A stretch of 64,000 bases of DNA from a virus: positions 6,837 to 70,836 of the IMG/VR virus record IMGVR_UViG_3300020176_000013; one strand, given 5' to 3'. Shown piece after piece: positions 1 to 64,000 of the stretch; position 1 is the first letter of the stretch, and each line of letters begins with the position of its first letter. Under the pieces are notes generated by a model. It ran no database searches. It saw only the letters and a list, made by a program, of their open reading frames with translations, and was not told the DNA's origin. The position numbers were made by a program, and so were the translations under genes.

Positions 1-203
1 CATCTATTATACATTATGCAATAGGTACAAAAAAACCTTTATGGTTAAATGATTTTTTACCAGGATTGGAGTGGAGGTTTGGTTTTACTTATGAAGCAAA
101 GTATGAGCTTAAAGATATTCTTTATGATAAAACATGGCAACCTCCATCCTTTAAGAGTGTACAAAAAAAGACTAAGAAATTTTTAACAAAATCAGTATTT
201 TAA
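1..203 (+). CDS. 3' end of a probable glycosyltransferase (GT8-like), truncated by the window edge
   Basis: Frame 3 is open to TAA at 201-203: SIIHYAIGTKKPLW...KKFLTKSVF. IIHY..G..KP resembles the GT8 C-terminal motif. Confidence 0.45.
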   Translation, partial: SIIHYAIGTKKPLWLNDFLPGLEWRFGFTYEAKYELKDILYDKTWQPPSFKSVQKKTKKFLTKSVF

Positions 204-204
204 T

Positions 205-660
205 ATGAAAAATATGAAGACAATAACAACAGCAACCATTAAGATGGATAAAGGTGATCTTGTATTTAGATTACTTAATGAAACTCCAATACAAACTACA
301 ACCTTTATAAATCATGCGAAACGTGGGCATTTCCAAGGTGTTGATTTTTTTAGAGTAGAACCTGGATTTATTATACAATCTGGCCCAAAGCCTACAGGCG
401 GTCCTATGTGGGATGAAATCCGTCCTCCCAGAAGACTTACTGATAATAACACTCACTTTTTTGGCGTATTAAGTGCTGCTAATGCAGGTCAGCCTGACAC
501 TTCTATAGGTGGATTTTTTATATGTCTAGGGAGAAGTAAGTTTTTGGATAAAGGTTATACTACATTTGGCCATATTATGAGTGGCTGGGAACACTTGGAA
601 AAAATAGAAAAAGGCGATGTTATTAATGATATCATTATTAACACTTATACATTAAACTAA
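205..660 (+). CDS. Cyclophilin-type peptidyl-prolyl cis-trans isomerase
   Basis: FFRVEPGFIIQSG, GVLSAANAG.PDT...FFICL and FLDKGYTTFG motifs. Confidence 0.9.
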   Translation: MKNMKTITTATIKMDKGDLVFRLLNETPIQTTTFINHAKRGHFQGVDFFRVEPGFIIQSGPKPTGGPMWDEIRPPRRLTDNNTHFFGVLSAANAGQPDTSIGGFFICLGRSKFLDKGYTTFGHIMSGWEHLEKIEKGDVINDIIINTYTLN

Positions 661-679
661 GTTACTAATATCAATATAA
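654..679 (+). promoter_or_regulatory. Representative middle-type promoter AAAC-N17/18-TATAA (12 copies in the window)
   Basis: AAAC at 654, 1474, 4708, 6228, 13872, 23163, 26521, 42111, 45794, 49054, 50225 and 62502, each followed 17-18 nt later by TATAA just upstream of a gene. Confidence 0.75.
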
Positions 680-700
680 TAATAAACAAATTTTATTCTA

Positions 701-1450
701 ATGGAAACAACAATTAACAAAATCGACGGTTACGAATTAAGTTCATTCGTCCGCAAATTACTTCCAATTGACAAATTTATCTTTATGAAGATTGCAAAAG
801 AAGGAACAGTTTCTTCTGTCTATTTTCCTGAACGAGATGCTGTTAAATTGGTTAACACACCAACATCTGATATTTTTGATGCTGATATTGATTCACCAGT
901 AAAGGTAAGCTTCTATAATGGTACCAAAGTTATTGATGCATTAAGTCATTTTAATGGTGATGTAAAAGGTCGCATTAAGTATACTGAATATGATGGTGAA
1001 TTAATGGCAAGTGATTTTATTTTAGAAAATGATGATTTACAAATCAATCTTGCTTGTACTGATCCTTCTCTTTCGTTTATGGAAATGAGTAAAGAAGAAA
1101 CTGATAGAGCATTTGGTACTGAATCTAAAATGTTTGAATTTGATCTTCTCACAACTCATGTAGATAAAATGAAATCATTATTTAATCTTGATAAAGATGA
1201 GGATATTTTTACTCTTTACATTGGAGAAAAAGGAATCAACATTAAAGGTACTTCATACGATGCTACACTTTGCCATTCTTATGATTCTACTGTTGATGCA
1301 GGGGCGAAGGTTGTAATTTACAAAAAATATATTAATCTCTTGGATAAAGAAAACTACAAAGTAAGTGTATGTGAAAATAAAGTTGTTTTCAAATCATTAG
1401 ATACTAATACTCATCTTACTGTGGCGGTTGCAATCACTGACGAGGATTAA
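701..1450 (+). CDS. Sliding clamp (T4 gp45-like)
   Basis: 249 aa, acidic, two-domain size, next to the DNA polymerase gene; clamp loader is in the same window. Confidence 0.6.
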   Translation: METTINKIDGYELSSFVRKLLPIDKFIFMKIAKEGTVSSVYFPERDAVKLVNTPTSDIFDADIDSPVKVSFYNGTKVIDALSHFNGDVKGRIKYTEYDGELMASDFILENDDLQINLACTDPSLSFMEMSKEETDRAFGTESKMFEFDLLTTHVDKMKSLFNLDKDEDIFTLYIGEKGINIKGTSYDATLCHSYDSTVDAGAKVVIYKKYINLLDKENYKVSVCENKVVFKSLDTNTHLTVAVAITDED

Positions 1451-1451
1451 A

Positions 1452-1475
1452 TTAAAGGCACTTAGGTGCCTTTAA
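1452..1475 (+). terminator. Hairpin/terminator after the clamp gene
   Basis: TTAAAGGCAC-TTAG-GTGCCTTTAA perfect 10-bp stem. Confidence 0.6.
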
Positions 1476-1506
1476 ACTTTCACAAATATCAACATATAAA
1501 GATAAG

Positions 1507-2625
1507 ATGACAGAGAAATTAAAAAGCATAAAAGAAGAGGCTTCTAAGTACTATAATTATGAACAGGCTGTAAAGCTGATGCTTAACTCTATTTATGGTG
1601 CATTTGGTAATCCTTACTTTTATTTCTTTAATGTTGATATAGCAGAAACTATTACTCTTCAAGGTAAAGATGCTATCCTCTATACCGAAAAACTCATTAA
1701 TAAATACTTCAAAGAATTTTGGCATAAAGATATACCTGCTCATACTGAGATGGGAATAACAGTTACAGGTAAAATTGAAAATCCTGTAGGCATTTATATT
1801 GATACAGATTCTGTATATGTTAAGTTTGATGAGGTAATTAAAAAGAGTGAAGGCTGGCAAGGTGATGAAAAGGAATTTATTCTTAAGCTTTATGAGGTAA
1901 GACTTAATGATTATATTGAAAAGATCCTCCAAAAATATGCTGATGATAATAATGCTGAAAATTTCTTAAGCTTTGAATTGGAAAGTATTGCAAAAAATGC
2001 AATATGGTTGGCTAAGAAAAAGTATATGCAAAATATTGTTTGGAAGGATCCTAATATTCATTATGATGATCTTTCTAAAATTAGTTCAAAAGGATTTGAA
2101 ATTATCCAATCATCCACTCCACTGTTTGCTAGAGAAAAACTTAAAGAGTTGCTAACATACATCTTTTCTGTTAAGGAATTGGATATGGGAAAATTTGCTG
2201 CATTACTTAAGGATATTAAAAGGCAGTTTAGATTAGCAAATGTCGATCAAATTAGTTTTTCTCGTAAAGTAAATAATTATCAAAAATATATTGTAAGTGA
2301 TTATGATACTTTTGAAATTGCGTCAAAATGCCCAATAGGTGTAAGATCTGCAGGGTATCATAATTATCTTCTAAATAATTCAGGGCTTAAAGGAAAATAT
2401 CAACCTTTAGGAAATGGGGAAAAATGTAAAATGTATTTTTCTGTGGATAAATCATGCGATGTATTTGCATATGCACCAGGGGATTACCCTTATGAATTTG
2501 CGCCTAAAATTGATTATGATAGACAATTTGAAAAAACTATATTGGATCCAATTAATCGGGTCGTAACAGCAATGGGATTTAAATCATTTAACAGAAATCT
2601 GATTTATACCACAAGCTTATTTTAA
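1507..2625 (+). CDS. Family B DNA polymerase, C-terminal subunit (split gp43-like)
   Basis: Starts at motif B (KLMLNSIYGAFGN) and has motif C (YIDTDSVY), KKKY and thumb. No exonuclease domain and no motif A. Confidence 0.9.
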   Translation: MTEKLKSIKEEASKYYNYEQAVKLMLNSIYGAFGNPYFYFFNVDIAETITLQGKDAILYTEKLINKYFKEFWHKDIPAHTEMGITVTGKIENPVGIYIDTDSVYVKFDEVIKKSEGWQGDEKEFILKLYEVRLNDYIEKILQKYADDNNAENFLSFELESIAKNAIWLAKKKYMQNIVWKDPNIHYDDLSKISSKGFEIIQSSTPLFAREKLKELLTYIFSVKELDMGKFAALLKDIKRQFRLANVDQISFSRKVNNYQKYIVSDYDTFEIASKCPIGVRSAGYHNYLLNNSGLKGKYQPLGNGEKCKMYFSVDKSCDVFAYAPGDYPYEFAPKIDYDRQFEKTILDPINRVVTAMGFKSFNRNLIYTTSLF

Positions 2626-2639
2626 AAAAAATAATATTT

Positions 2640-3800
2640 ATGAAAAACACTAAGTTTAGAATTCACGTATTAGGTTTACCTCATACAATCACAAATGAAG
2701 ATTTTGTTGCATGTGCATATACACAAAAGGCATGGAAGTTTTGTAAAATGATGGCAGATCGGGGTCATTATATAATGCATTATGGTCATGAAGACTCTGA
2801 CACGATGGCTGATGAAAACGTTACAGTTATAACCAATGAAATATGGGATAAGGTATACGGTACTCATGACTACAAAAGTAAATGGTTTACATATGATGTA
2901 AATGATGAAGCTTACCAAACATTTTATAAGAATGCCATTGAAGAAATAGGTAAGAGAAAACAACCTAATGATATTATTTTACCTTTCTGGGGTGGTGGTG
3001 TAAGGCCTATTTGCGATGCACACCCGGACCTAATTACAATAGAACCCGGTATCGGTTATGCAGGTGGGCATTGGGCTGATTTTAAAGTATTTGAATCTTA
3101 CGCAATTTATCATGCATATTGTGGATTATATAATGTAGGTACTTGTGCACAAAAGAATTATGATATAGTAATACCTAATTATTTTGATTTAGACCAATTT
3201 GAATATAAAGAAGAGAAAGAAGATTATTTCTTATTTTTAGGTAGAGTTTATACAGGGAAAGGTATTAATATTGCAATAGAAGTATGTGAAGCCGCCGGTG
3301 TAAAATTAAAGGTTGCTGGCCAACTTGATCCTTCTTATGAAAATTATGATTGGCCAGACCATGTTGAATTTGTAGGTTATGCTGGGGTTGAAGAAAGAAA
3401 GGAGCTGATGAAAAATGCAAAAGGGTCATTTTTAGCATCCCAGTATCTTGAACCTTTTGGTGGTGTACAAATTGAAAATCTTCTTGCAGGAACCCCAACG
3501 ATCTCTTCTGATTGGGGTGCATTTACCGAAAACAATATTGAAGGTGTTACCGGGTATCGCTGTAGAACATTTGAAGACTATGTAAGAGCAGTTAAAAATA
3601 TACAAAAAGGTAAAATAAAATCAAAAGACTGTAGAAAACATGGTGAGAAATTTTCATTAGAATCTATAGCCCCTATGTATGAAGACTTTTTTAGAAAAGT
3701 AACAGATATTTATACTGGTAGAGGCTGGTATGAAATCTGGGACGAGTCTCTGTATTCCAAGGATTATCTTAAAGGTAAAAAAAAACTGAAAAAGAAGTAA
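2640..3800 (+). CDS. GT-B (GT4-like) glycosyltransferase
   Basis: FLFLGRV...KG and EPFGGVQIENLLAGTPTISSDWG (EX7E motif). Confidence 0.88.
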   Translation: MKNTKFRIHVLGLPHTITNEDFVACAYTQKAWKFCKMMADRGHYIMHYGHEDSDTMADENVTVITNEIWDKVYGTHDYKSKWFTYDVNDEAYQTFYKNAIEEIGKRKQPNDIILPFWGGGVRPICDAHPDLITIEPGIGYAGGHWADFKVFESYAIYHAYCGLYNVGTCAQKNYDIVIPNYFDLDQFEYKEEKEDYFLFLGRVYTGKGINIAIEVCEAAGVKLKVAGQLDPSYENYDWPDHVEFVGYAGVEERKELMKNAKGSFLASQYLEPFGGVQIENLLAGTPTISSDWGAFTENNIEGVTGYRCRTFEDYVRAVKNIQKGKIKSKDCRKHGEKFSLESIAPMYEDFFRKVTDIYTGRGWYEIWDESLYSKDYLKGKKKLKKK

Positions 3801-4720
3801 CAGGGAAGCCTAAAGTAGCATTTTGGACTGAAGGCGGCTGGGCATTAGGTCTTATCTATAAATCTTTACAAAAATTACTTTCTCATAAATTTGATATAGA
3901 TTTTTATGATTGGAGTAAGCCTGGAGATAATATAGAATTTTTTACTAATGAAAAGTGGAAAGACTATGACATTATAGCAGGAAATTCTGCTCTTAATTGG
4001 ATGGCAGAAGAATCTGGTTGGATGAAGTCAACTCCACAAGAATTTTTAAATAAAATGGCTATAACAATATGGGCCAAGCCAAATCCTGATAATCCACATT
4101 TTAATGTAAAATTAAAATACTATGATGGTCCAATTTTTTCTTCACCTACACCTGAAATTGCAGAAAAGGTAAAAAATGATTTTGGTATAGATACTGATAT
4201 TGTTAAGACTGGTAAAATACCAAGTATGTTTAAGCCTATTAAAAAAGTTAGAAATATTAAAACTTTAGGTATGAATGGGCAACCTTTTACTAATACGCAC
4301 TGGGATGCAGTTAAAAGACCAGAGCTTCTTAATGAAATTGCAGAACTTTCGGATTGTAAAACTGAATTTATTTGTAATAGTAAAGAAACTGGAAGTAGAA
4401 TATACAAGGACATCGATATGTATGTCTGTACATCTGTGCATGATGCAGGGCCTGCTGGTATAGTAGAATGTGCATTTGGAAAAATCCCAGTTATCTCTAC
4501 TCCAACTGGGTATGGTAATGTGATTAAGTCAATTAAAACTTTTGAAACGGCAGAAGAAGCTGCTGCCATTATTAAGGAATTAAATAGTTCACCTGATCTT
4601 TTAGAAAAATATGTTAACGAGGTTTATGAAGAAGTTCTTAGAGAATACGACATAACAAAAAATGCAATAGAGTATTGGATTCCTTTCTTTGAGAAAAGGT
4701 TAAATTTAAACAAATCCTAA
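3779..4720 (+). CDS. Second GT-B glycosyltransferase domain, probably reached by a -1 shift from the upstream gene (first ATG only at 4001)
   Basis: The frame is open from 3779 (KKTEKEVTGKPKVAFWTEGGWALG...) with no ATG/GTG/TTG before 4001. DAGPAGIVECAFGKIPVISTPTG motif. Confidence 0.75.
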   Translation, partial: KKTEKEVTGKPKVAFWTEGGWALGLIYKSLQKLLSHKFDIDFYDWSKPGDNIEFFTNEKWKDYDIIAGNSALNWMAEESGWMKSTPQEFLNKMAITIWAKPNPDNPHFNVKLKYYDGPIFSSPTPEIAEKVKNDFGIDTDIVKTGKIPSMFKPIKKVRNIKTLGMNGQPFTNTHWDAVKRPELLNEIAELSDCKTEFICNSKETGSRIYKDIDMYVCTSVHDAGPAGIVECAFGKIPVISTPTGYGNVIKSIKTFETAEEAAAIIKELNSSPDLLEKYVNEVYEEVLREYDITKNAIEYWIPFFEKRLNLNKS

Positions 4721-4752
4721 TTTTTCTATATAATAATAAAATAAAAACAAAT

Positions 4753-5949
4753 ATGGCAAAAGAATTTTCATTCGCAGATCTAAATAAAGAAATGTCAAAA
4801 CACTCCACATACGGAGATACCTTAGATAAATCAACCATTTCTGAAATAGATCATTACATTCCAACGGGAAATTATCATCTTAATGCATGTTTAACAGGAT
4901 CTTTATTTGGAGGTTATCCTAATAATAGAGCAGTTGCATTAGCCGGCCCATCAGGTACTGGCAAAACATATCTTATTCTTAATGCAATTAAACAAGCACA
5001 GCAGCAAGGATATAGTATTGTATTTTATGACTCTGAAAATGCTGTCGATAAAAGATTGGTAGAAAAATTTGGTATTGATTCATCTAAGTTTAGATATGAG
5101 CCATGTAATACAGTCCAAGAATTTAGAAGTTCGGTAACTGCAATTACTGATGTACTTATAGAACAAAAGAAGAAGGGTGTTGAATTACCTAAGATCATGG
5201 TAGTCTTAGATTCTGCAGGTAACCTTGCAACACAAAAGGAAATCGATGATGCCAAAACAGGAAGTAGTAAAGCCGATATGACAAGAGCCAAATTGCTTAA
5301 GTCTACATTCCGTATTATTATGACACAATTTGGTATCTGTAAGATTCCATTCCTATTTTCAAATCACACTTACCAAACGCAAGATCTTTTTTCTCGCCAA
5401 GTTGGCGGTGGTGGTACTGGACCTGAATATGCTGCATCTATTATCTTATTCTTAGGTAAGGCTAAACTTAAAGAAGGTATTGAACAAACTGGTATTATTG
5501 TAACCGCTAAACCTAATAAGAATAGGTTTGCAAAACCAACAAATATTAAGTTTCACATTTCCTTTAATAAAGGAATGAATCCTTACATTGGCTTAGAAGA
5601 ATATATTAGTTGGGATACATGTGGTATTGAAAGAGGAAGGTTTATCAATGCAAATGCTTACGATAAATTAACCGATCCTGGTAAAGCTGAATGTAGAGAG
5701 CATATCTACGAAAAAGATGGTAAAGAAGTAACAGTATATTTCCAACCTGCTGCAACTGCAAGGAAGATGTGTGTTGCCCACCTTAATGATACTGTTGATC
5801 TTAATCAATTATTTACTCCTCAAGTATTAACTGAAGAAGTTCTTCAAAAATTAGAACCTATCGTCGCTGACAAATTTAAATATGGTGAAGAGATTGATGT
5901 GGAGAACTTATCTGAAATGTTAGAATCTGATGTTGAAGAAAACTCTTAA
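4753..5949 (+). CDS. uvsX: RecA-like recombinase UvsX
   Basis: Walker A AGPSGTGKT, YDSENA, VLDSAGNL, GGGTGPEYAAS, KNRF. Confidence 0.93.
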   Translation: MAKEFSFADLNKEMSKHSTYGDTLDKSTISEIDHYIPTGNYHLNACLTGSLFGGYPNNRAVALAGPSGTGKTYLILNAIKQAQQQGYSIVFYDSENAVDKRLVEKFGIDSSKFRYEPCNTVQEFRSSVTAITDVLIEQKKKGVELPKIMVVLDSAGNLATQKEIDDAKTGSSKADMTRAKLLKSTFRIIMTQFGICKIPFLFSNHTYQTQDLFSRQVGGGGTGPEYAASIILFLGKAKLKEGIEQTGIIVTAKPNKNRFAKPTNIKFHISFNKGMNPYIGLEEYISWDTCGIERGRFINANAYDKLTDPGKAECREHIYEKDGKEVTVYFQPAATARKMCVAHLNDTVDLNQLFTPQVLTEEVLQKLEPIVADKFKYGEEIDVENLSEMLESDVEENS

Positions 5950-6229
5950 TACCGCCAAGCTTAAAGTAAAGCACGTATTAGGAAATCATACAACACTACC
6001 AAACTATCCAGATGCTGAGGATATTACCTATGAACTGATACGTGACTACTGTGGTAAAGTAGCAAAAGAGATTAAGTTCACTAACGTTTCTTTGCAAAAG
6101 AAGTATAGTCTTTCTGATGAAAAGACTAATGAGATTATTATGCAACTTAGGAGGGATAAAATTATTGATGTATCCTTATCTAATTCTGCATATACTACTT
6201 ATGAGGTTATACGAAACCCATACGAATAA
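5930..6229 (+). CDS. Hypothetical protein (possible winged helix)
   Basis: 99-aa ORF overlapping the uvsX stop. Confidence 0.6.
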   Translation: MLKKTLNTAKLKVKHVLGNHTTLPNYPDAEDITYELIRDYCGKVAKEIKFTNVSLQKKYSLSDEKTNEIIMQLRRDKIIDVSLSNSAYTTYEVIRNPYE

Positions 6230-6266
6230 ACTAAGTATAGTTTTTGCTATATAAAAATAAATTAAG

Positions 6267-7550
6267 ATGAATTCTAGCACAGATCACGAAAAAATATTCT
6301 TTAACTATTTTCTAAAGAAGCCACATTACTTAAAGAGTACAGGCCCAGGATTTTTTAGTAATAGTGATTTAGATCATATAGCAAAATTATCTAAAAAGTT
6401 TTATACCGATTTTGGTGAAAGCCCATCAAGAGAGCAGATGAAGGCTCTCATTAAAGATGATCCTAATGAAATTCCAGAAAATATTGTATCAAGTATTTAT
6501 GATATTAATATTAATGAATATGATCAAGATTGGCTAAAAAGAACGGGTGAAGCTTGGGTTAAGTGGAAACATTTTGATAAGCAATTAATTAAAACCATTG
6601 AATATGTAAAAACACAAGATGTTTCTCCAGAAAATGTAGAAGATGTTGTTACTCGTGCTATTGGTATGATTTCTACTGATGGGTCTTTAAACTTTGATAC
6701 TGATATTGGATTAGACTTTTTTAATCCTGAGCACCACATACAAAGAACTTCAAAAAAGATCGAAACTGGGTGGACGTTTGTAGATAATGTTTCGGGTGGC
6801 GGGTATGACACTAAATCTCTTATTGTATATGCCGGTGAACAGAATATTGGTAAATCTATTTGGTTAGCCAACGATGCTGCCAATTTTGTTAGAATGGGAC
6901 ATAATGTAGTATTCATTTCAGCTGAGATGTCTGCTCAAAAAGTACTTAAGAGAATTGGTTCTAATCTTTTAGGTATTCCTATGCCACAGTATGATGAAAA
7001 GACCGGCAATAGAGATTTTATGAAACGTAAACTTGAAAGGATATCACGAGGGTTATTACCACCAGGTAAACTTTTTGTAAAAGAAATGCCAACATCACAG
7101 GGTACTGTTCTTGATATTGAAGCTTATCTCAAAGACTTAGAAGAAACTCAGGATCATAAAGTAAATGTATTAGTTGTTGATTACATTAATATTCTTGCAA
7201 ATTATAGAAATCCTAATACTGAAAATACTTATATGAAAATTAAACAAATTGCCGAAGATCTCCGGGCTCTTGCCGTTAAGAGAGATATGTTGGTAATTTC
7301 AGCAACGCAGATTAATCGTGGCGCGTGGGATGCAACTGAAGTAAGGATGGAAAACATTGCAGAATCTGCAGGTCTTGCACATACTGCTGATGTCATGTAT
7401 GCACTGATTCAAGATTCTATGATGCACGCAAATCGTGAGTATTGGTTAAAGGTACTTAAAATTAGAGACGGTCAAGGTAAGGGAACTCGATGTAGGTTCA
7501 ATATTGATTATGAGCATATGAGATTAACTGAAACAGATGACATAAATTAA
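6267..7550 (+). CDS. gp41: Replicative DnaB-like helicase (gp41)
   Basis: AGEQNIGKS, ISAEMS, VVDYINI, SATQINR, AESAGLAHTAD, KIRDG. Confidence 0.93.
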   Translation: MNSSTDHEKIFFNYFLKKPHYLKSTGPGFFSNSDLDHIAKLSKKFYTDFGESPSREQMKALIKDDPNEIPENIVSSIYDININEYDQDWLKRTGEAWVKWKHFDKQLIKTIEYVKTQDVSPENVEDVVTRAIGMISTDGSLNFDTDIGLDFFNPEHHIQRTSKKIETGWTFVDNVSGGGYDTKSLIVYAGEQNIGKSIWLANDAANFVRMGHNVVFISAEMSAQKVLKRIGSNLLGIPMPQYDEKTGNRDFMKRKLERISRGLLPPGKLFVKEMPTSQGTVLDIEAYLKDLEETQDHKVNVLVVDYINILANYRNPNTENTYMKIKQIAEDLRALAVKRDMLVISATQINRGAWDATEVRMENIAESAGLAHTADVMYALIQDSMMHANREYWLKVLKIRDGQGKGTRCRFNIDYEHMRLTETDDIN

Positions 7551-7559
7551 ATAAAAAAT

Positions 7560-8066
7560 ATGTGGGGCAAAAAGAAAAAACCAAAATTAGATGAGAATGG
7601 GAATCCTATTCCAGAACCAAAAAAGACATTAGCTGATAAAGACAAAATATTTAACAATACCTATGGTGAACAAGACATAACAGAAAATAAAGTTAGTTTC
7701 ACAGTCTCTTCTTCGTATATGGATGATATGGATCCAGATGATAAGATGCATTACGAACTATTAATTAAGAAAATAGACCAGCTAATAAAGGGGAGTGAAT
7801 ATGAACATTTAAATGAAGCAACACCAGAAGGAGTCATAAAGAAATTAAATAAGGTTCAAATAAACAAAGTATATTCATATGTCATTGAGCATTTAGGGGA
7901 AGGTTATACTAGGGTTGATTTATTTAGTGTTATATCAGATTACTTCGATGTATTTCCTAATAAATTTTACAATTCTCTTTCTAACAAATTTAAAGATGAA
8001 CTTATTAAAGAGTTAGATGATAAGTATAATATCCTAGAGAAGAGAAAAATCAGAAAATTATTTTAA
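7560..8066 (+). CDS. Hypothetical protein, possibly a gp33-like late-transcription coactivator
   Basis: C-terminal helical part (LFSVISDYFD...LSNKFKDELIKEL) loosely resembles gp33; ends in KLF. Confidence 0.35.
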   Translation: MWGKKKKPKLDENGNPIPEPKKTLADKDKIFNNTYGEQDITENKVSFTVSSSYMDDMDPDDKMHYELLIKKIDQLIKGSEYEHLNEATPEGVIKKLNKVQINKVYSYVIEHLGEGYTRVDLFSVISDYFDVFPNKFYNSLSNKFKDELIKELDDKYNILEKRKIRKLF

Positions 8067-8067
8067 C

Positions 8068-9153
8068 ATGGCAAGAGTTTGGATGGTAAGTGATTCTCAT
8101 CTTGGGTGTAGATCAAATTCTGTATTGTGGCTTAATATCATTGAAGATTATTTTTTTAACTTTTTCATACCTTTAGTAAAGAAAGAGTATAAAGAAGGTG
8201 ATGTTCTTTATCATTTAGGAGATGTATTTGATAATAGGCAAAGCGTAAACCTTGCTGCCCAGGATTTAGCAATCAGAGTTTTTGAGGAATTAGGAAAAGT
8301 ATTTCCAGATATTCATATTATTGTAGGTAATCATGATATTATGAGAAAGAACTCCAATGACATTGCTTCTGTGGATTGTCTTAAGTATGTTCCTAACGTA
8401 ACAGTTCATAAAGAGCCAAAGATTTTGGAGTACGGAGACACTAAATGTCTATTGATGCCATGGAGAAGAGATCATAAACATGAAAAAGAAACCTTGGATT
8501 CAATTAAAGATAAAATTGACTATATGTTTTGTCATACTGAAACGAGAGGTGTTCAGACTAGTCCTAGTACAAAACACTTACACGAAGGAGGTAATGAAGT
8601 AAGTATCTTTAAAAGGTTTAAAAGAGTTTACTCTGGTCATATTCATTACAGACAAGATAAGCAAAATTTTGTACTCGTTGGGAATCCTTACCAAATGACC
8701 AGATCCGACCGAGGTAATCAAAAAGGTATATACCTATTAGATTTAGATACTGGAAAGCACCAATTCTTTATGAATAAAAGGAGTCCAGTATTTATTAGGT
8801 ATTATATTAATGATATCTTAGAGATGAGAATGGAGGATATAAAGAAGGAAATAAAGGATAATTTTGTTGATGTGTTTATTCCTTCAAACATATTAGGAAA
8901 GTATAACATTAATAAGTTTATGGATTACCTTGATGGTATGGCCCGTAAACTAGAGCCCAGAATTTATGATGAAGAAAATCCTTATGATAGAGAAGATGGG
9001 GAAATGTCAGACTTTAATGGAGAGATTAACTTAATGAACATTGCGGCTGAATATATTAATTCTTTAGATTATGAAGAAGATCTAAAAGATAGACTTAAAA
9101 ATTCAGTACAAGAATTGTATAAACGAACATTATCACCGAACCATGAAGATTAA
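8068..9153 (+). CDS. gp47: Mre11/SbcD-like recombination nuclease (gp47)
   Basis: SDSHLG, HLGDVFD, GNHD, SGHIH motifs. Confidence 0.92.
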   Translation: MARVWMVSDSHLGCRSNSVLWLNIIEDYFFNFFIPLVKKEYKEGDVLYHLGDVFDNRQSVNLAAQDLAIRVFEELGKVFPDIHIIVGNHDIMRKNSNDIASVDCLKYVPNVTVHKEPKILEYGDTKCLLMPWRRDHKHEKETLDSIKDKIDYMFCHTETRGVQTSPSTKHLHEGGNEVSIFKRFKRVYSGHIHYRQDKQNFVLVGNPYQMTRSDRGNQKGIYLLDLDTGKHQFFMNKRSPVFIRYYINDILEMRMEDIKKEIKDNFVDVFIPSNILGKYNINKFMDYLDGMARKLEPRIYDEENPYDREDGEMSDFNGEINLMNIAAEYINSLDYEEDLKDRLKNSVQELYKRTLSPNHED

Positions 9154-10813
9154 CCGAGTAGAATTTAAAAACTTTGCCAGTTACGGAAATAGAACACAGG
9201 TCATTGAATTTAATAAAGATAAAAGTGATCTCTATTTAGTACTTGGCGGTAACGGTGCAGGTAAAAGTACATTAGCAAAAGTTATAACCTATTTATGTTA
9301 CGGTAAGGTTGAAGGGGCTAACCTAAAAGATCTACCTAATAGAGTTAACGGTGCTCTTTGGGGTAAGATTTGGATGGAATCAAAAAATAACACGATTGAA
9401 ATTGAAAGAGGTATTAATCCAGGAATATTTAATGTAAAGATAAATGGATCCGAATATGATGTTGCAGGAAAGAGTAATTTACAGGACTTCTTAGAAACAG
9501 AGATCTATGAAATCCCTTATCATGTATTTAAGAATGTAATTATTTTATCCGTTAACGACTTTAAGTCATTTATTACGATGTCACCTTATGATAAGAAAAG
9601 AATCATTGATAAGATATTTGGTTTTTCCATTATTAATGAAATGGCTGAGGCTGTAAAAGAACAACGCCGAAGTATCATTGATGAAATTAGAACATATGAA
9701 GATGAAATCCGAACACTTAATGATTCTATTGATTCTGTCTTAGAAAAAATTGAACAATATGAAAAGGTAAGTAAGGATAAAGATGCTGAAAAGATTAAGT
9801 CTCTAAAAGAAAATCTTGTAACATTAAACGGCCAACGAAAAAAATTACTAGAGATAACACAAGACACTAAAACCAAGTTGGAGTCTTTAGATACAGAATC
9901 TAGGAAAAAGAATAATCAAAAATCAAATCTTAATAACAAGATTAATACAGTTAAGAAGGAGCTTAAGCTTTACGAAAATAATACATGCCCTACATGTACC
10001 GCTCCTCTTAATTCTGATTTTCATTTAGATATTAAAAAAGAAAAGGAAGAAAAATTAGATACTCTCTTTTCTGAATGGAATGTAATTAAAGAAGAAGCTG
10101 AAAAGGCAGAAGCTGATTTAGTTGATCTTAGAGGTAAAGGTAGAAAAATACATGTTAAAGTCGGACAGTTAGAAACACAGATGGAAGGTATTAAAGATAA
10201 ACTAATTGAATTGGCGGATAAAGATGAGTCAGAGTCTTCTTCCCATCTAAAGCAATTAGTTAAAGAATTTACCGATAAGAAAAAAGATAAGAATCAAGGA
10301 AAATTAAAAAGTGAAGGAGAAGATTATTATCTTACTATCTTGGAAAATATTATGGGTGAGGATGGTATTAAGAACCTGGCGGTAAGATCCATTCTACCAT
10401 CGTTCAATAATCATATTCTTTTAATGGGTCGTGAAATGGGAATACCTTTTGGTATCCGATTTAATGAAAAGTTTTACTGCTCTCTCCATCATTTAGGAAC
10501 TGAAATTAGTCCAAAGACGTTAAGTACAGGGGAAAAGAAAAAGGTTGACTTTGTAATTATTATGGCTTTAATGAAAATGATTAAAGTTAGGTTCCCATCG
10601 CTTAATATTCTGTTTTTGGATGAAATCTTCTCATCTATCGACTCGGATGGTGTATACCATATAATTAACATACTTCATAATACAATTCAAGATATAGGCC
10701 TTAATACCTTTGTTATCAACCATACTGTATTACCAAGTGAATACTTTGATAAGAAGATAGAAATTACTAAAGATGCAGGTTTTAGCGAATTTAACATTGA
10801 ATCTATTGGATAA
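9143..10813 (+). CDS. gp46: Rad50/SbcC-like ATPase (gp46)
   Basis: GGNGAGKST, CPTC zinc hook, LSTGEK signature, FLDEIFSSID. Confidence 0.93.
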   Translation: MKINRVEFKNFASYGNRTQVIEFNKDKSDLYLVLGGNGAGKSTLAKVITYLCYGKVEGANLKDLPNRVNGALWGKIWMESKNNTIEIERGINPGIFNVKINGSEYDVAGKSNLQDFLETEIYEIPYHVFKNVIILSVNDFKSFITMSPYDKKRIIDKIFGFSIINEMAEAVKEQRRSIIDEIRTYEDEIRTLNDSIDSVLEKIEQYEKVSKDKDAEKIKSLKENLVTLNGQRKKLLEITQDTKTKLESLDTESRKKNNQKSNLNNKINTVKKELKLYENNTCPTCTAPLNSDFHLDIKKEKEEKLDTLFSEWNVIKEEAEKAEADLVDLRGKGRKIHVKVGQLETQMEGIKDKLIELADKDESESSSHLKQLVKEFTDKKKDKNQGKLKSEGEDYYLTILENIMGEDGIKNLAVRSILPSFNNHILLMGREMGIPFGIRFNEKFYCSLHHLGTEISPKTLSTGEKKKVDFVIIMALMKMIKVRFPSLNILFLDEIFSSIDSDGVYHIINILHNTIQDIGLNTFVINHTVLPSEYFDKKIEITKDAGFSEFNIESIG

Positions 10814-10838
10814 ATAAACTATAAATTAAATTCAGTGG

Positions 10839-11828
10839 ATGAGTGCCTATAATCAGGAATACAACAAGGATAATACTATATTAAGATACTTAGTAGTATC
10901 AATGCTAGCAGAATTAAGTGAAAAGGTCTATTACTATAACCAGGTAGATGAAACTACTCTTAAAAAGATTAATGTACCTTTCTTCTATTCTATCTCTGGT
11001 AATGAAAGATTTCTTTTAGATAATTTTATGTTTGATGCGGAAGCCTCTGGTAAGGCCATAGGCGATTATGAAGTAGTACCTAGAGGTATCTTACAGATGA
11101 ATTCAATGTCTATTGATTCATCGGCCCAAACAAATAAATTCACGAGAGCCGAATTTGTAAGAGAGTGGGAAGGTGTTTTAAAAACATTTTCGCTGGAGAC
11201 TAATTTCTTACCGGTGACTATGGGGTTTGGCGTAACATTAATATGTTCTAATAACCTAGAAATGCTAAAAATTACTGAAGCTGTCATGAGCAAGCTTTAC
11301 AAAGGGACTCTTTTTAGTTGTGATTTAGGTATGATGAGAGTCCAGGCAAGCATGTCAGTACCAGAAGATTATTCACAGGATAGGTTATTTGAGTGGGGAC
11401 TTAATGACAAAAAAGAATTTCAGGTTACTTTTGATATGGAATTAAGATCTTTTATGCCTGTTTTTGAAAATGGTATTTTATTGCCTGAAATAGATTTTAT
11501 AACTAAAGAAGCAATAAAGAATAACCCGGATGCAAATGGCGTTGGACAATTTAGATGTGGGGCGGATGGGGATATAGGAATTTACTTTGGTGGTGTATTC
11601 CAGAAATTTGTGTTTACCGATGAAAATATTATTAAGGCGCCTGAACAATCGTTACAAAGCAATTTATCATATACAGATCCTAACAGTAAACAAACCGGTG
11701 GACCTTATGATGTTAGGGAAATAGATACTTCTAAAAAAGAAAAAGAAAGTGAATTAAGTAAAAGCTACAGAAATGCTAATGCTAGAATTAATTCAGATAA
11801 TTCAGGATTAGGTTCAGTAGATAATTAA
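10839..11828 (+). CDS. Tail terminator / sheath stabiliser (gp15-like)
   Basis: INVPFFY...ERFL, VPRG...SMSID, PVTMGF pattern; late-type promoter upstream. Confidence 0.6.
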   Translation: MSAYNQEYNKDNTILRYLVVSMLAELSEKVYYYNQVDETTLKKINVPFFYSISGNERFLLDNFMFDAEASGKAIGDYEVVPRGILQMNSMSIDSSAQTNKFTRAEFVREWEGVLKTFSLETNFLPVTMGFGVTLICSNNLEMLKITEAVMSKLYKGTLFSCDLGMMRVQASMSVPEDYSQDRLFEWGLNDKKEFQVTFDMELRSFMPVFENGILLPEIDFITKEAIKNNPDANGVGQFRCGADGDIGIYFGGVFQKFVFTDENIIKAPEQSLQSNLSYTDPNSKQTGGPYDVREIDTSKKEKESELSKSYRNANARINSDNSGLGSVDN

Positions 11829-11871
11829 CTCTAAGATCTTAGAATATATAAAACAAATCAAATTCTATAAT

Positions 11872-13836
11872 ATGGAAAAAGTTATTAAAGAAGGACAAAC
11901 TCAGGTTTACATGGATGGTGCAATTGAGCAACAGGCCGGAGTAAATACTGATGCACCTTACCTTAATACACCTAACCAGCAGTTAATTGACATTGTTGGT
12001 GTTTTGTTTGCCCAGAGTGGTAAAACTAAACTTGATGGTAGAAATGGTAAGGTTGTTGAAAGTGGTCCAATGACAGACTCACAAGTATTAGCTATCCTAG
12101 TTGGAATGGGAATTCCCCAACAATTAGGAATGAGTGCTATTAATGCCTTCAAAGGAAATCAAATTACTGAAAACAATAATAAACAAAAAAATCATAACAA
12201 AATGAACTTTACACTTGCCGAACTGCATGAAAATGTTATGAAGAGCATTAATGCCTTAAACGAAATGAACTCTGATCAATCCAGAGTTTCTTATTCTGCT
12301 AAAAATGCACTTAACATTTTAGAAGAATCTCTTAAGGCGTTTCCAATGAGATTTAAAAACGAGGAAACAGAAGTAATCAGTGAAGAAATTGAAAACAGTG
12401 TTAATCCTATGCTTAAGTTTAGCATTGCAAAACAACTTCACAGAGACCTTGCTTCTTCTGAATGGTTAAACCCAATTAAAGAATTAAGATCTTATATTGC
12501 TGGGGCTTATACAGATACTAAATGGTCTTTCAGAATTTCTGAAGCAATCGAAAGAACAAAAGGCCAAAGAGGTAAACTTTATGAAGGTCTTGTTAATGAC
12601 TTAGAAGGTCTTCTTACTGAATCTTCTGATTCTATTAAGACTAAATTCTCTGCTATTGCTGCTAAGAACCCATGGTCTTTAGATTGTAAAGCCATTGTAA
12701 ATGAAATGAAGGCAGAAGATAATAAGGCAATTGAAAATGGCGGTGGAGCTATTTCTACTATTCTTTCACCAGTATTGGAATCTGAAAATGGATTAACATT
12801 CCACCTACACGGTAAGAATTACATTTTTGATGGAAAGACAATTTCTGAAACTAAAGTTGAAGATGCTAGATTCTTTGACGTATTGGAAGGTTTAGGAATG
12901 TTTAAAAATATGAACGGTACTTTAGTTACTTTCGGTGAAAGCGGTAAAACTTTAGAATACAACTTAACTGAAGGTACTCTTAAGCTTGGTAATGTTGATT
13001 TATCAAATTCAAGTATCATTGAAGTAAAAGAAGCATTAATGGTTAACAACTTCTTTGGTTACAGAAATCAATGGAAAATTAATAATGTATGTAAGTTCTT
13101 TGAATCTGTTGATCTTCTTGCTGAAATGGATAACTTTACAAACATTACATCAACTGAATTTACAAATCTTTTCTTAACACTTATTGGAGTACAGGAAGGT
13201 ATCTATGTAAATAAGGTTAATTCTGCAATGCACTTAAATGAAATGGTATTAGTAGAATCTGCAACTGAAACCGTTAAGTTAGTAAAAGAATTTATTAACT
13301 ACGATGCTAGCCCAATTCTTTCTGAAAGACTTATTGCTGAAAATGATGAAGCTGCTAAAGTAGAAAAAGAAAGATCTGAGATTTCTGATAAGATTTCTTT
13401 CTTAGAAGAAAAGAAAGCTAAAGTTAAGGAAGCAATTAACAAGCTTGGTGAAACTGAAGAACTTACTGAAGCAATGAATCTGTTGGAAGAAGAAATTTCT
13501 AAATTTGAAAAATCTTTACAAGAAACTTATGACAGAGTTGTATTAGGTGGAAATAAAGGTGATAAATCTAAAACTCATAAAGGTGAAGATTATGAGGAAG
13601 AGGATGAAAAGGACGAATCAGTAACAGAAAAAAAAAGTCGTAAAGAATACCTAGACGATGGATTCGTTGAGGCTGAGGTAAACAAAAGCGGAAACGGTCT
13701 TAGAAAAGGACAAGAAGTTTATGTAAGTGCTGAAGACTATACTTCTCTTGGTGATAGCGATTCATTAGAATGTATAGATTACAAAACAGGTAAAACAACA
13801 ATCTGCCCAAAAGGTCAACTTAACGTTAAGATCTAA
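11872..13836 (+). CDS. Large coiled-coil virion/prohead-core-like protein
   Basis: Late motif upstream, many (I/L/V)xE protease-type sites, acidic C-terminal coiled coil. Confidence 0.55.
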   Translation: MEKVIKEGQTQVYMDGAIEQQAGVNTDAPYLNTPNQQLIDIVGVLFAQSGKTKLDGRNGKVVESGPMTDSQVLAILVGMGIPQQLGMSAINAFKGNQITENNNKQKNHNKMNFTLAELHENVMKSINALNEMNSDQSRVSYSAKNALNILEESLKAFPMRFKNEETEVISEEIENSVNPMLKFSIAKQLHRDLASSEWLNPIKELRSYIAGAYTDTKWSFRISEAIERTKGQRGKLYEGLVNDLEGLLTESSDSIKTKFSAIAAKNPWSLDCKAIVNEMKAEDNKAIENGGGAISTILSPVLESENGLTFHLHGKNYIFDGKTISETKVEDARFFDVLEGLGMFKNMNGTLVTFGESGKTLEYNLTEGTLKLGNVDLSNSSIIEVKEALMVNNFFGYRNQWKINNVCKFFESVDLLAEMDNFTNITSTEFTNLFLTLIGVQEGIYVNKVNSAMHLNEMVLVESATETVKLVKEFINYDASPILSERLIAENDEAAKVEKERSEISDKISFLEEKKAKVKEAINKLGETEELTEAMNLLEEEISKFEKSLQETYDRVVLGGNKGDKSKTHKGEDYEEEDEKDESVTEKKSRKEYLDDGFVEAEVNKSGNGLRKGQEVYVSAEDYTSLGDSDSLECIDYKTGKTTICPKGQLNVKI

Positions 13837-13851
13837 TCATACCCATAATCT

Positions 13852-13889
13852 AAAAGCCGGTAGTCAATAATAAACTATCGGCTTTTTTT
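13852..13889 (+). terminator. Intrinsic terminator overlapping the next promoter
   Basis: AAAAGCCGGTAGT...ACTATCGGCTTTT followed by a T run. Confidence 0.75.
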
Positions 13890-13917
13890 GTATATAATAA
13901 TAAATAAAACACATGGG

Positions 13918-14283
13918 ATGGCTAGAAAAAGAAATTACCTAAATAATAGAGATCTGCTTGAAGAGATAAAAAAATCTAAAGAGCAAGATGAATTAACACC
14001 AAAGGCATTAGAATTCCTAATGCTATTAGCAGATAAATGTTCAAGAAAATTATCATATGCAAATCCTGACGATAGGGATGATTGTATAGCTTATGCTTAT
14101 ATGGATCTTTACAGGTACTGGAGAAACTTTAATCCAGAGAAAAGTACTAATGCATTTGCATATTTTACTGAAATAGCAAAGAGAGGCTTTGCAAAGGGGT
14201 GGAATAAATTACATCCAAAGAAATATGCTGGAACTGTATCAATTAATGGAAGTGCAGACAGTGACGGTATCTATACGATTTAA
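13918..14283 (+). CDS. gp55: Late-transcription sigma factor (gp55-like)
   Basis: NYLNNRDLLEEI and NFNPEKSTNAFAYFTEIA motifs typical of gp55 homologues; ATG at 13918 preferred. Confidence 0.8.
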   Translation: MARKRNYLNNRDLLEEIKKSKEQDELTPKALEFLMLLADKCSRKLSYANPDDRDDCIAYAYMDLYRYWRNFNPEKSTNAFAYFTEIAKRGFAKGWNKLHPKKYAGTVSINGSADSDGIYTI

Positions 14284-14288
14284 ACTTA

Positions 14289-14765
14289 ATGAGTATAAAG
14301 AAAGTAAAACCAACTTCAAAGTCAGGATTTAAACAAGGATATTATAAACCTCATCATCCTAAAAAGTATATGGGACCAGGTCCTATTATCTATAGAAGTA
14401 GTTGGGAGAGAAAGTTTTGTCATTGGTGTGATCATAATGAAGATGTTATAAATTGGATATCTGAACCTTTTTCTATAAAGTATTTTAATATCTTAGATAA
14501 AAAGTTTCATAATTATTATCCAGACTTTTATGTTAAAATGAATAAGAATGGTATCGTTGAAGAGTATGTGGTTGAAATTAAACCAAAAGCCCAGCTACAA
14601 AAACCAAAGGCACCAAAAAGAAAAACTGCAAAGGCTATGAAGAATTTCCAATACGGATATGAAACTTATGTTAAAAACCTTTGTAAGACTGAAGCATTAA
14701 ATAAAGCAGCTCAATTGAGAAACTTTAAAGTAATGCTATTAACCGAAGATTCAAAGTTATTCTAA
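14289..14765 (+). CDS. gp4: Head completion protein (gp4, TnsA-like nuclease fold)
   Basis: IIYRSSWERKF, WISEP, YYPDF, VEIKP. Confidence 0.88.
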   Translation: MSIKKVKPTSKSGFKQGYYKPHHPKKYMGPGPIIYRSSWERKFCHWCDHNEDVINWISEPFSIKYFNILDKKFHNYYPDFYVKMNKNGIVEEYVVEIKPKAQLQKPKAPKRKTAKAMKNFQYGYETYVKNLCKTEALNKAAQLRNFKVMLLTEDSKLF

Positions 14766-15340
14766 TGGCAATAGTAGGATCATTTACTGAAGATTTGGAT
14801 ATTTACCTTGCAGAAAATAAAGGTCGTACTGGAGCATCTAAAGCATCTGCAAACGATTTATATAAAGTAGGTGTAAAAGATACTGGTGTTTTAGAAAACG
14901 GGAAAATGTATTGCTTTGAATATTTTACGCCTGACGAATTTTTCTATGATACTAACCCAATTGTTTTAGGACTAGGTAAAAGTATAGATAATCATCAGCT
15001 TGGGATAAATTTACATTATATTCCCTATGAAGCAAGAATACCATTTCTTACCGATGTAGTTAGATCTTTTCAGAGTGTTATAGCTCAACAGCTAAAAGGT
15101 GCAACTGGGAATCCTAAATCACAAGGTAGTCTTAAAGAATTTACTTATGATAATTTAAAGTCTTCGTTGGCAAGAAAATACAATCTTACTTATGCAATAA
15201 GACAATACAGATTAGATAGAATCAGAAAACCTAAAGTATTAGGTTATGAAGATTGGTACATTGGTGCTGTTAATAACCAAAACAAATTTTTTGGAGGAAA
15301 CATTAACGAGGCACAAGCATTATATTACAAGAATATATAA
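14765..15340 (+). CDS. gp2: DNA end protector (gp2-like)
   Basis: YDTNPIV...GINLHYIP motif; adjacent to gp4. Confidence 0.75.
   Translation: MAIVGSFTEDLDIYLAENKGRTGASKASANDLYKVGVKDTGVLENGKMYCFEYFTPDEFFYDTNPIVLGLGKSIDNHQLGINLHYIPYEARIPFLTDVVRSFQSVIAQQLKGATGNPKSQGSLKEFTYDNLKSSLARKYNLTYAIRQYRLDRIRKPKVLGYEDWYIGAVNNQNKFFGGNINEAQALYYKNI
15332..15340 (+). promoter_or_regulatory. Representative late promoter RATAWATAA (about 18 copies)
   Basis: Seen at 10809, 11843, 15332, 17027, 18844, 20756, 28156, 30409, 33108, 36365, 37019, 51933, 55565, 58688, 60142, 62847 and on the minus strand at 23147-23155, mostly before virion and lysis genes. Confidence 0.75.
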
Positions 15341-15358
15341 ACAATAAAAGATAATAAT

Positions 15359-17008
15359 ATGGCAGGTTTTACTGATAGAAGAGGACCATTAAGTACTGGT
15401 AATCCCGTTAGAAAAATTCTTAAGGATCTTTCTAATTTAGGTATGGCATATGATGATATGATCATACGCAATTCTCGTGCTGTTGGTTTTACTGAAAATC
15501 AAATGGGTTATACATTTAACCCTATGGGCTCTGATTCTGATGATATGTATAGCGCATTTGCTGCATTATCATTAACGGATACTTCAATGAAAAAGAATAT
15601 CTCTATCTTTGATAAAGATTATGAAAGAAAGAGAGACCAACTTAGAGAATATGCAGTACAAGATGAAATAGAAGATATCCTAGATGTAATAACCGATGAA
15701 GCAATTGTTTTTGATGAAAGTAATTATATGGCGTATGCAGACTTTCATGGTCATATTGCATCATCCATTGAAGATGAAATTGGGGATATTTACAATAACA
15801 TTTATAATTACTTTGGTTTTAACGATTCAGTATCTCCCTGGAATTATTTTAGAAAATGGTTAGTTGATGGGTTTCTTGCATTTGAAATAGTTTACAATGA
15901 TAAGCAAACAGAGATTATTGGATTCAAAGAATTAGATCCTATCTCCTTAATGCCAGGTATTGATACTGATACTGGTAAAAAACAATGGGTACAATACAAA
16001 GGACAAGGCGCCAAAGAAAGAAAGCTTTGGGATTCTCAAATTATTTACCTTTCTTACTCTCAGGTTAATTCCCCTATGAGAATATCTTACGTTGAAAGAT
16101 TAATAAGATCATTTAACCTTTTAAGAATTATGGAAACAACCAGAATTATATGGGCTGTTTCTAATGCTTCCTTTAAGACTCAATTTATTATCCCGGTAGG
16201 TGGTAAATCTAAAACAAGAGCAAAACAATCATTGGCACAGTTAATGAATTCCTACAGAGAAGTTGTTGATTTTAACCAAGAAAGCGGCGAAATTGTTACA
16301 AATGGTAAACCAATGTTACCTTTTAATAAAGAATATTGGTTACCATCTAAAGATGGTGAATCACCAGAAATAAGCACAATCGGTGGAGATGGTCCAGATT
16401 TAGGAGATACTGAATCTCTTAAGTATTTTGCTGATCGTTTAAAGTTAGCTTCTAAGATTCCTTTTTCTAGATTTGATAAAGAAGGTGGTAATACTTATGA
16501 TATGGATGCCAGTGGTATGTTAAGAGATGAAATTAAGTTTTCTAAATTTATTAATAGATTAAGATCAATTTGGCAAGAAATCTTAGTTAAGCCAGTATAT
16601 CTTCAAATGTGTCTTAATCACCCAGAATTAAAAAATGATGTTTCTTTTAAATCTGGCTTAGGACTTAATTTTGTTAAGGATAATGTATTTGAAGAAATGA
16701 AAGAAATGGAATTGCAAACCAAGAGAGTTGATTTCATTGGTAATCTGAAAACTCAATTAAGTACAATGACAGCAGAAATGGAGGAAATTCCATACTTTGA
16801 TTTAGGATTCCTTGTTAAGAGATATGGTGGATTTACTCGTGAGGATTTAAAGGCCAATGCAAGAGCTAAAGAAAGAGCCGATTTAGAGAAGGAAGGTTAT
16901 AAAGAAGAGGATATTGAAAAGATCCTTTTAGGGGCCGATAAGGCTGATTTTAAACCAGAAAAGAAAGCAGATGGAATAGATGAAGATCCATTAGCCGGCT
17001 TTGGATAA
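15359..17008 (+). CDS. gp20: Portal protein (gp20)
   Basis: FRKWLVDG, EYWLP, LKYF...KIPFSR, RDEIKFSKFINRLR. Confidence 0.92.
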   Translation: MAGFTDRRGPLSTGNPVRKILKDLSNLGMAYDDMIIRNSRAVGFTENQMGYTFNPMGSDSDDMYSAFAALSLTDTSMKKNISIFDKDYERKRDQLREYAVQDEIEDILDVITDEAIVFDESNYMAYADFHGHIASSIEDEIGDIYNNIYNYFGFNDSVSPWNYFRKWLVDGFLAFEIVYNDKQTEIIGFKELDPISLMPGIDTDTGKKQWVQYKGQGAKERKLWDSQIIYLSYSQVNSPMRISYVERLIRSFNLLRIMETTRIIWAVSNASFKTQFIIPVGGKSKTRAKQSLAQLMNSYREVVDFNQESGEIVTNGKPMLPFNKEYWLPSKDGESPEISTIGGDGPDLGDTESLKYFADRLKLASKIPFSRFDKEGGNTYDMDASGMLRDEIKFSKFINRLRSIWQEILVKPVYLQMCLNHPELKNDVSFKSGLGLNFVKDNVFEEMKEMELQTKRVDFIGNLKTQLSTMTAEMEEIPYFDLGFLVKRYGGFTREDLKANARAKERADLEKEGYKEEDIEKILLGADKADFKPEKKADGIDEDPLAGFG

Positions 17009-17054
17009 AAAGTTTACAAAGATTGTAATATATAAATCAAATAACTAGTAGAAA

Positions 17055-18848
17055 ATGTCAGGAAAAAAATTATTGATTCTTGAGAGAGCAAAGTCAAACC
17101 TAGATATAACTACCGGCGAGGACGGTTCGGTTGTATTGGAAGGTGTCTTTACCGAGTTTGGTGTTCGTAACAAGAATAACAGAATATATGAGGAAAAGGA
17201 AGTAATGCCTCATATTAATGAATTACAAGAAAAAGTTAAAACCAATAAGCTTTTAGGTGAATTAGATCACCCTAAAGATTTTGATGTTAGTTTGGCTAAT
17301 GTGTCTCATGTTGTTGAATCATTAGATTACGATCCTGCTAAAAAGCAAGTTATTGGTAAAATTAGATTATTAAATACATCTAAAGGTAAAGAAGCACAAG
17401 CTCTTATTAAAGATGGCATCCCTTTACATATTTCTAGTAGAGCTGCCGGTACGGTAGATGAAAATGGTAAAGTTAAAATTAAGAAATTCTTTACTTATGA
17501 CTTAGTAGCAGATCCTGGCTTTGAAAATGCTGAGTTATCAAGAGTAAATGAATCTTTTGGTTTTGGTAATGATGAAGGTATATTAATCTACGAAATGGAA
17601 GAAACTGAAAATAACACCGATAATAAAAAAGATCTAACAATGGAAAATAACAATTTTGTAACTGTTGAAGATTTTCAAAAGTATACGGAATATGTATCCG
17701 GAGTTCTAAGTAATGTTAAAGAATCGGCCAATTCTAACAATGATGAGGTGATCGAGAAACTTATTAAGTATTCCGAGCATATTGCAGAGAAGGTAAATCA
17801 GGTTACTGATTATGCTGAATACTTATCTGAAAATCTAGATAAAAACATTTCATACTCTGATTACTTAGCAGAGAATGTAAATTCAATTAAAGACTATGCG
17901 TCTTACTTGGCCGAAGAACTTGACGGAAGTATTCAATATGCTGAACATGTAGCTGAAATGGCTGATAAAGGAATTCAATATTCTAACTATGTTGCTGAAA
18001 ACTTAGAAAAGAGCATTGACTATTCCGAATATGTAGCCGAAAAGGTTGATCAAAACATTGCTTATTCTGAGTATCTTGGCGAAGGTCTTGAAAAGAGTAT
18101 TAAGTATTCTGAGTACATCGCTGAAAATGTAAACTCTGTTGAAGGTGAAGCACTTAACGAAGGAATGGCTGTAAACGCTGAAGCTATGCCATCAATGGAA
18201 GAAATGCAAAAGATGGTCGATGAAGGAATGACATATGAACAAGTTTGTGAACAATATCCTTCATGCGATAAGGCAAGATTAAAAGAAATGTATGAAGCTT
18301 GTGGTAAGAAGCACGAAGGAAAGGATTACAAAAATTCTATTGAAGAAAAATTAGATAAACTGATTGCTGCTGCAGAAACTAAAAATGTATCCGAAATGCA
18401 TTTTATGAACTTCTTAGGAGAGGCTAAGAAGAATGAATTTAATTCTTTATCCGAAAATAAGCAAGCTGCAATAGTTGAATCAATGAATGCTCAACCAATT
18501 ATGTCTACTATTCAGGCAGAAAACATTTGGGAATCTAATTTCATTGAAAAGAAAAGAGAATTAAATGTAATTGATGATATGCCTGAAAAGTTCAGAGCAA
18601 AATGGAATAACCTTTCTGAAGCTCGCCAAGCTCAAATCATCGCGGAATCTAAATTCCACCCAGTTAATAACCAATACGGCATTAACAACTTCTGGTCTAC
18701 AAGAGATCTTAGAGATACTCAAGTTATAACAGAATCCATTAATGAAAGTAAAACCGCTGCTGAGGCTGCAAACAAAAAAGAACCATTAGTAAATGAATCT
18801 TTTGCTGCTGACCTTATCAACAAAGTTAAGTTTAATCTGGGTAAATAA
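17055..18848 (+). CDS. gp21: Prohead protease (gp21) fused to a scaffolding/core (gp22-like) region
   Basis: NKNNRIY, LGELDHP, ISSRAAG, YDLVADPG, followed by a long helical repeat region. Confidence 0.88.
   Translation: MSGKKLLILERAKSNLDITTGEDGSVVLEGVFTEFGVRNKNNRIYEEKEVMPHINELQEKVKTNKLLGELDHPKDFDVSLANVSHVVESLDYDPAKKQVIGKIRLLNTSKGKEAQALIKDGIPLHISSRAAGTVDENGKVKIKKFFTYDLVADPGFENAELSRVNESFGFGNDEGILIYEMEETENNTDNKKDLTMENNNFVTVEDFQKYTEYVSGVLSNVKESANSNNDEVIEKLIKYSEHIAEKVNQVTDYAEYLSENLDKNISYSDYLAENVNSIKDYASYLAEELDGSIQYAEHVAEMADKGIQYSNYVAENLEKSIDYSEYVAEKVDQNIAYSEYLGEGLEKSIKYSEYIAENVNSVEGEALNEGMAVNAEAMPSMEEMQKMVDEGMTYEQVCEQYPSCDKARLKEMYEACGKKHEGKDYKNSIEEKLDKLIAAAETKNVSEMHFMNFLGEAKKNEFNSLSENKQAAIVESMNAQPIMSTIQAENIWESNFIEKKRELNVIDDMPEKFRAKWNNLSEARQAQIIAESKFHPVNNQYGINNFWSTRDLRDTQVITESINESKTAAEAANKKEPLVNESFAADLINKVKFNLGK
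17770..18130 (+). repeat. 14-aa tandem protein repeat (Y[S/A]EY[L/V]AE[N/K]xxxxIx), about 9 copies
   Basis: YAEYLSENLDKNIS / YSDYLAENVNSIKD / YSNYVAENLEKSID / YSEYVAEKVDQNIA / YSEYLGEGLEKSIK. Confidence 0.85.
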
Positions 18849-18929
18849 ATAAAGAAATTCAATCTTATAGTTAAGAAGCAAAAAACTAAAGATAGATTAT
18901 ACAAAAAGTGCAAAAAATAAAATACTAAA

Positions 18930-20684
18930 ATGTACGCAAATCAATTAATTAACGAGGCTGAGGTTCAAAAGACCTGGGGCCCTATCATTGAGGAGGCTAC
19001 TGGTATCACTGAAAAGTCTAAGTTATCTTGGATGTCTAAGTACTGCCACTACCACAACCTTAATGAGAGTGTATATAATACTGTACACTTAAATCCTAAC
19101 ATGAATGTTCAAGGTATGAACGCTGTGGAATTCCCAAGCGATCCTACTACAATGAACAACTTCAACAACGGTATGACTTCTGGTTCTGGTGACAGACCAT
19201 TTTCTTTGTTGCCACTTGCTATGCAGGTTGCTGCTCAGACTGTAGGTTTAGACTTAGTACCTGTTGTACCAATGCAAGGTCCTATGGGAGTTCTTACTTA
19301 CTTAGACTTTGTATACGGTGGAGGTAGAGTAACAGATGCTGGTGGTAAAGTTACCGATTCTGCTCCTCTTTTAATTAAAGCTCCATTGACAATGGCGTCT
19401 GGTGTTGCTGCTTTAGCTGTAAATGATCTCGTTTACGCTTCTTCTGCTGCAAGAACTGGTACTGAAGGTGCATCTTACGAATTAACTTACGTAGGAAAAT
19501 CTAGAATTGACGGTTACGCAATCTTCCGTGTAAGAGGTAACGGTACTTTAGATCCAACTACTGCAGGTTCTTTCGCTCAAGGTGAAGAAGGTTATGAAGC
19601 TATTTACGAAGCTGTTGCAAACGCTGTAAATTTCTATGATGCTGCTGCTGCTCAAGCTGGTGATGTAGTTGGTACTTGGGACGGTGCTGCTGAGTATGTT
19701 AAAGCTTTAGAAGATCACATTCCTGGATTCTCCGGTAATGCTTTTGAAGATAACAACCCATTAAACGGTGCTCCTACCTTTACTAATGAATCTATTGATG
19801 GAACTGATCCTTACCAAAGAGGTGTAGGTGAAGCCACTCCGGATAACATTATGGGATTAAGCTTGTTTAACAAGTCAGTTGCTGCTAAGACTTACCAAGT
19901 TGCTGCCGCTGTGACCAGAGAGCAAGTTCAAGATCTTAAGCAATTCGGAATTGATGCAGTTGCTCAAGTAGAAGCTGTATTGGTTAATGAGTTAACTCAG
20001 TCAATCAACAAATACATCTTGGATAGAATCTTCAGAAATGGAGCTCAAAATTCAACTAATGTAAACGCTGTTGATGGATTGAACTTATCTATTTACTTAG
20101 GTAATGCTGCTGATGCTGCTACTGCTACTGTAAACTTAGGTCCAGGTAATGGAACTAACACTAACGTAACTTATACATTGAATAAGACGTTGGTAGGAAC
20201 AGGTGGTGAAACACAAGGATCATTACAACGTAGATTGTATACTAAGATTCTTGCTGCTTCTAACTTGATCGCAACAAGAGGTCGTAGAGGTCCTGCTACC
20301 TTCGCAGTATGTTCTGGAGAAATTGCTACGGCACTTCAGGATATCGCAGGTTTCGTACCTTACCCACTATCAAATACAATCAACCAAGCCGGCGGATCTT
20401 TATATCCAATCGGTGCTTTGGCTGGTGTAACTATTTATGTTGATCCAAACATGGCTTGGACTGACTATAGAGTTGCTGTAGGTAGAAAAGGTGATGGTAA
20501 TTCTCCTGGTTTGGTATTCATGCCTTACTTAATGGCTGAATCTGTTGAAACAATCGCAGAAGGAACTATGGCTCCTAAAATCGCGGTTAAATCTAGATTC
20601 ACTTTAGTAGACGCTGGATTCCACCCAGAAACTATGTACTACACTGTAGGATTCGCATTCGGTGCTTCTGTATCGATCATCTAA
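18930..20684 (+). CDS. gp23: Major capsid protein (gp23-like)
   Basis: DLVPVVPMQGPMG, TREQVQDLK, ELTQSINK, TRGRRGPATF, FMPY, PKIAVKSR; strongly biased codon usage. Confidence 0.93.
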   Translation: MYANQLINEAEVQKTWGPIIEEATGITEKSKLSWMSKYCHYHNLNESVYNTVHLNPNMNVQGMNAVEFPSDPTTMNNFNNGMTSGSGDRPFSLLPLAMQVAAQTVGLDLVPVVPMQGPMGVLTYLDFVYGGGRVTDAGGKVTDSAPLLIKAPLTMASGVAALAVNDLVYASSAARTGTEGASYELTYVGKSRIDGYAIFRVRGNGTLDPTTAGSFAQGEEGYEAIYEAVANAVNFYDAAAAQAGDVVGTWDGAAEYVKALEDHIPGFSGNAFEDNNPLNGAPTFTNESIDGTDPYQRGVGEATPDNIMGLSLFNKSVAAKTYQVAAAVTREQVQDLKQFGIDAVAQVEAVLVNELTQSINKYILDRIFRNGAQNSTNVNAVDGLNLSIYLGNAADAATATVNLGPGNGTNTNVTYTLNKTLVGTGGETQGSLQRRLYTKILAASNLIATRGRRGPATFAVCSGEIATALQDIAGFVPYPLSNTINQAGGSLYPIGALAGVTIYVDPNMAWTDYRVAVGRKGDGNSPGLVFMPYLMAESVETIAEGTMAPKIAVKSRFTLVDAGFHPETMYYTVGFAFGASVSII

Positions 20685-20712
20685 TTCTATTTAGGTATAT
20701 AAATACTTTAAG

Positions 20713-20741
20713 AAAGGTTCGCCGAAAGGCGGACCTTTTTT
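20713..20741 (+). terminator. Intrinsic terminator after the major capsid gene
   Basis: AAAGGTTCGCC-GAAA-GGCGGACCTTT followed by T's. Confidence 0.88.
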
Positions 20742-20782
20742 GTTTTAATATCTCTAATATATAATAAAATCAAAATATAGTA

Positions 20783-21877
20783 ATGAGAAAGGTAAAATCA
20801 TACGATGAATTTGTAAATGAAAATATTGGAGCTGCATTAGGTAGTCCTGTTAAATTTGTAAAGATTAAAAATAATGCTAAAAAGTATCAACAGGCTAAAG
20901 TACAACAGGCTTTAAATAATGTTGACTTTGAAAAGAAAAAGCAAGCATCTAAAGGTGACTTAGATAAAAAGGCAATGGATACTCTTAAGGCTGCTAATGC
21001 TGCAAAGAATCAGGCCCTTAAAGATAAAGCAAGTGCTATTAATCAGAGAATGAAAGATTTGGCTACCACAGATGGTCTTAAAAAAGTTGTAACTCTTGCT
21101 ACAACTAAAGCAAATGTAGCAGCAGCAGAAACTGCACTTAAATCAGCAGATGCCGAAGAAACTAAACAACTAAAAGTTAGAATTCAAAAACTTAACAAAA
21201 GAGCCGCCGATGCTCAGAGTGATCTTAAGGATTATGAATCTTCTGCAAAGGAAGAGCCACAACAAAAGAATGAACCGGCTACACAGAAAGTAGATGATGT
21301 TGGTAAAAATGAAGATCCTCAGGGCGATGCTAAAAAGAAAGCTGTAGAAGATGCACAAAAAGAAGTAGATAAAGCAAAGGCAGCATATGACGCAGTTAAA
21401 GACGGTGATGATGAAAAGGCTAAACTTCAAGCTGAAATCAAATTTAAACAAGCACAACAGAAAAAAGCTAAGGCTGAAGGTAATACTGAATTAGTACAAG
21501 GGCTTGGTGATGACATAGGAGAAGTTATGAAAAAGATACAGGATTTAGATAAAACTCCTGATGATCCTACTGCAAAATTAGAAGCTGATATTAAAGCCTA
21601 TAATGATAACATAGAAGCTGAACGAACTACTATGAATAAAGCTGTTAAAGATTTAGAACAGGCCAAAAGAGATTTAAAAACTGGTAGAGGTTCAGAAGAA
21701 CAGGTTCAAAAATTACAAAAGGCAATCGAAGATAGTAAAGAAGATATTGCTGAACTTAAGAAAAAGGAAGCTGATGCTAAAAAGCAATTAGCAAATTTAT
21801 CAAAACCTAACGAATCATTTCAACCGCTTGAGGAATCTGTTTCCGAAAAGTTTAGAAGGTTAATGAAGAATGTATAA
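20783..21877 (+). CDS. Lys/Ala-rich coiled-coil probable internal head protein
   Basis: N-terminus VKSYDEFVNE resembles the T4 capsid-targeting sequence; late motif upstream. Confidence 0.55.
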   Translation: MRKVKSYDEFVNENIGAALGSPVKFVKIKNNAKKYQQAKVQQALNNVDFEKKKQASKGDLDKKAMDTLKAANAAKNQALKDKASAINQRMKDLATTDGLKKVVTLATTKANVAAAETALKSADAEETKQLKVRIQKLNKRAADAQSDLKDYESSAKEEPQQKNEPATQKVDDVGKNEDPQGDAKKKAVEDAQKEVDKAKAAYDAVKDGDDEKAKLQAEIKFKQAQQKKAKAEGNTELVQGLGDDIGEVMKKIQDLDKTPDDPTAKLEADIKAYNDNIEAERTTMNKAVKDLEQAKRDLKTGRGSEEQVQKLQKAIEDSKEDIAELKKKEADAKKQLANLSKPNESFQPLEESVSEKFRRLMKNV

Positions 21878-22361
21878 AGTCCGTAAGATAAACTTTGGAT
21901 GGTATAAAAGGAGGCATGGTATTCTATTAGAGAATCTGCCTCCTTTAAAGCAACGATTTATGATAGAGAATAATTATCTTAAATGGTTGGATTCTGATAT
22001 TCAGGCATTTGAAGTTATCTTTAAGGTTGAGGATATGAATGAGCATGAAAAAAATCCTAACCGTATCCTTTGGAATCCTTTTAGAGAAACCTTTACAAAT
22101 ATTAAAGAATTAGAAAAAGACTCCGATTTAGTAGATTGGAATTGTGGAATCTGTAAAGTAGAAATTAAATCCCGGATGGATTCTAAAAAGGTTGAAAACT
22201 TTGTATGTAAGAAATGCTCAGAGGCACATAACTCACGGAATAAAAGGGTCGATCAAAGGATAATAGATTCGTCCATTAAATTTACTAAACACTGTAAATC
22301 TCTTCTAAAAGGTGAACAAAGGGAGTTTCTCACTTATGTACGCAGATCATCTAAAAGATAA
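21870..22361 (+). CDS. Hypothetical zinc-ribbon protein
   Basis: CGIC...CKKC. Confidence 0.6.
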   Translation: MYKVRKINFGWYKRRHGILLENLPPLKQRFMIENNYLKWLDSDIQAFEVIFKVEDMNEHEKNPNRILWNPFRETFTNIKELEKDSDLVDWNCGICKVEIKSRMDSKKVENFVCKKCSEAHNSRNKRVDQRIIDSSIKFTKHCKSLLKGEQREFLTYVRRSSKR

Positions 22362-23135
22362 TGCTTCTTCTATTGATATCTTTTTAAATGTGTTAAGTTT
22401 ACTTGTAAGGCATGCATTAAATATTTGAATGTCTTTACCTTTTAACTCATTTTTTAGAATTTCAAATCCTGGTAAAAATTGATTCTTATAAATATTTTCG
22501 CCGGTTGCAGCAGTAGGATACCCATCATGAAAATGACTAGACTTACCGTCGTTTCCCATATCATAACCTAATAAGACTATTCGTTTGGCTCCTAAGTGAA
22601 TTGCTAAATTAATAGCTGCATATCCGCTATTATTACCATGAGCCAATGTATCAGGAGATTCCTCAAATCCAAATTTTCTTCCTCTTTTAAGAATATGAAC
22701 ATCGTTAGAGTATTGCCTAGGCCTAATGGTAAATTTTAATCCTTTGTAATTATTAATTTCTTTTTCTAACCAGGTCCAAACTCTACCATCTGTCCAATAC
22801 ATAGCATCAGCTTCTGGCCAAAACTTTATGGCTTTATTAATGGCAATGCTTTTTTTGTTTCTTAATCTATTCCAGTCAAACCCTTTAAGGGATGGACCTC
22901 CACCTATAAGATAAACAGTTTGCCCTTTCCATATAGGACTAACCTTTTTAAACACTTTAGGTGTAACATAAGGCACAGGTTTATTTTTACCTCCTTTCAT
23001 TTGTGCTGGCGAAACTACCTTTTTAACTACATTCTTTTTAACAGACCCTCTGGTTATCTGTGAAGGTTGATTTGAAGAATTGTCTTTAGGCAATGTAATT
23101 ACTACAGTTTTCTTAATTTTTCTTACTCTTCTCAT
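22347..23135 (-). CDS. DUF115/Maf/MptE-like (glycosyltransferase-related) protein with a basic N-terminal extension
   Basis: VYLIGGGPSL, AIN, NNSGYAAINLAIHLGAKRIVLLGYD, HFH. The only convincing minus-strand gene. Confidence 0.75.
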   Translation of the reverse strand: MRRVRKIKKTVVITLPKDNSSNQPSQITRGSVKKNVVKKVVSPAQMKGGKNKPVPYVTPKVFKKVSPIWKGQTVYLIGGGPSLKGFDWNRLRNKKSIAINKAIKFWPEADAMYWTDGRVWTWLEKEINNYKGLKFTIRPRQYSNDVHILKRGRKFGFEESPDTLAHGNNSGYAAINLAIHLGAKRIVLLGYDMGNDGKSSHFHDGYPTAATGENIYKNQFLPGFEILKNELKGKDIQIFNACLTSKLNTFKKISIEEALSFR

Positions 23136-23208
23136 TGCAGATTTTTTTATTTATTTGATTTGAAACCTTATCCTTTTTTTGCATATAAAAATAAATCTAT
23201 CTTATTTT

Positions 23209-24171
23209 ATGAAAAATATGCAAAACATACTTTTGACTGAAAAGTACAGACCACAGTCTCTAGATGATCTCATAACCCCAAAAAGAGTAGGCGATAAATT
23301 AAGTAAAGGTGTTTACCAACATTTATTATTACATGGTAGCCCAGGGACTGGCAAAACTTCAGCTGCTAAGGCATTAGTAAAACACTTTAAGCACCCTTAT
23401 CTTTACATTAATGCATCAACTGATACCTCTGTTGATGTTGTTAGAAATAGAATTACAGACTTTTGTGCTAATCGTTCTATCATGGATGAACCTGGGAAAA
23501 TGAAGGTTATTATTCTTGATGAGATTGATGGTGTGTCTGACCAATTCTTTAAAGCATTGAGAGCTACTATGGATCAATTTAATGTTAATGCAAGATTTAT
23601 TGCAACATGTAATTACATTAACAAAGTACCTGATCCAATACAATCAAGATTTGAAATGATTGATTTTGATTTTTCCAAAGAAGAAGAAACCGAAATAATG
23701 AAAAGCTACATTATGAGAGTTTTTCAAATCTGTAAAGAAGAAGGTATTGGAATAGATAAACATGCAGCGGTGGAGTTAGTAAAAAGAAAATTCCCTGATT
23801 TAAGAAATATGTTAAATCAGTTACAAGGTTTTAAATCACAAGGCTTAGAAACAATAACTGTTGATGATATTAAGAAGTTTAGTTCGGTGTATAGAGATAT
23901 TTATGATTTGGTAATAGATGGTGAAGATCCTGTTAAAAATTATCAATATATGCTATCTAATTATGCCAATAGAACAGATGACGTACTTTCTTCATTAGGT
24001 GCTGAATTTATAGAATTTATAAAACAAGATAGACAATCATATATTCAATTTATACCACAAATAATTGTAACAGTAGCAAAATACCAATCTCAACGTCAAC
24101 TTGTAATTGATCCTGCTGTATCAATGCTTGCGTGTATATATGAATTACAAACAATAGTTAATGGAGCATGA
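23209..24171 (+). CDS. gp44: Clamp loader AAA+ subunit (gp44/RFC)
   Basis: EKYRPQSL, GSPGTGKTS, ILDEID, TCNY, IQSRF, FPDLR. Confidence 0.93.
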   Translation: MKNMQNILLTEKYRPQSLDDLITPKRVGDKLSKGVYQHLLLHGSPGTGKTSAAKALVKHFKHPYLYINASTDTSVDVVRNRITDFCANRSIMDEPGKMKVIILDEIDGVSDQFFKALRATMDQFNVNARFIATCNYINKVPDPIQSRFEMIDFDFSKEEETEIMKSYIMRVFQICKEEGIGIDKHAAVELVKRKFPDLRNMLNQLQGFKSQGLETITVDDIKKFSSVYRDIYDLVIDGEDPVKNYQYMLSNYANRTDDVLSSLGAEFIEFIKQDRQSYIQFIPQIIVTVAKYQSQRQLVIDPAVSMLACIYELQTIVNGA

Positions 24172-24332
24172 CACCAGAATTTTTAGAATTACTTATTAAA
24201 GAATATCCTAATAATTATACGTTAGGAGATGCAGTTAGAAGGTTTAAATGGTTAAAGACAGAGTATCCTGATTTGAACATTATTGAATTAGAAAATAAAT
24301 TTATGGATGATAACTTTCAATCTAAACCATAA
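24168..24332 (+). CDS. Small hypothetical protein (54 aa, not in the ORF track)
   Basis: ATGA overlap with the gp44 stop; MTPEFLELLIKEYPNNYTLGDAVRRF... Confidence 0.6.
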   Translation: MTPEFLELLIKEYPNNYTLGDAVRRFKWLKTEYPDLNIIELENKFMDDNFQSKP

Positions 24333-24362
24333 CCTGTTATATTTAAATAAAATACACACTAT

Positions 24363-25589
24363 ATGAAAAAAACAGGTAGACATACTTTTGTTATAGATGG
24401 CAATTATTTTTTATTTAGAACCCTCTATGTAATTCCAAGTAGATCCAAAAAGGCAGGTTTACTAGGAACTGATGAAGACGTTCAGTCTTTTGTAAAAAAG
24501 CTCGCAACAGATTTTGCATATCAAGTTAGGCTTTTTGAAGGTCTTATTGATAAAATTGTGTGGACTGTAGATTCAAGATCATGGAGAAAGGACTTTTACC
24601 CAGAAGCCGATTATAAGGGTAATCGTAAACAAGACAGTAACATTAACTGGGATAATTTCTCAAAGGCTACATCTGATTTTATTTCTATCTTATCTAAACA
24701 GGGTGTTATTATTTCTAAAATTGATGGCGCTGAAGGTGATGATCTTATGTATGCATGGAATACTGAATCTCTTGCAAATGATAAATCAGTAATTATGTTT
24801 ACTGGTGATAGAGACCTTGTCCAATTAGTTGATAAGAGTAAAAACAATAACACTCATACTATTCTGTTTTCACCTGCTCATAAGAAGCTGTATACTTATC
24901 AAGGTTTTTCTGAGTGGATGAATACTGAAAATACTGAAGAATCTTCTGATAATGTATTTGATGTACTCAAAACGTCAGTCTCACCAGAAAATCAAGCTAA
25001 GAAATTACTTAAAGAATTGGTCCGTAAGAAAAAGGTATCTATTATAGAAGTTGATCCTGAAGACTTCCGCTTCCGTAAAGTTCTTACTGGTGATGCTGGT
25101 GATAATGTACCTCCTGCATATTACTATACTTCTAAAAATCGCAGATACGGTATCAGTGAGAAAAAGGCAACTGCTATTATTGCAGAGTTTAAGGAAAAGC
25201 ATGGCCATCTTTCTCATATGTATCTTTATAATGATGAGTATGTTACTGACCTGGCAAATATGACTGTGCGAGTTATGAATGCCAAGCATATGAGCCGAGA
25301 GCAAATCATTTCTAATATTAAGTCTAATGTAAACCTTATGGTTCTTGCCGCGGAATCAATCCCAGAGGGTATTCTTGATGAAATGTTTAAATCTGTTGAA
25401 TCAAAATTAAATCTTAAAGGATTACAGTTAAAGTCCATTTCAACTATGAAATCTTTATTGGAAGGAACTGAATATGCCAAAGAGATTGATAATTCTTTTA
25501 AGGCGTCATTCTTTAAAGATGACGATTCCGATGATAATAATGATATGTCTTTTATCAAAGGAAATAAATCACAAAATAAAATGTTTTAG
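24363..25589 (+). CDS. rnh: RNase H / 5'-3' flap exonuclease
   Basis: VIDGNY, WRKDFYP..YKGNR, EGDD, TGDRDLVQL, LTGDAGDNVP. Confidence 0.9.
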   Translation: MKKTGRHTFVIDGNYFLFRTLYVIPSRSKKAGLLGTDEDVQSFVKKLATDFAYQVRLFEGLIDKIVWTVDSRSWRKDFYPEADYKGNRKQDSNINWDNFSKATSDFISILSKQGVIISKIDGAEGDDLMYAWNTESLANDKSVIMFTGDRDLVQLVDKSKNNNTHTILFSPAHKKLYTYQGFSEWMNTENTEESSDNVFDVLKTSVSPENQAKKLLKELVRKKKVSIIEVDPEDFRFRKVLTGDAGDNVPPAYYYTSKNRRYGISEKKATAIIAEFKEKHGHLSHMYLYNDEYVTDLANMTVRVMNAKHMSREQIISNIKSNVNLMVLAAESIPEGILDEMFKSVESKLNLKGLQLKSISTMKSLLEGTEYAKEIDNSFKASFFKDDDSDDNNDMSFIKGNKSQNKMF

Positions 25590-25592
25590 AAT

Positions 25593-26522
25593 ATGAAAAT
25601 TTGCAAAATATTATGGTCAACCAACAGGTTAGAATATCTGATACCTACATTACAAACATCAGATGAATTTATAGATTGGGGAGACCATGAAGTAGATGGT
25701 ATATTTATTGATGATATGCCAACTGATAGAAATGATGAGACTATGAGGTTCTTAGCAGAATCTCATGGTTATAATTACATAAGACTTCATGAAGAAAATA
25801 AAGGATTAACTAATACGTGGGAAGAGTCAATCGATATCTTATCTAATTTAGAAAAAGATTATGATTTTATTTGGCACCAAGAAGATGATCTAATCATAAA
25901 TAATTACATTAAGATAGATGATCTAATAAATTACTTAGATGAAAATAAATGGTGTTTACAGGTAGTTTTAGCTTATCAAGCTGAATGGTATTCGAAGCAG
26001 TCTGATCGTAAAATTAGTGAGTTACCTTTAACAAAGTGGAATAATTATCACATCATATCTAAAAATCATTTTAATGATTGTACATTTGATACATCATTTT
26101 CATTAACCAGAGCCAAAGAATTTTTAGATGCAATTAAAATGTGGAAAGAAGATGCCATTCCTGAACTAGTGGAACTTGCTGTTCATTCAGATTACATAAA
26201 AGAGCACGTATTTTGCGAGGGCGGTATATGGTACGTAATGAATGCATACAATAATATTATTAATGATAAGTCAGAAAAAAATCATTGGGCAATTTCTTTT
26301 TATAGTGAAGATAAGAAAAATTTAGTTGAACATGTTGGTGAGTGGTCTTGGGGTCAAAGAGTACCACCGTGGTTGGTTAAAGGTAAGATTGATGCTTTGG
26401 AAAAATCTCCAGATATTTGGGATGATGGTCATAAATACCAAGTTAGTAAAATGAAAGAAATGATGGAAGACCCTAGTAAAAAAGTCTCGTCTCGTACTTG
26501 GGAAAGATTGGATGAATCATAA
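25593..26522 (+). CDS. GT-A (GT2-like) glycosyltransferase
   Basis: STNRLEYL..TL, FIDD, NKGL, WHQEDD, EHVG. Confidence 0.65.
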   Translation: MKICKILWSTNRLEYLIPTLQTSDEFIDWGDHEVDGIFIDDMPTDRNDETMRFLAESHGYNYIRLHEENKGLTNTWEESIDILSNLEKDYDFIWHQEDDLIINNYIKIDDLINYLDENKWCLQVVLAYQAEWYSKQSDRKISELPLTKWNNYHIISKNHFNDCTFDTSFSLTRAKEFLDAIKMWKEDAIPELVELAVHSDYIKEHVFCEGGIWYVMNAYNNIINDKSEKNHWAISFYSEDKKNLVEHVGEWSWGQRVPPWLVKGKIDALEKSPDIWDDGHKYQVSKMKEMMEDPSKKVSSRTWERLDES

Positions 26523-26562
26523 ACAAACTGCAAAGTTATTCATATAAATATAAAATAGGTTA

Positions 26563-26982
26563 ATGAAATTATTTGATTACATAAAGGTTTTGTTTGGTAA
26601 AGATCAACACTGGGATAAGTTATCTAATTATGATAAATCTAAAAATTCATTTATGACTAATAGATTTATGAGTATTAAGTTCCCAATCCAAGCTAACTTA
26701 TTTAACTCTCTTAAAATAGACCCCGTTGGCCAAGCCGAGGCATGGCGCTTAGTATCATCTAAATTTAATAGAGTACCTGGTTTTATTTACACAAAAGTAA
26801 AAAAGACACAAAAGCAAAAGGAAAAGGAATGGGCTCCTAATCCAAAGGCATTAGAATTTTACATGAAACTTAATGAGATTGGGGAAAGAGAATATAGAGA
26901 AGCATTAAAATACAATCCATCACTAATTCAATCCTCGATAGATATATTAGAAAAACAGATGGGAAATGATGCTAATAGATAA
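26563..26982 (+). CDS. Clamp loader small subunit (gp62-like)
   Basis: LFDYIK...SFMTNRFMS...FIYTKVKK pattern, size and context. Confidence 0.55.
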   Translation: MKLFDYIKVLFGKDQHWDKLSNYDKSKNSFMTNRFMSIKFPIQANLFNSLKIDPVGQAEAWRLVSSKFNRVPGFIYTKVKKTQKQKEKEWAPNPKALEFYMKLNEIGEREYREALKYNPSLIQSSIDILEKQMGNDANR

Positions 26983-27634
26983 TACCTTCGAATTAGGAAT
27001 ACCTACACATATTTCTTTTGTCCTATTTAAGTATGACTATTTTGATAGCATCATAATAAGTAGAGTTAAAAAAGAATGCAAAAACCTATCTAAAGTAGAT
27101 GGTGAATATACAGTAAAGGTATCTTCGTTTATTAATGCAATTAAAACCTCTAAAAGAATTAGAAATGAAATTGAAAAGGTACAAGATTTAGGTTTAATTC
27201 CTGATCCTTCAATAAAGCCTAATTCAATTTATTTTTTATGGTCAATTTTTAGAAAGTTAGAAAACATTCAGTTTTTAACATTTACTGTTAATAACGATAA
27301 AAAATATACGCGACTTATTAAGAATGAAAATGGTTTACCGATTCATAGTTTTCATTTTAAAATAGTTGAAGGAATTTTTGATTTAACACAGATTTTTTCT
27401 AGGGAAGAATTAGATAAATTTAACAAAACTCTTATCGAGTTTAAAATTCTTAAAAATAAGTATCTTGAGAGAAAGCCTTATTTCTACATGAAGGCAACTG
27501 CCATAATAGACATTTTAGCTTCAATGGAGATTGATGGTAAAATAGATATGTTTAACATAGTGGATCATATTGACCCTAAGTTGGAGGAAGATGATCCTAC
27601 ATTGATTGTAAAAACTGATTATACCCCGTTCTAA
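26966..27634 (+). CDS. Hypothetical protein
   Basis: 222-aa ORF coupled to both neighbours. Confidence 0.6.
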   Translation: MMLIDNTFELGIPTHISFVLFKYDYFDSIIISRVKKECKNLSKVDGEYTVKVSSFINAIKTSKRIRNEIEKVQDLGLIPDPSIKPNSIYFLWSIFRKLENIQFLTFTVNNDKKYTRLIKNENGLPIHSFHFKIVEGIFDLTQIFSREELDKFNKTLIEFKILKNKYLERKPYFYMKATAIIDILASMEIDGKIDMFNIVDHIDPKLEEDDPTLIVKTDYTPF

Positions 27635-28155
27635 TGTTAAAAAGAGAATCTTATACATTTAATGGAATTTCTGAATTGCCTTCTGTTTCTTGGAATCAAT
27701 ATTTTAGTAATTCAGCAATAGGAAATGAATATGAGGTTTTATGGGATACTGATACTAAAGAGCTGTTAATGTCTAATACTGAAGTTGAACATTCAACCAA
27801 TAAACTTTTTTTTGACTCTATCTTTAATGAATGTAATGTTTTATCAATTGGGTATGGCATAGGATTTATTAATGAAATGATTAGAAAAAGGAATGCACGC
27901 TTAACAGTCATTGAAAAAAACCAAGAAGTGATTAATCTTGAAACCAAAAACATTGATGATATTAGAGTTATCATTGGAGATGCGTTTAATTTTAATTATG
28001 AAAGTATATTTGAAAACGAAAAATTCGATATAGTTTACTGGGATCCTTCTGGCGGAAATGAAAATTTATTTGTACCATGGGACCAGCTTAAATCTATTTT
28101 AAAGCCTAACGGTAAGATCATTGCTTGGAATATTGGCGGAAGTTCAGAGATGTAG
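27634..28155 (+). CDS. Class I SAM-dependent methyltransferase (spermidine-synthase-like fold)
   Basis: VLSIGYGIG, TVIEKN, IGDAF, FDIVYWD, LKPNG. Confidence 0.8.
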   Translation: MLKRESYTFNGISELPSVSWNQYFSNSAIGNEYEVLWDTDTKELLMSNTEVEHSTNKLFFDSIFNECNVLSIGYGIGFINEMIRKRNARLTVIEKNQEVINLETKNIDDIRVIIGDAFNFNYESIFENEKFDIVYWDPSGGNENLFVPWDQLKSILKPNGKIIAWNIGGSSEM

Positions 28156-28181
28156 AATATATAAACAAATAATGTTTGTAT

Positions 28182-28442
28182 ATGAAAAAGATAATTAATT
28201 GGGTCAGTGGGCTCTTACGAGACGAAAAAGGTACACCTTCATCAAAAAGATTTATTGGTATAGTTGCAGGTCTTTCTTTATGTGCAGCTTTATTTATTAA
28301 TCTTTATACTGAACACCCGGTAGAACCATCAATTGTAAATGCAGTTGCTGCTATTTGTATCGGCGGTTTAGGATTAGCTTCAGCTGATAAAATCTGGGCT
28401 AAGAAAACCAGTGAAAGTAAGGAACAACAAATAAACTCATAA
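28182..28442 (+). CDS. Small two-TM membrane protein (holin candidate)
   Basis: SSKRFIG plus two hydrophobic helices and a charged C-tail; late motif upstream. Confidence 0.55.
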   Translation: MKKIINWVSGLLRDEKGTPSSKRFIGIVAGLSLCAALFINLYTEHPVEPSIVNAVAAICIGGLGLASADKIWAKKTSESKEQQINS

Positions 28443-28445
28443 TTA

Positions 28446-30401
28446 ATGGCAGTTAACGGAACTACGACAAATGCCAACGGGGATGCTATATTAATTAGCC
28501 TCCAAGAGCCTTATAAAAATGTGGTTGAGGTATTAGGATATACTGATGTTACCAAAGGCGAAAATACTGGTGTTTATTTTAATAAGCAATTTAGGTGGGG
28601 TACAGACGGTGTAACATATTCTGATTATATCACTCTTACTAATGCGAATCTGGAAGCTTTATTATTAGATCCAAATAAACCATTTTGGATTCAATATAGG
28701 TATGAACAGGTGGGCGATGGCACTTTGGAATTCGAATCTATTGCATTAGAGCTGGTAACAGATGGTGGTGTAATATGTAGAGTTCCGCAAATAGAATGTG
28801 GTGCTGAAGGATGTATTGGGTTACCAAACCTAGTAGTGGATTGTTGCGGTGAATCGTGGAATCCTTATGATTTAAGTAGAGCATCTGCAATGTATGATCA
28901 GCTTTCAGCAGTAACTTCTAATCTTTTTGGGTTCTGTGTTGACTATTTTAAGACTAAAGCTGACCAAAGAAGTAGAGATGTTATTTTAAAAGAATATTCA
29001 TTATTTGATGTTATTCAAGAAGCTGAAGTAAAGATACTTATTCCTGATAATGAATTACCTACAAGGGAGATTCAGTTTAATCCAATGATGATGGATTTTC
29101 CGGTTCAGTTTGAAGTTCATATTGTTAAATCTGCATTTGAAGCAGTCTTCGGTGCTGGTGCGAAACCAGAAATGAGAGACTATTTGTACTTTAAACAATA
29201 TATGAATCGAATGTATGAAGTTGACGCTATTGCCGAAGCTGATGATTTTCTCTACAGTGGCTCTTATTGGAGAGTAAGTCTTGTACCATATCAACAAAGG
29301 ACAGCCGTTGGTTTTAGTGATTCTCTTGCAGGTAAGAATGCAGAAGCTGATACTAAAGCATTAGTTTCAGATTTAGATAAATTTAAAGTAGAAAGAGAAG
29401 ATGAATTTGAAGACGTTAGAAAACCTAATCAATATAACACTATAGGAAGTTTATGTAATGATTATGTAAGAAGGGTATTAGATAAGAAGCTAATTATTAA
29501 AGAAGAAAATGTTTATAATGAATGGACTATCATATCTAAATATCATTATGAATTAGATTCAATGAGAACTGCAGAAGAAGCCATTGAATACAGATATAAT
29601 CAAGGATGGGCAGCGGAAGAAGACAGGGCCTTTACGTTTTGGGCAAGACCTCAGTATAAATCGCCTATAGGAACTAATGTATTAATTCTTTCTATAGTAG
29701 ATGACAATGGAAAAGTTAAATTTAATACTGGTGGATTACCTACCTTTGGTCAAGCCTTAAATGTTGGCGATTGGATTTCTATTAGTGGAACACAATCATA
29801 TAATGGAATAGCTAAGATAATTAAAATAGATGGAGATTCTATTACTTTAGATGAATCGTATGTAGATAATGTTACTTCAGGTACTCCTAAGTTTAACAAG
29901 GAGACGAGTAATAATTTTATGATTTATGAAAATGGTTTACTTCCACCGACGCAATTTGTATCTCTTACTTATACTCCTAATTGGTTTATTATGAAAATAA
30001 ACGACAAGTATTATAAGTGGAAATTGACCCAATCATTGGCAAAAGATGAATGGTATGCATTTGTAATTAATCTTAATGCTACTTCTAGGCAGTTAAGTCT
30101 TTATGTCTATGACACACCAGAAACATCAGGTTCAATAAATCCTAACCTTACAGCAAAACTATCTAAGATTTTTTACGAATCAAAGACTTATACGCCCGTA
30201 GGTGTAGTAAATGATTTAAAATGGAAACTTTTAGGATCACAGACCGATTTAACTAATATAAGAATTTGGGAAAAACCAATAGAAGAAGAATTACAAAGCT
30301 TAATTCTTAGTCAATACGTTGTTAAAGATACTCATTTAACTTTATTGCTGGATAACGCTTCACCAGAATTGTTACTTCAGACAGTTTCTGATGCCCGTTA
30401 A
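28446..30401 (+). CDS. Virion structural protein (neck/gp14-like core with a C-terminal beta-sandwich)
   Basis: DVILKEYSL...FEVHIVKSAFE...PEMRDYLYF...RMYEV resembles head-closure proteins; LamG-like C-terminus. Confidence 0.5.
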   Translation: MAVNGTTTNANGDAILISLQEPYKNVVEVLGYTDVTKGENTGVYFNKQFRWGTDGVTYSDYITLTNANLEALLLDPNKPFWIQYRYEQVGDGTLEFESIALELVTDGGVICRVPQIECGAEGCIGLPNLVVDCCGESWNPYDLSRASAMYDQLSAVTSNLFGFCVDYFKTKADQRSRDVILKEYSLFDVIQEAEVKILIPDNELPTREIQFNPMMMDFPVQFEVHIVKSAFEAVFGAGAKPEMRDYLYFKQYMNRMYEVDAIAEADDFLYSGSYWRVSLVPYQQRTAVGFSDSLAGKNAEADTKALVSDLDKFKVEREDEFEDVRKPNQYNTIGSLCNDYVRRVLDKKLIIKEENVYNEWTIISKYHYELDSMRTAEEAIEYRYNQGWAAEEDRAFTFWARPQYKSPIGTNVLILSIVDDNGKVKFNTGGLPTFGQALNVGDWISISGTQSYNGIAKIIKIDGDSITLDESYVDNVTSGTPKFNKETSNNFMIYENGLLPPTQFVSLTYTPNWFIMKINDKYYKWKLTQSLAKDEWYAFVINLNATSRQLSLYVYDTPETSGSINPNLTAKLSKIFYESKTYTPVGVVNDLKWKLLGSQTDLTNIRIWEKPIEEELQSLILSQYVVKDTHLTLLLDNASPELLLQTVSDAR

Positions 30402-30433
30402 AATTTGGAATATATAATACAAATTTAGTATTA

Positions 30434-31042
30434 ATGGAAGAAAACCCGAAAGAAAAGTTTAGAGATAGCATTGGGGATTTACTTAATGATTTACCTGATG
30501 AAGTTCCTGGATTAGATGATACTCCACAATTACCTAAGGTTAGGGCAGAAGGTACTCAAGCCGTTGCATTAACTAAAGCCAAAGGAAAGGCTAAAAAGGT
30601 AATGACTAGTCTTCTTAAATTTTATTTAAGTGAAGAAATTATAGCCGAGCATGAATACATTCAAGCAAAGGCACAATTAGACGAATATGCTTTAGGAATG
30701 TTGATAAGGCAGATGGAGAACAGCGAAGTTGCTATATCTAGTTTAATGGACATAATTAATGAAGGGGATGTTTCTCCTAGGATGTTTGAAGTACTTAGTG
30801 ATTTGCAAAGAACTCTTTTAGACATCATAAAGAGTCAAACCATGTACATGGTAGCTATTGAAGAAAATGCTAAAAAGACAAGTAGAGATATAGATGTTTA
30901 TCATGGAAGCCCTGAAGGGGATTCAAGATCAAAAACATCAGGATTAAAATCTAGAGGTACTAAAGATTTAATGAGAGCATTACAAGAAACTATTAACGAA
31001 GAAGATATTCAAGATGTTGACGAAGATGAAAATGAAGAATGA
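30434..31042 (+). CDS. Terminase small subunit (gp16-like)
   Basis: SPRMFEVL and GTKDLM motifs; upstream of the large terminase. Confidence 0.65.
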   Translation: MEENPKEKFRDSIGDLLNDLPDEVPGLDDTPQLPKVRAEGTQAVALTKAKGKAKKVMTSLLKFYLSEEIIAEHEYIQAKAQLDEYALGMLIRQMENSEVAISSLMDIINEGDVSPRMFEVLSDLQRTLLDIIKSQTMYMVAIEENAKKTSRDIDVYHGSPEGDSRSKTSGLKSRGTKDLMRALQETINEEDIQDVDEDENEE

Positions 31043-31298
31043 TTACATTCTCACTGAAGAAATACCACAAGAAACACAAACCAAGGGAGGTTTATGGATT
31101 CCTGAAGAAAAGTATAACCGCAAGGCTTTAGTTATTGAAGCATCAGATGGATTAGAAGTTAAGAAAGGTGACAAAGTAATAAAAACAATAGGAAAAGGTA
31201 CAGAATATACCTTTGATGATAAAAGATATGAAATCTTACATATTAATCATATCCTAGCCGTAATAAAAGAAGATGCCACAGAAACCACAAGCACCTAG
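31014..31298 (+). CDS. groES: GroES-like co-chaperonin
   Basis: DYIL...ETQTKGGLWIP...VKKGDKVI...ILAVI; the true start may be a few codons downstream. Confidence 0.8.
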   Translation: MLTKMKMKNDYILTEEIPQETQTKGGLWIPEEKYNRKALVIEASDGLEVKKGDKVIKTIGKGTEYTFDDKRYEILHINHILAVIKEDATETTST

Positions 31299-33090
31299 TG
31301 CAGGATTTGACTTTAGTGTAGGTAAAGCTGAACAAGCCTTTTCATGGACAAGTGAAGGTGTTGAGCAACTTATGCTTGCATTGGAAGAAGGCTATAAACC
31401 TAAAGCAACACCGTTCTACGAAGGTAATCCTAATCTTAGAAAAGGTAACATTGTTTTTAATTATACTCCTCATGAAATAAAGGAAATAAAAAAGTGCGCA
31501 ACCGATATTGTGTACTTTGCAAATACGTATTGTACTGTAATGACCGATCATGGTTTGCAGACAATTCAATTAAGACCTTATCAAGAAGAGATGTTAAGGC
31601 AGTTTCAGGCAGAGAGATTTAATATTTGTTTAGCTAGTAGGCAGGTTGGTAAAACAATATGTTCTTCAATTTTTATTGCATGGTATGTTCTTTTTAATTT
31701 TGATAAGAACGCATTAGTACTTTCAAACAAAGGTGCAACCACAAGAGAAATTATTGACAAAGGAAAAACTATTTTAGAACACTTACCCTTTTTCTTAAAG
31801 CCAGGTGTACTTAAATGGGATGTATTTAATTCCAAATTTGATAATGGCTGTAGAATCATTGGTCAAACTACAACTAAGAAAGCGGCAATTGGTTTTACTA
31901 TCCATTTGCTATTCATGGATGAGTTTGCCCATATACCCCAAAACTTTGTAGAAACTTTTTATGAAAACGTATATCCTACGGTATCTGCTTCTTCAAACTC
32001 AAAGGTTATTATTACGAGCACCCCTAATGGCTTTAATAAGTTTTATGATATTTACTCCGCAGCTGAATCTGGGTTAAGTGAATATACACCATTCCGAGTT
32101 GATTGGTGGGATGTCCCTGGAAGAGATGAGGCATGGATGAGACAAGAAGTTGCCAACTTAGGTAGTGAAGAAGCATTTAATAGACAATACGGAAATCAAT
32201 TTATTGCAAGCTCTTCATTACTGTTAGGAGCAGATAGTCTTAAAAAACTAAAAGAAGGAGAATTAGAATTTGTACATCGTGAAATGGTAGAGTTTGAAGA
32301 TGAGCAAGTAGAATATGATGGCTTATTATGGGATCCAGACTTTAATTTAGAAGAATGCGAAGATAATTCTAATTATTGGTGTTTTTCGGTAGACATTGCA
32401 GAAGGTACCGGTGGGGATTATTCTATCATTAATATTTTTAAGATAGAACTCATGGATGAAAAGGATTGGGCAAAGGTATCATCGCCTGGTAGTTTTATTG
32501 ACTTTTATAGAATAAGACAAGTTGGAAGATTTAGAAGTAATGAACATACTATTGAAGAGTTTGCAAAATCTCTTTACATTTTAGCATATGACGTTTTTTA
32601 TTCTGAGAATGTAAAAATGATCATAGAATGGAATTTATTTGGAGGTGAATTGATAAAAAGAATGGAAACAGTATTTCCACAAAGAAATGATTTTGATGAA
32701 GAAGCCGTAGTTAAATTTAAACATAGAATAGATGCTCGTACTAAACAATTCGGCTTAAAGGTTAAAAAGGATAATAAACCTATATTTTGCCAAAACTTCA
32801 AAAAATACATTACACAAAATAGAATTGTACTAAAAGATAAACAAACTGTATATGAAGCAGCCACATTTGGTAAAATGCCAAATGGAAGTTATGCAGGTCA
32901 ATTAGGTCATGATGATTTAATAATGACATGTATAAATAGTTCTGAATTCTTCTTTACATTGGATTTTTCTGATTTTGCTGAAGAGATCCATGATGAAATG
33001 GATCAAAGTATTCAAGACAAGATTGATGTTATTCTAGAGCAAGATGCAAAAGGAGGACAATTGAATTTTGATATCTATGACTTGGTATAA
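31273..33090 (+). CDS. gp17: Terminase large subunit (gp17)
   Basis: LRPYQ, SRQVGKT, MDEFAH, TSTPNG, VDIAEG.GGDYS, HDDLIM. Confidence 0.95.
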   Translation: MPQKPQAPSAGFDFSVGKAEQAFSWTSEGVEQLMLALEEGYKPKATPFYEGNPNLRKGNIVFNYTPHEIKEIKKCATDIVYFANTYCTVMTDHGLQTIQLRPYQEEMLRQFQAERFNICLASRQVGKTICSSIFIAWYVLFNFDKNALVLSNKGATTREIIDKGKTILEHLPFFLKPGVLKWDVFNSKFDNGCRIIGQTTTKKAAIGFTIHLLFMDEFAHIPQNFVETFYENVYPTVSASSNSKVIITSTPNGFNKFYDIYSAAESGLSEYTPFRVDWWDVPGRDEAWMRQEVANLGSEEAFNRQYGNQFIASSSLLLGADSLKKLKEGELEFVHREMVEFEDEQVEYDGLLWDPDFNLEECEDNSNYWCFSVDIAEGTGGDYSIINIFKIELMDEKDWAKVSSPGSFIDFYRIRQVGRFRSNEHTIEEFAKSLYILAYDVFYSENVKMIIEWNLFGGELIKRMETVFPQRNDFDEEAVVKFKHRIDARTKQFGLKVKKDNKPIFCQNFKKYITQNRIVLKDKQTVYEAATFGKMPNGSYAGQLGHDDLIMTCINSSEFFFTLDFSDFAEEIHDEMDQSIQDKIDVILEQDAKGGQLNFDIYDLV

Positions 33091-33144
33091 AAAGTTACAG
33101 GTTGTTGGATATATAAAAAAAGCAAATAAAAAAAATAATATAAG

Positions 33145-36100
33145 ATGGCACTAGATCCAAAAATCGCTTCGATTAAAGCTGCAGGAACTTATAGATTTGA
33201 ATTCGATAAGTCTCAAGTTGTTAGTATCCCTGCTAATCAGACAAGATTAATTGTTGGTTTCTCTAAGACAGGACCTTTCAATACTCCTGTATTTATACCA
33301 GATACTGCATTCTTTAAGCAAGTATATGGCGATATTGACAGAAACTTAGAAAGAAAGGATTCTTTTTTCCACAGAAGCTGTTTAGCAGCATTGGAAAGAG
33401 GACCTATTCTTGCTCTTAATCTTCTTAATTTAGATTCTGCTGACCAAGTAGAGTACCTTAAGTTTGGTACGGCTGCAACACCAGAGGCTCAGGCTAATGG
33501 TGGTGCAATGGGAGAATACCAAAAATTTTATAATAGAGATAAATTCTTCTATCCAGATTCTGATGCATTCCTAGATAATGTAAATGCAAACAGAACAACA
33601 TTAAGTTCTACCACAACTAATGATCTATTAGACATGGTGAATTTAGGACAAAATCCTATTTCTGTTATTGTAAGAAAAGCTTCTGCTGCTAATTCTGCAG
33701 GTTTTAATGTAACTGTTGAAGAGTGGTATGGCGCTGCAAACGTTCCAGGATTCTTAGATAAGGACAGTTTAGTATCCGACTTCTTAGTTGATATTTTTGT
33801 AATTGGTGGAAATTTTGGTGGAGACTTTAGTTCTGCTACACCTTACGAAAGATTTGAAGCTGATCCAACATTCCAAACCTATTTTGATAAGACACAGGGT
33901 TTAAAGAGGAGAGTATTTGATTCTGATGCAACTGATACTAAGATTGCAGAATTCTTTAATGAGTCTGAGGTTGATCTAATTGCAACTTACACTGCTTCTC
34001 TTATTCCTGATTTTGTGGATCTTATTGGTAATAACCTTTTCGTAGAAAAAGTTGTAAATGCTGATACTGCATCTACTGGATTATTTGTTGCAGTTAATGA
34101 GGATCTCTTTAGCGGAGACTTTTTAATTGACGGTGTTGCTGGTGGTCTTGATCTCATTGGTCATAATTTAGAATATACTCAAGCAACTTCTTTACAGGAT
34201 GATGTAAACTTCTTATCTTACAGCGGTGCTATTGTATCCGACGTAAATTATGCAAGAGCTGCCACTGTCCCTAATACAGTTACACAAGGTACAGAATTAA
34301 TTTCCGTTACGGCTGTTTCGGGTGGAGATATTCAAATTCAAATACAAGGAACTGCAGGTGATTCATTCTTTGATGCATTTGCTAATATGACTGCAAATAG
34401 TTCAACTGTTGTAGGTACTTATATTTTTGATTCTGTTATTTCAAAATATGTTCCTGTTACTTCTCACCAAGTAGTTGGAAACACCGTTACATTATTACTT
34501 TCTTCTGTAGGCGGTGTTGCAATAGGAGATTTCCCAACAACTGGCGCAACATACACTTACATTAACGAAGGTGACTTTGGATTCGTTGCTGATGAATTAC
34601 CATTATCTAACCCAACCGCTGGAATTATAGGTTCTTACGGATCTACCTTATATAGCCAATTCTCAAACGGTACTCTTACTGATGGGGATGAAGCTGTATA
34701 TGAAGTAGGTGGGATTCAATATACTTCTTACTTAGTATTTAATGCTGTAGATTACGGATCTATTCATGTAGGAACACCAACAACTGCTGTTGATACTGTT
34801 GGAATATCTGACCCGGCATATAACTTGCCATCGGTTCAGATAACTCCTTACCAGGAAGATGCATTTAACACTTTGACTCCACATGCCCAGTTTACTTTAG
34901 ATGGTACAGGTGTATTCTTAAATTCTGATGCTGTTGCATACGGTGCAAATATTTTAGGTATTCAAACTCTGAAAGGTGCAAATAACCTTTCTATTGATAT
35001 CTTGGCTGATTCATTAACTGAAACTGCTCTTAAGCCTAACCAAGTATTAATTGATGCTGCTAATCCTGATGCTGCTGATGTGGTTGTAGGTAACTACTTA
35101 GTACACTTTGAAGGTTCTGTTTCAGTACCTCACTCAAGATTAACCAGAATCAATATTGTACAAGGCGGATTAACAAATTCTGAATATAGTACAATTCCTG
35201 CAGGCAAAACTGCATTATTAGTTACTTGCCAAAGTGAAATTTCAATTTCCACTGCAGGCGGTATTAAAAAGGTTGAATTGTATTACCCAATAGATTCATG
35301 GATTGATTACTTAAACATATTTACTTTAGATGGGTTTAGGTTAGATAATACAAAACATGTACCTAACGGAACTAACGAAAGACAGAATGCTATATTAAAT
35401 GGTACTCTTAATGGAACTAACCTGTTTAAAGCATTAACTGATAGAGAAACAATTAACTTCAGATATTTAGTTGATACGTTCGGAAACGGTATTGAAAGTG
35501 GATCTAAGGCAATTTATACAAACTTATGTTCTACTAGAAAGAATGCATTTGCAATAATTAATGCACCTTCTGCTAAAGACTTTAAGAATAATACAGATCC
35601 TTCCTTCTTGGATGCAACTGGATCGCTTTCCTCTAGATTTATTTCTACTGGTGGAGATCTTAGTAAAAATCCAACGGTAAGATACTCATTACCTTCACCA
35701 ACACAAGGTGCAAGCTTTGGCGCATTCTACTATCCTTTCATTACTGTAAGAGATTTAGGAAAGAACATAAACGTTGTACCAGCACCGTATGTTTCTAATA
35801 ACTTTATTGCAAAGTATGAAAATGCTTTACCGTGGTCATTAGTTGCAGGTGTTCGTAGAGGCGTTGTAGGTGGAACTGGAGTTGTAGGTTTAGAATTAAA
35901 TCTTGGTAAAGAGGACAGAGAATACTTAGAACCATTTGGATTGAATCCAATTGTATTCCAAAGTGGAACTGGCCCAACAATCTTTGCTAATAAAACAGCA
36001 CAGCAAACTACAAAATCTGCGTTAAGCTCAATTAATGTTAGAGAGGTTGTAATTTACATCCAAGATGGTATTGAAGCAATCCTGAAAAACTACTTATTTG

Positions 36101-36351
36101 AATTTAACACAGCTCAAACTAGATTGGAAATTAAAACTCTTGCTGATAACTTCTTATCAACCGTTCAAAACGATGATGGTGTTTTTGACTTTAAGAATGT
36201 TATGGATGAAACTAATAATACTCCAGAAGTTATAGATCAGAATGTAGGTATCCTTGATACTTATATCGAGCCAGTAAGAGGTATGGAAGTTCTCGTACAA
36301 AGAACTACAATCCTTAAAACAGGTGCAATAAGCTCAGGTAACTTCCAATAA
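33145..36351 (+). CDS. gp18: Contractile tail sheath protein (gp18), enlarged
   Basis: GFSKTGPFNTP, VAGVRRG, GLNPI, SALSSINVRE, FEFN, YIEPVRGME. Confidence 0.92.
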   Translation: MALDPKIASIKAAGTYRFEFDKSQVVSIPANQTRLIVGFSKTGPFNTPVFIPDTAFFKQVYGDIDRNLERKDSFFHRSCLAALERGPILALNLLNLDSADQVEYLKFGTAATPEAQANGGAMGEYQKFYNRDKFFYPDSDAFLDNVNANRTTLSSTTTNDLLDMVNLGQNPISVIVRKASAANSAGFNVTVEEWYGAANVPGFLDKDSLVSDFLVDIFVIGGNFGGDFSSATPYERFEADPTFQTYFDKTQGLKRRVFDSDATDTKIAEFFNESEVDLIATYTASLIPDFVDLIGNNLFVEKVVNADTASTGLFVAVNEDLFSGDFLIDGVAGGLDLIGHNLEYTQATSLQDDVNFLSYSGAIVSDVNYARAATVPNTVTQGTELISVTAVSGGDIQIQIQGTAGDSFFDAFANMTANSSTVVGTYIFDSVISKYVPVTSHQVVGNTVTLLLSSVGGVAIGDFPTTGATYTYINEGDFGFVADELPLSNPTAGIIGSYGSTLYSQFSNGTLTDGDEAVYEVGGIQYTSYLVFNAVDYGSIHVGTPTTAVDTVGISDPAYNLPSVQITPYQEDAFNTLTPHAQFTLDGTGVFLNSDAVAYGANILGIQTLKGANNLSIDILADSLTETALKPNQVLIDAANPDAADVVVGNYLVHFEGSVSVPHSRLTRINIVQGGLTNSEYSTIPAGKTALLVTCQSEISISTAGGIKKVELYYPIDSWIDYLNIFTLDGFRLDNTKHVPNGTNERQNAILNGTLNGTNLFKALTDRETINFRYLVDTFGNGIESGSKAIYTNLCSTRKNAFAIINAPSAKDFKNNTDPSFLDATGSLSSRFISTGGDLSKNPTVRYSLPSPTQGASFGAFYYPFITVRDLGKNINVVPAPYVSNNFIAKYENALPWSLVAGVRRGVVGGTGVVGLELNLGKEDREYLEPFGLNPIVFQSGTGPTIFANKTAQQTTKSALSSINVREVVIYIQDGIEAILKNYLFEFNTAQTRLEIKTLADNFLSTVQNDDGVFDFKNVMDETNNTPEVIDQNVGILDTYIEPVRGMEVLVQRTTILKTGAISSGNFQ

Positions 36352-36389
36352 GAAAAGAAAGATGAATATATAAAAAAATAAGATAAGTT

Positions 36390-36953
36390 ATGCCATTACC
36401 ACATTATACACAATCAAGGGCCAGCAGTCAGAGATATGAACCTATCCAACCAAACCTTTTCGAGGTAACTGTGTTCAGCCCATTAGGTGATGATACAGGA
36501 TTAATCTTGGAACAGGTTAAAACTATCGGAGGATTAAATAACCTTAATCCATCTGTAGATGCAATCGGTCAGAAATATAAATTTGCTGATCGTTCGTTTG
36601 CAAGTATGCCAGGACAAACATTCTTGGATCTCACACTCAACTTCAGCTTAAACCTGAATGAAGCAAATGAAAACTACATTTACAACACATTCCGTAACTG
36701 GTACAAATTGATTTATGATCCACTAACCGGCGAAATGGGATTGAAAAAGGATTATGTTGGAAGTATGATTATTGTACAGTACAACAGAGCAGGTGATATT
36801 TTCAGAAAGATTACTTGTAAAGATGTATTCCCAACAGGACAACCTGATTTCGTAGATGAATTGAATTATGAAACTCCAGATGCCGCTGATTTAACAATGA
36901 CTTACCGTTGTGATCACTGGGTTGAAGAAAATGTTGGAGCTACAAATCTTTAA
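36390..36953 (+). CDS. gp19: Tail tube protein (gp19)
   Basis: PNLFEV, FRNWYKLIYDPLTG, KKDY, VFPT, LNY, CDHW; follows the sheath gene. Confidence 0.85.
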   Translation: MPLPHYTQSRASSQRYEPIQPNLFEVTVFSPLGDDTGLILEQVKTIGGLNNLNPSVDAIGQKYKFADRSFASMPGQTFLDLTLNFSLNLNEANENYIYNTFRNWYKLIYDPLTGEMGLKKDYVGSMIIVQYNRAGDIFRKITCKDVFPTGQPDFVDELNYETPDAADLTMTYRCDHWVEENVGATNL

Positions 36954-36981
36954 TCTATAAGTTCATTAAATATATTTTTAG

Positions 36982-37007
36982 AAACTGGCCTTAGGGCCAG
37001 TTTTTTT
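36982..37007 (+). terminator. Intrinsic terminator after the tail tube gene
   Basis: AAACTGGCC-TTAG-GGCCAGTTT followed by T's. Confidence 0.88.
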
Positions 37008-37051
37008 GTCATAGCACTAATATATAATATAGAATACATAATCTAAAACAC

Positions 37052-37522
37052 ATGACTATATTTAAAGTAGAAAATCAAACAGATGGGAAGATTTATGTAG
37101 GCTACTCTGTTAATGATAATCCAAACAACTTAGGTACAGGAAAATACATTAAGAGGGCGGTAAAAGATTTTGGTTTAAGATCCTTTACTAAAACTACATT
37201 AGAAGAATTTGGACAAGATGAATCACTAGGTCATATTATGGATAGACTTGAATTTTGGATTAAAAAATTTAAAGCCGATAATCCTAAATATGGTTATAAC
37301 GAAAGCGTCCAAGAAATGATCCCACAAAAGAAAAGACTTACAAAAAAATTACAAGTCTTATTAACCCCAGAAGATGAAGATAATTTAAATTCTATCATTA
37401 TCCAAAAATCAATGGAAACAAAAACAAAACCGATGCCCGTATCAAGATATGTTAGGCAATTAATAGTAGAGCATATTGTAAAAGAGACATCACCAGAAAA
37501 ACAATTAATAAAATCTAAATAA
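37052..37522 (+). CDS. Degenerate GIY-YIG (Seg-like) domain fused to a ribbon-helix-helix-like domain
   Basis: TIFKVEN..DGKIYVG, LGTG..IKRAVKDFG, WI, GYN; C-terminal KLQVLLTPED...VSRYVRQLI. Confidence 0.65.
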   Translation: MTIFKVENQTDGKIYVGYSVNDNPNNLGTGKYIKRAVKDFGLRSFTKTTLEEFGQDESLGHIMDRLEFWIKKFKADNPKYGYNESVQEMIPQKKRLTKKLQVLLTPEDEDNLNSIIIQKSMETKTKPMPVSRYVRQLIVEHIVKETSPEKQLIKSK

Positions 37523-37524
37523 TT

Positions 37525-38526
37525 ATGAGTAGTCACGAGGACAATATTAAAAAGGAATTTGAAGCAGCTGAAAGTATTCAGGATACTGCTGCTGTAGTAA
37601 CTGATGAAAGCGGTACTATTAAAGAGCTAGGTAAAGTTGACACAACTAGAGGTTCTGGTGTAGTTTCACCTGATGATCCAGAAATTAAAAGAATACAATC
37701 ATTGGCTGGGCATGTTAAATTAGATTTAACACAGTTCCCATCGGGTGGGCGTTTCTATAGAGAAGATTTTGAAATTCATATCAGAGCCGCAAGAGTTGGT
37801 GAGATTAGAGATTTTTCAACAGTAGATGAGGATAACATCTTAGATGTAGATGAAAAGTTAAATTCTATTCTTGTTAATTGTACTAAAATAATGTACGGTA
37901 CACAGAGAGGATCTTATAGAGACGTATTGGAAGAAGATAGAATTTACCTTATTTTATCAATTAGAGAACTTACGTTTAAGCAAGGTGAAAATAAACTTAT
38001 GATGCCAATTGGTAAAAAAGGATGTTCCACTCCTAGCTGTAAATCTCAGGAATCCGTAGAGCTTAAAACATCTAATCTACAATTCCAGGAAACTGATGAA
38101 CTATTAGAAAAATATTATGATTATCAAAATAAGTGCTATACAATTCCTACTAAAAATCATGGAGAGATTACATTAGCACCACCTACGATCGGAGTAATGA
38201 GAGCTATTACTAATTGGATTAGAAAACGTGAAGAGGAAAATAAATCTTGGGATAAAGCATCTCTTACTGTGCTTCCTTATGTACAAAGAGAATGGAGAGG
38301 TTTTAATGATAATGAAATCTTTTCTGCTATAACCAATTTCCAAGGTTGGGATGCAAGTAAATATTCAATTGTTTATAGACTTGTAGAAAAAGCGAAAATT
38401 GGAGTCAAGCCTGAGTTTGTCTATCCATGTGAAAGTTGTGATGCGGAGGTCACAGTCCCGCTTTCCTTTCCCGGCGGCGTCAAGGCTCTCTTTATTATTC
38501 AGGATATCACTTCTGAACTTCTTTAA
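37525..38526 (+). CDS. Baseplate hub assembly / tail chaperone (gp26-like)
   Basis: FPSGG, EEDRIYLILSIRELT, CSTPSC and CESC zinc motifs; lies between tube and tape measure. Confidence 0.7.
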   Translation: MSSHEDNIKKEFEAAESIQDTAAVVTDESGTIKELGKVDTTRGSGVVSPDDPEIKRIQSLAGHVKLDLTQFPSGGRFYREDFEIHIRAARVGEIRDFSTVDEDNILDVDEKLNSILVNCTKIMYGTQRGSYRDVLEEDRIYLILSIRELTFKQGENKLMMPIGKKGCSTPSCKSQESVELKTSNLQFQETDELLEKYYDYQNKCYTIPTKNHGEITLAPPTIGVMRAITNWIRKREEENKSWDKASLTVLPYVQREWRGFNDNEIFSAITNFQGWDASKYSIVYRLVEKAKIGVKPEFVYPCESCDAEVTVPLSFPGGVKALFIIQDITSELL

Positions 38527-38779
38527 GATAAGAGTTCTTTTATTGGAAAAGTTGCATCTCCAACCGTCTGAGTTGGATTTGCTACCTTTCTATGAATACG
38601 AGTATACTCTTGAAATGTTTAATGAAATCATCAAAGAACGTAATGATGATGAAAAGAAACAAACGTCTTCTTATGATGATCAATATAAGAATATGTCCGG
38701 AATGCAAAATAAAATGAGTAAAAGTATGTCTTCATACAAAACTCCATCAATGCCTAAAATAAGCATGCCTAAGTTCTAA
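38399..38779 (+). CDS. gp51-like baseplate hub assembly protein, probably expressed by +1 frameshift
   Basis: SLLNFFK...LHLQPSELDLLPFYEYEYTLE resembles gp51; overlaps the gp26-like gene in the +1 frame; start uncertain. Confidence 0.6.
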   Translation: MESSLSLSIHVKVVMRRSQSRFPFPAASRLSLLFRISLLNFFKIRVLLLEKLHLQPSELDLLPFYEYEYTLEMFNEIIKERNDDEKKQTSSYDDQYKNMSGMQNKMSKSMSSYKTPSMPKISMPKF

Positions 38780-38789
38780 TAAATATACT

Positions 38790-41700
38790 ATGGCGGCTGT
38801 AACTCTTAAGGACTTAATGAGCCCTCTATCAAAAATAGAGGCTTATGCAAATGAAACTAATGAAAGCATCAAAAAAATTGAAGAATTCATTGTTCAAGGG
38901 ATGGGCAATTCCAGTAATGGTGGCGATGCGCTCAGTGCACAAATCTTAGCTACATCCCAGCAACAATTAGTTAGCTTAAGAAATATTGAATTTATTTTAG
39001 GGCGGCAATTAGAAGTACAAGCACAGGAAGCTGAGCAGAGTAAATCATTCGCCTTCGCCAGACTTAGACAAAATGCAGTCGATAGAATTTTCGGTAATAA
39101 AGATTCCAAGAATTTAGAATTAATTGCAAAAGCCTCTACATCCAAAAGCAGTGGAACAGATAAAGGTGCTGGAAAGATCAAAGGTAGTGGTGCACAAGCA
39201 TTAAAAGATTTAGGAATGGGTGCTTTACTTACAGGTAAAGCTATGTTACTTTGGACTATTGTACCAAAAAAGGCAGTAGATAAATTCCTTGATTTTGTAG
39301 TCAAATCATTTGAAAAATTTGAACAGTTTGATGTTAAGAAGGTGCAAAAAGGAATTGATGCTTTAGACTCTATGGGTGGTGCTATAATGAAATTTGCAAC
39401 AGCTCTTGCATTATCAACTCCTCTTATCCTAGTAGGACTTATTGGTCTTCCAATACTTATACCAACGCTTTTCATTATGGGAGGTGTATTTTATTTGTTA
39501 GGTGGCAAAAAGTTTAGTAAAAGAATTAAGAGAGGGTCACGGGCTCTTACTGTGATGGCTGAAGGACTATTGGCATTTGGTATTGGTTTAGCAGTAGCAG
39601 CTTTAGCTTCTATGATTGTTCTTATGCAGCCTGCAGTCTTAATTGGAATGACATTATCTATCCTACTTATAGGTGGGGCTGTATCATTATTAGGAAGTAA
39701 GAAGATGTCAAAGAATATTAAAAGAGGAGCTGGGACATTAAGTATAATAGGATTAGGTCTTGTTGTATTTGGATTAGGTTATGCTCTATTTGCAGCAGCC
39801 TTCCCATCAACTGTTGGTATTGGTGATATACTCATTCAAAGTATTACTATACTAGGAATTGGAACTGCCATCGCATTAGTTGGTAAATTTGGCGTAAATA
39901 ATATTTTACAAGGTGCATTGTCGCTAGCAGTAAATGGTATTGGATTACTCGTGTTTAATATGGGTTATGTTCCTTTTGCTGATGCTACTAAAGGGATGTC
40001 ATTAGGAGACATTGGAATACAAAGTGGAGTCCTATTGGCAGTAGGTGGTATAATGGCATTAGCTGGGTTGGCAGTTGCAGGATCGGCAGGAGCCGTATTG
40101 TTAGGCCCTGCTCTTTATGCTGCTGCTGGTGGATCTTTACTTTTGTTAGCACCAGGTCTTCAGGCCATGAAAGATTTAGATTTTTCAGAACAAGATTCTA
40201 AAGATCTTGCTACTACATTAGGAGCCGTTGCAATGGCATTCTCTGGAATAAATCCTGAAAGTGGCGTGTTTGGTATGATAGGTGGATTATTTACCAGGGT
40301 TATTCAGAGTGGATCTGGTCTTGCGGCATCCGCTATGTATGCAGGTGCCGGGTTGGCTTTACAGGAATTGTCTAAAGGCTTATCTGCATTTAAGGACGTA
40401 GGATTTACTGAAGATGATTCAAAAGAACTCGCAATAGCTTTAGGATCTGTTAGTGGAGCATTCGCTCAGGCTGGTGGAGAACCTGCAAGCCCTGGTGGTT
40501 TATTTGGTGCAATATTCGGAAACACGTTCAGTCCTAATGCAACCGAAAGAGGTATCGATTCTGTTATGGATTCCGGCAAAGCTCTTATGGAAATTACAAA
40601 AGGTTTAGGTGCATTCTTAGATCTTAAAAAGAAATACGGATTAGATGGTGATGCATTTAAAGACGGTGGGTATCTTAATACTGCAATAACCGAAACATTA
40701 GGTTTCTTAAATTCTGCTTTTGCTGCAATTGGTGCTAATGAGACTTCAGACTCTGCCATGTTTGGTTTATTTCAATGGGATGAAAATAATGTAGAGAAAG
40801 GTATTGATGCAGTTAAAGGATCAGGTAAAGCACTTAAAGATATTACTGAAGGTTTAGCAGGATTCCTTGATCTTAGAAAAAAGTATGGACTTACAGAGGA
40901 GGCTTTTAAGAGTGATGGATTTTTAGCCATAGCAATTAAAGATTCATTAGGATTCGTTAGTAAAGCATTTGCTACAATTGGTGGTATGGAAGTTCAAGAT
41001 GGTTGGGGTCCGTTTAGCTGGGATGAGAACCTTGTTGAAAAAGGTATTGATGCAGTTAAGGGCGCAGGTACTGAATTAACAAACATTGCCCAAGGGCTCA
41101 AATCATTTCAAGAATTAATTAAACAAGAGGTAGACTTTGCAGAAGACGGTGATTTAGCCAAAGCAGTAACAAATTCATTAACATTCGTAGGTGATGCATT
41201 TGCTGTAATTGGTGGTAAGGAAGAAAAGGATGGCTGGTTTATATTTAGTTGGGATGAGAACAAAATTGCAAAAGGTGTTGAAGCAGTTCAGGGTGCTGGA
41301 ACAGAACTCATGAACATTGCAACAGGATTGGAAACATTCCAAAAACTAATAGATCAAAAGGTAGATTGGGATATTTTAGGAACCGCTATATCTAAGTCAC
41401 TAACTTTTGTAGGAGATGCCTTTGCTGTGATTGGTGGTAAGGAAGTAACTGATAGTACTTTCTTTGGTCTTGTGTCATGGGATGAAAACTTAGTTCAGAA
41501 AGGTATTGAAAATGTTCAAGGTGCTGGTGAAGAACTTATGAACATCGCAGAAGGTTTATCAAAATTTGCAAGTTTGGACGATCCTGCAGCTACCGCTAAA
41601 TCTATTACAACTTTATTTAATTCTATTGCCGATGCGTTCACTGCAAATTATGAAAGAGCAGAGTTAAGATCTGAGATGGACCATTTTGGTGAATGGGTTA

Positions 41701-42095
41701 AGGATTTATCAGACGCAGTAAATGACGGTTCACTAAGTAAAGCAGGTACCGACTTAGAAAAAATTGCAAATGTAATTAATTCAGTTGATATTTACAAAGC
41801 AGATGCAATGGCAAGTCTCTTTAGTGGTGCTAGTGAACTTGGTAGAAATACACAAGCATATTCCGCGTTAGCAGATGCAGTAGAACAAATCAGAGATCTT
41901 TTAGCTGAGCAAGCAGGCGGAGGTGCTGAAGCCGAAGGTGGAACTGCTGAGGGTGGAACTACAGGTGCACAAAGTCAATCTGGTTTAAAAAGTAGCCTTG
42001 CGCGACTTAATTCAACAATGGGAAGACTCGAATCTACTATGGGTATGCTTCCTGCTTCTATACAGTCTATTAAGATTGTCATTCCTGAAGATTAA
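38790..42095 (+). CDS. Tape measure protein
   Basis: 1101 aa, Ala/Gly-rich, long hydrophobic middle, internal repeats, follows the chaperone pair. Confidence 0.75.
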   Translation: MAAVTLKDLMSPLSKIEAYANETNESIKKIEEFIVQGMGNSSNGGDALSAQILATSQQQLVSLRNIEFILGRQLEVQAQEAEQSKSFAFARLRQNAVDRIFGNKDSKNLELIAKASTSKSSGTDKGAGKIKGSGAQALKDLGMGALLTGKAMLLWTIVPKKAVDKFLDFVVKSFEKFEQFDVKKVQKGIDALDSMGGAIMKFATALALSTPLILVGLIGLPILIPTLFIMGGVFYLLGGKKFSKRIKRGSRALTVMAEGLLAFGIGLAVAALASMIVLMQPAVLIGMTLSILLIGGAVSLLGSKKMSKNIKRGAGTLSIIGLGLVVFGLGYALFAAAFPSTVGIGDILIQSITILGIGTAIALVGKFGVNNILQGALSLAVNGIGLLVFNMGYVPFADATKGMSLGDIGIQSGVLLAVGGIMALAGLAVAGSAGAVLLGPALYAAAGGSLLLLAPGLQAMKDLDFSEQDSKDLATTLGAVAMAFSGINPESGVFGMIGGLFTRVIQSGSGLAASAMYAGAGLALQELSKGLSAFKDVGFTEDDSKELAIALGSVSGAFAQAGGEPASPGGLFGAIFGNTFSPNATERGIDSVMDSGKALMEITKGLGAFLDLKKKYGLDGDAFKDGGYLNTAITETLGFLNSAFAAIGANETSDSAMFGLFQWDENNVEKGIDAVKGSGKALKDITEGLAGFLDLRKKYGLTEEAFKSDGFLAIAIKDSLGFVSKAFATIGGMEVQDGWGPFSWDENLVEKGIDAVKGAGTELTNIAQGLKSFQELIKQEVDFAEDGDLAKAVTNSLTFVGDAFAVIGGKEEKDGWFIFSWDENKIAKGVEAVQGAGTELMNIATGLETFQKLIDQKVDWDILGTAISKSLTFVGDAFAVIGGKEVTDSTFFGLVSWDENLVQKGIENVQGAGEELMNIAEGLSKFASLDDPAATAKSITTLFNSIADAFTANYERAELRSEMDHFGEWVKDLSDAVNDGSLSKAGTDLEKIANVINSVDIYKADAMASLFSGASELGRNTQAYSALADAVEQIRDLLAEQAGGGAEAEGGTAEGGTTGAQSQSGLKSSLARLNSTMGRLESTMGMLPASIQSIKIVIPED
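40480..41570 (+). repeat. About five 75-80-aa repeats in the tape measure protein
   Basis: Recurring [F/V]xWDENxxxKG[I/V]xxVxGxGxxLxxIxxGL...L[G/T]FVxxAFAxIG. Confidence 0.8.
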
Positions 42096-42172
42096 TATTT
42101 TATTTTCTTAAAACTAAGTTAACCTGTTACTATATAAAATTAACAGATAGTTCAGAAAAAAGTATAGTAATT

Positions 42173-42967
42173 ATGGATAAAAGTATTGTATGGTTTGATT
42201 TGGAAACCACAGGAGTAAACACAGCAAAGGATCGTATTATTGAGATTTGTATGATAAAGACCGATCTTGATGGAAACGAAACCGATCGCTTTTATTCTCT
42301 TGTAAATCCCGGCACAAATGTTGAGTGGAGACAAGAGGCGATTGATAAACATGGCATCACACCAGACACACTTACGGATCAACCGATGTTTGAATATATT
42401 GCTAAAGAAGTTGTAGACTTTATAAGTGATTCTGACCTTGGTGGATATAATGCACTTTACTTTGATATCCCAATGCTTACTGAAGAACTTATGAGAGCTG
42501 GTATTGTATTTAACCACCGTAACCGAGCTGTTATTGACCCTTTCCTTATTTACTCAAAGTATGAACGGAGAGATCTTAGTACAGCTTATACAAAATACAC
42601 AGGTAAGACTTTAGAAGACGCACACCGTGCAGAGAATGATATTCGCGCAACAATGGAAATCTTCCAGGCTCAACGCAAACTTTATGATATGCCACAAACA
42701 GTTGAAGAAATTGATAAAGTGGTTAATGAGTCTCGCCAGTCTCAAGTTGACCTAAGCGGTAAGTTTAAGTTTGCCGAGATTAACGGTAAGAAAGAAATTG
42801 TATTTAACTTTGGTAAGTGGAGCGGTAAACCTTTCCGTGAAGTATATGAAGCGGATTCTCGTTACATTGAATGGATGATTGATAAAGGAGAGTTCTCAAA
42901 GGAAACCAAAATCATTGCTCGTAAACTTATGGAAAAGATGAAGGCGGAGACTGAAGCCCCATTTTAA
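42173..42967 (+). CDS. DEDDh 3'-5' exonuclease (DnaQ/epsilon-like)
   Basis: FDLETTG, GYNALYFD, AHRAENDI; C-terminal FNFGKW.G domain. Confidence 0.9.
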   Translation: MDKSIVWFDLETTGVNTAKDRIIEICMIKTDLDGNETDRFYSLVNPGTNVEWRQEAIDKHGITPDTLTDQPMFEYIAKEVVDFISDSDLGGYNALYFDIPMLTEELMRAGIVFNHRNRAVIDPFLIYSKYERRDLSTAYTKYTGKTLEDAHRAENDIRATMEIFQAQRKLYDMPQTVEEIDKVVNESRQSQVDLSGKFKFAEINGKKEIVFNFGKWSGKPFREVYEADSRYIEWMIDKGEFSKETKIIARKLMEKMKAETEAPF

Positions 42968-43005
42968 ATTGTTAATAACTTTTTGAAAAAAGTCCTAGAA
43001 AAATT

Positions 43006-43036
43006 TTTATTTCCCAACAATTTGTATTATATTTAT
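43006..43036 (+). promoter_or_regulatory. Putative early (host sigma-A) promoter
   Basis: TTCCCAACAATTTGTATTATATTTA, nearly identical to the site at 52923-52947; precedes a run of small genes. Confidence 0.6.
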
Positions 43037-43052
43037 AATATACAAAACGGAA

Positions 43053-43247
43053 ATGGAAAAAGGAACTATTGTAAAGTATGATGGCGGATTCTACCGCATC
43101 ACCCGTGAAACTAAAAACACGGTCAATTTAGGTGCCGTCTTTGGTAACCAGGTTTATCACAAAGGAATTCAAAAGTCCGAAGTTACCGAGGCTCATGATG
43201 AGTGGTACCAACAATGGACTCAGTCTGAAACTTATATGTCAATGTAA
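43053..43247 (+). CDS. Small hypothetical (early) protein
   Basis: 64-aa ORF downstream of the putative early promoter. Confidence 0.65.
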   Translation: MEKGTIVKYDGGFYRITRETKNTVNLGAVFGNQVYHKGIQKSEVTEAHDEWYQQWTQSETYMSM

Positions 43248-43540
43248 TGAAAATAGATATCTCAACACTTAAGAAGATCGAAGAAAAGTTCGGTCAATTT
43301 GAAATCGGAAGAGTCTGGGGTGGCGGTAACCACAACTATCTTAGATTCGGTTATTGGAATTCAGTTAACCTTGGTGCTCTCCAGGAAATTTTAGGCCATT
43401 CAGTTGTCGTAGTCGAAGACGATGATTATGATGACGACTGCGGATGGAAATACTCTTATACACTTTATGACAAATGGGAGTGGGACCAGATCCAAGAAAG
43501 ACGAAAAGAACAAATGGAAAAGTGGAAATCTGAAAAGTAA
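43247..43540 (+). CDS. Small hypothetical protein
   Basis: TAATG coupling with the upstream gene. Confidence 0.65.
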   Translation: MKIDISTLKKIEEKFGQFEIGRVWGGGNHNYLRFGYWNSVNLGALQEILGHSVVVVEDDDYDDDCGWKYSYTLYDKWEWDQIQERRKEQMEKWKSEK

Positions 43541-43559
43541 TCTTTCAGATTTTCTTTTT
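43526..43559 (+). terminator. Possible terminator hairpin
   Basis: AAATCTGAAA...TTTCAGATTT followed by a T-rich tract. Confidence 0.45.
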
Positions 43560-43590
43560 ATGTTTTATAATTAATTTAAATAATGAACCA

Positions 43591-43887
43591 ATGAGTAAAT
43601 ATCAACAACTACTCCAAAACCCTCCGTTCATTAAGGTAAAGAAAGGTGCACGAGAGGTAATCTTCAAAACGGTAAGCTGTATGTGTGATAATGTACATTA
43701 CCTTAGGTTTAAGAAAAATGACCAAGGCGACTTCAAATTGTCCGGTGGTGGATTTGCACTTTCAAACTGGCAAATGAAACACCCTAAACATGACATTGAA
43801 TGGGTTGCGGATGAAGGTGAATGGAGACGAGTTGCAAAGATGATCAATACTGGTACCTCAAAAATTGAATCTGTAAAAAGTAGATAA
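43591..43887 (+). CDS. Hypothetical protein
   Basis: 98-aa ORF with an A-rich start region. Confidence 0.65.
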   Translation: MSKYQQLLQNPPFIKVKKGAREVIFKTVSCMCDNVHYLRFKKNDQGDFKLSGGGFALSNWQMKHPKHDIEWVADEGEWRRVAKMINTGTSKIESVKSR

Positions 43888-43888
43888 A

Positions 43889-44122
43889 ATGGCAATAACA
43901 ACTAATCCCATGCCAGGTTCTGAAATGATCCATGTTGACCTAAAAGGACCTGATGGAAATGCATTTGCATTGATTGGCTTGGCTCAAAAATTGGCTAAGC
44001 AATTACATTACCAACCTGATGAAAGAGGTGAACTTACTGCCGAGATGATGGGTGGTGATTATGATAACCTACTCGAAGTATTTGACAAACACTTCGGTGA
44101 ATTTGTAACATTACACAAATGA
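43889..44122 (+). CDS. Conserved phage hypothetical protein
   Basis: DLKGPDGNAFALIG...GDYDNLL motif recalled from other phage proteins. Confidence 0.7.
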   Translation: MAITTNPMPGSEMIHVDLKGPDGNAFALIGLAQKLAKQLHYQPDERGELTAEMMGGDYDNLLEVFDKHFGEFVTLHK

Positions 44123-44592
44123 AAAGGCTTGAAAACATAGATGCCTTTAATGGCACAAGCTTCCACGGACAGGTGGTATATGCATCAGTAAACGATCTTG
44201 TTAAAATCTGCGGTGAACCTTATCGCGGTGCTGTTGAAGATAAGGTTCAGTATGAATGGACTATGCAAACATCTAAAGGACTACCTTTTACTATCTATGA
44301 TTGGAAAGAATACCGAAACTATTCAAATGATGAAATCATAGAATGGCATATCGGCGGTCATCGCGGTATAGATGCAATTGCGGGTATGAAAGAATTGGGA
44401 GATGCATTGGAAAGTGCTATGTTTGAAGATCACTTATCTGAACAAGAACAAATTGAAGCTATCCTTGAAGAAGCTAACGGTTGGGGGTTAAGACAAGAGG
44501 TTAAAATGTCTGCTGAAAAACTTATGTGTTTGGCACCGGACATGAATCTTATTGATGCATACACTCACGGCTTTAACGAGTGGATTAAATAA
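44119..44592 (+). CDS. Conserved phage hypothetical protein
   Basis: YEW...FTIYDWKEY...EWHIGG motif; ATGA overlap. Confidence 0.7.
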   Translation: MKRLENIDAFNGTSFHGQVVYASVNDLVKICGEPYRGAVEDKVQYEWTMQTSKGLPFTIYDWKEYRNYSNDEIIEWHIGGHRGIDAIAGMKELGDALESAMFEDHLSEQEQIEAILEEANGWGLRQEVKMSAEKLMCLAPDMNLIDAYTHGFNEWIK

Positions 44593-44600
44593 AATGAACC

Positions 44601-44765
44601 ATGGCACCTAAGAAGAAAGATAAAGATAAAGAATTGGACTTCAACGGTGGATGGACTATGGGTGAAGCCGCTCATCATGTAGGAAAGAAAATGACACAGC
44701 AAACTATTCCTGACAAGAGAAAGTATAACCGTAAGAAAAAACATAAGAAAAAAGATGAAGATTAG
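44601..44765 (+). CDS. Small basic protein (54 aa, not in the ORF track)
   Basis: MAPKKKDKDKELDFNGGW...PDKRKYNRKKKHKKKDED. Confidence 0.6.
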   Translation: MAPKKKDKDKELDFNGGWTMGEAAHHVGKKMTQQTIPDKRKYNRKKKHKKKDED

Positions 44766-44904
44766 TTTAACCTCCATTTATGCACAAGTTTATGTTTTGC
44801 CTACTATTAAGTGGACATATGATAAATACTTATATGGGCATATGAATATTGAACTTTGGTGGTGGAAATGGGGAATAGAAATAGCGTATGGAATACAAGA
44901 ATAG
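44755..44904 (+). CDS. Small Trp-rich hypothetical protein (49 aa, not in the ORF track)
   Basis: MKISLTSIYAQVYVLPTIKWTYDKYLYGHMNIELWWWKWGIEI...; overlaps both neighbours. Confidence 0.55.
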   Translation: MKISLTSIYAQVYVLPTIKWTYDKYLYGHMNIELWWWKWGIEIAYGIQE

Positions 44905-45382
44905 ATACAACGACAAGTTTACATTTACCTTAGATGAGGATAAGAACATTCTATGGGAAGGTAATTTTACCTATCATCGTATAGGTTATCCTAATGTGTA
45001 TAAGGAAGCATACCAGGCATACTGTAAAGATGTAGGATCCAAAGGTGAGCACCCAATGCACATAGAATCATTTAAAGAAGCCGTCCATGAATCGGTGTAT
45101 GATGAAAATGATAGCTATGTAGGCCCTGGCCCTATTGCTGAAAAATATCAATCTTTAGTTTATTCTGATACAGATGCTATCGATATGGTTGATCCCAGTG
45201 GAGGCCCTTACATTACATTGCACCAAGACCTTTCATGGTTAGGTGAAGAGTTTAAGGATCTTTGTGTAGGCGGTTTTAAATCAATCTTAACTGGGTATAA
45301 GATTTTTACATACGGTAAATTTGATCACTTAGCTGATACTAAAATCATAGGTGGAATAATTAATACAACAGAAGAGAGATGA
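44888..45382 (+). CDS. Hypothetical protein
   Basis: YKNRYND...MVDPSGGPYI motif. Confidence 0.65.
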   Translation: MEYKNRYNDKFTFTLDEDKNILWEGNFTYHRIGYPNVYKEAYQAYCKDVGSKGEHPMHIESFKEAVHESVYDENDSYVGPGPIAEKYQSLVYSDTDAIDMVDPSGGPYITLHQDLSWLGEEFKDLCVGGFKSILTGYKIFTYGKFDHLADTKIIGGIINTTEER

Positions 45383-45510
45383 GTGATAAAAATAAAGAAA
45401 CAGAGTTGCTAAGAGCTTCGTTAATGCAGCAAGTTAGCGAACTAACTGATAATGAAATTATATCTTTATATGATAACTTATCTGAATTCTTTAAAACCAA
45501 AGAGAGATGA
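45379..45510 (+). CDS. Small hypothetical protein (43 aa)
   Basis: MSDKNKETELLRAS...FFKTKER; ATGA overlaps at both ends. Confidence 0.5.
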   Translation: MSDKNKETELLRASLMQQVSELTDNEIISLYDNLSEFFKTKER

Positions 45511-45607
45511 ATAAAGATATAATATCAACAATTCCTATTGATTTTGTAACAAATATTTACCTTTTTTGTTACAAAATCAGACTCATATTAAAACCAAAGA
45601 GAGATGA
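45491..45607. repeat. 20-bp direct repeats flanking a 15-bp inverted repeat
   Basis: TTAAAACCAAAGAGAGATGA at 45491-45510 and 45588-45607; TGATTTTGTAACAAA (45539-45553) / TTTGTTACAAAATCA (45565-45579). Confidence 0.85.
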
Positions 45608-45795
45608 GAGATGATTGGAATTGGGTAACAAAGGTAATAATGCATAAAGAAAATACTTATGCACATTACCTAGCACTTAAGAAACTTATAAAACTTTTTG
45701 AACTTAAATGGTCAGGCCATAAGAATAAAGTAGCATATGACTTATATGTTAACTATCTTAAGGCAAGACTTAAGTTAGAATTTAGAAGGGATTAA
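45604..45795 (+). CDS. Hypothetical protein
   Basis: 63-aa ORF starting inside the second direct repeat. Confidence 0.6.
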   Translation: MRDDWNWVTKVIMHKENTYAHYLALKKLIKLFELKWSGHKNKVAYDLYVNYLKARLKLEFRRD

Positions 45796-45830
45796 ACCTT
45801 TCCTAAAATTAGCAATATAAAAATAAAAGT

Positions 45831-47708
45831 ATGGCCGTAAGCATAGAAAAGAAATATCAAAAACTTACTGACACAGAACATGTACTCCTAAGACCTGGTA
45901 TGTACATCGGTTCTGTGAAGCCTCATACTGAAGAAGTTTATCTTTTAGATAGAAGAAGTTGGAAACTTATACCTAAGGAAATTACCTATAATCCTGGATT
46001 CTTAAAACTCTTTGATGAGATTGTTTCCAATTCAGTAGATGAACATAAAAGAAATCCTAAACTTAATCAAGTAAAGGTTAACATTGACGTTGATACAAAT
46101 AAAATATCAATCTGGGATAATGGTGGAATTCCTGTAGAGATTCATAAAGAGTATGATGAATGGGTTCCTGAAATGATCTTTAGTAACCTTAAGACGGGAA
46201 GTAATTTTGATGACACTGAGGAAAGAACTGTTGTAGGTACCAATGGTGTAGGTAGTACTCTTACCAATATTTTTAGTACTGAGTTTACAATTGATACTTG
46301 TGATGGAAAGAAAAGGTTTACACAAACCTTCTTTAATAACATGGCAAAGAAAACCAAACCTGCAATTAAAGCACAAAAGAAAGGCTTTACTGAAATCTCT
46401 TATATAGCAGACTTTAAACGGTTTGGTATGAAGAAGATTGATAAGCCTTCTATTCAGATGATTGAAAAAAGGCTTTATGATATTGCTGCATGTAATCCTA
46501 AGCTTAAGATCTGGCTCAACGGTGATCCTATTACATTTAAGTCATTTAAGGAATACTCTGAACTTTACACAACGCCTGTGTTTTATGAGCAGTCAGAAAA
46601 TTGGCAAATAGGTATAGGACATTCTACCTCAGGGTTTAAAGCTATCTCATTTGTAAATTCTGTTGAAACAAAGGATGGTGGAAAACATGTAGATAATATT
46701 ACATGGCAGATTACACAATTCCTTAGAGATAAGATTAAGAGAAAACATAGAGTTGATGTAAAGCCGTCTGAGTTAAAAAATCATTTGTACCTTTTCATTA
46801 ATTGTACAATCATTAATCCTGCATTCTCATCGCAAACTAAAGAAAAGCTTATTACCGAACCTAAAGACTTCGGAAGTATTCATGTACTTTCGGATAAGAC
46901 ACTAAGGCAAGTTCTTAACTCTGAAATTATTCAATCAGTATTAGATTGGATTAAACAAAAGAAAGCAGCAGAGGAAAGATCCAAACTTAGAAAACTAAAT
47001 AAAGGTTTAGATAAAAAGAAGGTAGTAAAACTTATTGATGCCAAGAAGCGAGGTGATAGGAATAACTGTACTCTTGCAATATTTGAGGGTGATTCTGCAT
47101 CTTCTGCATTTAGGCAATATCGTAATCCACAAACACAAGGGGCATTTCCTTTAAGAGGTAAATTTGTAAATGTAAGAGAATCTGTACCATCTAAAGTTGT
47201 ACAGAACAAAGAAGTACAATCTCTTATGGCTGCGCTAGGCCTTAAGATAGGCCATGAACCTAAAGACTTAAGGTACGGTAAAATACTTTTGTATACTGAT
47301 GCTGATGTTGATGGTAATTCAATTTCGGCTCTGCTTATCAATTTCTTAGGTAAGTATTGGCCAGAGTTATTTGATGAAGGTAGGGTACTTAAAGTAGAAA
47401 CACCTCTCATGGTTGCTAAGAAAGGAAAACAAACCTTAAGTTTTTATTCTGATGAGGAATATAAAAAATGGGAGTCTAAACAAAGGTCTCTTAATTCATG
47501 GAACATTGAATATAAGAAAGGGCTTGCTGCATTGGAAAATGAAGAGTATCAAGAAATCATAAGTAATCCTAAAACCTTTACTTTGGTTAAAGATAACGAT
47601 TTTGAAAATACATTGAATACATGGTTCTCTAAAGACTCAGAACCAAGAAAGAAAAAGATCTTAGGTGAGAAATTAGAATATGCACCTAATGGAAATTCAT
47701 TATTTTAA
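45831..47708 (+). CDS. Type IIA topoisomerase, ATPase+TOPRIM subunit (gp39+gp60 equivalent, unsplit)
   Basis: EHVLLRPGMYIGS, DEIVSNSVDE, GTNGVGS, FEGDSA, PLRGK, TDADVDG, YKKGL. Confidence 0.93.
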   Translation: MAVSIEKKYQKLTDTEHVLLRPGMYIGSVKPHTEEVYLLDRRSWKLIPKEITYNPGFLKLFDEIVSNSVDEHKRNPKLNQVKVNIDVDTNKISIWDNGGIPVEIHKEYDEWVPEMIFSNLKTGSNFDDTEERTVVGTNGVGSTLTNIFSTEFTIDTCDGKKRFTQTFFNNMAKKTKPAIKAQKKGFTEISYIADFKRFGMKKIDKPSIQMIEKRLYDIAACNPKLKIWLNGDPITFKSFKEYSELYTTPVFYEQSENWQIGIGHSTSGFKAISFVNSVETKDGGKHVDNITWQITQFLRDKIKRKHRVDVKPSELKNHLYLFINCTIINPAFSSQTKEKLITEPKDFGSIHVLSDKTLRQVLNSEIIQSVLDWIKQKKAAEERSKLRKLNKGLDKKKVVKLIDAKKRGDRNNCTLAIFEGDSASSAFRQYRNPQTQGAFPLRGKFVNVRESVPSKVVQNKEVQSLMAALGLKIGHEPKDLRYGKILLYTDADVDGNSISALLINFLGKYWPELFDEGRVLKVETPLMVAKKGKQTLSFYSDEEYKKWESKQRSLNSWNIEYKKGLAALENEEYQEIISNPKTFTLVKDNDFENTLNTWFSKDSEPRKKKILGEKLEYAPNGNSLF

Positions 47709-47711
47709 ATT

Positions 47712-49055
47712 ATGAGTAGAAGAACAGTAACAGATTTTTTTGATAAGGAGTATTTGGAATATGCCAAGTATGTTGTAGAGAATCGTGCAATTCCTAGTTG
47801 CATAGATGGTCTTAAACCTACCCAAAGAAAGGTTGTACATATTGCAAATAAGATTTGGAAAAGTGGAAAGGAAAAGCCTATGAAACTTTTTCAACTTGCA
47901 GGTCGTGTAGCAGCCGAAGCATACTATCATCATGGTAACACATCTTTGGAATCTGCTATGGTTGGTATGGCTCAAGGATTTAAGAACTCATTACCTCTCC
48001 TAGAAGGCATCGGTCAATTTGGATCATTAAGATCTCCTTCTGCTGGTGCACCTCGCTACATCAGTGGAAAACTTCATCCAAACTTTAGACTTCTCTATAA
48101 GGATTTTGAATTATTGGAAAACAAAATTGAAGAAGGCGAAAAAATTGAACCTGAGTTTTTCTTGCCTATTATCCCAACGGTAATTCTAAATGGATCTTCT
48201 GGTATTGCGGTAGGTTTTGCTACAAACATTCTTAACCGAAATCCTAAGGATGTGGTTAATGCATGCATCTCTACACTTAAAGGTAAAAAGATGCCATCAC
48301 TACCACCTTGGTTAAATGAGTTTTCCGGCACTTTTACTAGAGATACAGTTAATCCTAAAACCTGGAAAATAAGTGGTGTATATGAGGTGCTAAACACTAC
48401 AACAGTTAAGATAACTGAAATTCCTCCTGGATTTACTTATGAAAGATATGAAGAGCATTTAAATAACCTTACTGAAAAAAGAATCATTTCAGGTTATGAA
48501 GATAATTCATCAGGTAAAGTTGAGTATGTACTTAAGTTTCAACGGGCAGTATTAAAAGATTACATAAGCAGAAATAAATTAGAGGCACTCTTAAAGATAA
48601 ATACTCAAGAAACCGAAAACCTTACAACGATTGATGAAAACGGTGAACTTAAGATTTTCAATAAAGTAGAGGAAATCGTTAAACACTTCGTAGAAGTTAG
48701 GTTAACTTGGTATGATAAGAGAAAGGCATATTTACTTACTAAGATTGAAAAGGAACTCTTAATAATCAGTAATAAGGCTAGGTTCATTAAAGATATTATT
48801 GACGGTAAGCTTAAGGTAAATAATGTACCTAAGAAAACTATTGTACTTTATTTGGAAACTGCAAATTATGATGAAGTAGATGGATCATATAACTATCTTT
48901 TAAATATGCCTATCTATTCATTAACCAAAGAAAGATTTAATGAACTTCTAAAACAAGAAGCAGATAAGAAAAAGGAAAGGGAAGTTATTGAAGGCACCGA
49001 TCCTAAGGATATGTATCTCTCCGATTTAGAAGCATTAAAGAAAGCAATTAAGTAA
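47712..49055 (+). CDS. gp52: Type IIA topoisomerase, breakage-reunion subunit (gp52)
   Basis: RAIP..IDGLKPTQRK, YHHGNTS, GAPRYI (catalytic Tyr), GIAVGFAT. Confidence 0.93.
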   Translation: MSRRTVTDFFDKEYLEYAKYVVENRAIPSCIDGLKPTQRKVVHIANKIWKSGKEKPMKLFQLAGRVAAEAYYHHGNTSLESAMVGMAQGFKNSLPLLEGIGQFGSLRSPSAGAPRYISGKLHPNFRLLYKDFELLENKIEEGEKIEPEFFLPIIPTVILNGSSGIAVGFATNILNRNPKDVVNACISTLKGKKMPSLPPWLNEFSGTFTRDTVNPKTWKISGVYEVLNTTTVKITEIPPGFTYERYEEHLNNLTEKRIISGYEDNSSGKVEYVLKFQRAVLKDYISRNKLEALLKINTQETENLTTIDENGELKIFNKVEEIVKHFVEVRLTWYDKRKAYLLTKIEKELLIISNKARFIKDIIDGKLKVNNVPKKTIVLYLETANYDEVDGSYNYLLNMPIYSLTKERFNELLKQEADKKKEREVIEGTDPKDMYLSDLEALKKAIK

Positions 49056-49093
49056 ACCTTTTAACAAAAAGCAATATAAAAATAAACACTATT

Positions 49094-49255
49094 ATGGCTA
49101 AATTTAGTTTTGAAACAAAGATGGGTGTAAAGTTATCCACATGTACTTCTGATTCTATAGAAAATGCATGGGAATGGTTAGCTAAAACTAAACAGCTTCC
49201 TTTAGATCAAGTAAAAGAATTGTATAACATAAAAAAGATAAATAATGATGATTGA
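49094..49255 (+). CDS. Small hypothetical protein (53 aa, not in the ORF track)
   Basis: MAKFSFETKMGVKLSTC...AKTKQLPLDQVKELY; downstream of a middle-type promoter. Confidence 0.6.
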   Translation: MAKFSFETKMGVKLSTCTSDSIENAWEWLAKTKQLPLDQVKELYNIKKINNDD

Positions 49256-49472
49256 ACAAAACACAAAAGTTGACTCCTCGATGATTAACAGAGTCATGTA
49301 CAATTTTCCAAACAAGACTCTTAAGGTTGAATTTAACTCAGGTGCTCTATATGAATATAATAATGTAGAACCTGATGTATATGACCAACTCTGTAAAGCA
49401 GAGTCTCAAGGAAAATTCTTTAACGAGCAAATTAAACATAACTACGAACATACACAACTCTTAATTAACTAA
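49245..49472 (+). CDS. KTSC domain protein
   Basis: VDSSMI..V.Y....LKVEFNSG.LYEY..V....Y..L..AESQGKFFN..IK. Confidence 0.88.
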   Translation: MMIEQNTKVDSSMINRVMYNFPNKTLKVEFNSGALYEYNNVEPDVYDQLCKAESQGKFFNEQIKHNYEHTQLLIN

Positions 49473-49476
49473 ATTT

Positions 49477-49719
49477 ATGGCAACAACAGCAAACGTAATG
49501 TATGATGCACTCAAAGCCCAATTTGAGGCACAGAAACAAAAAGCAATCGCAACCTTAACGGTATATCTTTCTAGCCCGGTTGGAATTGGGGAACATCCAC
49601 AAATAATTGATGAGATGGAGAAATTAACTAGAAACATTGCAGATGCCGAAGGCTGTCTAGAAATTCTTGCAAAAACTTTTGAAGTGAAAGGGGAAAATGG
49701 CAATGTGGACGCAGAGTAA
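49477..49719 (+). CDS. Conserved phage hypothetical protein
   Basis: VYLSSPVGIGEHP motif. Confidence 0.7.
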   Translation: MATTANVMYDALKAQFEAQKQKAIATLTVYLSSPVGIGEHPQIIDEMEKLTRNIADAEGCLEILAKTFEVKGENGNVDAE

Positions 49720-49763
49720 TAGTTGGTCAGACGATTTAATCATTAATTACATTTACATAGAGA

Positions 49764-50243
49764 ATGAATAAAGTAATTTTAGTTGGCAAGGCAGCTGCAG
49801 GTAAAGATCATATGAGAAAGATTTTATGTGGTCGTGGTTTTGAGTATGGTATATCTTATACTACAAGACCTCCTAGAGAAGGTGAAATTGATGGCAAAGA
49901 TTACTTCTTTCTTAGCGAAGTTGAATTTAAGAAAAAGATTAAGGATGATTATTGGTATGAATGGATAGAATTCAACGGTTGGTATTATGGTACAAGCCAT
50001 AGACAGTTTACGCATTCATGTAACCTATTCATAATGACACCTAAAGGTATAAGTCATATTGATCCAGTGGACCGTAAAGAATGTACTATCATATATCTTA
50101 ACATTCCTCAAGAAGTTCGAAGAAAGCGATTAGAAGAAAGGGCTATGCCAGGCGATTCAATAGACCGTAGAATGAAAGCAGATAAAATTGACTTTAAAGA
50201 TTTTACTGACTTTGATATTGAAATAAACAATTCCAACTTTTAA
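49764..50243 (+). CDS. gmk: Guanylate kinase-like NMP kinase
   Basis: GKAAAGKD, SYTTRPPREGEIDGKDYFF, WYYGT. Confidence 0.85.
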   Translation: MNKVILVGKAAAGKDHMRKILCGRGFEYGISYTTRPPREGEIDGKDYFFLSEVEFKKKIKDDYWYEWIEFNGWYYGTSHRQFTHSCNLFIMTPKGISHIDPVDRKECTIIYLNIPQEVRRKRLEERAMPGDSIDRRMKADKIDFKDFTDFDIEINNSNF

Positions 50244-50257
50244 CATATAAAAATAAA

Positions 50258-50851
50258 ATGAGTAAATTCATTATTATTGAGGGTACTGATAACACAGGTA
50301 AAGACACTCAACAAAATCTTATCATTGAAAAATTACATAACTTAGTTTTTCATAAACTTCATTACTCTTCATTACCATTTAAAGATAATGTAGAAAAACA
50401 TGTTAAGTATTCAACTAAAATGTATGATGACATGTTTAAAATGATGATGAATAATAAAGAAGATGGTATTAATATGATTTTTAACCGATCTCATTTAGGT
50501 GAATCGGTTTATTCTCCGCTTTACAGAAATTACTCAGGTGATTACATATTTGATATTGAAAAGAAATATGTAGATAAGTTAAGAAAGGAATTATATCTTA
50601 TTACATTAACAAATGATCCACATACAATCTTAAAGAGAGATGATGGTAAATCATTCTATGGTAATGAAGAAGAGGTTAAGGCTGAAATTGACGGTTTTAA
50701 CCGAGCTCATAGGTTAAGTAGGATTAAGAATAAATTGCTTATCAACATTGGTACAATGAGTGCTGATGAGGTTTCTCATATCATTGTAGATTTTCTTATG
50801 CATGAAAACTCTGTTATGGGTACTGCTGAACAACTAAATTTATTTGCATAA
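50258..50851 (+). CDS. Thymidylate-kinase-like dNMP kinase
   Basis: IIIEGTDNTGKDT, FNRSHLGESVYSPLYR. Confidence 0.75.
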   Translation: MSKFIIIEGTDNTGKDTQQNLIIEKLHNLVFHKLHYSSLPFKDNVEKHVKYSTKMYDDMFKMMMNNKEDGINMIFNRSHLGESVYSPLYRNYSGDYIFDIEKKYVDKLRKELYLITLTNDPHTILKRDDGKSFYGNEEEVKAEIDGFNRAHRLSRIKNKLLINIGTMSADEVSHIIVDFLMHENSVMGTAEQLNLFA

Positions 50852-51036
50852 TGGGACACTATGAAGACTTTTTCTGGGAAATAACCGAGGAATTAAAACG
50901 GTTAGGATTAAAGAAGGAGTTTGAACAAGAGATAAGAAAGATTCAATCCAATGATGAATTTAAGTATAAATCCATAAAAGAAAGATGGGAGTATGCTTTA
51001 AACAAAGTTAAACAATTACATAAAATTAATAAATGA
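50851..51036 (+). CDS. Hypothetical protein
   Basis: 61-aa ORF coupled to both neighbours. Confidence 0.6.
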   Translation: MGHYEDFFWEITEELKRLGLKKEFEQEIRKIQSNDEFKYKSIKERWEYALNKVKQLHKINK

Positions 51037-51941
51037 GAATATTTAAAGGAGAGACGTTTGCTGAGGCGTATCATTCAGCATTAAGTAGTGTTATCTATAA
51101 TCCTAATTACGTATCCTCACCAAGAGGTATGAAGATATTTGAAATGTCAGATGCTGCAATTGTAGTAGAAGATCCTTCATATTGTCTTTATGAAAATGAT
51201 CGTAGGAGTAGTCAATTTAAATACATCGCAGCAGAATTGGTTTGGTATTTCACAGGTCGTAATGATGCTGACTTTATTACTCCTTATGCAAAATTCTGGG
51301 ATCAAATTAAAAATAAAGATGGTTCAGTTAATTCTGCATACGGAAATCTTATCTTTACTGAAGAGTTAGAAGATGGCAGAAATCAATATCGTTGGGCATT
51401 AGATTCTTTAATCCAAGATAAAGACTCAAGACAGGCAATTTTACATTTTAATAAACCATCACATCAATGGAACGGTAATAAAGATTTTGTTTGTACTCTT
51501 AACGGTATATTCCAAATAAGAGATAATAAACTTAACTTTACTGTAGATATGAGATCTAATGATCTTGTCTTAGGTACTCCTACTGATGTTGCATTCTTTT
51601 GTTTGTTACAAATGCAAATGCTAGAGCATCTACGAAAGTATTATCCTGAGTTAGAGTTAGGTACATATACTCATATTGCCCATTCGCTTCACTTATATGA
51701 AAGACACTTTGATCTTGTAAGCGAAATGTTAATGAAATCATTTAATCCTCAGTCATATCCAGAAATGAGAGAGTTTTTAATTGATCCTAACGGTAAGCCA
51801 TTAGATGGTCTGAAACAATTAGAAGATGAAATGATTCAAAGCAATGATGTAGTGCTCCAAGGTGATTCTAAATTTGAACCTCAACCACATGATGATCTTT
51901 TACACCAATGGATATCTGATGCAATCTTTAGGAATATATAA
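51033..51941 (+). CDS. Thymidylate synthase family enzyme, dCMP hydroxymethylase (gp42)-type
   Basis: VNSAYG, SRQA, KDFVCT, MRSNDLVLGTPTD (Asp at the specificity position), SLHLYERH. Confidence 0.8.
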   Translation: MRIFKGETFAEAYHSALSSVIYNPNYVSSPRGMKIFEMSDAAIVVEDPSYCLYENDRRSSQFKYIAAELVWYFTGRNDADFITPYAKFWDQIKNKDGSVNSAYGNLIFTEELEDGRNQYRWALDSLIQDKDSRQAILHFNKPSHQWNGNKDFVCTLNGIFQIRDNKLNFTVDMRSNDLVLGTPTDVAFFCLLQMQMLEHLRKYYPELELGTYTHIAHSLHLYERHFDLVSEMLMKSFNPQSYPEMREFLIDPNGKPLDGLKQLEDEMIQSNDVVLQGDSKFEPQPHDDLLHQWISDAIFRNI

Positions 51942-51958
51942 ACAAATTAAATTTTGTT

Positions 51959-52897
51959 TTGAAGTATTTAAAATTATTTGAAAATTTTAAAGACGGAGAT
52001 GGTCTTAAAAAAGTTTACTTAGCCCTTAGAGAAGATAGTGGGCAAAGATGGTGGACTTATAAAGGTTTTGCTGGTGATAAGTTCTTCATTCAGATCCATG
52101 AAAATAACATAGATGATATTGATATTAATCCTGACTATCCTGTACTAACTTATCATACTGATACTGTTAAAAAGTTACTGGATTCAGGAAAGATAAAAGA
52201 AGAGAATATCTATAATCACCCAGATCATATTTCAAAATCTGGATCTAAGGAAGAATTTCATAAGCTTGTAGGAGAGGATGAGAATATACCTAAGACGGTT
52301 TATTCTAAAAATGATGCTTTAGAAAATTTAGAATTTCCTATTATTGCAAAACCGTCAAAAGGGCACAGCGGAATAGGTATTCAAATTATTGATAAGCCAG
52401 ATTTAATGGAAGATGTGGATGAAAAAATCTTTGATACATTTTCTGAATATATTGATAAAGAAGAAGAACATAGATTTATTAATTTTAAAGGAAAACCAAT
52501 TTTCTGGATGGAACGTACTCCGCTTAATGAAAAAGCAAAAAGCGGTAAAGGCGAAGCCAAAGAAGAAATGGAATTTGGTTATGCTAAAAGAAACTTAAAA
52601 GATTTACCTAAAGACTATAAAAATGTTTTGGAAAAGTTTTGTAAGATCTATGAAGATTTGCCTTATATGTGTTTTGATATGATGAAAGGCAAAAACGGTA
52701 AAGTATATGTTATTGAATCAAATGCTCAACCTGGTGTTCCATTCGATTCAACTATTGAGGCTTACAAACATATATATGAAGATTTTTATAAAAAGCCTTT
52801 AGATAAAGACAGTCTAACTAAACTTGATGAATATGCAAAAACTATGGTTGAAAAAACCCTTAAGAAAGACGGAGGTAAAAGATTTTCAATTAAATAG
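51959..52897 (+). CDS. ATP-grasp (RimK-like) ligase
   Basis: IPKT, FPIIAKPSKGHSGIGI, FSEYI..EHR, CFDMM, VIESNAQPG; TTG start. Confidence 0.8.
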   Translation: MKYLKLFENFKDGDGLKKVYLALREDSGQRWWTYKGFAGDKFFIQIHENNIDDIDINPDYPVLTYHTDTVKKLLDSGKIKEENIYNHPDHISKSGSKEEFHKLVGEDENIPKTVYSKNDALENLEFPIIAKPSKGHSGIGIQIIDKPDLMEDVDEKIFDTFSEYIDKEEEHRFINFKGKPIFWMERTPLNEKAKSGKGEAKEEMEFGYAKRNLKDLPKDYKNVLEKFCKIYEDLPYMCFDMMKGKNGKVYVIESNAQPGVPFDSTIEAYKHIYEDFYKKPLDKDSLTKLDEYAKTMVEKTLKKDGGKRFSIK

Positions 52898-52922
52898 AAA
52901 AAGGTTCATTAATAATTTTCAG

Positions 52923-52947
52923 TTCCCAATTTTTTGTATTATATTTG
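52923..52947 (+). promoter_or_regulatory. Putative early promoter with a Bacteroidota -7 element
   Basis: TATATTTG (TAnnTTTG) at 52940-52947, preceded by TTCCCAA as at 43011. Confidence 0.6.
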
Positions 52948-52980
52948 TACTGTAACAGTCAAATCTGTAACTAATTTTTT

Positions 52981-53523
52981 ATGCTTAAAGATTTAGAAAC
53001 TCCAAAAGATTTTTTTATAACATCCGATACGTGGTTTGGAAGACCACAGATTTTACAAATAGCTAATCGTTTATCATTTAAAGATATAGATGATATGAAT
53101 GATAAGTTAATAAAGAATTGGAATAAGACAGTTAAAAAGAATGATCTTGTATTTCATTTAGGAAATTTTGCATGGGATCCCAATACTGCTAGAAATGTTT
53201 TAGAAAAATTAAATGGACAAATTTATTTTATCCTAGGTAATACTGATGATGCTATTTTAGATGTTCATCTTGAGTTTAAAAATGTATCATTACTTGAAGA
53301 TCAGATCTTAGAATTACCTCAATACGATTCAATCATTTGCCATTACCCATTAGAGGTTTGGAATGGTAAAGATTCAGGGACTATTCATTTTCATGGTCAT
53401 ACTGTGTTTTCTCATAAGACAGATTTAACCAAAATGAATAGGGTAAATGTATGTACAGATTTTTGGAACTACACCCCTGTTAAATATTCAACTATTAAAG
53501 ATTTTATAAATGACAAAAACTAA
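52981..53523 (+). CDS. Calcineurin-like metallophosphoesterase fold with degenerate metal ligands
   Basis: SDTWFG, HLGNF, LGNTD, CHYP, HGHTV versus canonical SDxHFGH, HLGDF, GNHD, HYP, HGHxH. Confidence 0.8.
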   Translation: MLKDLETPKDFFITSDTWFGRPQILQIANRLSFKDIDDMNDKLIKNWNKTVKKNDLVFHLGNFAWDPNTARNVLEKLNGQIYFILGNTDDAILDVHLEFKNVSLLEDQILELPQYDSIICHYPLEVWNGKDSGTIHFHGHTVFSHKTDLTKMNRVNVCTDFWNYTPVKYSTIKDFINDKN

Positions 53524-54142
53524 AAAGACCTACAAAGAATTGGCAATTGAATTTAAGAACACAAAATCAGAAAAATCTTACAATGAACTTTATAAGAAGA
53601 TGAGACCAGGTTTATGGTCTTATGTTAATAATATCGTAAAAGATCCTACTATTGCTGACGATATAGTTTCTACTACATTAACTACAGTTTATCTTAAAAT
53701 TGACCAATACAATGAAGATTATCAAATCACTACGTGGGCATATCGTATTGCCTATAATGAATGTATCGGTTGGATAAGATTTAGAAATAAAAAGGTAAGT
53801 ATGAATGTATTTACCGATGCAGGTGTGGAGCCTCCTATGAATGAGTCATTTACAACAATTGATGGAATTTTACCTAAAACAGAAAATGACTGGGAAGAAG
53901 AAGACAATTTATTAGATGAGAAAGTTCGTTTAACATATGAAGCAATAAATGCATTGCCTCCAATGTATAAGAGATATATGGTTGAAAGATTTCTTAATCA
54001 TAAATCTTATTCTGATATTTTAGAAATAATGTTAGAGTTTGAAAAAGACATAAATCTTCAAACTGTAAAGAACAGAATATTCAGAGGAAGAAAAATAGTT
54101 AAAAAACAGCTCGAAGGGATGAAACTATTTTCTGAAATCTAA
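53510..54142 (+). CDS. Sigma-70 ECF-type sigma factor
   Basis: Region 2 (ADDIVS...KIDQY....ITTWAYRIAYN) and region 4 (LPP.YK...SYSDI...TVKNRIFRGRK). Confidence 0.87.
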   Translation: MTKTKKTYKELAIEFKNTKSEKSYNELYKKMRPGLWSYVNNIVKDPTIADDIVSTTLTTVYLKIDQYNEDYQITTWAYRIAYNECIGWIRFRNKKVSMNVFTDAGVEPPMNESFTTIDGILPKTENDWEEEDNLLDEKVRLTYEAINALPPMYKRYMVERFLNHKSYSDILEIMLEFEKDINLQTVKNRIFRGRKIVKKQLEGMKLFSEI

Positions 54143-54163
54143 ATAGATAACAAACAAATAATT

Positions 54164-54616
54164 ATGTACGCAAAAAAACTATTTAAAGAACTTAACATCT
54201 GGCGAAAAATAAGAAGCATTGCTAAATCTGAGGAAAATGCATTAAATGAAAAAGGCTTTAGGGTGGATTGGATAGGTAGAATTTATACCGTAATTAATCT
54301 ACCAGAAGAAGTTGCAACTGCACCAATTTCGCAAGAAGGTTATGTTTTAATGGAATTAAGAAAACATGATCAATTTTTATTGCAATTAGGTATAGCTGAT
54401 TATGTATCACCTGAATTTAGTAGAATTGATGGAACTGACTCATTCTTATTAGTATTATCACCAGACCGAGAATACTTTAGGTTGTGGCCATTGATTAAAT
54501 CTCTACTTAGAACTGGCGGTATTATTTTAGCTATAAGACTTATGTATGTAATTTTTGAACATAACCAAGAAAAAATCACTGAACTATGGAACAAACTGAT
54601 GACTCTAGTATTTTAA
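54164..54616 (+). CDS. Hypothetical protein with a C-terminal hydrophobic segment
   Basis: RVDWIGRIYTVINLP motif. Confidence 0.6.
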   Translation: MYAKKLFKELNIWRKIRSIAKSEENALNEKGFRVDWIGRIYTVINLPEEVATAPISQEGYVLMELRKHDQFLLQLGIADYVSPEFSRIDGTDSFLLVLSPDREYFRLWPLIKSLLRTGGIILAIRLMYVIFEHNQEKITELWNKLMTLVF

Positions 54617-54819
54617 GATCAAAAGTTGATAAAATAGAAAACCAAGTAAGAGATCTTGAAAAAGAAAAAATTGAAATCCAAAACGACTGTAAACATAAAG
54701 AAGAAACTTTTGTACAGTTTGATAAAAATAATTCTATGAAAAAATACTGCTCGGTATGTAAGCAAGAGTTGGGCTATCCATCTAAAGAAGAGCAGAATAA
54801 TTTCTTAGGTAATACATAA
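54586..54819 (+). CDS. Small coiled-coil/zinc-finger protein
   Basis: CKH...CSVC. Confidence 0.55.
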   Translation: MEQTDDSSILRSKVDKIENQVRDLEKEKIEIQNDCKHKEETFVQFDKNNSMKKYCSVCKQELGYPSKEEQNNFLGNT

Positions 54820-54823
54820 AAAC

Positions 54824-55573
54824 ATGGCAACATCTGAATCTCTAGCAACCACAGAAACAATAAACGGTAAAAGATACTACAATGTAGGTGAAGGCAAAAA
54901 ATATCCTTCAGTAACAACTATCTTAGGCGCCATGACTGATAAGTCTGGTTTAGATAAATGGAGAAAAAGAGTAGGTGAGGAAGAAGCTGATCGCATTTCA
55001 AAGTTTTCTGCTAATCGTGGAACTGTAATGCATCAGCTTAATGAATACTTTTTAGGTTCAACTAAAGAGACTGTTAGGGAAAGACTATTAGAGGCCCAAC
55101 AACTTATCATACCTTTTGCCGAAGAGAATGGGTTTACTGAGGAAGAGGTAACGGTAGGTAGAAAACTGTTCTTTAATTTCTATAACAATAATTGTTTCGG
55201 TCGTATTGCTAAGGTTGTATCTATAGAAGACACTCTATACTCACCTGTAATGGGAGGGTATGCAGGTAGAGTAGATATTATTTATGAGAATGATAAAGCA
55301 CATCTAATCGTCTTAGATTTTAAGTCATCTAAGAAGCCTAAGAAAGAAGAATGGATCGAAAACTACAAAATGCAAATTGCTGCATATTCATTAGCCTATT
55401 GGGAAATGAATGGTGTTAAGCCAAGCGGTGGAGAAATATGGATAAGTAATGAAACTGATGCATTTCCACAAATCTTTGAAATGACATTCGAAGACATCAC
55501 ATTTTACGGAAAGAAGTTTCTTAATCTTGTAAAAGACTTTCATGAAAAGTATCCATTAACCGAGAATATATAA
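54824..55573 (+). CDS. PD-(D/E)XK exonuclease (RecB/Cas4-like)
   Basis: YPSVTTIL, WRKRVG, RGTVMH, AGRVD, DFKSS, QIAAY. Confidence 0.87.
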   Translation: MATSESLATTETINGKRYYNVGEGKKYPSVTTILGAMTDKSGLDKWRKRVGEEEADRISKFSANRGTVMHQLNEYFLGSTKETVRERLLEAQQLIIPFAEENGFTEEEVTVGRKLFFNFYNNNCFGRIAKVVSIEDTLYSPVMGGYAGRVDIIYENDKAHLIVLDFKSSKKPKKEEWIENYKMQIAAYSLAYWEMNGVKPSGGEIWISNETDAFPQIFEMTFEDITFYGKKFLNLVKDFHEKYPLTENI

Positions 55574-55591
55574 AAAAACAAAAGAATTCTT

Positions 55592-55879
55592 ATGCCTATT
55601 AAATCGTTTAAAGATTTTGTTTCAGAAGGTCTTGATCATGTTAGACATAAAAAGGTAAAGCATATTGAGGATCATGATCCTAATGAAGGTATGGATAAAG
55701 ATACCGAAAAAAAGGCTGAAGAATATTTAGATAGTGAAAAAGATAATTGCCCTAGGTGCGGTGAACATGTAGAAGATTGTATTTGTGAAGAGGATGATCC
55801 ATGGTCAACTCAAAATTATCACAGAGTACCTAAAGGCGAAGAACATAAAGCAAAACCAAAACAAGAATTTAAAAAATAA
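55592..55879 (+). CDS. Small probable internal virion protein with a Cys cluster
   Basis: IKSFKDFVSE N-terminus; CPRC...CIC; late motif upstream. Confidence 0.55.
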   Translation: MPIKSFKDFVSEGLDHVRHKKVKHIEDHDPNEGMDKDTEKKAEEYLDSEKDNCPRCGEHVEDCICEEDDPWSTQNYHRVPKGEEHKAKPKQEFKK

Positions 55880-55883
55880 TATC

Positions 55884-56171
55884 ATGAACAAATTCAACAA
55901 ATTTTTTGTAGACCACGGTATGAAAATACTTATCGTCTTATTGATACTTAGCTACTTCAAATCATGTAGCATTGATTCCGAACTTGAAAGAATCAAAAAA
56001 GATCAAAGAATTTTAACAACCGAGATTGATACTCTTTCGTCTCAGATTGTAAACGAGGAGGAAATGATTTTCTTAATCAAAACAGTTCCTGCTTGGAAAA
56101 CTCTAAGAATTGAAGAAATCTCCGATAAGGAAAGAATTTCTATTAATGCATTAGAGGAAAAAGAAGACTAA
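55884..56171 (+). CDS. Membrane-anchored/lipoprotein-like protein (spanin candidate)
   Basis: Hydrophobic helix ending FKSC, then a coiled coil; ATG at 55884 preferred. Confidence 0.5.
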   Translation: MNKFNKFFVDHGMKILIVLLILSYFKSCSIDSELERIKKDQRILTTEIDTLSSQIVNEEEMIFLIKTVPAWKTLRIEEISDKERISINALEEKED

Positions 56172-56175
56172 ATGA

Positions 56176-57822
56176 GTGGCTGGTAGAGTACCTATAATTC
56201 CAGGAGTCCCAACTCCAAGCGATCCACAATGTGCATTAACTTATTGTGGAAGAATTATCGCACAAGTAGATTGTATTAAATGGATAGTACAAGGTACTTC
56301 TGCATGCATTGATATTCAATTATTTAATGCTAATGATAAACCACTTAATCTTGATACTATATGTGATATACACGTTCAACTAACAAATGAGTTAGAATGT
56401 GTTGTTGCAAATTTTTGGTATCCTGATGTTCCTTCTGGGTCAAAGGGATTCCTTATAGACATCTTACAATATACTGATACCTCGGGTACAATTTATAATG
56501 AAGGTTTAATTAGAATCTGCCTACCTTCCAGCTGTACATATGTTTCACCTGGAAATATAATGGCTGAAATACTTCTAACTGAATGTGGAGGAAATACTGG
56601 AGATCCAACTGGCGTAGGTCCTACTGGTGCATTACCAACCGGATCCGCTGAAATTTATGGAATTCCATGTTTATGGGTTGCTACGATTGTTGAATCTAAG
56701 ATTGCACAAAATGGTGGTGATAGTGGATGTTATCCAGGCTATGTACCCGGTGGAGGTGGATCTGGTGGTGGAGGTGGATCTGTTTCAGGTTCTGTTGGTG
56801 CAACCGGTCAACAAGGTCCACAAGGCCCACGAGGATTTATTGGGGCCACTGGTATAGGTGGAAGCGGCGGAGGAAATGATGGTGCAACTGGTGTTCAGGG
56901 ACCACAGGGACCACAGGGACCAATCGGTGCGACTGGTTTAACTGGTCTACAAGGTGCAACTGGAGCTGATGGTGTAGGTTCTACTGGAGCTACTGGTCTG
57001 CAAGGTCCAATTGGTGCAACTGGAGCTGATGGGGTAGGTTCTACTGGAGCTACTGGTCCGCAAGGAGAAATTGGTGCCACTGGTGTTCAGGGTCCAATTG
57101 GTGCAACTGGAGCTGATGGTGTAGGTTCTACTGGAGCTACTGGTGTTCAAGGACCACAAGGTGATATAGGTGCCACTGGTATTCAAGGACCACAAGGTGA
57201 TATAGGTGCCACTGGTATTCAAGGACCGCAAGGAGATATAGGAGCCACTGGTGTTCAGGGACCACAGGGTGATATAGGTGCCACTGGTGTTCAGGGACCA
57301 CAGGGTGATATAGGTGCCACTGGTGTTCAAGGACCACAAGGTGATATAGGAGCCACTGGTGTTCAGGGACCACAGGGTGATATAGGTGCCACTGGTGTTC
57401 AAGGACCGCAAGGAGATATAGGAGCCACTGGTGTTCAAGGTCCTCAGGGTGCTACCGGTTTAACTGGTGCTACTGGAGTAATAGGTGCAACTGGGTCTGA
57501 CGCTGATACTTTAGTAACGACTAACACACAATCAAATAGTTATACCTTAGTATTAAGTGATAGAAATAAAATAGTTGAAATAAGTAATGCATCTTCTAGG
57601 ACTTTAACAGTTCCACCCAATTCATCTGTTGCATTCCCTATCGGTTCTCAGGTTATGGTAGCAAGAGGTGATACAGGGTCTGTTCGAATTTTAGCAGGTA
57701 GTGGCGTTACAATAGATTCTTCAAATAACAATACATTTTTACAGTATCAGTATTCTGGAGCAACACTTGTCAAAAAATCCACTGACGGTTGGTGGTTGTT
57801 TGGAGATTTATCCGCAAGTTAA
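56176..57822 (+). CDS. Collagen-like fibre protein
   Basis: Cys-rich N-domain, Gly linker, about 230 aa of Gly-X-Y repeats, globular C-domain; GTG start. Confidence 0.85.
57133..57447 (+). repeat. 36-bp tandem repeat (GATG[V/I]QGPQGDI), about 8 copies
   Basis: GG[T/A]GCCACTGGT[G/A]TTCA[A/G]GGACC[A/G]CA[A/G]GG[T/A]GATATA units in frame. Confidence 0.9.
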
Positions 57823-57825
57823 TAT

Positions 57826-58686
57826 ATGATACAGTTAGTTACATCAGGAATTTTAGAACAACCGCAACCTATTGCTAATGAATGGGAACCTACCGATGCA
57901 AGTGTGGTTGCTTGGATTGATGCAAGTGATACTTCTTCATATACTACATCAGGCTCAACCTTAACAGCTGTTACAGATAAAGCAGGTACTTATACTATGT
58001 CAATTGGTAATACACCTACTGTCGTTACTAATGGTCTTAATAGCTTAAATGTATTTGATTTTGATGGAAGTGGTGAATATTTGCAAAGTACAAGTTATTC
58101 AGCGCAAACAGATGGTAGTGGAAATCATTGGGCAGTTGGAGTATTTTTAGCAGATTTTGTTGATGCGGATAAAGATTCTTTTTGGTCTTACGAAACAAAT
58201 ACTTCAATAAGTACCAAAAGAGATTATGCAATATCATCAGGTAGTGGAGGTTCAAATACTTGGCCAGGTGAGCTTGACTTAGATACAAACAACGTAACTA
58301 ACAGAATAAGTTCTACGATTGGTAATTTACAGGATTGGACTTTACAAAGTGTCTCAATTGATAACTGGGTTATTGTTTCATGTTGGTTTAATAAAACAGG
58401 TAATCAAATAGGTAACCGGGTCAATGGTAATAACGCATATACTCCTGTTAATGACTATGATAATTCAATTCAGACTAATCAAGAATTACGCCTAATGAGA
58501 AACCGAGCGTCTCAAGAATTAGATGGCCGCTTGGCGGAATTCTTTGCGGTTGCTGATATACCAGGAACGGGTGGAACAGATCTTACAGATTTACAGAAAG
58601 GCGAAGGGTATCTTGCTTGGAAGTGGGGATTAGTAGGTTTACTGCCATCTGGACACCCATATAAGAATAATCCACCTACTGTTTAG
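57826..58686 (+). CDS. LamG/concanavalin-like virion accessory protein
   Basis: WIDASD, FDGSGEYL, EGYLAWKWGL...LPSGHPYK; follows the collagen gene. Confidence 0.65.
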   Translation: MIQLVTSGILEQPQPIANEWEPTDASVVAWIDASDTSSYTTSGSTLTAVTDKAGTYTMSIGNTPTVVTNGLNSLNVFDFDGSGEYLQSTSYSAQTDGSGNHWAVGVFLADFVDADKDSFWSYETNTSISTKRDYAISSGSGGSNTWPGELDLDTNNVTNRISSTIGNLQDWTLQSVSIDNWVIVSCWFNKTGNQIGNRVNGNNAYTPVNDYDNSIQTNQELRLMRNRASQELDGRLAEFFAVADIPGTGGTDLTDLQKGEGYLAWKWGLVGLLPSGHPYKNNPPTV

Positions 58687-58708
58687 GAATATATAATTAA
58701 ATTGTATT

Positions 58709-59410
58709 ATGAAGAATAGATTAGTTCATTATTTTATAATTAGTATTTTTTGTAGCTTATACGCTTTAGTTGCTACAATATCAATGATTAATTCGGTAGC
58801 CTTTTTTGACTTAAGTCATAGCGGTTTAATGTCATGGTCTTTGGCTATTGGTTTTGAGTTAGGTGCAGCTGCTTCTCTTGCTGCAATAATCATTTTAGAT
58901 AAAACAAATAAGACAATGGTGTGGAGTTTATTTTTACTTCTTACCGCATTCCAAATGATGGCAAATTCATTTCATGCCTTTATTAACTTAGAGGATTATA
59001 TGGGATGGATAGAACTTTTCGGATTAGAAGAGGAAGAGCCAATAACACAAAAAAGAATATTATCCGTTGTCAGTGGTGCTGTGTTACCTTTAGTGGCTTT
59101 AGGATTCATTAAGTCCTTGACTGACTATATCAGACCAGATGATGGAAAAACAATATCTTCGGAAAATGTAACCGAAGAGATCGCTGATCAACCAATAGAA
59201 GAATTGGAAAAAGTTGTAGAGAAATCATCCAATGATAATAACAACGCTGAAAATGATGTATTAACTAACGTTAATGAATCTACTGTGGATTTATCTAGAG
59301 TAAGTAAGACAAAGGTCCATCATGTTGAAGAGGTTGTTAAAGACTCTGATGATTCTTTATTAAAGGAAGGCAATTCTTCTGGGAGAAAACATTACATTTC
59401 AAAGCCTTAA
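58709..59410 (+). CDS. Multi-pass membrane protein
   Basis: Four hydrophobic helices and an acidic C-tail; late motif upstream. Confidence 0.7.
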   Translation: MKNRLVHYFIISIFCSLYALVATISMINSVAFFDLSHSGLMSWSLAIGFELGAAASLAAIIILDKTNKTMVWSLFLLLTAFQMMANSFHAFINLEDYMGWIELFGLEEEEPITQKRILSVVSGAVLPLVALGFIKSLTDYIRPDDGKTISSENVTEEIADQPIEELEKVVEKSSNDNNNAENDVLTNVNESTVDLSRVSKTKVHHVEEVVKDSDDSLLKEGNSSGRKHYISKP

Positions 59411-59448
59411 GAATAACGATTCTTTGGGTGTAAAAATATTTCTTCGCA

Positions 59449-60150
59449 ATGCCAGCTAGAACATACGAGGACGAAGTCTTTCGTCAAAAAAGAATAGTCA
59501 AAAATCCAATCAAATTTAATATCCCATTAAATGAAGAACAAAAAATCGCAAAAGAGCAAATACTAAATAATACTGTAACGATATTAGCAGGTAAAGCAGG
59601 TAGTGGTAAAACTTTATTGGCATGCCAGGTTGCATTAGATGGTTTATTTCGTAGACATTATGAAAAAATTATCATAACTAGACCAACAGTTTCAAAGGAA
59701 GAGATTGGTTTCTTACCTGGAGATCTTCATCAAAAAATGGATCCTTGGGTTCAACCAATTTATCAAAATATGTATCTCTTATATGGAAAGGATAAAGTAG
59801 ATCCTTATATAAAGGAAGGCAAAATTGAAATTGTACCTGTAGCATTTATGAGAGGCCGAACATTTTTAGATAGCTGTGTTATTGTAGATGAAGCACAAAA
59901 TGTTACAATGACACAAATGGAAATGATTGCCACAAGAATTGGTTTAAGATCTAAAATGATTGTATGTGGTGATGATGGCCAAGTAGATTTAAAAAACAGA
60001 AAAGAATCAGGATTTAGATTTTTATACAATTTAGGAAAGAAAGTAAAAAATGTTTGTTCTGTAACTTTATTTCAAAATCACAGAGATCCTGTTGTAGATG
60101 ATTTGATTAATGCCTATGAAGATTTCTATGATAAGAAACCGAATAAATAA
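59449..60150 (+). CDS. phoH: PhoH-like ATPase
   Basis: GKAGSGKT, ITRP, GFLPG, FMRGRTF, DEAQN, GDDGQVD. Confidence 0.93.
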   Translation: MPARTYEDEVFRQKRIVKNPIKFNIPLNEEQKIAKEQILNNTVTILAGKAGSGKTLLACQVALDGLFRRHYEKIIITRPTVSKEEIGFLPGDLHQKMDPWVQPIYQNMYLLYGKDKVDPYIKEGKIEIVPVAFMRGRTFLDSCVIVDEAQNVTMTQMEMIATRIGLRSKMIVCGDDGQVDLKNRKESGFRFLYNLGKKVKNVCSVTLFQNHRDPVVDDLINAYEDFYDKKPNK

Positions 60151-60167
60151 ACAAATAATTATAAGAT

Positions 60168-61043
60168 ATGGTTTTAAAACAAGGATCTCGTGGAATAGAG
60201 GTTAAAGAAATACAAAAGTTTTTAGGTATCTATGCAGATGGTATATTTGGTCCGAAGACACATAACAAAGTTTGTGAATGGCAACATGAAAACCAATTGG
60301 TGGTTGATGGTATTGTTGGCCCTGCCACTTGGAATGCTATGGGTCTTGCTAGTACTGATAATTCGGAACTTACTGAATCGTTGGAAAACGGATTAGTAAT
60401 TCATAAACATTATTTACCAGAAGATGAGTACATGACAGGAAGTAAACCTGAATATGTATTTCTTCATCACACTGCAGGTTGGCATAATCCATACAAAACA
60501 ATTGATCATTGGGCAGGTGATAGCAGAGGAAAGGTTGCTACAGAATTTGTTTTAGGTGGTCAATCTGTTAGAGGAAATGATGATCGTTATGATGGTGTTC
60601 TAGTACAATGTATGCCGCAAGGCGGTTGGGGTTGGCACTTAGGAACTGGAAGAAGTCACATGCATAAAAACTCTGTTGGTATTGAAGTAAATAATTTTGG
60701 ATGGGTGAAAGATGGAAAAACATATGCAGGTACAAGAGTTGATTCTAGCCAAATAGTTGTTCTATCTAAACCATTTAGAGGTTATTCTACATGGCACCGT
60801 TACTCTGATAAACAGATTGAAGTACTAAGAGATTGGATACTTTGGATTGGCGAAAGAGATAATATTGATGTAAGGGCTGGTTTACCTGCTCTTATTAAAG
60901 AAAAAGGTGCTGATGCATTTGAATTTAATCAGGAAGTATTAGAAGGTAAACATAAAGGTTTATGGACTCATACAAATGTTCGTAAAACTAAAGTGGATAT
61001 GTTTCCTCAACCAGAATTATTAGATATGTTAACTAGCTTATAA
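60168..61043 (+). CDS. Endolysin: peptidoglycan-binding domain plus Zn-amidase
   Basis: LKQGSRG..VKEIQ...DGIFGPKT...DGIVGPATW; LHHTAG, SVGIEV, WTHTNV..K.D. Confidence 0.88.
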   Translation: MVLKQGSRGIEVKEIQKFLGIYADGIFGPKTHNKVCEWQHENQLVVDGIVGPATWNAMGLASTDNSELTESLENGLVIHKHYLPEDEYMTGSKPEYVFLHHTAGWHNPYKTIDHWAGDSRGKVATEFVLGGQSVRGNDDRYDGVLVQCMPQGGWGWHLGTGRSHMHKNSVGIEVNNFGWVKDGKTYAGTRVDSSQIVVLSKPFRGYSTWHRYSDKQIEVLRDWILWIGERDNIDVRAGLPALIKEKGADAFEFNQEVLEGKHKGLWTHTNVRKTKVDMFPQPELLDMLTSL

Positions 61044-61429
61044 TGGAAAAGTATATTTATAGATGTAAATTAGATCGTGTAATTGACGGTGATACTGTTG
61101 ATGCAATGATTGATGTTGGATTTGATATTTGGATTAAAAGAAGAATAAGATTTAAAGGAATGAATGCATGGGAAAGCCGTACAAGAAACCTTAACGAAAA
61201 GGCATTAGGCTTAGCTGCAAAGAAAAGACTTATAGAACTTTTAACCGAAGTAAGTTCAAAACCAAACTTCTTTAGAATTAAATCCTATGGTGAAGGTAAG
61301 TATGGTCGTGTACTTGCCGAATTATTCATAATGGATAATGATGGTAATGTTATAAACATAAACGAAACTCTTATTGCTGAAGGTCATGCTCATGAATATG
61401 ATGGTGGTAAAAGAAAAGAGTTTAAATGA
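61043..61429 (+). CDS. Thermonuclease (SNase-like)
   Basis: RVIDGDTV, RIRF.G.NA.E, KYGRVLA, INETLIAEGHA. Confidence 0.87.
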   Translation: MEKYIYRCKLDRVIDGDTVDAMIDVGFDIWIKRRIRFKGMNAWESRTRNLNEKALGLAAKKRLIELLTEVSSKPNFFRIKSYGEGKYGRVLAELFIMDNDGNVININETLIAEGHAHEYDGGKRKEFK

Positions 61430-62025
61430 AAGTATTTTGCGTAGGAACATGGAAAACTGGAACCACTTCAATGGGGCATGCCCTTCATACTATTATGGGA
61501 GGGAAACATCAAAAATGGGACCATAAAAATAGACTTCTTTATTTTAATAATAAGTTTGAAGATATTTTTAGAATTAGTAAAAGACATAGAACTTTTGATG
61601 ATACTCCTTGGAATTGTATTGATGTTTGGCCTAAGTTAAAGGAAATGTATCCTAATTCAAAATACATATTAACTCTAAGAGAAGAGGAGTCTTGGTTTAA
61701 TAGTATGGTTAAGTGGTATCGAGGTGATCTTAATACTTTTAACCATTCACATATTGTTAAAGGTATCTATGATAGACAACTTAAACCTTTTGGTTTTGAT
61801 ATTGAAGATATGGCCGTATTGGAAAATTCAAAAGAACATTGGATTGAGTGGTACAGAAAAAGAAATAAACATTTAATTGATGCATTTAGGGGTACTGATC
61901 GTCTCCTAACATATAATATAACGACGGAAAAAGGATGGGAGACTTTGTGCAATTTTTTAGAAAAAGACATTCCAACTGAAGAATTCCCTCATCTTAATAA
62001 AAATGACAGTATGACACTAGGTTAA
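61426..62025 (+). CDS. Sulfotransferase family protein
   Basis: KVFCVG..KTGTTS (PAPS loop), YPNSKYILTLR...WFNS, GWETLCNFL, FPHLN. Confidence 0.83.
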   Translation: MKVFCVGTWKTGTTSMGHALHTIMGGKHQKWDHKNRLLYFNNKFEDIFRISKRHRTFDDTPWNCIDVWPKLKEMYPNSKYILTLREEESWFNSMVKWYRGDLNTFNHSHIVKGIYDRQLKPFGFDIEDMAVLENSKEHWIEWYRKRNKHLIDAFRGTDRLLTYNITTEKGWETLCNFLEKDIPTEEFPHLNKNDSMTLG

Positions 62026-62049
62026 AGTAAACCATGACAAGTTTTGTAG

Positions 62050-62086
62050 AAACCGTGCTAAAATTAACTTTGGCACGGTTTTTTCA
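62050..62086 (+). promoter_or_regulatory. Hairpin/terminator overlapping a sigma-54-like -24 element upstream of hsp20
   Basis: AAACCGTGCTAAA / TTTGGCACGGTTT stem with a T run; TGGCACG-GTTT-TTTCA at 62071-62086. Confidence 0.5.
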
Positions 62087-62148
62087 GTATATTAAACAAA
62101 TAGGGGAAACCCTAAAATGTTTAACTTAAAAAAATTTAAATTTAAATT

Positions 62149-62502
62149 ATGTTTTTAACAACAAAACCTTTCAAATCAATTTTTGACGATTCAATTTGGG
62201 ATGAATTGGATAACGTAACAACAACCTTTAAGGGATACCATTCCGAAAAAACCGATGATGGTTATCTTTTAGAAATGTCTGTACCTGGTTTAGGTAAGAA
62301 GGACCTCTCAGTAAAAATAGTAAAAGGGCGTCTTAACATTAAAACAGATGTAGAAACTAAGTGGCTTACATCCTTTGATAAAACCTTCATCTTACCGGAA
62401 GAATCCGATACAAAGAAGATTAAAGCAACTGTTGAAAATGGTGTTCTTACTGTAAACATTCCAACTAGGGAAGATGCCGAAAAAATTGTTGAAGTACTCT
62501 GA
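62149..62502 (+). CDS. Small heat-shock protein (Hsp20/alpha-crystallin)
   Basis: VPGL.KKDL.V, FILPE, IKATVENGVLTVNIP. Confidence 0.9.
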   Translation: MFLTTKPFKSIFDDSIWDELDNVTTTFKGYHSEKTDDGYLLEMSVPGLGKKDLSVKIVKGRLNIKTDVETKWLTSFDKTFILPEESDTKKIKATVENGVLTVNIPTREDAEKIVEVL

Positions 62503-62548
62503 AACTAAATCTAAGAAATTGTATATAATAATAAAATCGATTTAAATT

Positions 62549-62782
62549 ATGAGTACTGATCAAACACAACAAGAAATGAATCAAGGGCAAGCAGTTAACG
62601 TTCTTATTCAGGCTGCAAGAATTGCACAACAAAAAGGAGCATTTACTTTAGAAGACGCCGAACTGGTTGCAAAAGCAATCCGCGTATTTGTACCTCCAAC
62701 CGAAGAAGGTGGTGAAGAAAACCCTAACGAGGTTGTAAATGAAGATGCCCCTACAGAGCCTGTTATTGAAAAGGTAAAATAA
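62549..62782 (+). CDS. Small acidic hypothetical protein
   Basis: AQQKGAFTLEDA motif; middle-type promoter upstream. Confidence 0.65.
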   Translation: MSTDQTQQEMNQGQAVNVLIQAARIAQQKGAFTLEDAELVAKAIRVFVPPTEEGGEENPNEVVNEDAPTEPVIEKVK

Positions 62783-62812
62783 ACCTAATCAACAATAGCG
62801 TTCAATTATTAG

Positions 62813-62841
62813 AAATAGGGAGAGGAAACTCTCCCTATTTT
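62813..62841 (+). terminator. Intrinsic terminator
   Basis: AAATAGGGAGAG-GAAA-CTCTCCCTATTT perfect 12-bp stem. Confidence 0.85.
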
Positions 62842-62866
62842 AGTCTGATAAATAAAATAAAGTAAG

Positions 62867-64000
62867 GTGAAAAAGCGTAGAATTCCTAAGATTCTTATTA
62901 ATCCTATTCAAGTCAAACGCGGTGTTTCTCCGGGTAGAAAAACAATTAGGCCTATTAATAACAGGAACACAAATCCTAAAATACATGTAGGAAGACTTAC
63001 TAGTAGCGACATTTCTAGAATTACTTCATTTAGTAAATTAAATAAAAGAAACAATAGGCTGTTTATTATAGCCGGAGGCCCATCAGTAAAAAATGTAGAC
63101 TTTTCTAAATTAACTGGTGAAGACATAATGTGTGTTAATGCATCAGTTAAATTAATAGATCAACCAACATACTTTGTTACAATGGATTATAGCTTTTTAA
63201 CTAAAGAAGTTATTTCTATAGATGAAATTAACAAAAAGATCACTGGGAAAAGTTTTTTTATACTTAAAACAAATAATCCTCATCTTATAATAAAAAATGG
63301 AATTATTGAAGATAAGAGGCATAATTTTCCTTACACTAATATCAATAAATTTAATCATGTAATAGCAAGTAATACCGATTTTCTAAAAAGTAAAGGATTT
63401 GGTGAAAACCTAGAATCATTTGTAAATGGTAATAACAGTGGCTTTTCTGCAATCCAATTAGGAATTTTGTTAGGGTATGAAGAAATTTATCTTATTGGAT
63501 TTGATTTAGGATTTACTCGGACTGATACACATTTTCATGATTGGTATAAAGGAAAAAGTAATATTAAATCTAAGATTAATGATTATAAGAATTCATTAAT
63601 TTCTGCAATGAGATCTTTTTCTATATCTACCAATTGGATAAAAAAACCTAGTATTTATACAATTACAGACAGTCCTATTAATTTACACATACCTAAAAAG
63701 GAATTAGAAGAAATCATAAAAAATAAACCACAATTGAAAAAGTTAAATAATGATAAACCTTATTTAGTTGTTTCATACTATACATTAAATACTCCTTATG
63801 AGCAAGAAGCATTGAAACTTAAAAAATCTTTAGAAAGATTAAACATACCGCATGACATCGTAGGTGTAAGAAATTTAGGTAATTGGCAAGCAAACACTAG
63901 ATTTAAGGCAAAGTTTATGCAGGATATGTTAATTAAGCATAAGGGAAAAAGTGTTGTATGGGTGGACAGCGATGCCGTTATACATTCCTATCCGAAATTG
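62867..64000 (+). CDS. DUF115/Maf-like domain fused to a GT-A glycosyltransferase domain (runs off the window; not in the ORF track)
   Basis: GTG start, MKKRRIPK...; FIIAGGPSV, NNSGFSAIQLGILLGYEEIYLIGFD, HFH; then VVSYYT..TPY...FKAKF...VVWVDSDA (DxD). Confidence 0.8.
   Translation, partial: MKKRRIPKILINPIQVKRGVSPGRKTIRPINNRNTNPKIHVGRLTSSDISRITSFSKLNKRNNRLFIIAGGPSVKNVDFSKLTGEDIMCVNASVKLIDQPTYFVTMDYSFLTKEVISIDEINKKITGKSFFILKTNNPHLIIKNGIIEDKRHNFPYTNINKFNHVIASNTDFLKSKGFGENLESFVNGNNSGFSAIQLGILLGYEEIYLIGFDLGFTRTDTHFHDWYKGKSNIKSKINDYKNSLISAMRSFSISTNWIKKPSIYTITDSPINLHIPKKELEEIIKNKPQLKKLNNDKPYLVVSYYTLNTPYEQEALKLKKSLERLNIPHDIVGVRNLGNWQANTRFKAKFMQDMLIKHKGKSVVWVDSDAVIHSYPKL

Follow-up and report, generated by a model that had tools for sequence, protein, structure and literature searches.

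Does a viral thymidylate synthase (TS) homologue flanked by two nucleotide kinases serve to make a modified cytosine for phage DNA, and if so, which one? We addressed this question for a stretch of 64,000 nucleotides (positions 6,837 to 70,836 of IMG/VR record IMGVR_UViG_3300020176_000013), hereafter referred to as the window, while the record as a whole is referred to as the contig. According to the original prediction, the enzyme makes a 5-modified dCMP, which the kinases phosphorylate and which glycosyltransferases (GTs) encoded near the polymerase may decorate. The four open reading frames assigned to this module were recovered with the boundaries given in the first four lines below, followed by two neighbors:

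49764..50243, + strand: guanylate-kinase-like NMP kinase (159 aa; PF00625, phrog_1815; P-loop GKAAAGKD)
50258..50851, + strand: divergent thymidylate-kinase-like P-loop nucleotide kinase (197 aa; phrog_761)
50851..51036, + strand: 61-aa ORF (start overlapping the kinase stop, TAATG; stop overlapping the TS homologue start, ATGA)
51033..51941, + strand: TS-family enzyme, predicted dCMP hydroxymethylase, i.e., 5hmdCMP synthase (302 aa; PF00303, D/D/D residues, phylogeny)
51959..52897, + strand: ATP-grasp-like protein (312 aa; variable slot immediately after the TS homologue)
52981..53523, + strand: metallophosphoesterase-like protein, a conserved neighbor (180 aa; phrog_547, 1.2e-33)

Family membership, diagnostic residues, phylogenetic position, synteny, and gene co-occurrence were computed here; from these we infer enzyme activities, kinase substrates, incorporation into DNA, and glycosylation.

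Identity and predicted product of the TS homologue

The TS homologue matched PF00303 far beyond chance (E 2.7e-23; 82.9 bits, cut-off 24.3), and 1021 proteins matched it at E<=1e-10. Among solved structures, the T4 dCMP hydroxymethylase gp42 (85.5 bits) was the best match, followed by MilA, a CMP hydroxymethylase (79.9 bits). The gp42 match spanned 212 residues (~85 bits) with an E value of 3e-23 for the gp42 structures, compared to 2.4e-12 (49.8 bits) for the best ThyA structure. At 302 aa versus 246 aa, the query carries a C-terminal extension of ~60 aa relative to gp42.

The key residues of the enzyme are E68, D151, C154, D177, and D185. The likeness to gp42 motifs pointed out previously was confirmed by the HMMER alignment with T4 (1b49/1b5e, E 3e-23), in which VNSAYG aligns with INSNYG and DFVCT with DFMCT, the latter containing the catalytic cysteine. 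C154 corresponds to ThyA C146 and T4 C148, and E68 corresponds to T4 E60, the general-base glutamate; both residues were invariant in 24/24 homologues and in all 120 matches listed. The aspartate read at codon 51585 is indeed there: GAT at 51585-51587 encodes Asp185, within MRSNDLVLGTPTDVAF, and pairs with the aspartate of T4 'FRNDYAW'. Because the deposited T4 mutant 6l18 reads 'FRNNYAW' in the same column, this column corresponds to the T4 Asp179 specificity position.

Three positions diagnostic of the product, L143, D169, and N177 in ThyA numbering, were published in 2026 (PMC13326640). According to that report, N177D makes dCMP the substrate, L143D/E (a leucine in ThyA) lets water in and so leads to a product other than a methyl group, and D169N marks 5-hydroxy-dCMP synthases; the D169N rule draws on a small number of tested enzymes, and the position is termed there a 'potential diagnostic residue'. 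The query reads D/D/D at these positions (D151, D177, and D185), exactly as T4 gp42 does, and 120/120 homologues listed (58-100% identity) harbor E/D/C/D/D at the five key residues. As controls, RB69 gp48 aligned as E/N/D, the dUMP hydroxymethylases of SPO1 and SP10 as D/D/N, and the Xp12 dCMP methylase as N/D/D, all matching their reported behavior. Assignment to PHROG families was rejected as a way to discriminate between enzyme classes: ThyA, gp42, and Xp12 all match phrog_160, SPO1 and phage G match phrog_5131, and the query scored about equally on both.

We then placed the enzyme in two maximum-likelihood (ML) trees, in both of which the T4 gp42 branch is long. A split supported at 100/100 and 100/98 set ThyA and Xp12 apart from the query and every hydroxymethylase, and T4 gp42, together with the enzyme of phage XG4, was nested in the 12-row query clade (support 97/99). 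An aspartate at ThyA position 177 has also been found enriched in contigs with modified cytosine (MetaGPA, PMC8670742). The claim that the enzyme makes a 5-modified dCMP is supported by the D/D/D residues and the clade position, and it can be narrowed: the predicted product is 5-hydroxymethyl-dCMP rather than 5-hydroxy-dCMP or 5-methyl-dCMP.

Other products were weighed against the same data. Flavin- and O2-dependent 5-hydroxy-dCMP synthases of the RB69 gp48 / DLP3 gp80 type, whose base is then ether-linked to a sugar, belong to the same superfamily and share N177D and an acidic L143 with the query. Furthermore, the sugar kinase, phosphatase, nucleotidyltransferase, and GT set of the contig and of relative G004 resembles the arabinosyl-5hoC sets of RB69 and DLP3. 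However, Asp occupies the D169 position of the query and of 120/120 homologues listed while RB69 gp48 has Asn, the equivalents of W80, G173, and Y209 are retained in the query but lost from RB69 gp48, and the clade that holds the query and T4 gp42 does not include RB69 gp48. We consider such a synthase improbable, and since the query has Asp without the diagnostic D169N, the predicted base is 5hmC and not 5hoC. Another candidate activity is that of the dCMP methyltransferase of Xanthomonas phage Xp12, which would yield 5-methylcytosine DNA; the Xp12 enzyme shares its fold and catalytic cysteine with the query, as ThyA does. Xp12 also has Asp at N177, an exchange that alone suffices to make a dCMP methylase out of a thymidylate synthase (literature cited in PMC8670742). 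Nevertheless, we rate this reading as very unlikely: at L143 the query has Asp, like the T4, SPO1, and SP10 hydroxymethylases, whereas Xp12 (Asn) and ThyA (Leu, PMC13326640) are nonacidic; Xp12 groups with ThyA across the strongly supported branch described above; and the linked GT-like genes would be left without a hydroxyl to act on.

An ordinary thymidylate synthase converting dUMP to dTMP, with the two kinases serving generic nucleotide salvage, is extremely unlikely. Source annotations do label the family 'thymidylate synthase', and the partial contig carries no other one. But Asp185 stands in place of the Asn conserved in dUMP-specific enzymes, the NCBIfam TS equivalog models remained far under their cut-offs (best 65 bits versus 327), and the canonical ThyA of relative G001 scored 299 bits on PF00303 compared to ~83-92 bits for the query family. 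In addition, a separate thyA or thyX, which the original prediction proposed to look for, was present besides the TS homologue in two of the four related records searched, as ThyA in G001 and as ThyX (178 bits) in G003; neither was found in G002, the most complete relative (83%).

Kinases and genomic context

Two kinases had been predicted just upstream of the TS homologue and both are present, assigned by PF00625 and phrog_1815 for the first and by phrog_761 for the second. The guanylate-kinase (GK)-like protein matched PF00625 with 73 bits (3.4e-20; cut-off 25.2) and phrog_1815 at 1e-31, and its best solved match was yeast guanylate kinase 1gky (2.6e-17). It scored 89.5 bits on the NCBIfam equivalog TIGR03263, whose cut-off is 160; its P-loop ends in GKD, not GK[ST], and the segment opposite yeast 'ILDIDMQG' is shortened. 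A homologue was found in 40/48 related loci, directly upstream of the TS homologue in 37. This protein would be a (d)GMP kinase feeding phage DNA synthesis.

The second kinase matched the phrog_761 'thymidylate kinase' family at 3.7e-16, while PF02223 (24.8 bits, cut-off 27) and TIGR00041 (26.4 bits, cut-off 83) remained below threshold, and a PDB profile search matched the thymidylate kinase (TMPK) P-loop region alone (E 0.003). Many of its homologues have a precomputed PF02223 match or are named 'thymidylate kinase' by JGI. Among its phage homologues are phage G gp315 (2e-8), RB69 gp45 (6e-6), an ORF of RsoM2USA (1.5e-17), and a kinase of Enterococcus phage 9183 (2e-4), and in all four phages the kinase homologue adjoins an Asp-type TS homologue. 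We call it TMPK-like because of the phrog_761 match and the RB69 gp45 homology, given that PF02223 and TIGR00041 fell below their cut-offs. Found in 37/48 loci, this protein is the strongest candidate for phosphorylating 5hmdCMP (and dTMP). Neither window kinase was similar to T4 gp1, and no gp1 homologue was found in five records, all incomplete, in a search without a positive control. As both kinases lie below curated equivalog or gathering cut-offs, their substrates are given as predictions.

The order kinase-kinase-TS homologue recurs in 37/48 related viral contigs. The 61-aa ORF had no Pfam or PHROG match and is uncertain as a real gene, because BLASTP matched it in 3/48 loci only. The ATP-grasp-like protein matched PF14398 (1.1e-5, below cut-off) and the D-Ala-D-Ala ligase 3r23 (4.9e-5); 28/48 loci had a match (32-92% identity) at varying positions. 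All of its family matches being weak and generic, we left it out of the module. The metallophosphoesterase-like protein was found in 31/48 loci. A scan for promoters and terminators was uninformative (27 promoter-like sites versus 31.4 expected; no + strand terminator), and megablast of the module against a phage collection gave zero matches.

The phage has a T4-like core comprising a portal protein, gp23, gp15, a clamp loader, UvsX, and a gp41-like helicase, and its portal shares 63% identity with the one of an uncultured 462-kb phage. The sequence was found in 22 public runs listed, all assembled contigs and mostly salt-marsh metagenomes; the lineage is one of marine or salt-marsh huge phages. 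The SNase (61043-61429), PD-(D/E)XK (54824-55573), and DEDDh/RNase_T (42173-42967) nuclease genes are present; that they degrade unmodified host DNA, as had been proposed, is speculative.

The contig, which represents ~23% of a complete genome, encodes no dCTPase, dUTPase, MazG, dCMP deaminase, or second thymidylate synthase. The dCTPase that the original prediction suggested searching for was recovered in the close relative G004, whose TS homologue is 91% identical to the query: it is T4 gp56-like (E 3.8e-22, BLASTP 6e-25), and G004 was the one record of five with a gp56 homologue. Since it lies ~11 kb upstream of the GT-like gene described below, a dCTPase is expected past the 5' end of this contig. 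MazG was detected in one of the five records, as a weak match.

These genes bear on another possibility, namely that 5hmdCMP is a mere intermediate deaminated to 5hmdUMP, with thymine replaced or hypermodified, or that 5hmC replaces cytosine only partly. In the more distant relatives G002 and G003, the gene immediately after the TS homologue encodes a dCMP deaminase, and phage G has one near its TS homologue. Similarly, a C5-cytosine DNA methylase, apparently intact (PF00145, 2.8e-18) and conserved in relatives, lies on the same contig and implies some unmodified cytosine somewhere; because full substitution by 5hmC would deprive this methylase of its substrate, replacement may be partial. T4, however, encodes a dCMP deaminase and yet has 5hmC DNA; this contig, as far as it reaches, has none; and the gp56-like dCTPase of G004 fits cytosine replacement. 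We therefore hold deamination or partial use to be decidedly improbable. A route through the methylase and a TET oxygenase, or to 5-carbamoyloxymethylcytosine, is without support, because neither a TET/JBP oxygenase nor a carbamoyltransferase was found in any of the five records, all incomplete.

Glycosylation candidates and known systems

Two GT-like genes were considered as candidates for glycosylation of the modified base:

2640-3800 of the window: GT1 beside the polymerase, 65% identical to a Synechococcus-phage gene adjoining tail-fiber genes
1851-3116 of the contig, 5' of the window and outside it: 421-aa GT-like protein

That the modified cytosine is glycosylated is plausible, but the proposed agents, the GTs near the polymerase, did not hold up: the polymerase-side GT1 showed no link to cytosine modification and, with its relative adjoining Synechococcus-phage tail-fiber genes, was rejected as a DNA glycosyltransferase on present evidence. 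It is the other GT-like gene that is linked. The 421-aa protein matched only eight phage records, and in 8/8 a D/D/D TS homologue lies within ~3.5 kb; on this contig, the distance to the TS homologue is ~55 kb. The contig and G004 also carry genes for an APH-like sugar kinase, a HAD phosphatase, and a nucleotidyltransferase along with the GT-like gene, and these sugar genes lie ~50 kb from the TS homologue. Homologues of alpha-gt and beta-gt were not seen.

A C5-cytosine 'methylase' accompanies the GT-like gene in two distant lineages. A tentative and rather doubtful extension is that this abundant clade carries an undescribed cytosine hypermodification, in which 5hmC would be decorated by the 421-aa GT-like family with a phage-activated sugar and the C5-'methylase' may act on 5hmC DNA instead of merely methylating cytosine. 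Activation of the sugar, and possibly its tailoring, would fall to the APH-like kinase, the nucleotidyltransferase, two SAM methyltransferases (one of FkbM type), and an NAD-dependent epimerase/dehydratase.

A close parallel is the T4 5hmC pathway (gp42, gp1, gp56, and the alpha/beta-glucosyltransferases). The catalytic Cys and Glu and the D/D/D residues are common to gp42 and the query, a gp56 homologue exists in the close relative, and the phage core is T4-like. In contrast, sequence identity to gp42 is low, a GK-like and a TMPK-like kinase stand in the place of gp1, and the candidate transferase belongs to a different, uncharacterized GT-like family.

The glycosylated 5-hydroxycytosine clusters of RB69, DLP3, and RL38J1, as reported in PMC13326640, resemble this locus in that an Asp-type TS homologue adjoins a TMPK-like 'nucleotide kinase', and both they and this phage have sugar kinase, nucleotidyltransferase, phosphatase, and GT genes. 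They differ by the diagnostic D169N, absent from the query, and we saw no arabinose-5-phosphate isomerase among the annotated ORFs. SPO1 gp29 and its SP10 counterpart share hydroxymethylase chemistry, the acidic L143 equivalent, and a long C-terminal extension, but their identity to the query is 27-29% and they form a separate clade; they act on dUMP, since they have Asn at the specificity position.

A further parallel is provided by the clusters of VPE25/VFW and 9183/Planchet/TJE4 (Enterococcus) and of XG4 (Pseudoalteromonas), which contain, in this order, a kinase, a D/D/D TS homologue (30-40% identical to the query), a dUTPase-family gene, sugar-activation genes, and a GT. In 9183, Planchet, TJE4, and XG4, this GT is a homologue of the 421-aa GT-like protein (27-30% identity over ~400 aa), and XG4 also has a C5-methylase homologous to that of the contig (33% identity, 7e-65). 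The D/D/D homologue of VPE25, 32% identical to the query, lies beside a beta-glucosyltransferase, and VFW gave a match at the same identity; the DNA of both phages is reported to resist bisulfite conversion and hence to be cytosine modified (PMC4999554). Unlike in our contig, where the genes are split across the genome, they form one compact cluster in these phages.

A probable T4-type pathway in an uncultured lineage

Taken together, we consider it quite likely that the phage runs a T4 gp42-type 5hmC pathway made up of the enzyme, the kinases, a dCTPase, and probable glycosylation. Given a predicted T4-style dCMP hydroxymethylase with two adjoining nucleotide kinases, the phage DNA probably contains a modified, likely sugar-decorated cytosine. 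By analogy with T4, Cys154 would attack C6 of dCMP, with Asp185 selecting cytosine over uracil. The methylene of 5,10-methylene-THF would be hydrated instead of reduced, with the acidic Asp151 in the place of ThyA Leu143, to give 5-hydroxymethyl-dCMP. The two kinases would jointly replace what T4 gp1 does alone, the TMPK-like one phosphorylating 5hmdCMP and probably also dTMP and the GK-like one dGMP. 5hmC would then enter phage DNA by way of the host NDP kinase and the phage family-B polymerase, while a gp56-like dCTPase, seen in the close relative and expected beyond the 5' end of the contig, would remove dCTP. After replication, 5hmC would probably be glycosylated, with the 421-aa GT-like protein as the candidate and the neighboring sugar kinase and nucleotidyltransferase genes as the predicted sugar supply. 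The outcome would be DNA resistant to host restriction.

We found no published description of this clade's module in the main texts searched; tested metagenomic TS homologues relevant to the clade may be listed in the supplements of PMC13326640 and PMC8670742. Judged from its genes, the module is probably a fresh instance of the T4-type 5hmC pathway, probably glycosylated, i.e., a known antirestriction strategy in an unstudied phage lineage. With it, the exchange of cytosine for 5hmC known from T4 would reach a large uncultured marine/salt-marsh lineage related to 'huge phages', with >1000 enzyme homologues found on contigs of up to ~214 kb. Two kinases are present here where T4 has gp1, and a TMPK-like 'nucleotide kinase' accompanies dCMP-modifying enzymes in several phage families, which makes its substrate a testable question. 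A second one is posed by the uncharacterized GT-like family, found in cultured phages only beside gp42-type enzymes. Such modified DNA would affect phage escape from restriction and CRISPR, as well as the recovery of these phages by sequencing methods sensitive to base modification.

The module and the class of its thymidylate synthase homologue

The putative cytosine-modification module spans window 49764-51941 and consists of four tightly packed ORFs:

49764-50243, +, guanylate-kinase-like (GK-like) protein, 159 aa
50258-50851, +, divergent thymidylate-kinase-like (TMPK-like) P-loop protein, 197 aa
50851-51036, +, 61-aa ORF overlapping its neighbours at both ends (TAATG, ATGA)
51033-51941, +, thymidylate synthase (TS) family member, 302 aa (PF00303, 2.7e-23)

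The original prediction of a TS homologue preceded by two kinases, and bearing Asp at codon 51585 where dUMP-specific enzymes have Asn, holds at each point: the PF00303 match identifies the family, both kinases lie directly upstream, and the codon is GAT (Asp185). In a HMMER alignment, Asp185 pairs with the Asp of T4 'FRNDYAW', and since the T4 mutant structure 6l18 has Asn there, this column represents the specificity position. The likeness to T4 gp42 motifs was equally confirmed, VNSAYG aligning with INSNYG and DFVCT with DFMCT, which contains the catalytic Cys of the T4 dCMP hydroxymethylase.

Among solved structures, T4 dCMP hydroxymethylase matched the TS homologue best (85.5 bits), followed by MilA, a CMP hydroxymethylase (79.9 bits); ordinary thymidylate synthase structures reached at most 49.8 bits. 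Furthermore, the protein fell far under the cut-off of every NCBIfam TS equivalog model; PHROG families did not separate these TS-family enzyme classes. According to PMC13326640 (2026), in E. coli ThyA numbering, N177D leads to dCMP as substrate, an acidic residue at the L143 position accompanies non-methyl products, and D169N is a signature of the 5-hydroxy-dCMP synthases, which require flavin and O2 and include those of RB69 and DLP3. We read these positions in an alignment with reference enzymes taken from public phage records.

Residues at the ThyA L143/D169/N177 equivalents
TS homologue, window 51033-51941: D151/D177/D185
T4 gp42: D/D/D
RB69 gp48: E/N/D, agreeing with the publication
SPO1 and SP10 dUMP hydroxymethylases: D/D/N
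Xp12 dCMP methylase: N/D/D

The ThyA of the related viral record G001 has Asn at the N177 position in the same alignment; its Cys region is misaligned through an insertion, and it was thus left out of the L143 comparison.

Two other assignments fit poorly. A 5-hydroxy-dCMP synthase would carry Asn at the D169 position, where the TS homologue has Asp; the W80, G173, and Y209 equivalents are retained here and altered in RB69 gp48. The Xp12/ThyA type is contradicted by the acidic L143 position and by two maximum-likelihood trees, which split ThyA and Xp12 from our protein and all hydroxymethylases (100/100 and 100/98). In the 22-row tree, T4 gp42 and the enzyme of Pseudoalteromonas phage XG4 nest in a 12-row clade with the TS homologue (97/99) and RB69 gp48 falls outside it, although T4 gp42 and RB69 gp48 sit on long branches, and their exact positions deserve less confidence than the support figures imply. 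E68, D151, C154, D177, and D185 were found in all 120 listed homologues (58-100% identity); 1021 proteins, many of marine origin, match at E<=1e-10. MetaGPA (PMC8670742) had shown an enrichment of Asp at position 177 among environmental phage contigs whose cytosine is modified. Every sequence-level test applied points to the gp42 type, and the predicted activity is that of a dCMP hydroxymethylase.

Downstream, the region separating the TS homologue from a phosphoesterase (51941-52981) differs between relatives; its ATP-grasp gene has matches in 28 of 48 related IMG/VR loci (32-92% identity), at shifting positions. One of two sigma-70-like factor genes (13888-14283 and 53510-54142), the latter, lies just 3' of the module and is kept in 31/48 loci.

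Kinases and other pathway genes

The order GK-like, TMPK-like, TS homologue is found in 37 of the 48 loci, and the GK-like gene in 40. Neither kinase resembles T4 gp1, and no gp1 homologue was detected in five incomplete related records by a search run without a positive control. The TMPK-like protein is divergent, lying under the Pfam cut-off and, in a profile search of the PDB, yielding matches to the P-loop region alone. TMPK-like putative 'nucleotide kinases' are listed for the RB69, DLP3, and RL38J1 clusters in Table 1 of PMC13326640, and homologues adjoin Asp-type TS homologues in unrelated phages:

Homologues of the TMPK-like kinase
RsoM2USA ORF: 1.5e-17
Bacillus phage G gp315: 2e-8
RB69 gp45: 6e-6
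Enterococcus phage 9183 kinase: 2e-4

We infer that 5-hydroxymethyl-dCMP is the substrate of the TMPK-like enzyme and dGMP that of the GK-like enzyme. Jointly, the two kinases would take the role of gp1 in T4.

Further pathway genes were sought in four or five related records, each incomplete, and the companions named in the original prediction, a separate thyA or thyX and a dCTPase, do occur there. Among four records, G001 encodes a canonical ThyA (299 bits) and G003 a ThyX (178 bits), each besides its Asp-type enzyme, while neither was found in the incomplete G002 and G004. A dCMP deaminase is present in 3/5 records, directly 3' of the Asp-type TS homologue in G002 (C1:66111-66455) and G003 (C1:29698-30018), and a dUTPase-family gene in 2/5. 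Bacillus phage G has a dCMP deaminase near its Asp-type TS homologue. A clear T4 gp56-like dCTPase (E 3.8e-22; BLASTP 6e-25, 35% identity) was found in one of the five, G004, a close relative in which the TS homologue has 91% identity to ours. Because G004 is colinear with our contig (the whole record) and reaches ~15.5 kb further upstream, the corresponding gene would sit just past the contig 5' end. Directly 5' of this dCTPase gene, G004 (L065) carries an Fpg/Nei-family DNA glycosylase gene (4773-5609).

Candidate glycosyltransferases and a C5-cytosine methylase homologue

Glycosyltransferases near the polymerase had been proposed as possibly glycosylating the modified cytosine. The GT1 gene there (2640-3800) lies between the polB C-terminal half and UvsX, the slot in which T4 has gene 42 and beta-gt. 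Its close relatives (65% identical) are found in Synechococcus phages (51/57 matching phage records), including S-CAM7 and ACG-2014f, and adjoin tail-fibre genes in S-CAM7. Given these relatives and neighbours, GT1 has no visible tie to cytosine modification, and the proposal found no support in this gene. Judging from the similarity, cyanophages and this lineage may have exchanged genes.

A better candidate for a 5-hydroxymethylcytosine (5hmC) glycosyltransferase is encoded outside the window, at contig 1851-3116. This 421-aa GT-like protein has weak PF13524 matches and viral and GT-like Atlas neighbours. In the phage collection its matches are restricted to eight records, all with a D/D/D TS homologue within ~3.5 kb of the GT-like gene:

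Records with the GT-like gene
Pseudoalteromonas phage XG4
four Enterococcus Denvervirus (two being the same phage, 9183)
two Agathobaculum phages
one uncultured faecal phage

The XG4 and 9183-type clusters also harbor a fusion of a nucleotidyltransferase with an APH-like kinase, along with a small gene of phosphatase-like type, and a sugar-activation set of this kind was described for RB69 and DLP3 (PMC13326640). Beside the GT-like gene, our contig and G004 carry an APH-like kinase, a nucleotidyltransferase, an FkbM-type methyltransferase, an NAD-dependent epimerase/dehydratase, and a SAM methyltransferase; a HAD hydrolase was seen in G004. A nearby GT8-like gene, an Atlas lead only, has its 3' end at window base 203. 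From these gene contents, the odds that 5hmC is glycosylated in the phage DNA are roughly even. Some of the sugar genes may instead serve protein or surface glycosylation, as PseB-, PglD-, and DegT-type genes lie farther upstream in the G004 island and a DUF115/MptE-like gene (weak match, 3.3e-7, under cut-off) occupies window 22347-23135 on the minus strand. The latter is the sole long minus-strand gene among those annotated.

A C5-cytosine DNA methylase homologue (PF00145, 2.8e-18) is encoded 5' of the window, at contig 4770-6032 (L060), and on visual inspection the PC, ENA, and QRRMR motifs seem undamaged. It shares the distribution of the GT-like gene, being present in G000, G001, and G004, in each 1-1.7 kb 3' of that gene, and absent from G002 and G003. 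The XG4 GT-like cluster includes a homologue (L064 5363-6580; 33% identity, 7e-65). No TET/JBP oxygenase was found in the five incomplete records. A C5-methylase is left without substrate when every cytosine is 5-substituted, and its presence is thus hard to square with full replacement by 5hmC. Replacement could be partial, the methylase could target other DNA, or it could have a different activity altogether; in vitro, C5-methylases are capable of other chemistry on 5hmC.

The phage lineage and comparison with T4

The contig (70.8 kb, G+C ~32%; CheckV completeness ~23%), of which the window covers bases 6837-70836, encodes a core set resembling that of T4: portal, gp23-like capsid protein, prohead protease, gp15-like protein, sheath, large terminase, clamp-loader subunit, UvsX, and a DnaB/gp41-like helicase. 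The nearest portal belongs to the uncultured 462-kb phage LR756500 (63% identity); those of further huge phages, and of Sphingomonas phage PAU, come next (31-39%). Near-identical DNA is contained in many salt-marsh metagenome runs.

The family-B DNA polymerase is apparently split in two genes. Its C-terminal half lies at window 1507-2625; the N-terminal half was located in G004 (L065, 6169-7575), where ~16 kb separate the halves and the island between them holds RNR subunits, sugar-biosynthesis genes, the C5-methylase, GT-like genes, and a cyclophilin. Amid the structural genes, window 14289-14765 encodes a protein with the N-terminal domain of a TnsA-like endonuclease (PF08722, 1.1e-13). A 548-aa protein with collagen triple-helix repeats (56176-57822) coincides with a G+C of 0.427 at 56001-58000, against ~0.30-0.34 on both flanks. 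Window 61043-61429 encodes an SNase-like nuclease, with an amidase carrying peptidoglycan-binding domains just 5' of it; next comes a protein with a sulfotransferase domain (61426-62025; PF17784, 1.4e-30).

Overall, the module would resemble the T4 pathway in its working, with enzyme activity, kinase substrates, DNA incorporation, and glycosylation all predicted from gene content. Unlike in T4, the genes are scattered, the kinases are non-orthologous to those of T4, no T4-type glucosyltransferase was seen, and the phage belongs to another lineage. We found no published description of this clade's module in the literature, supplementary files aside. Together, the glycosylation and methylase questions leave a real chance that a new sugar modification is hidden here.
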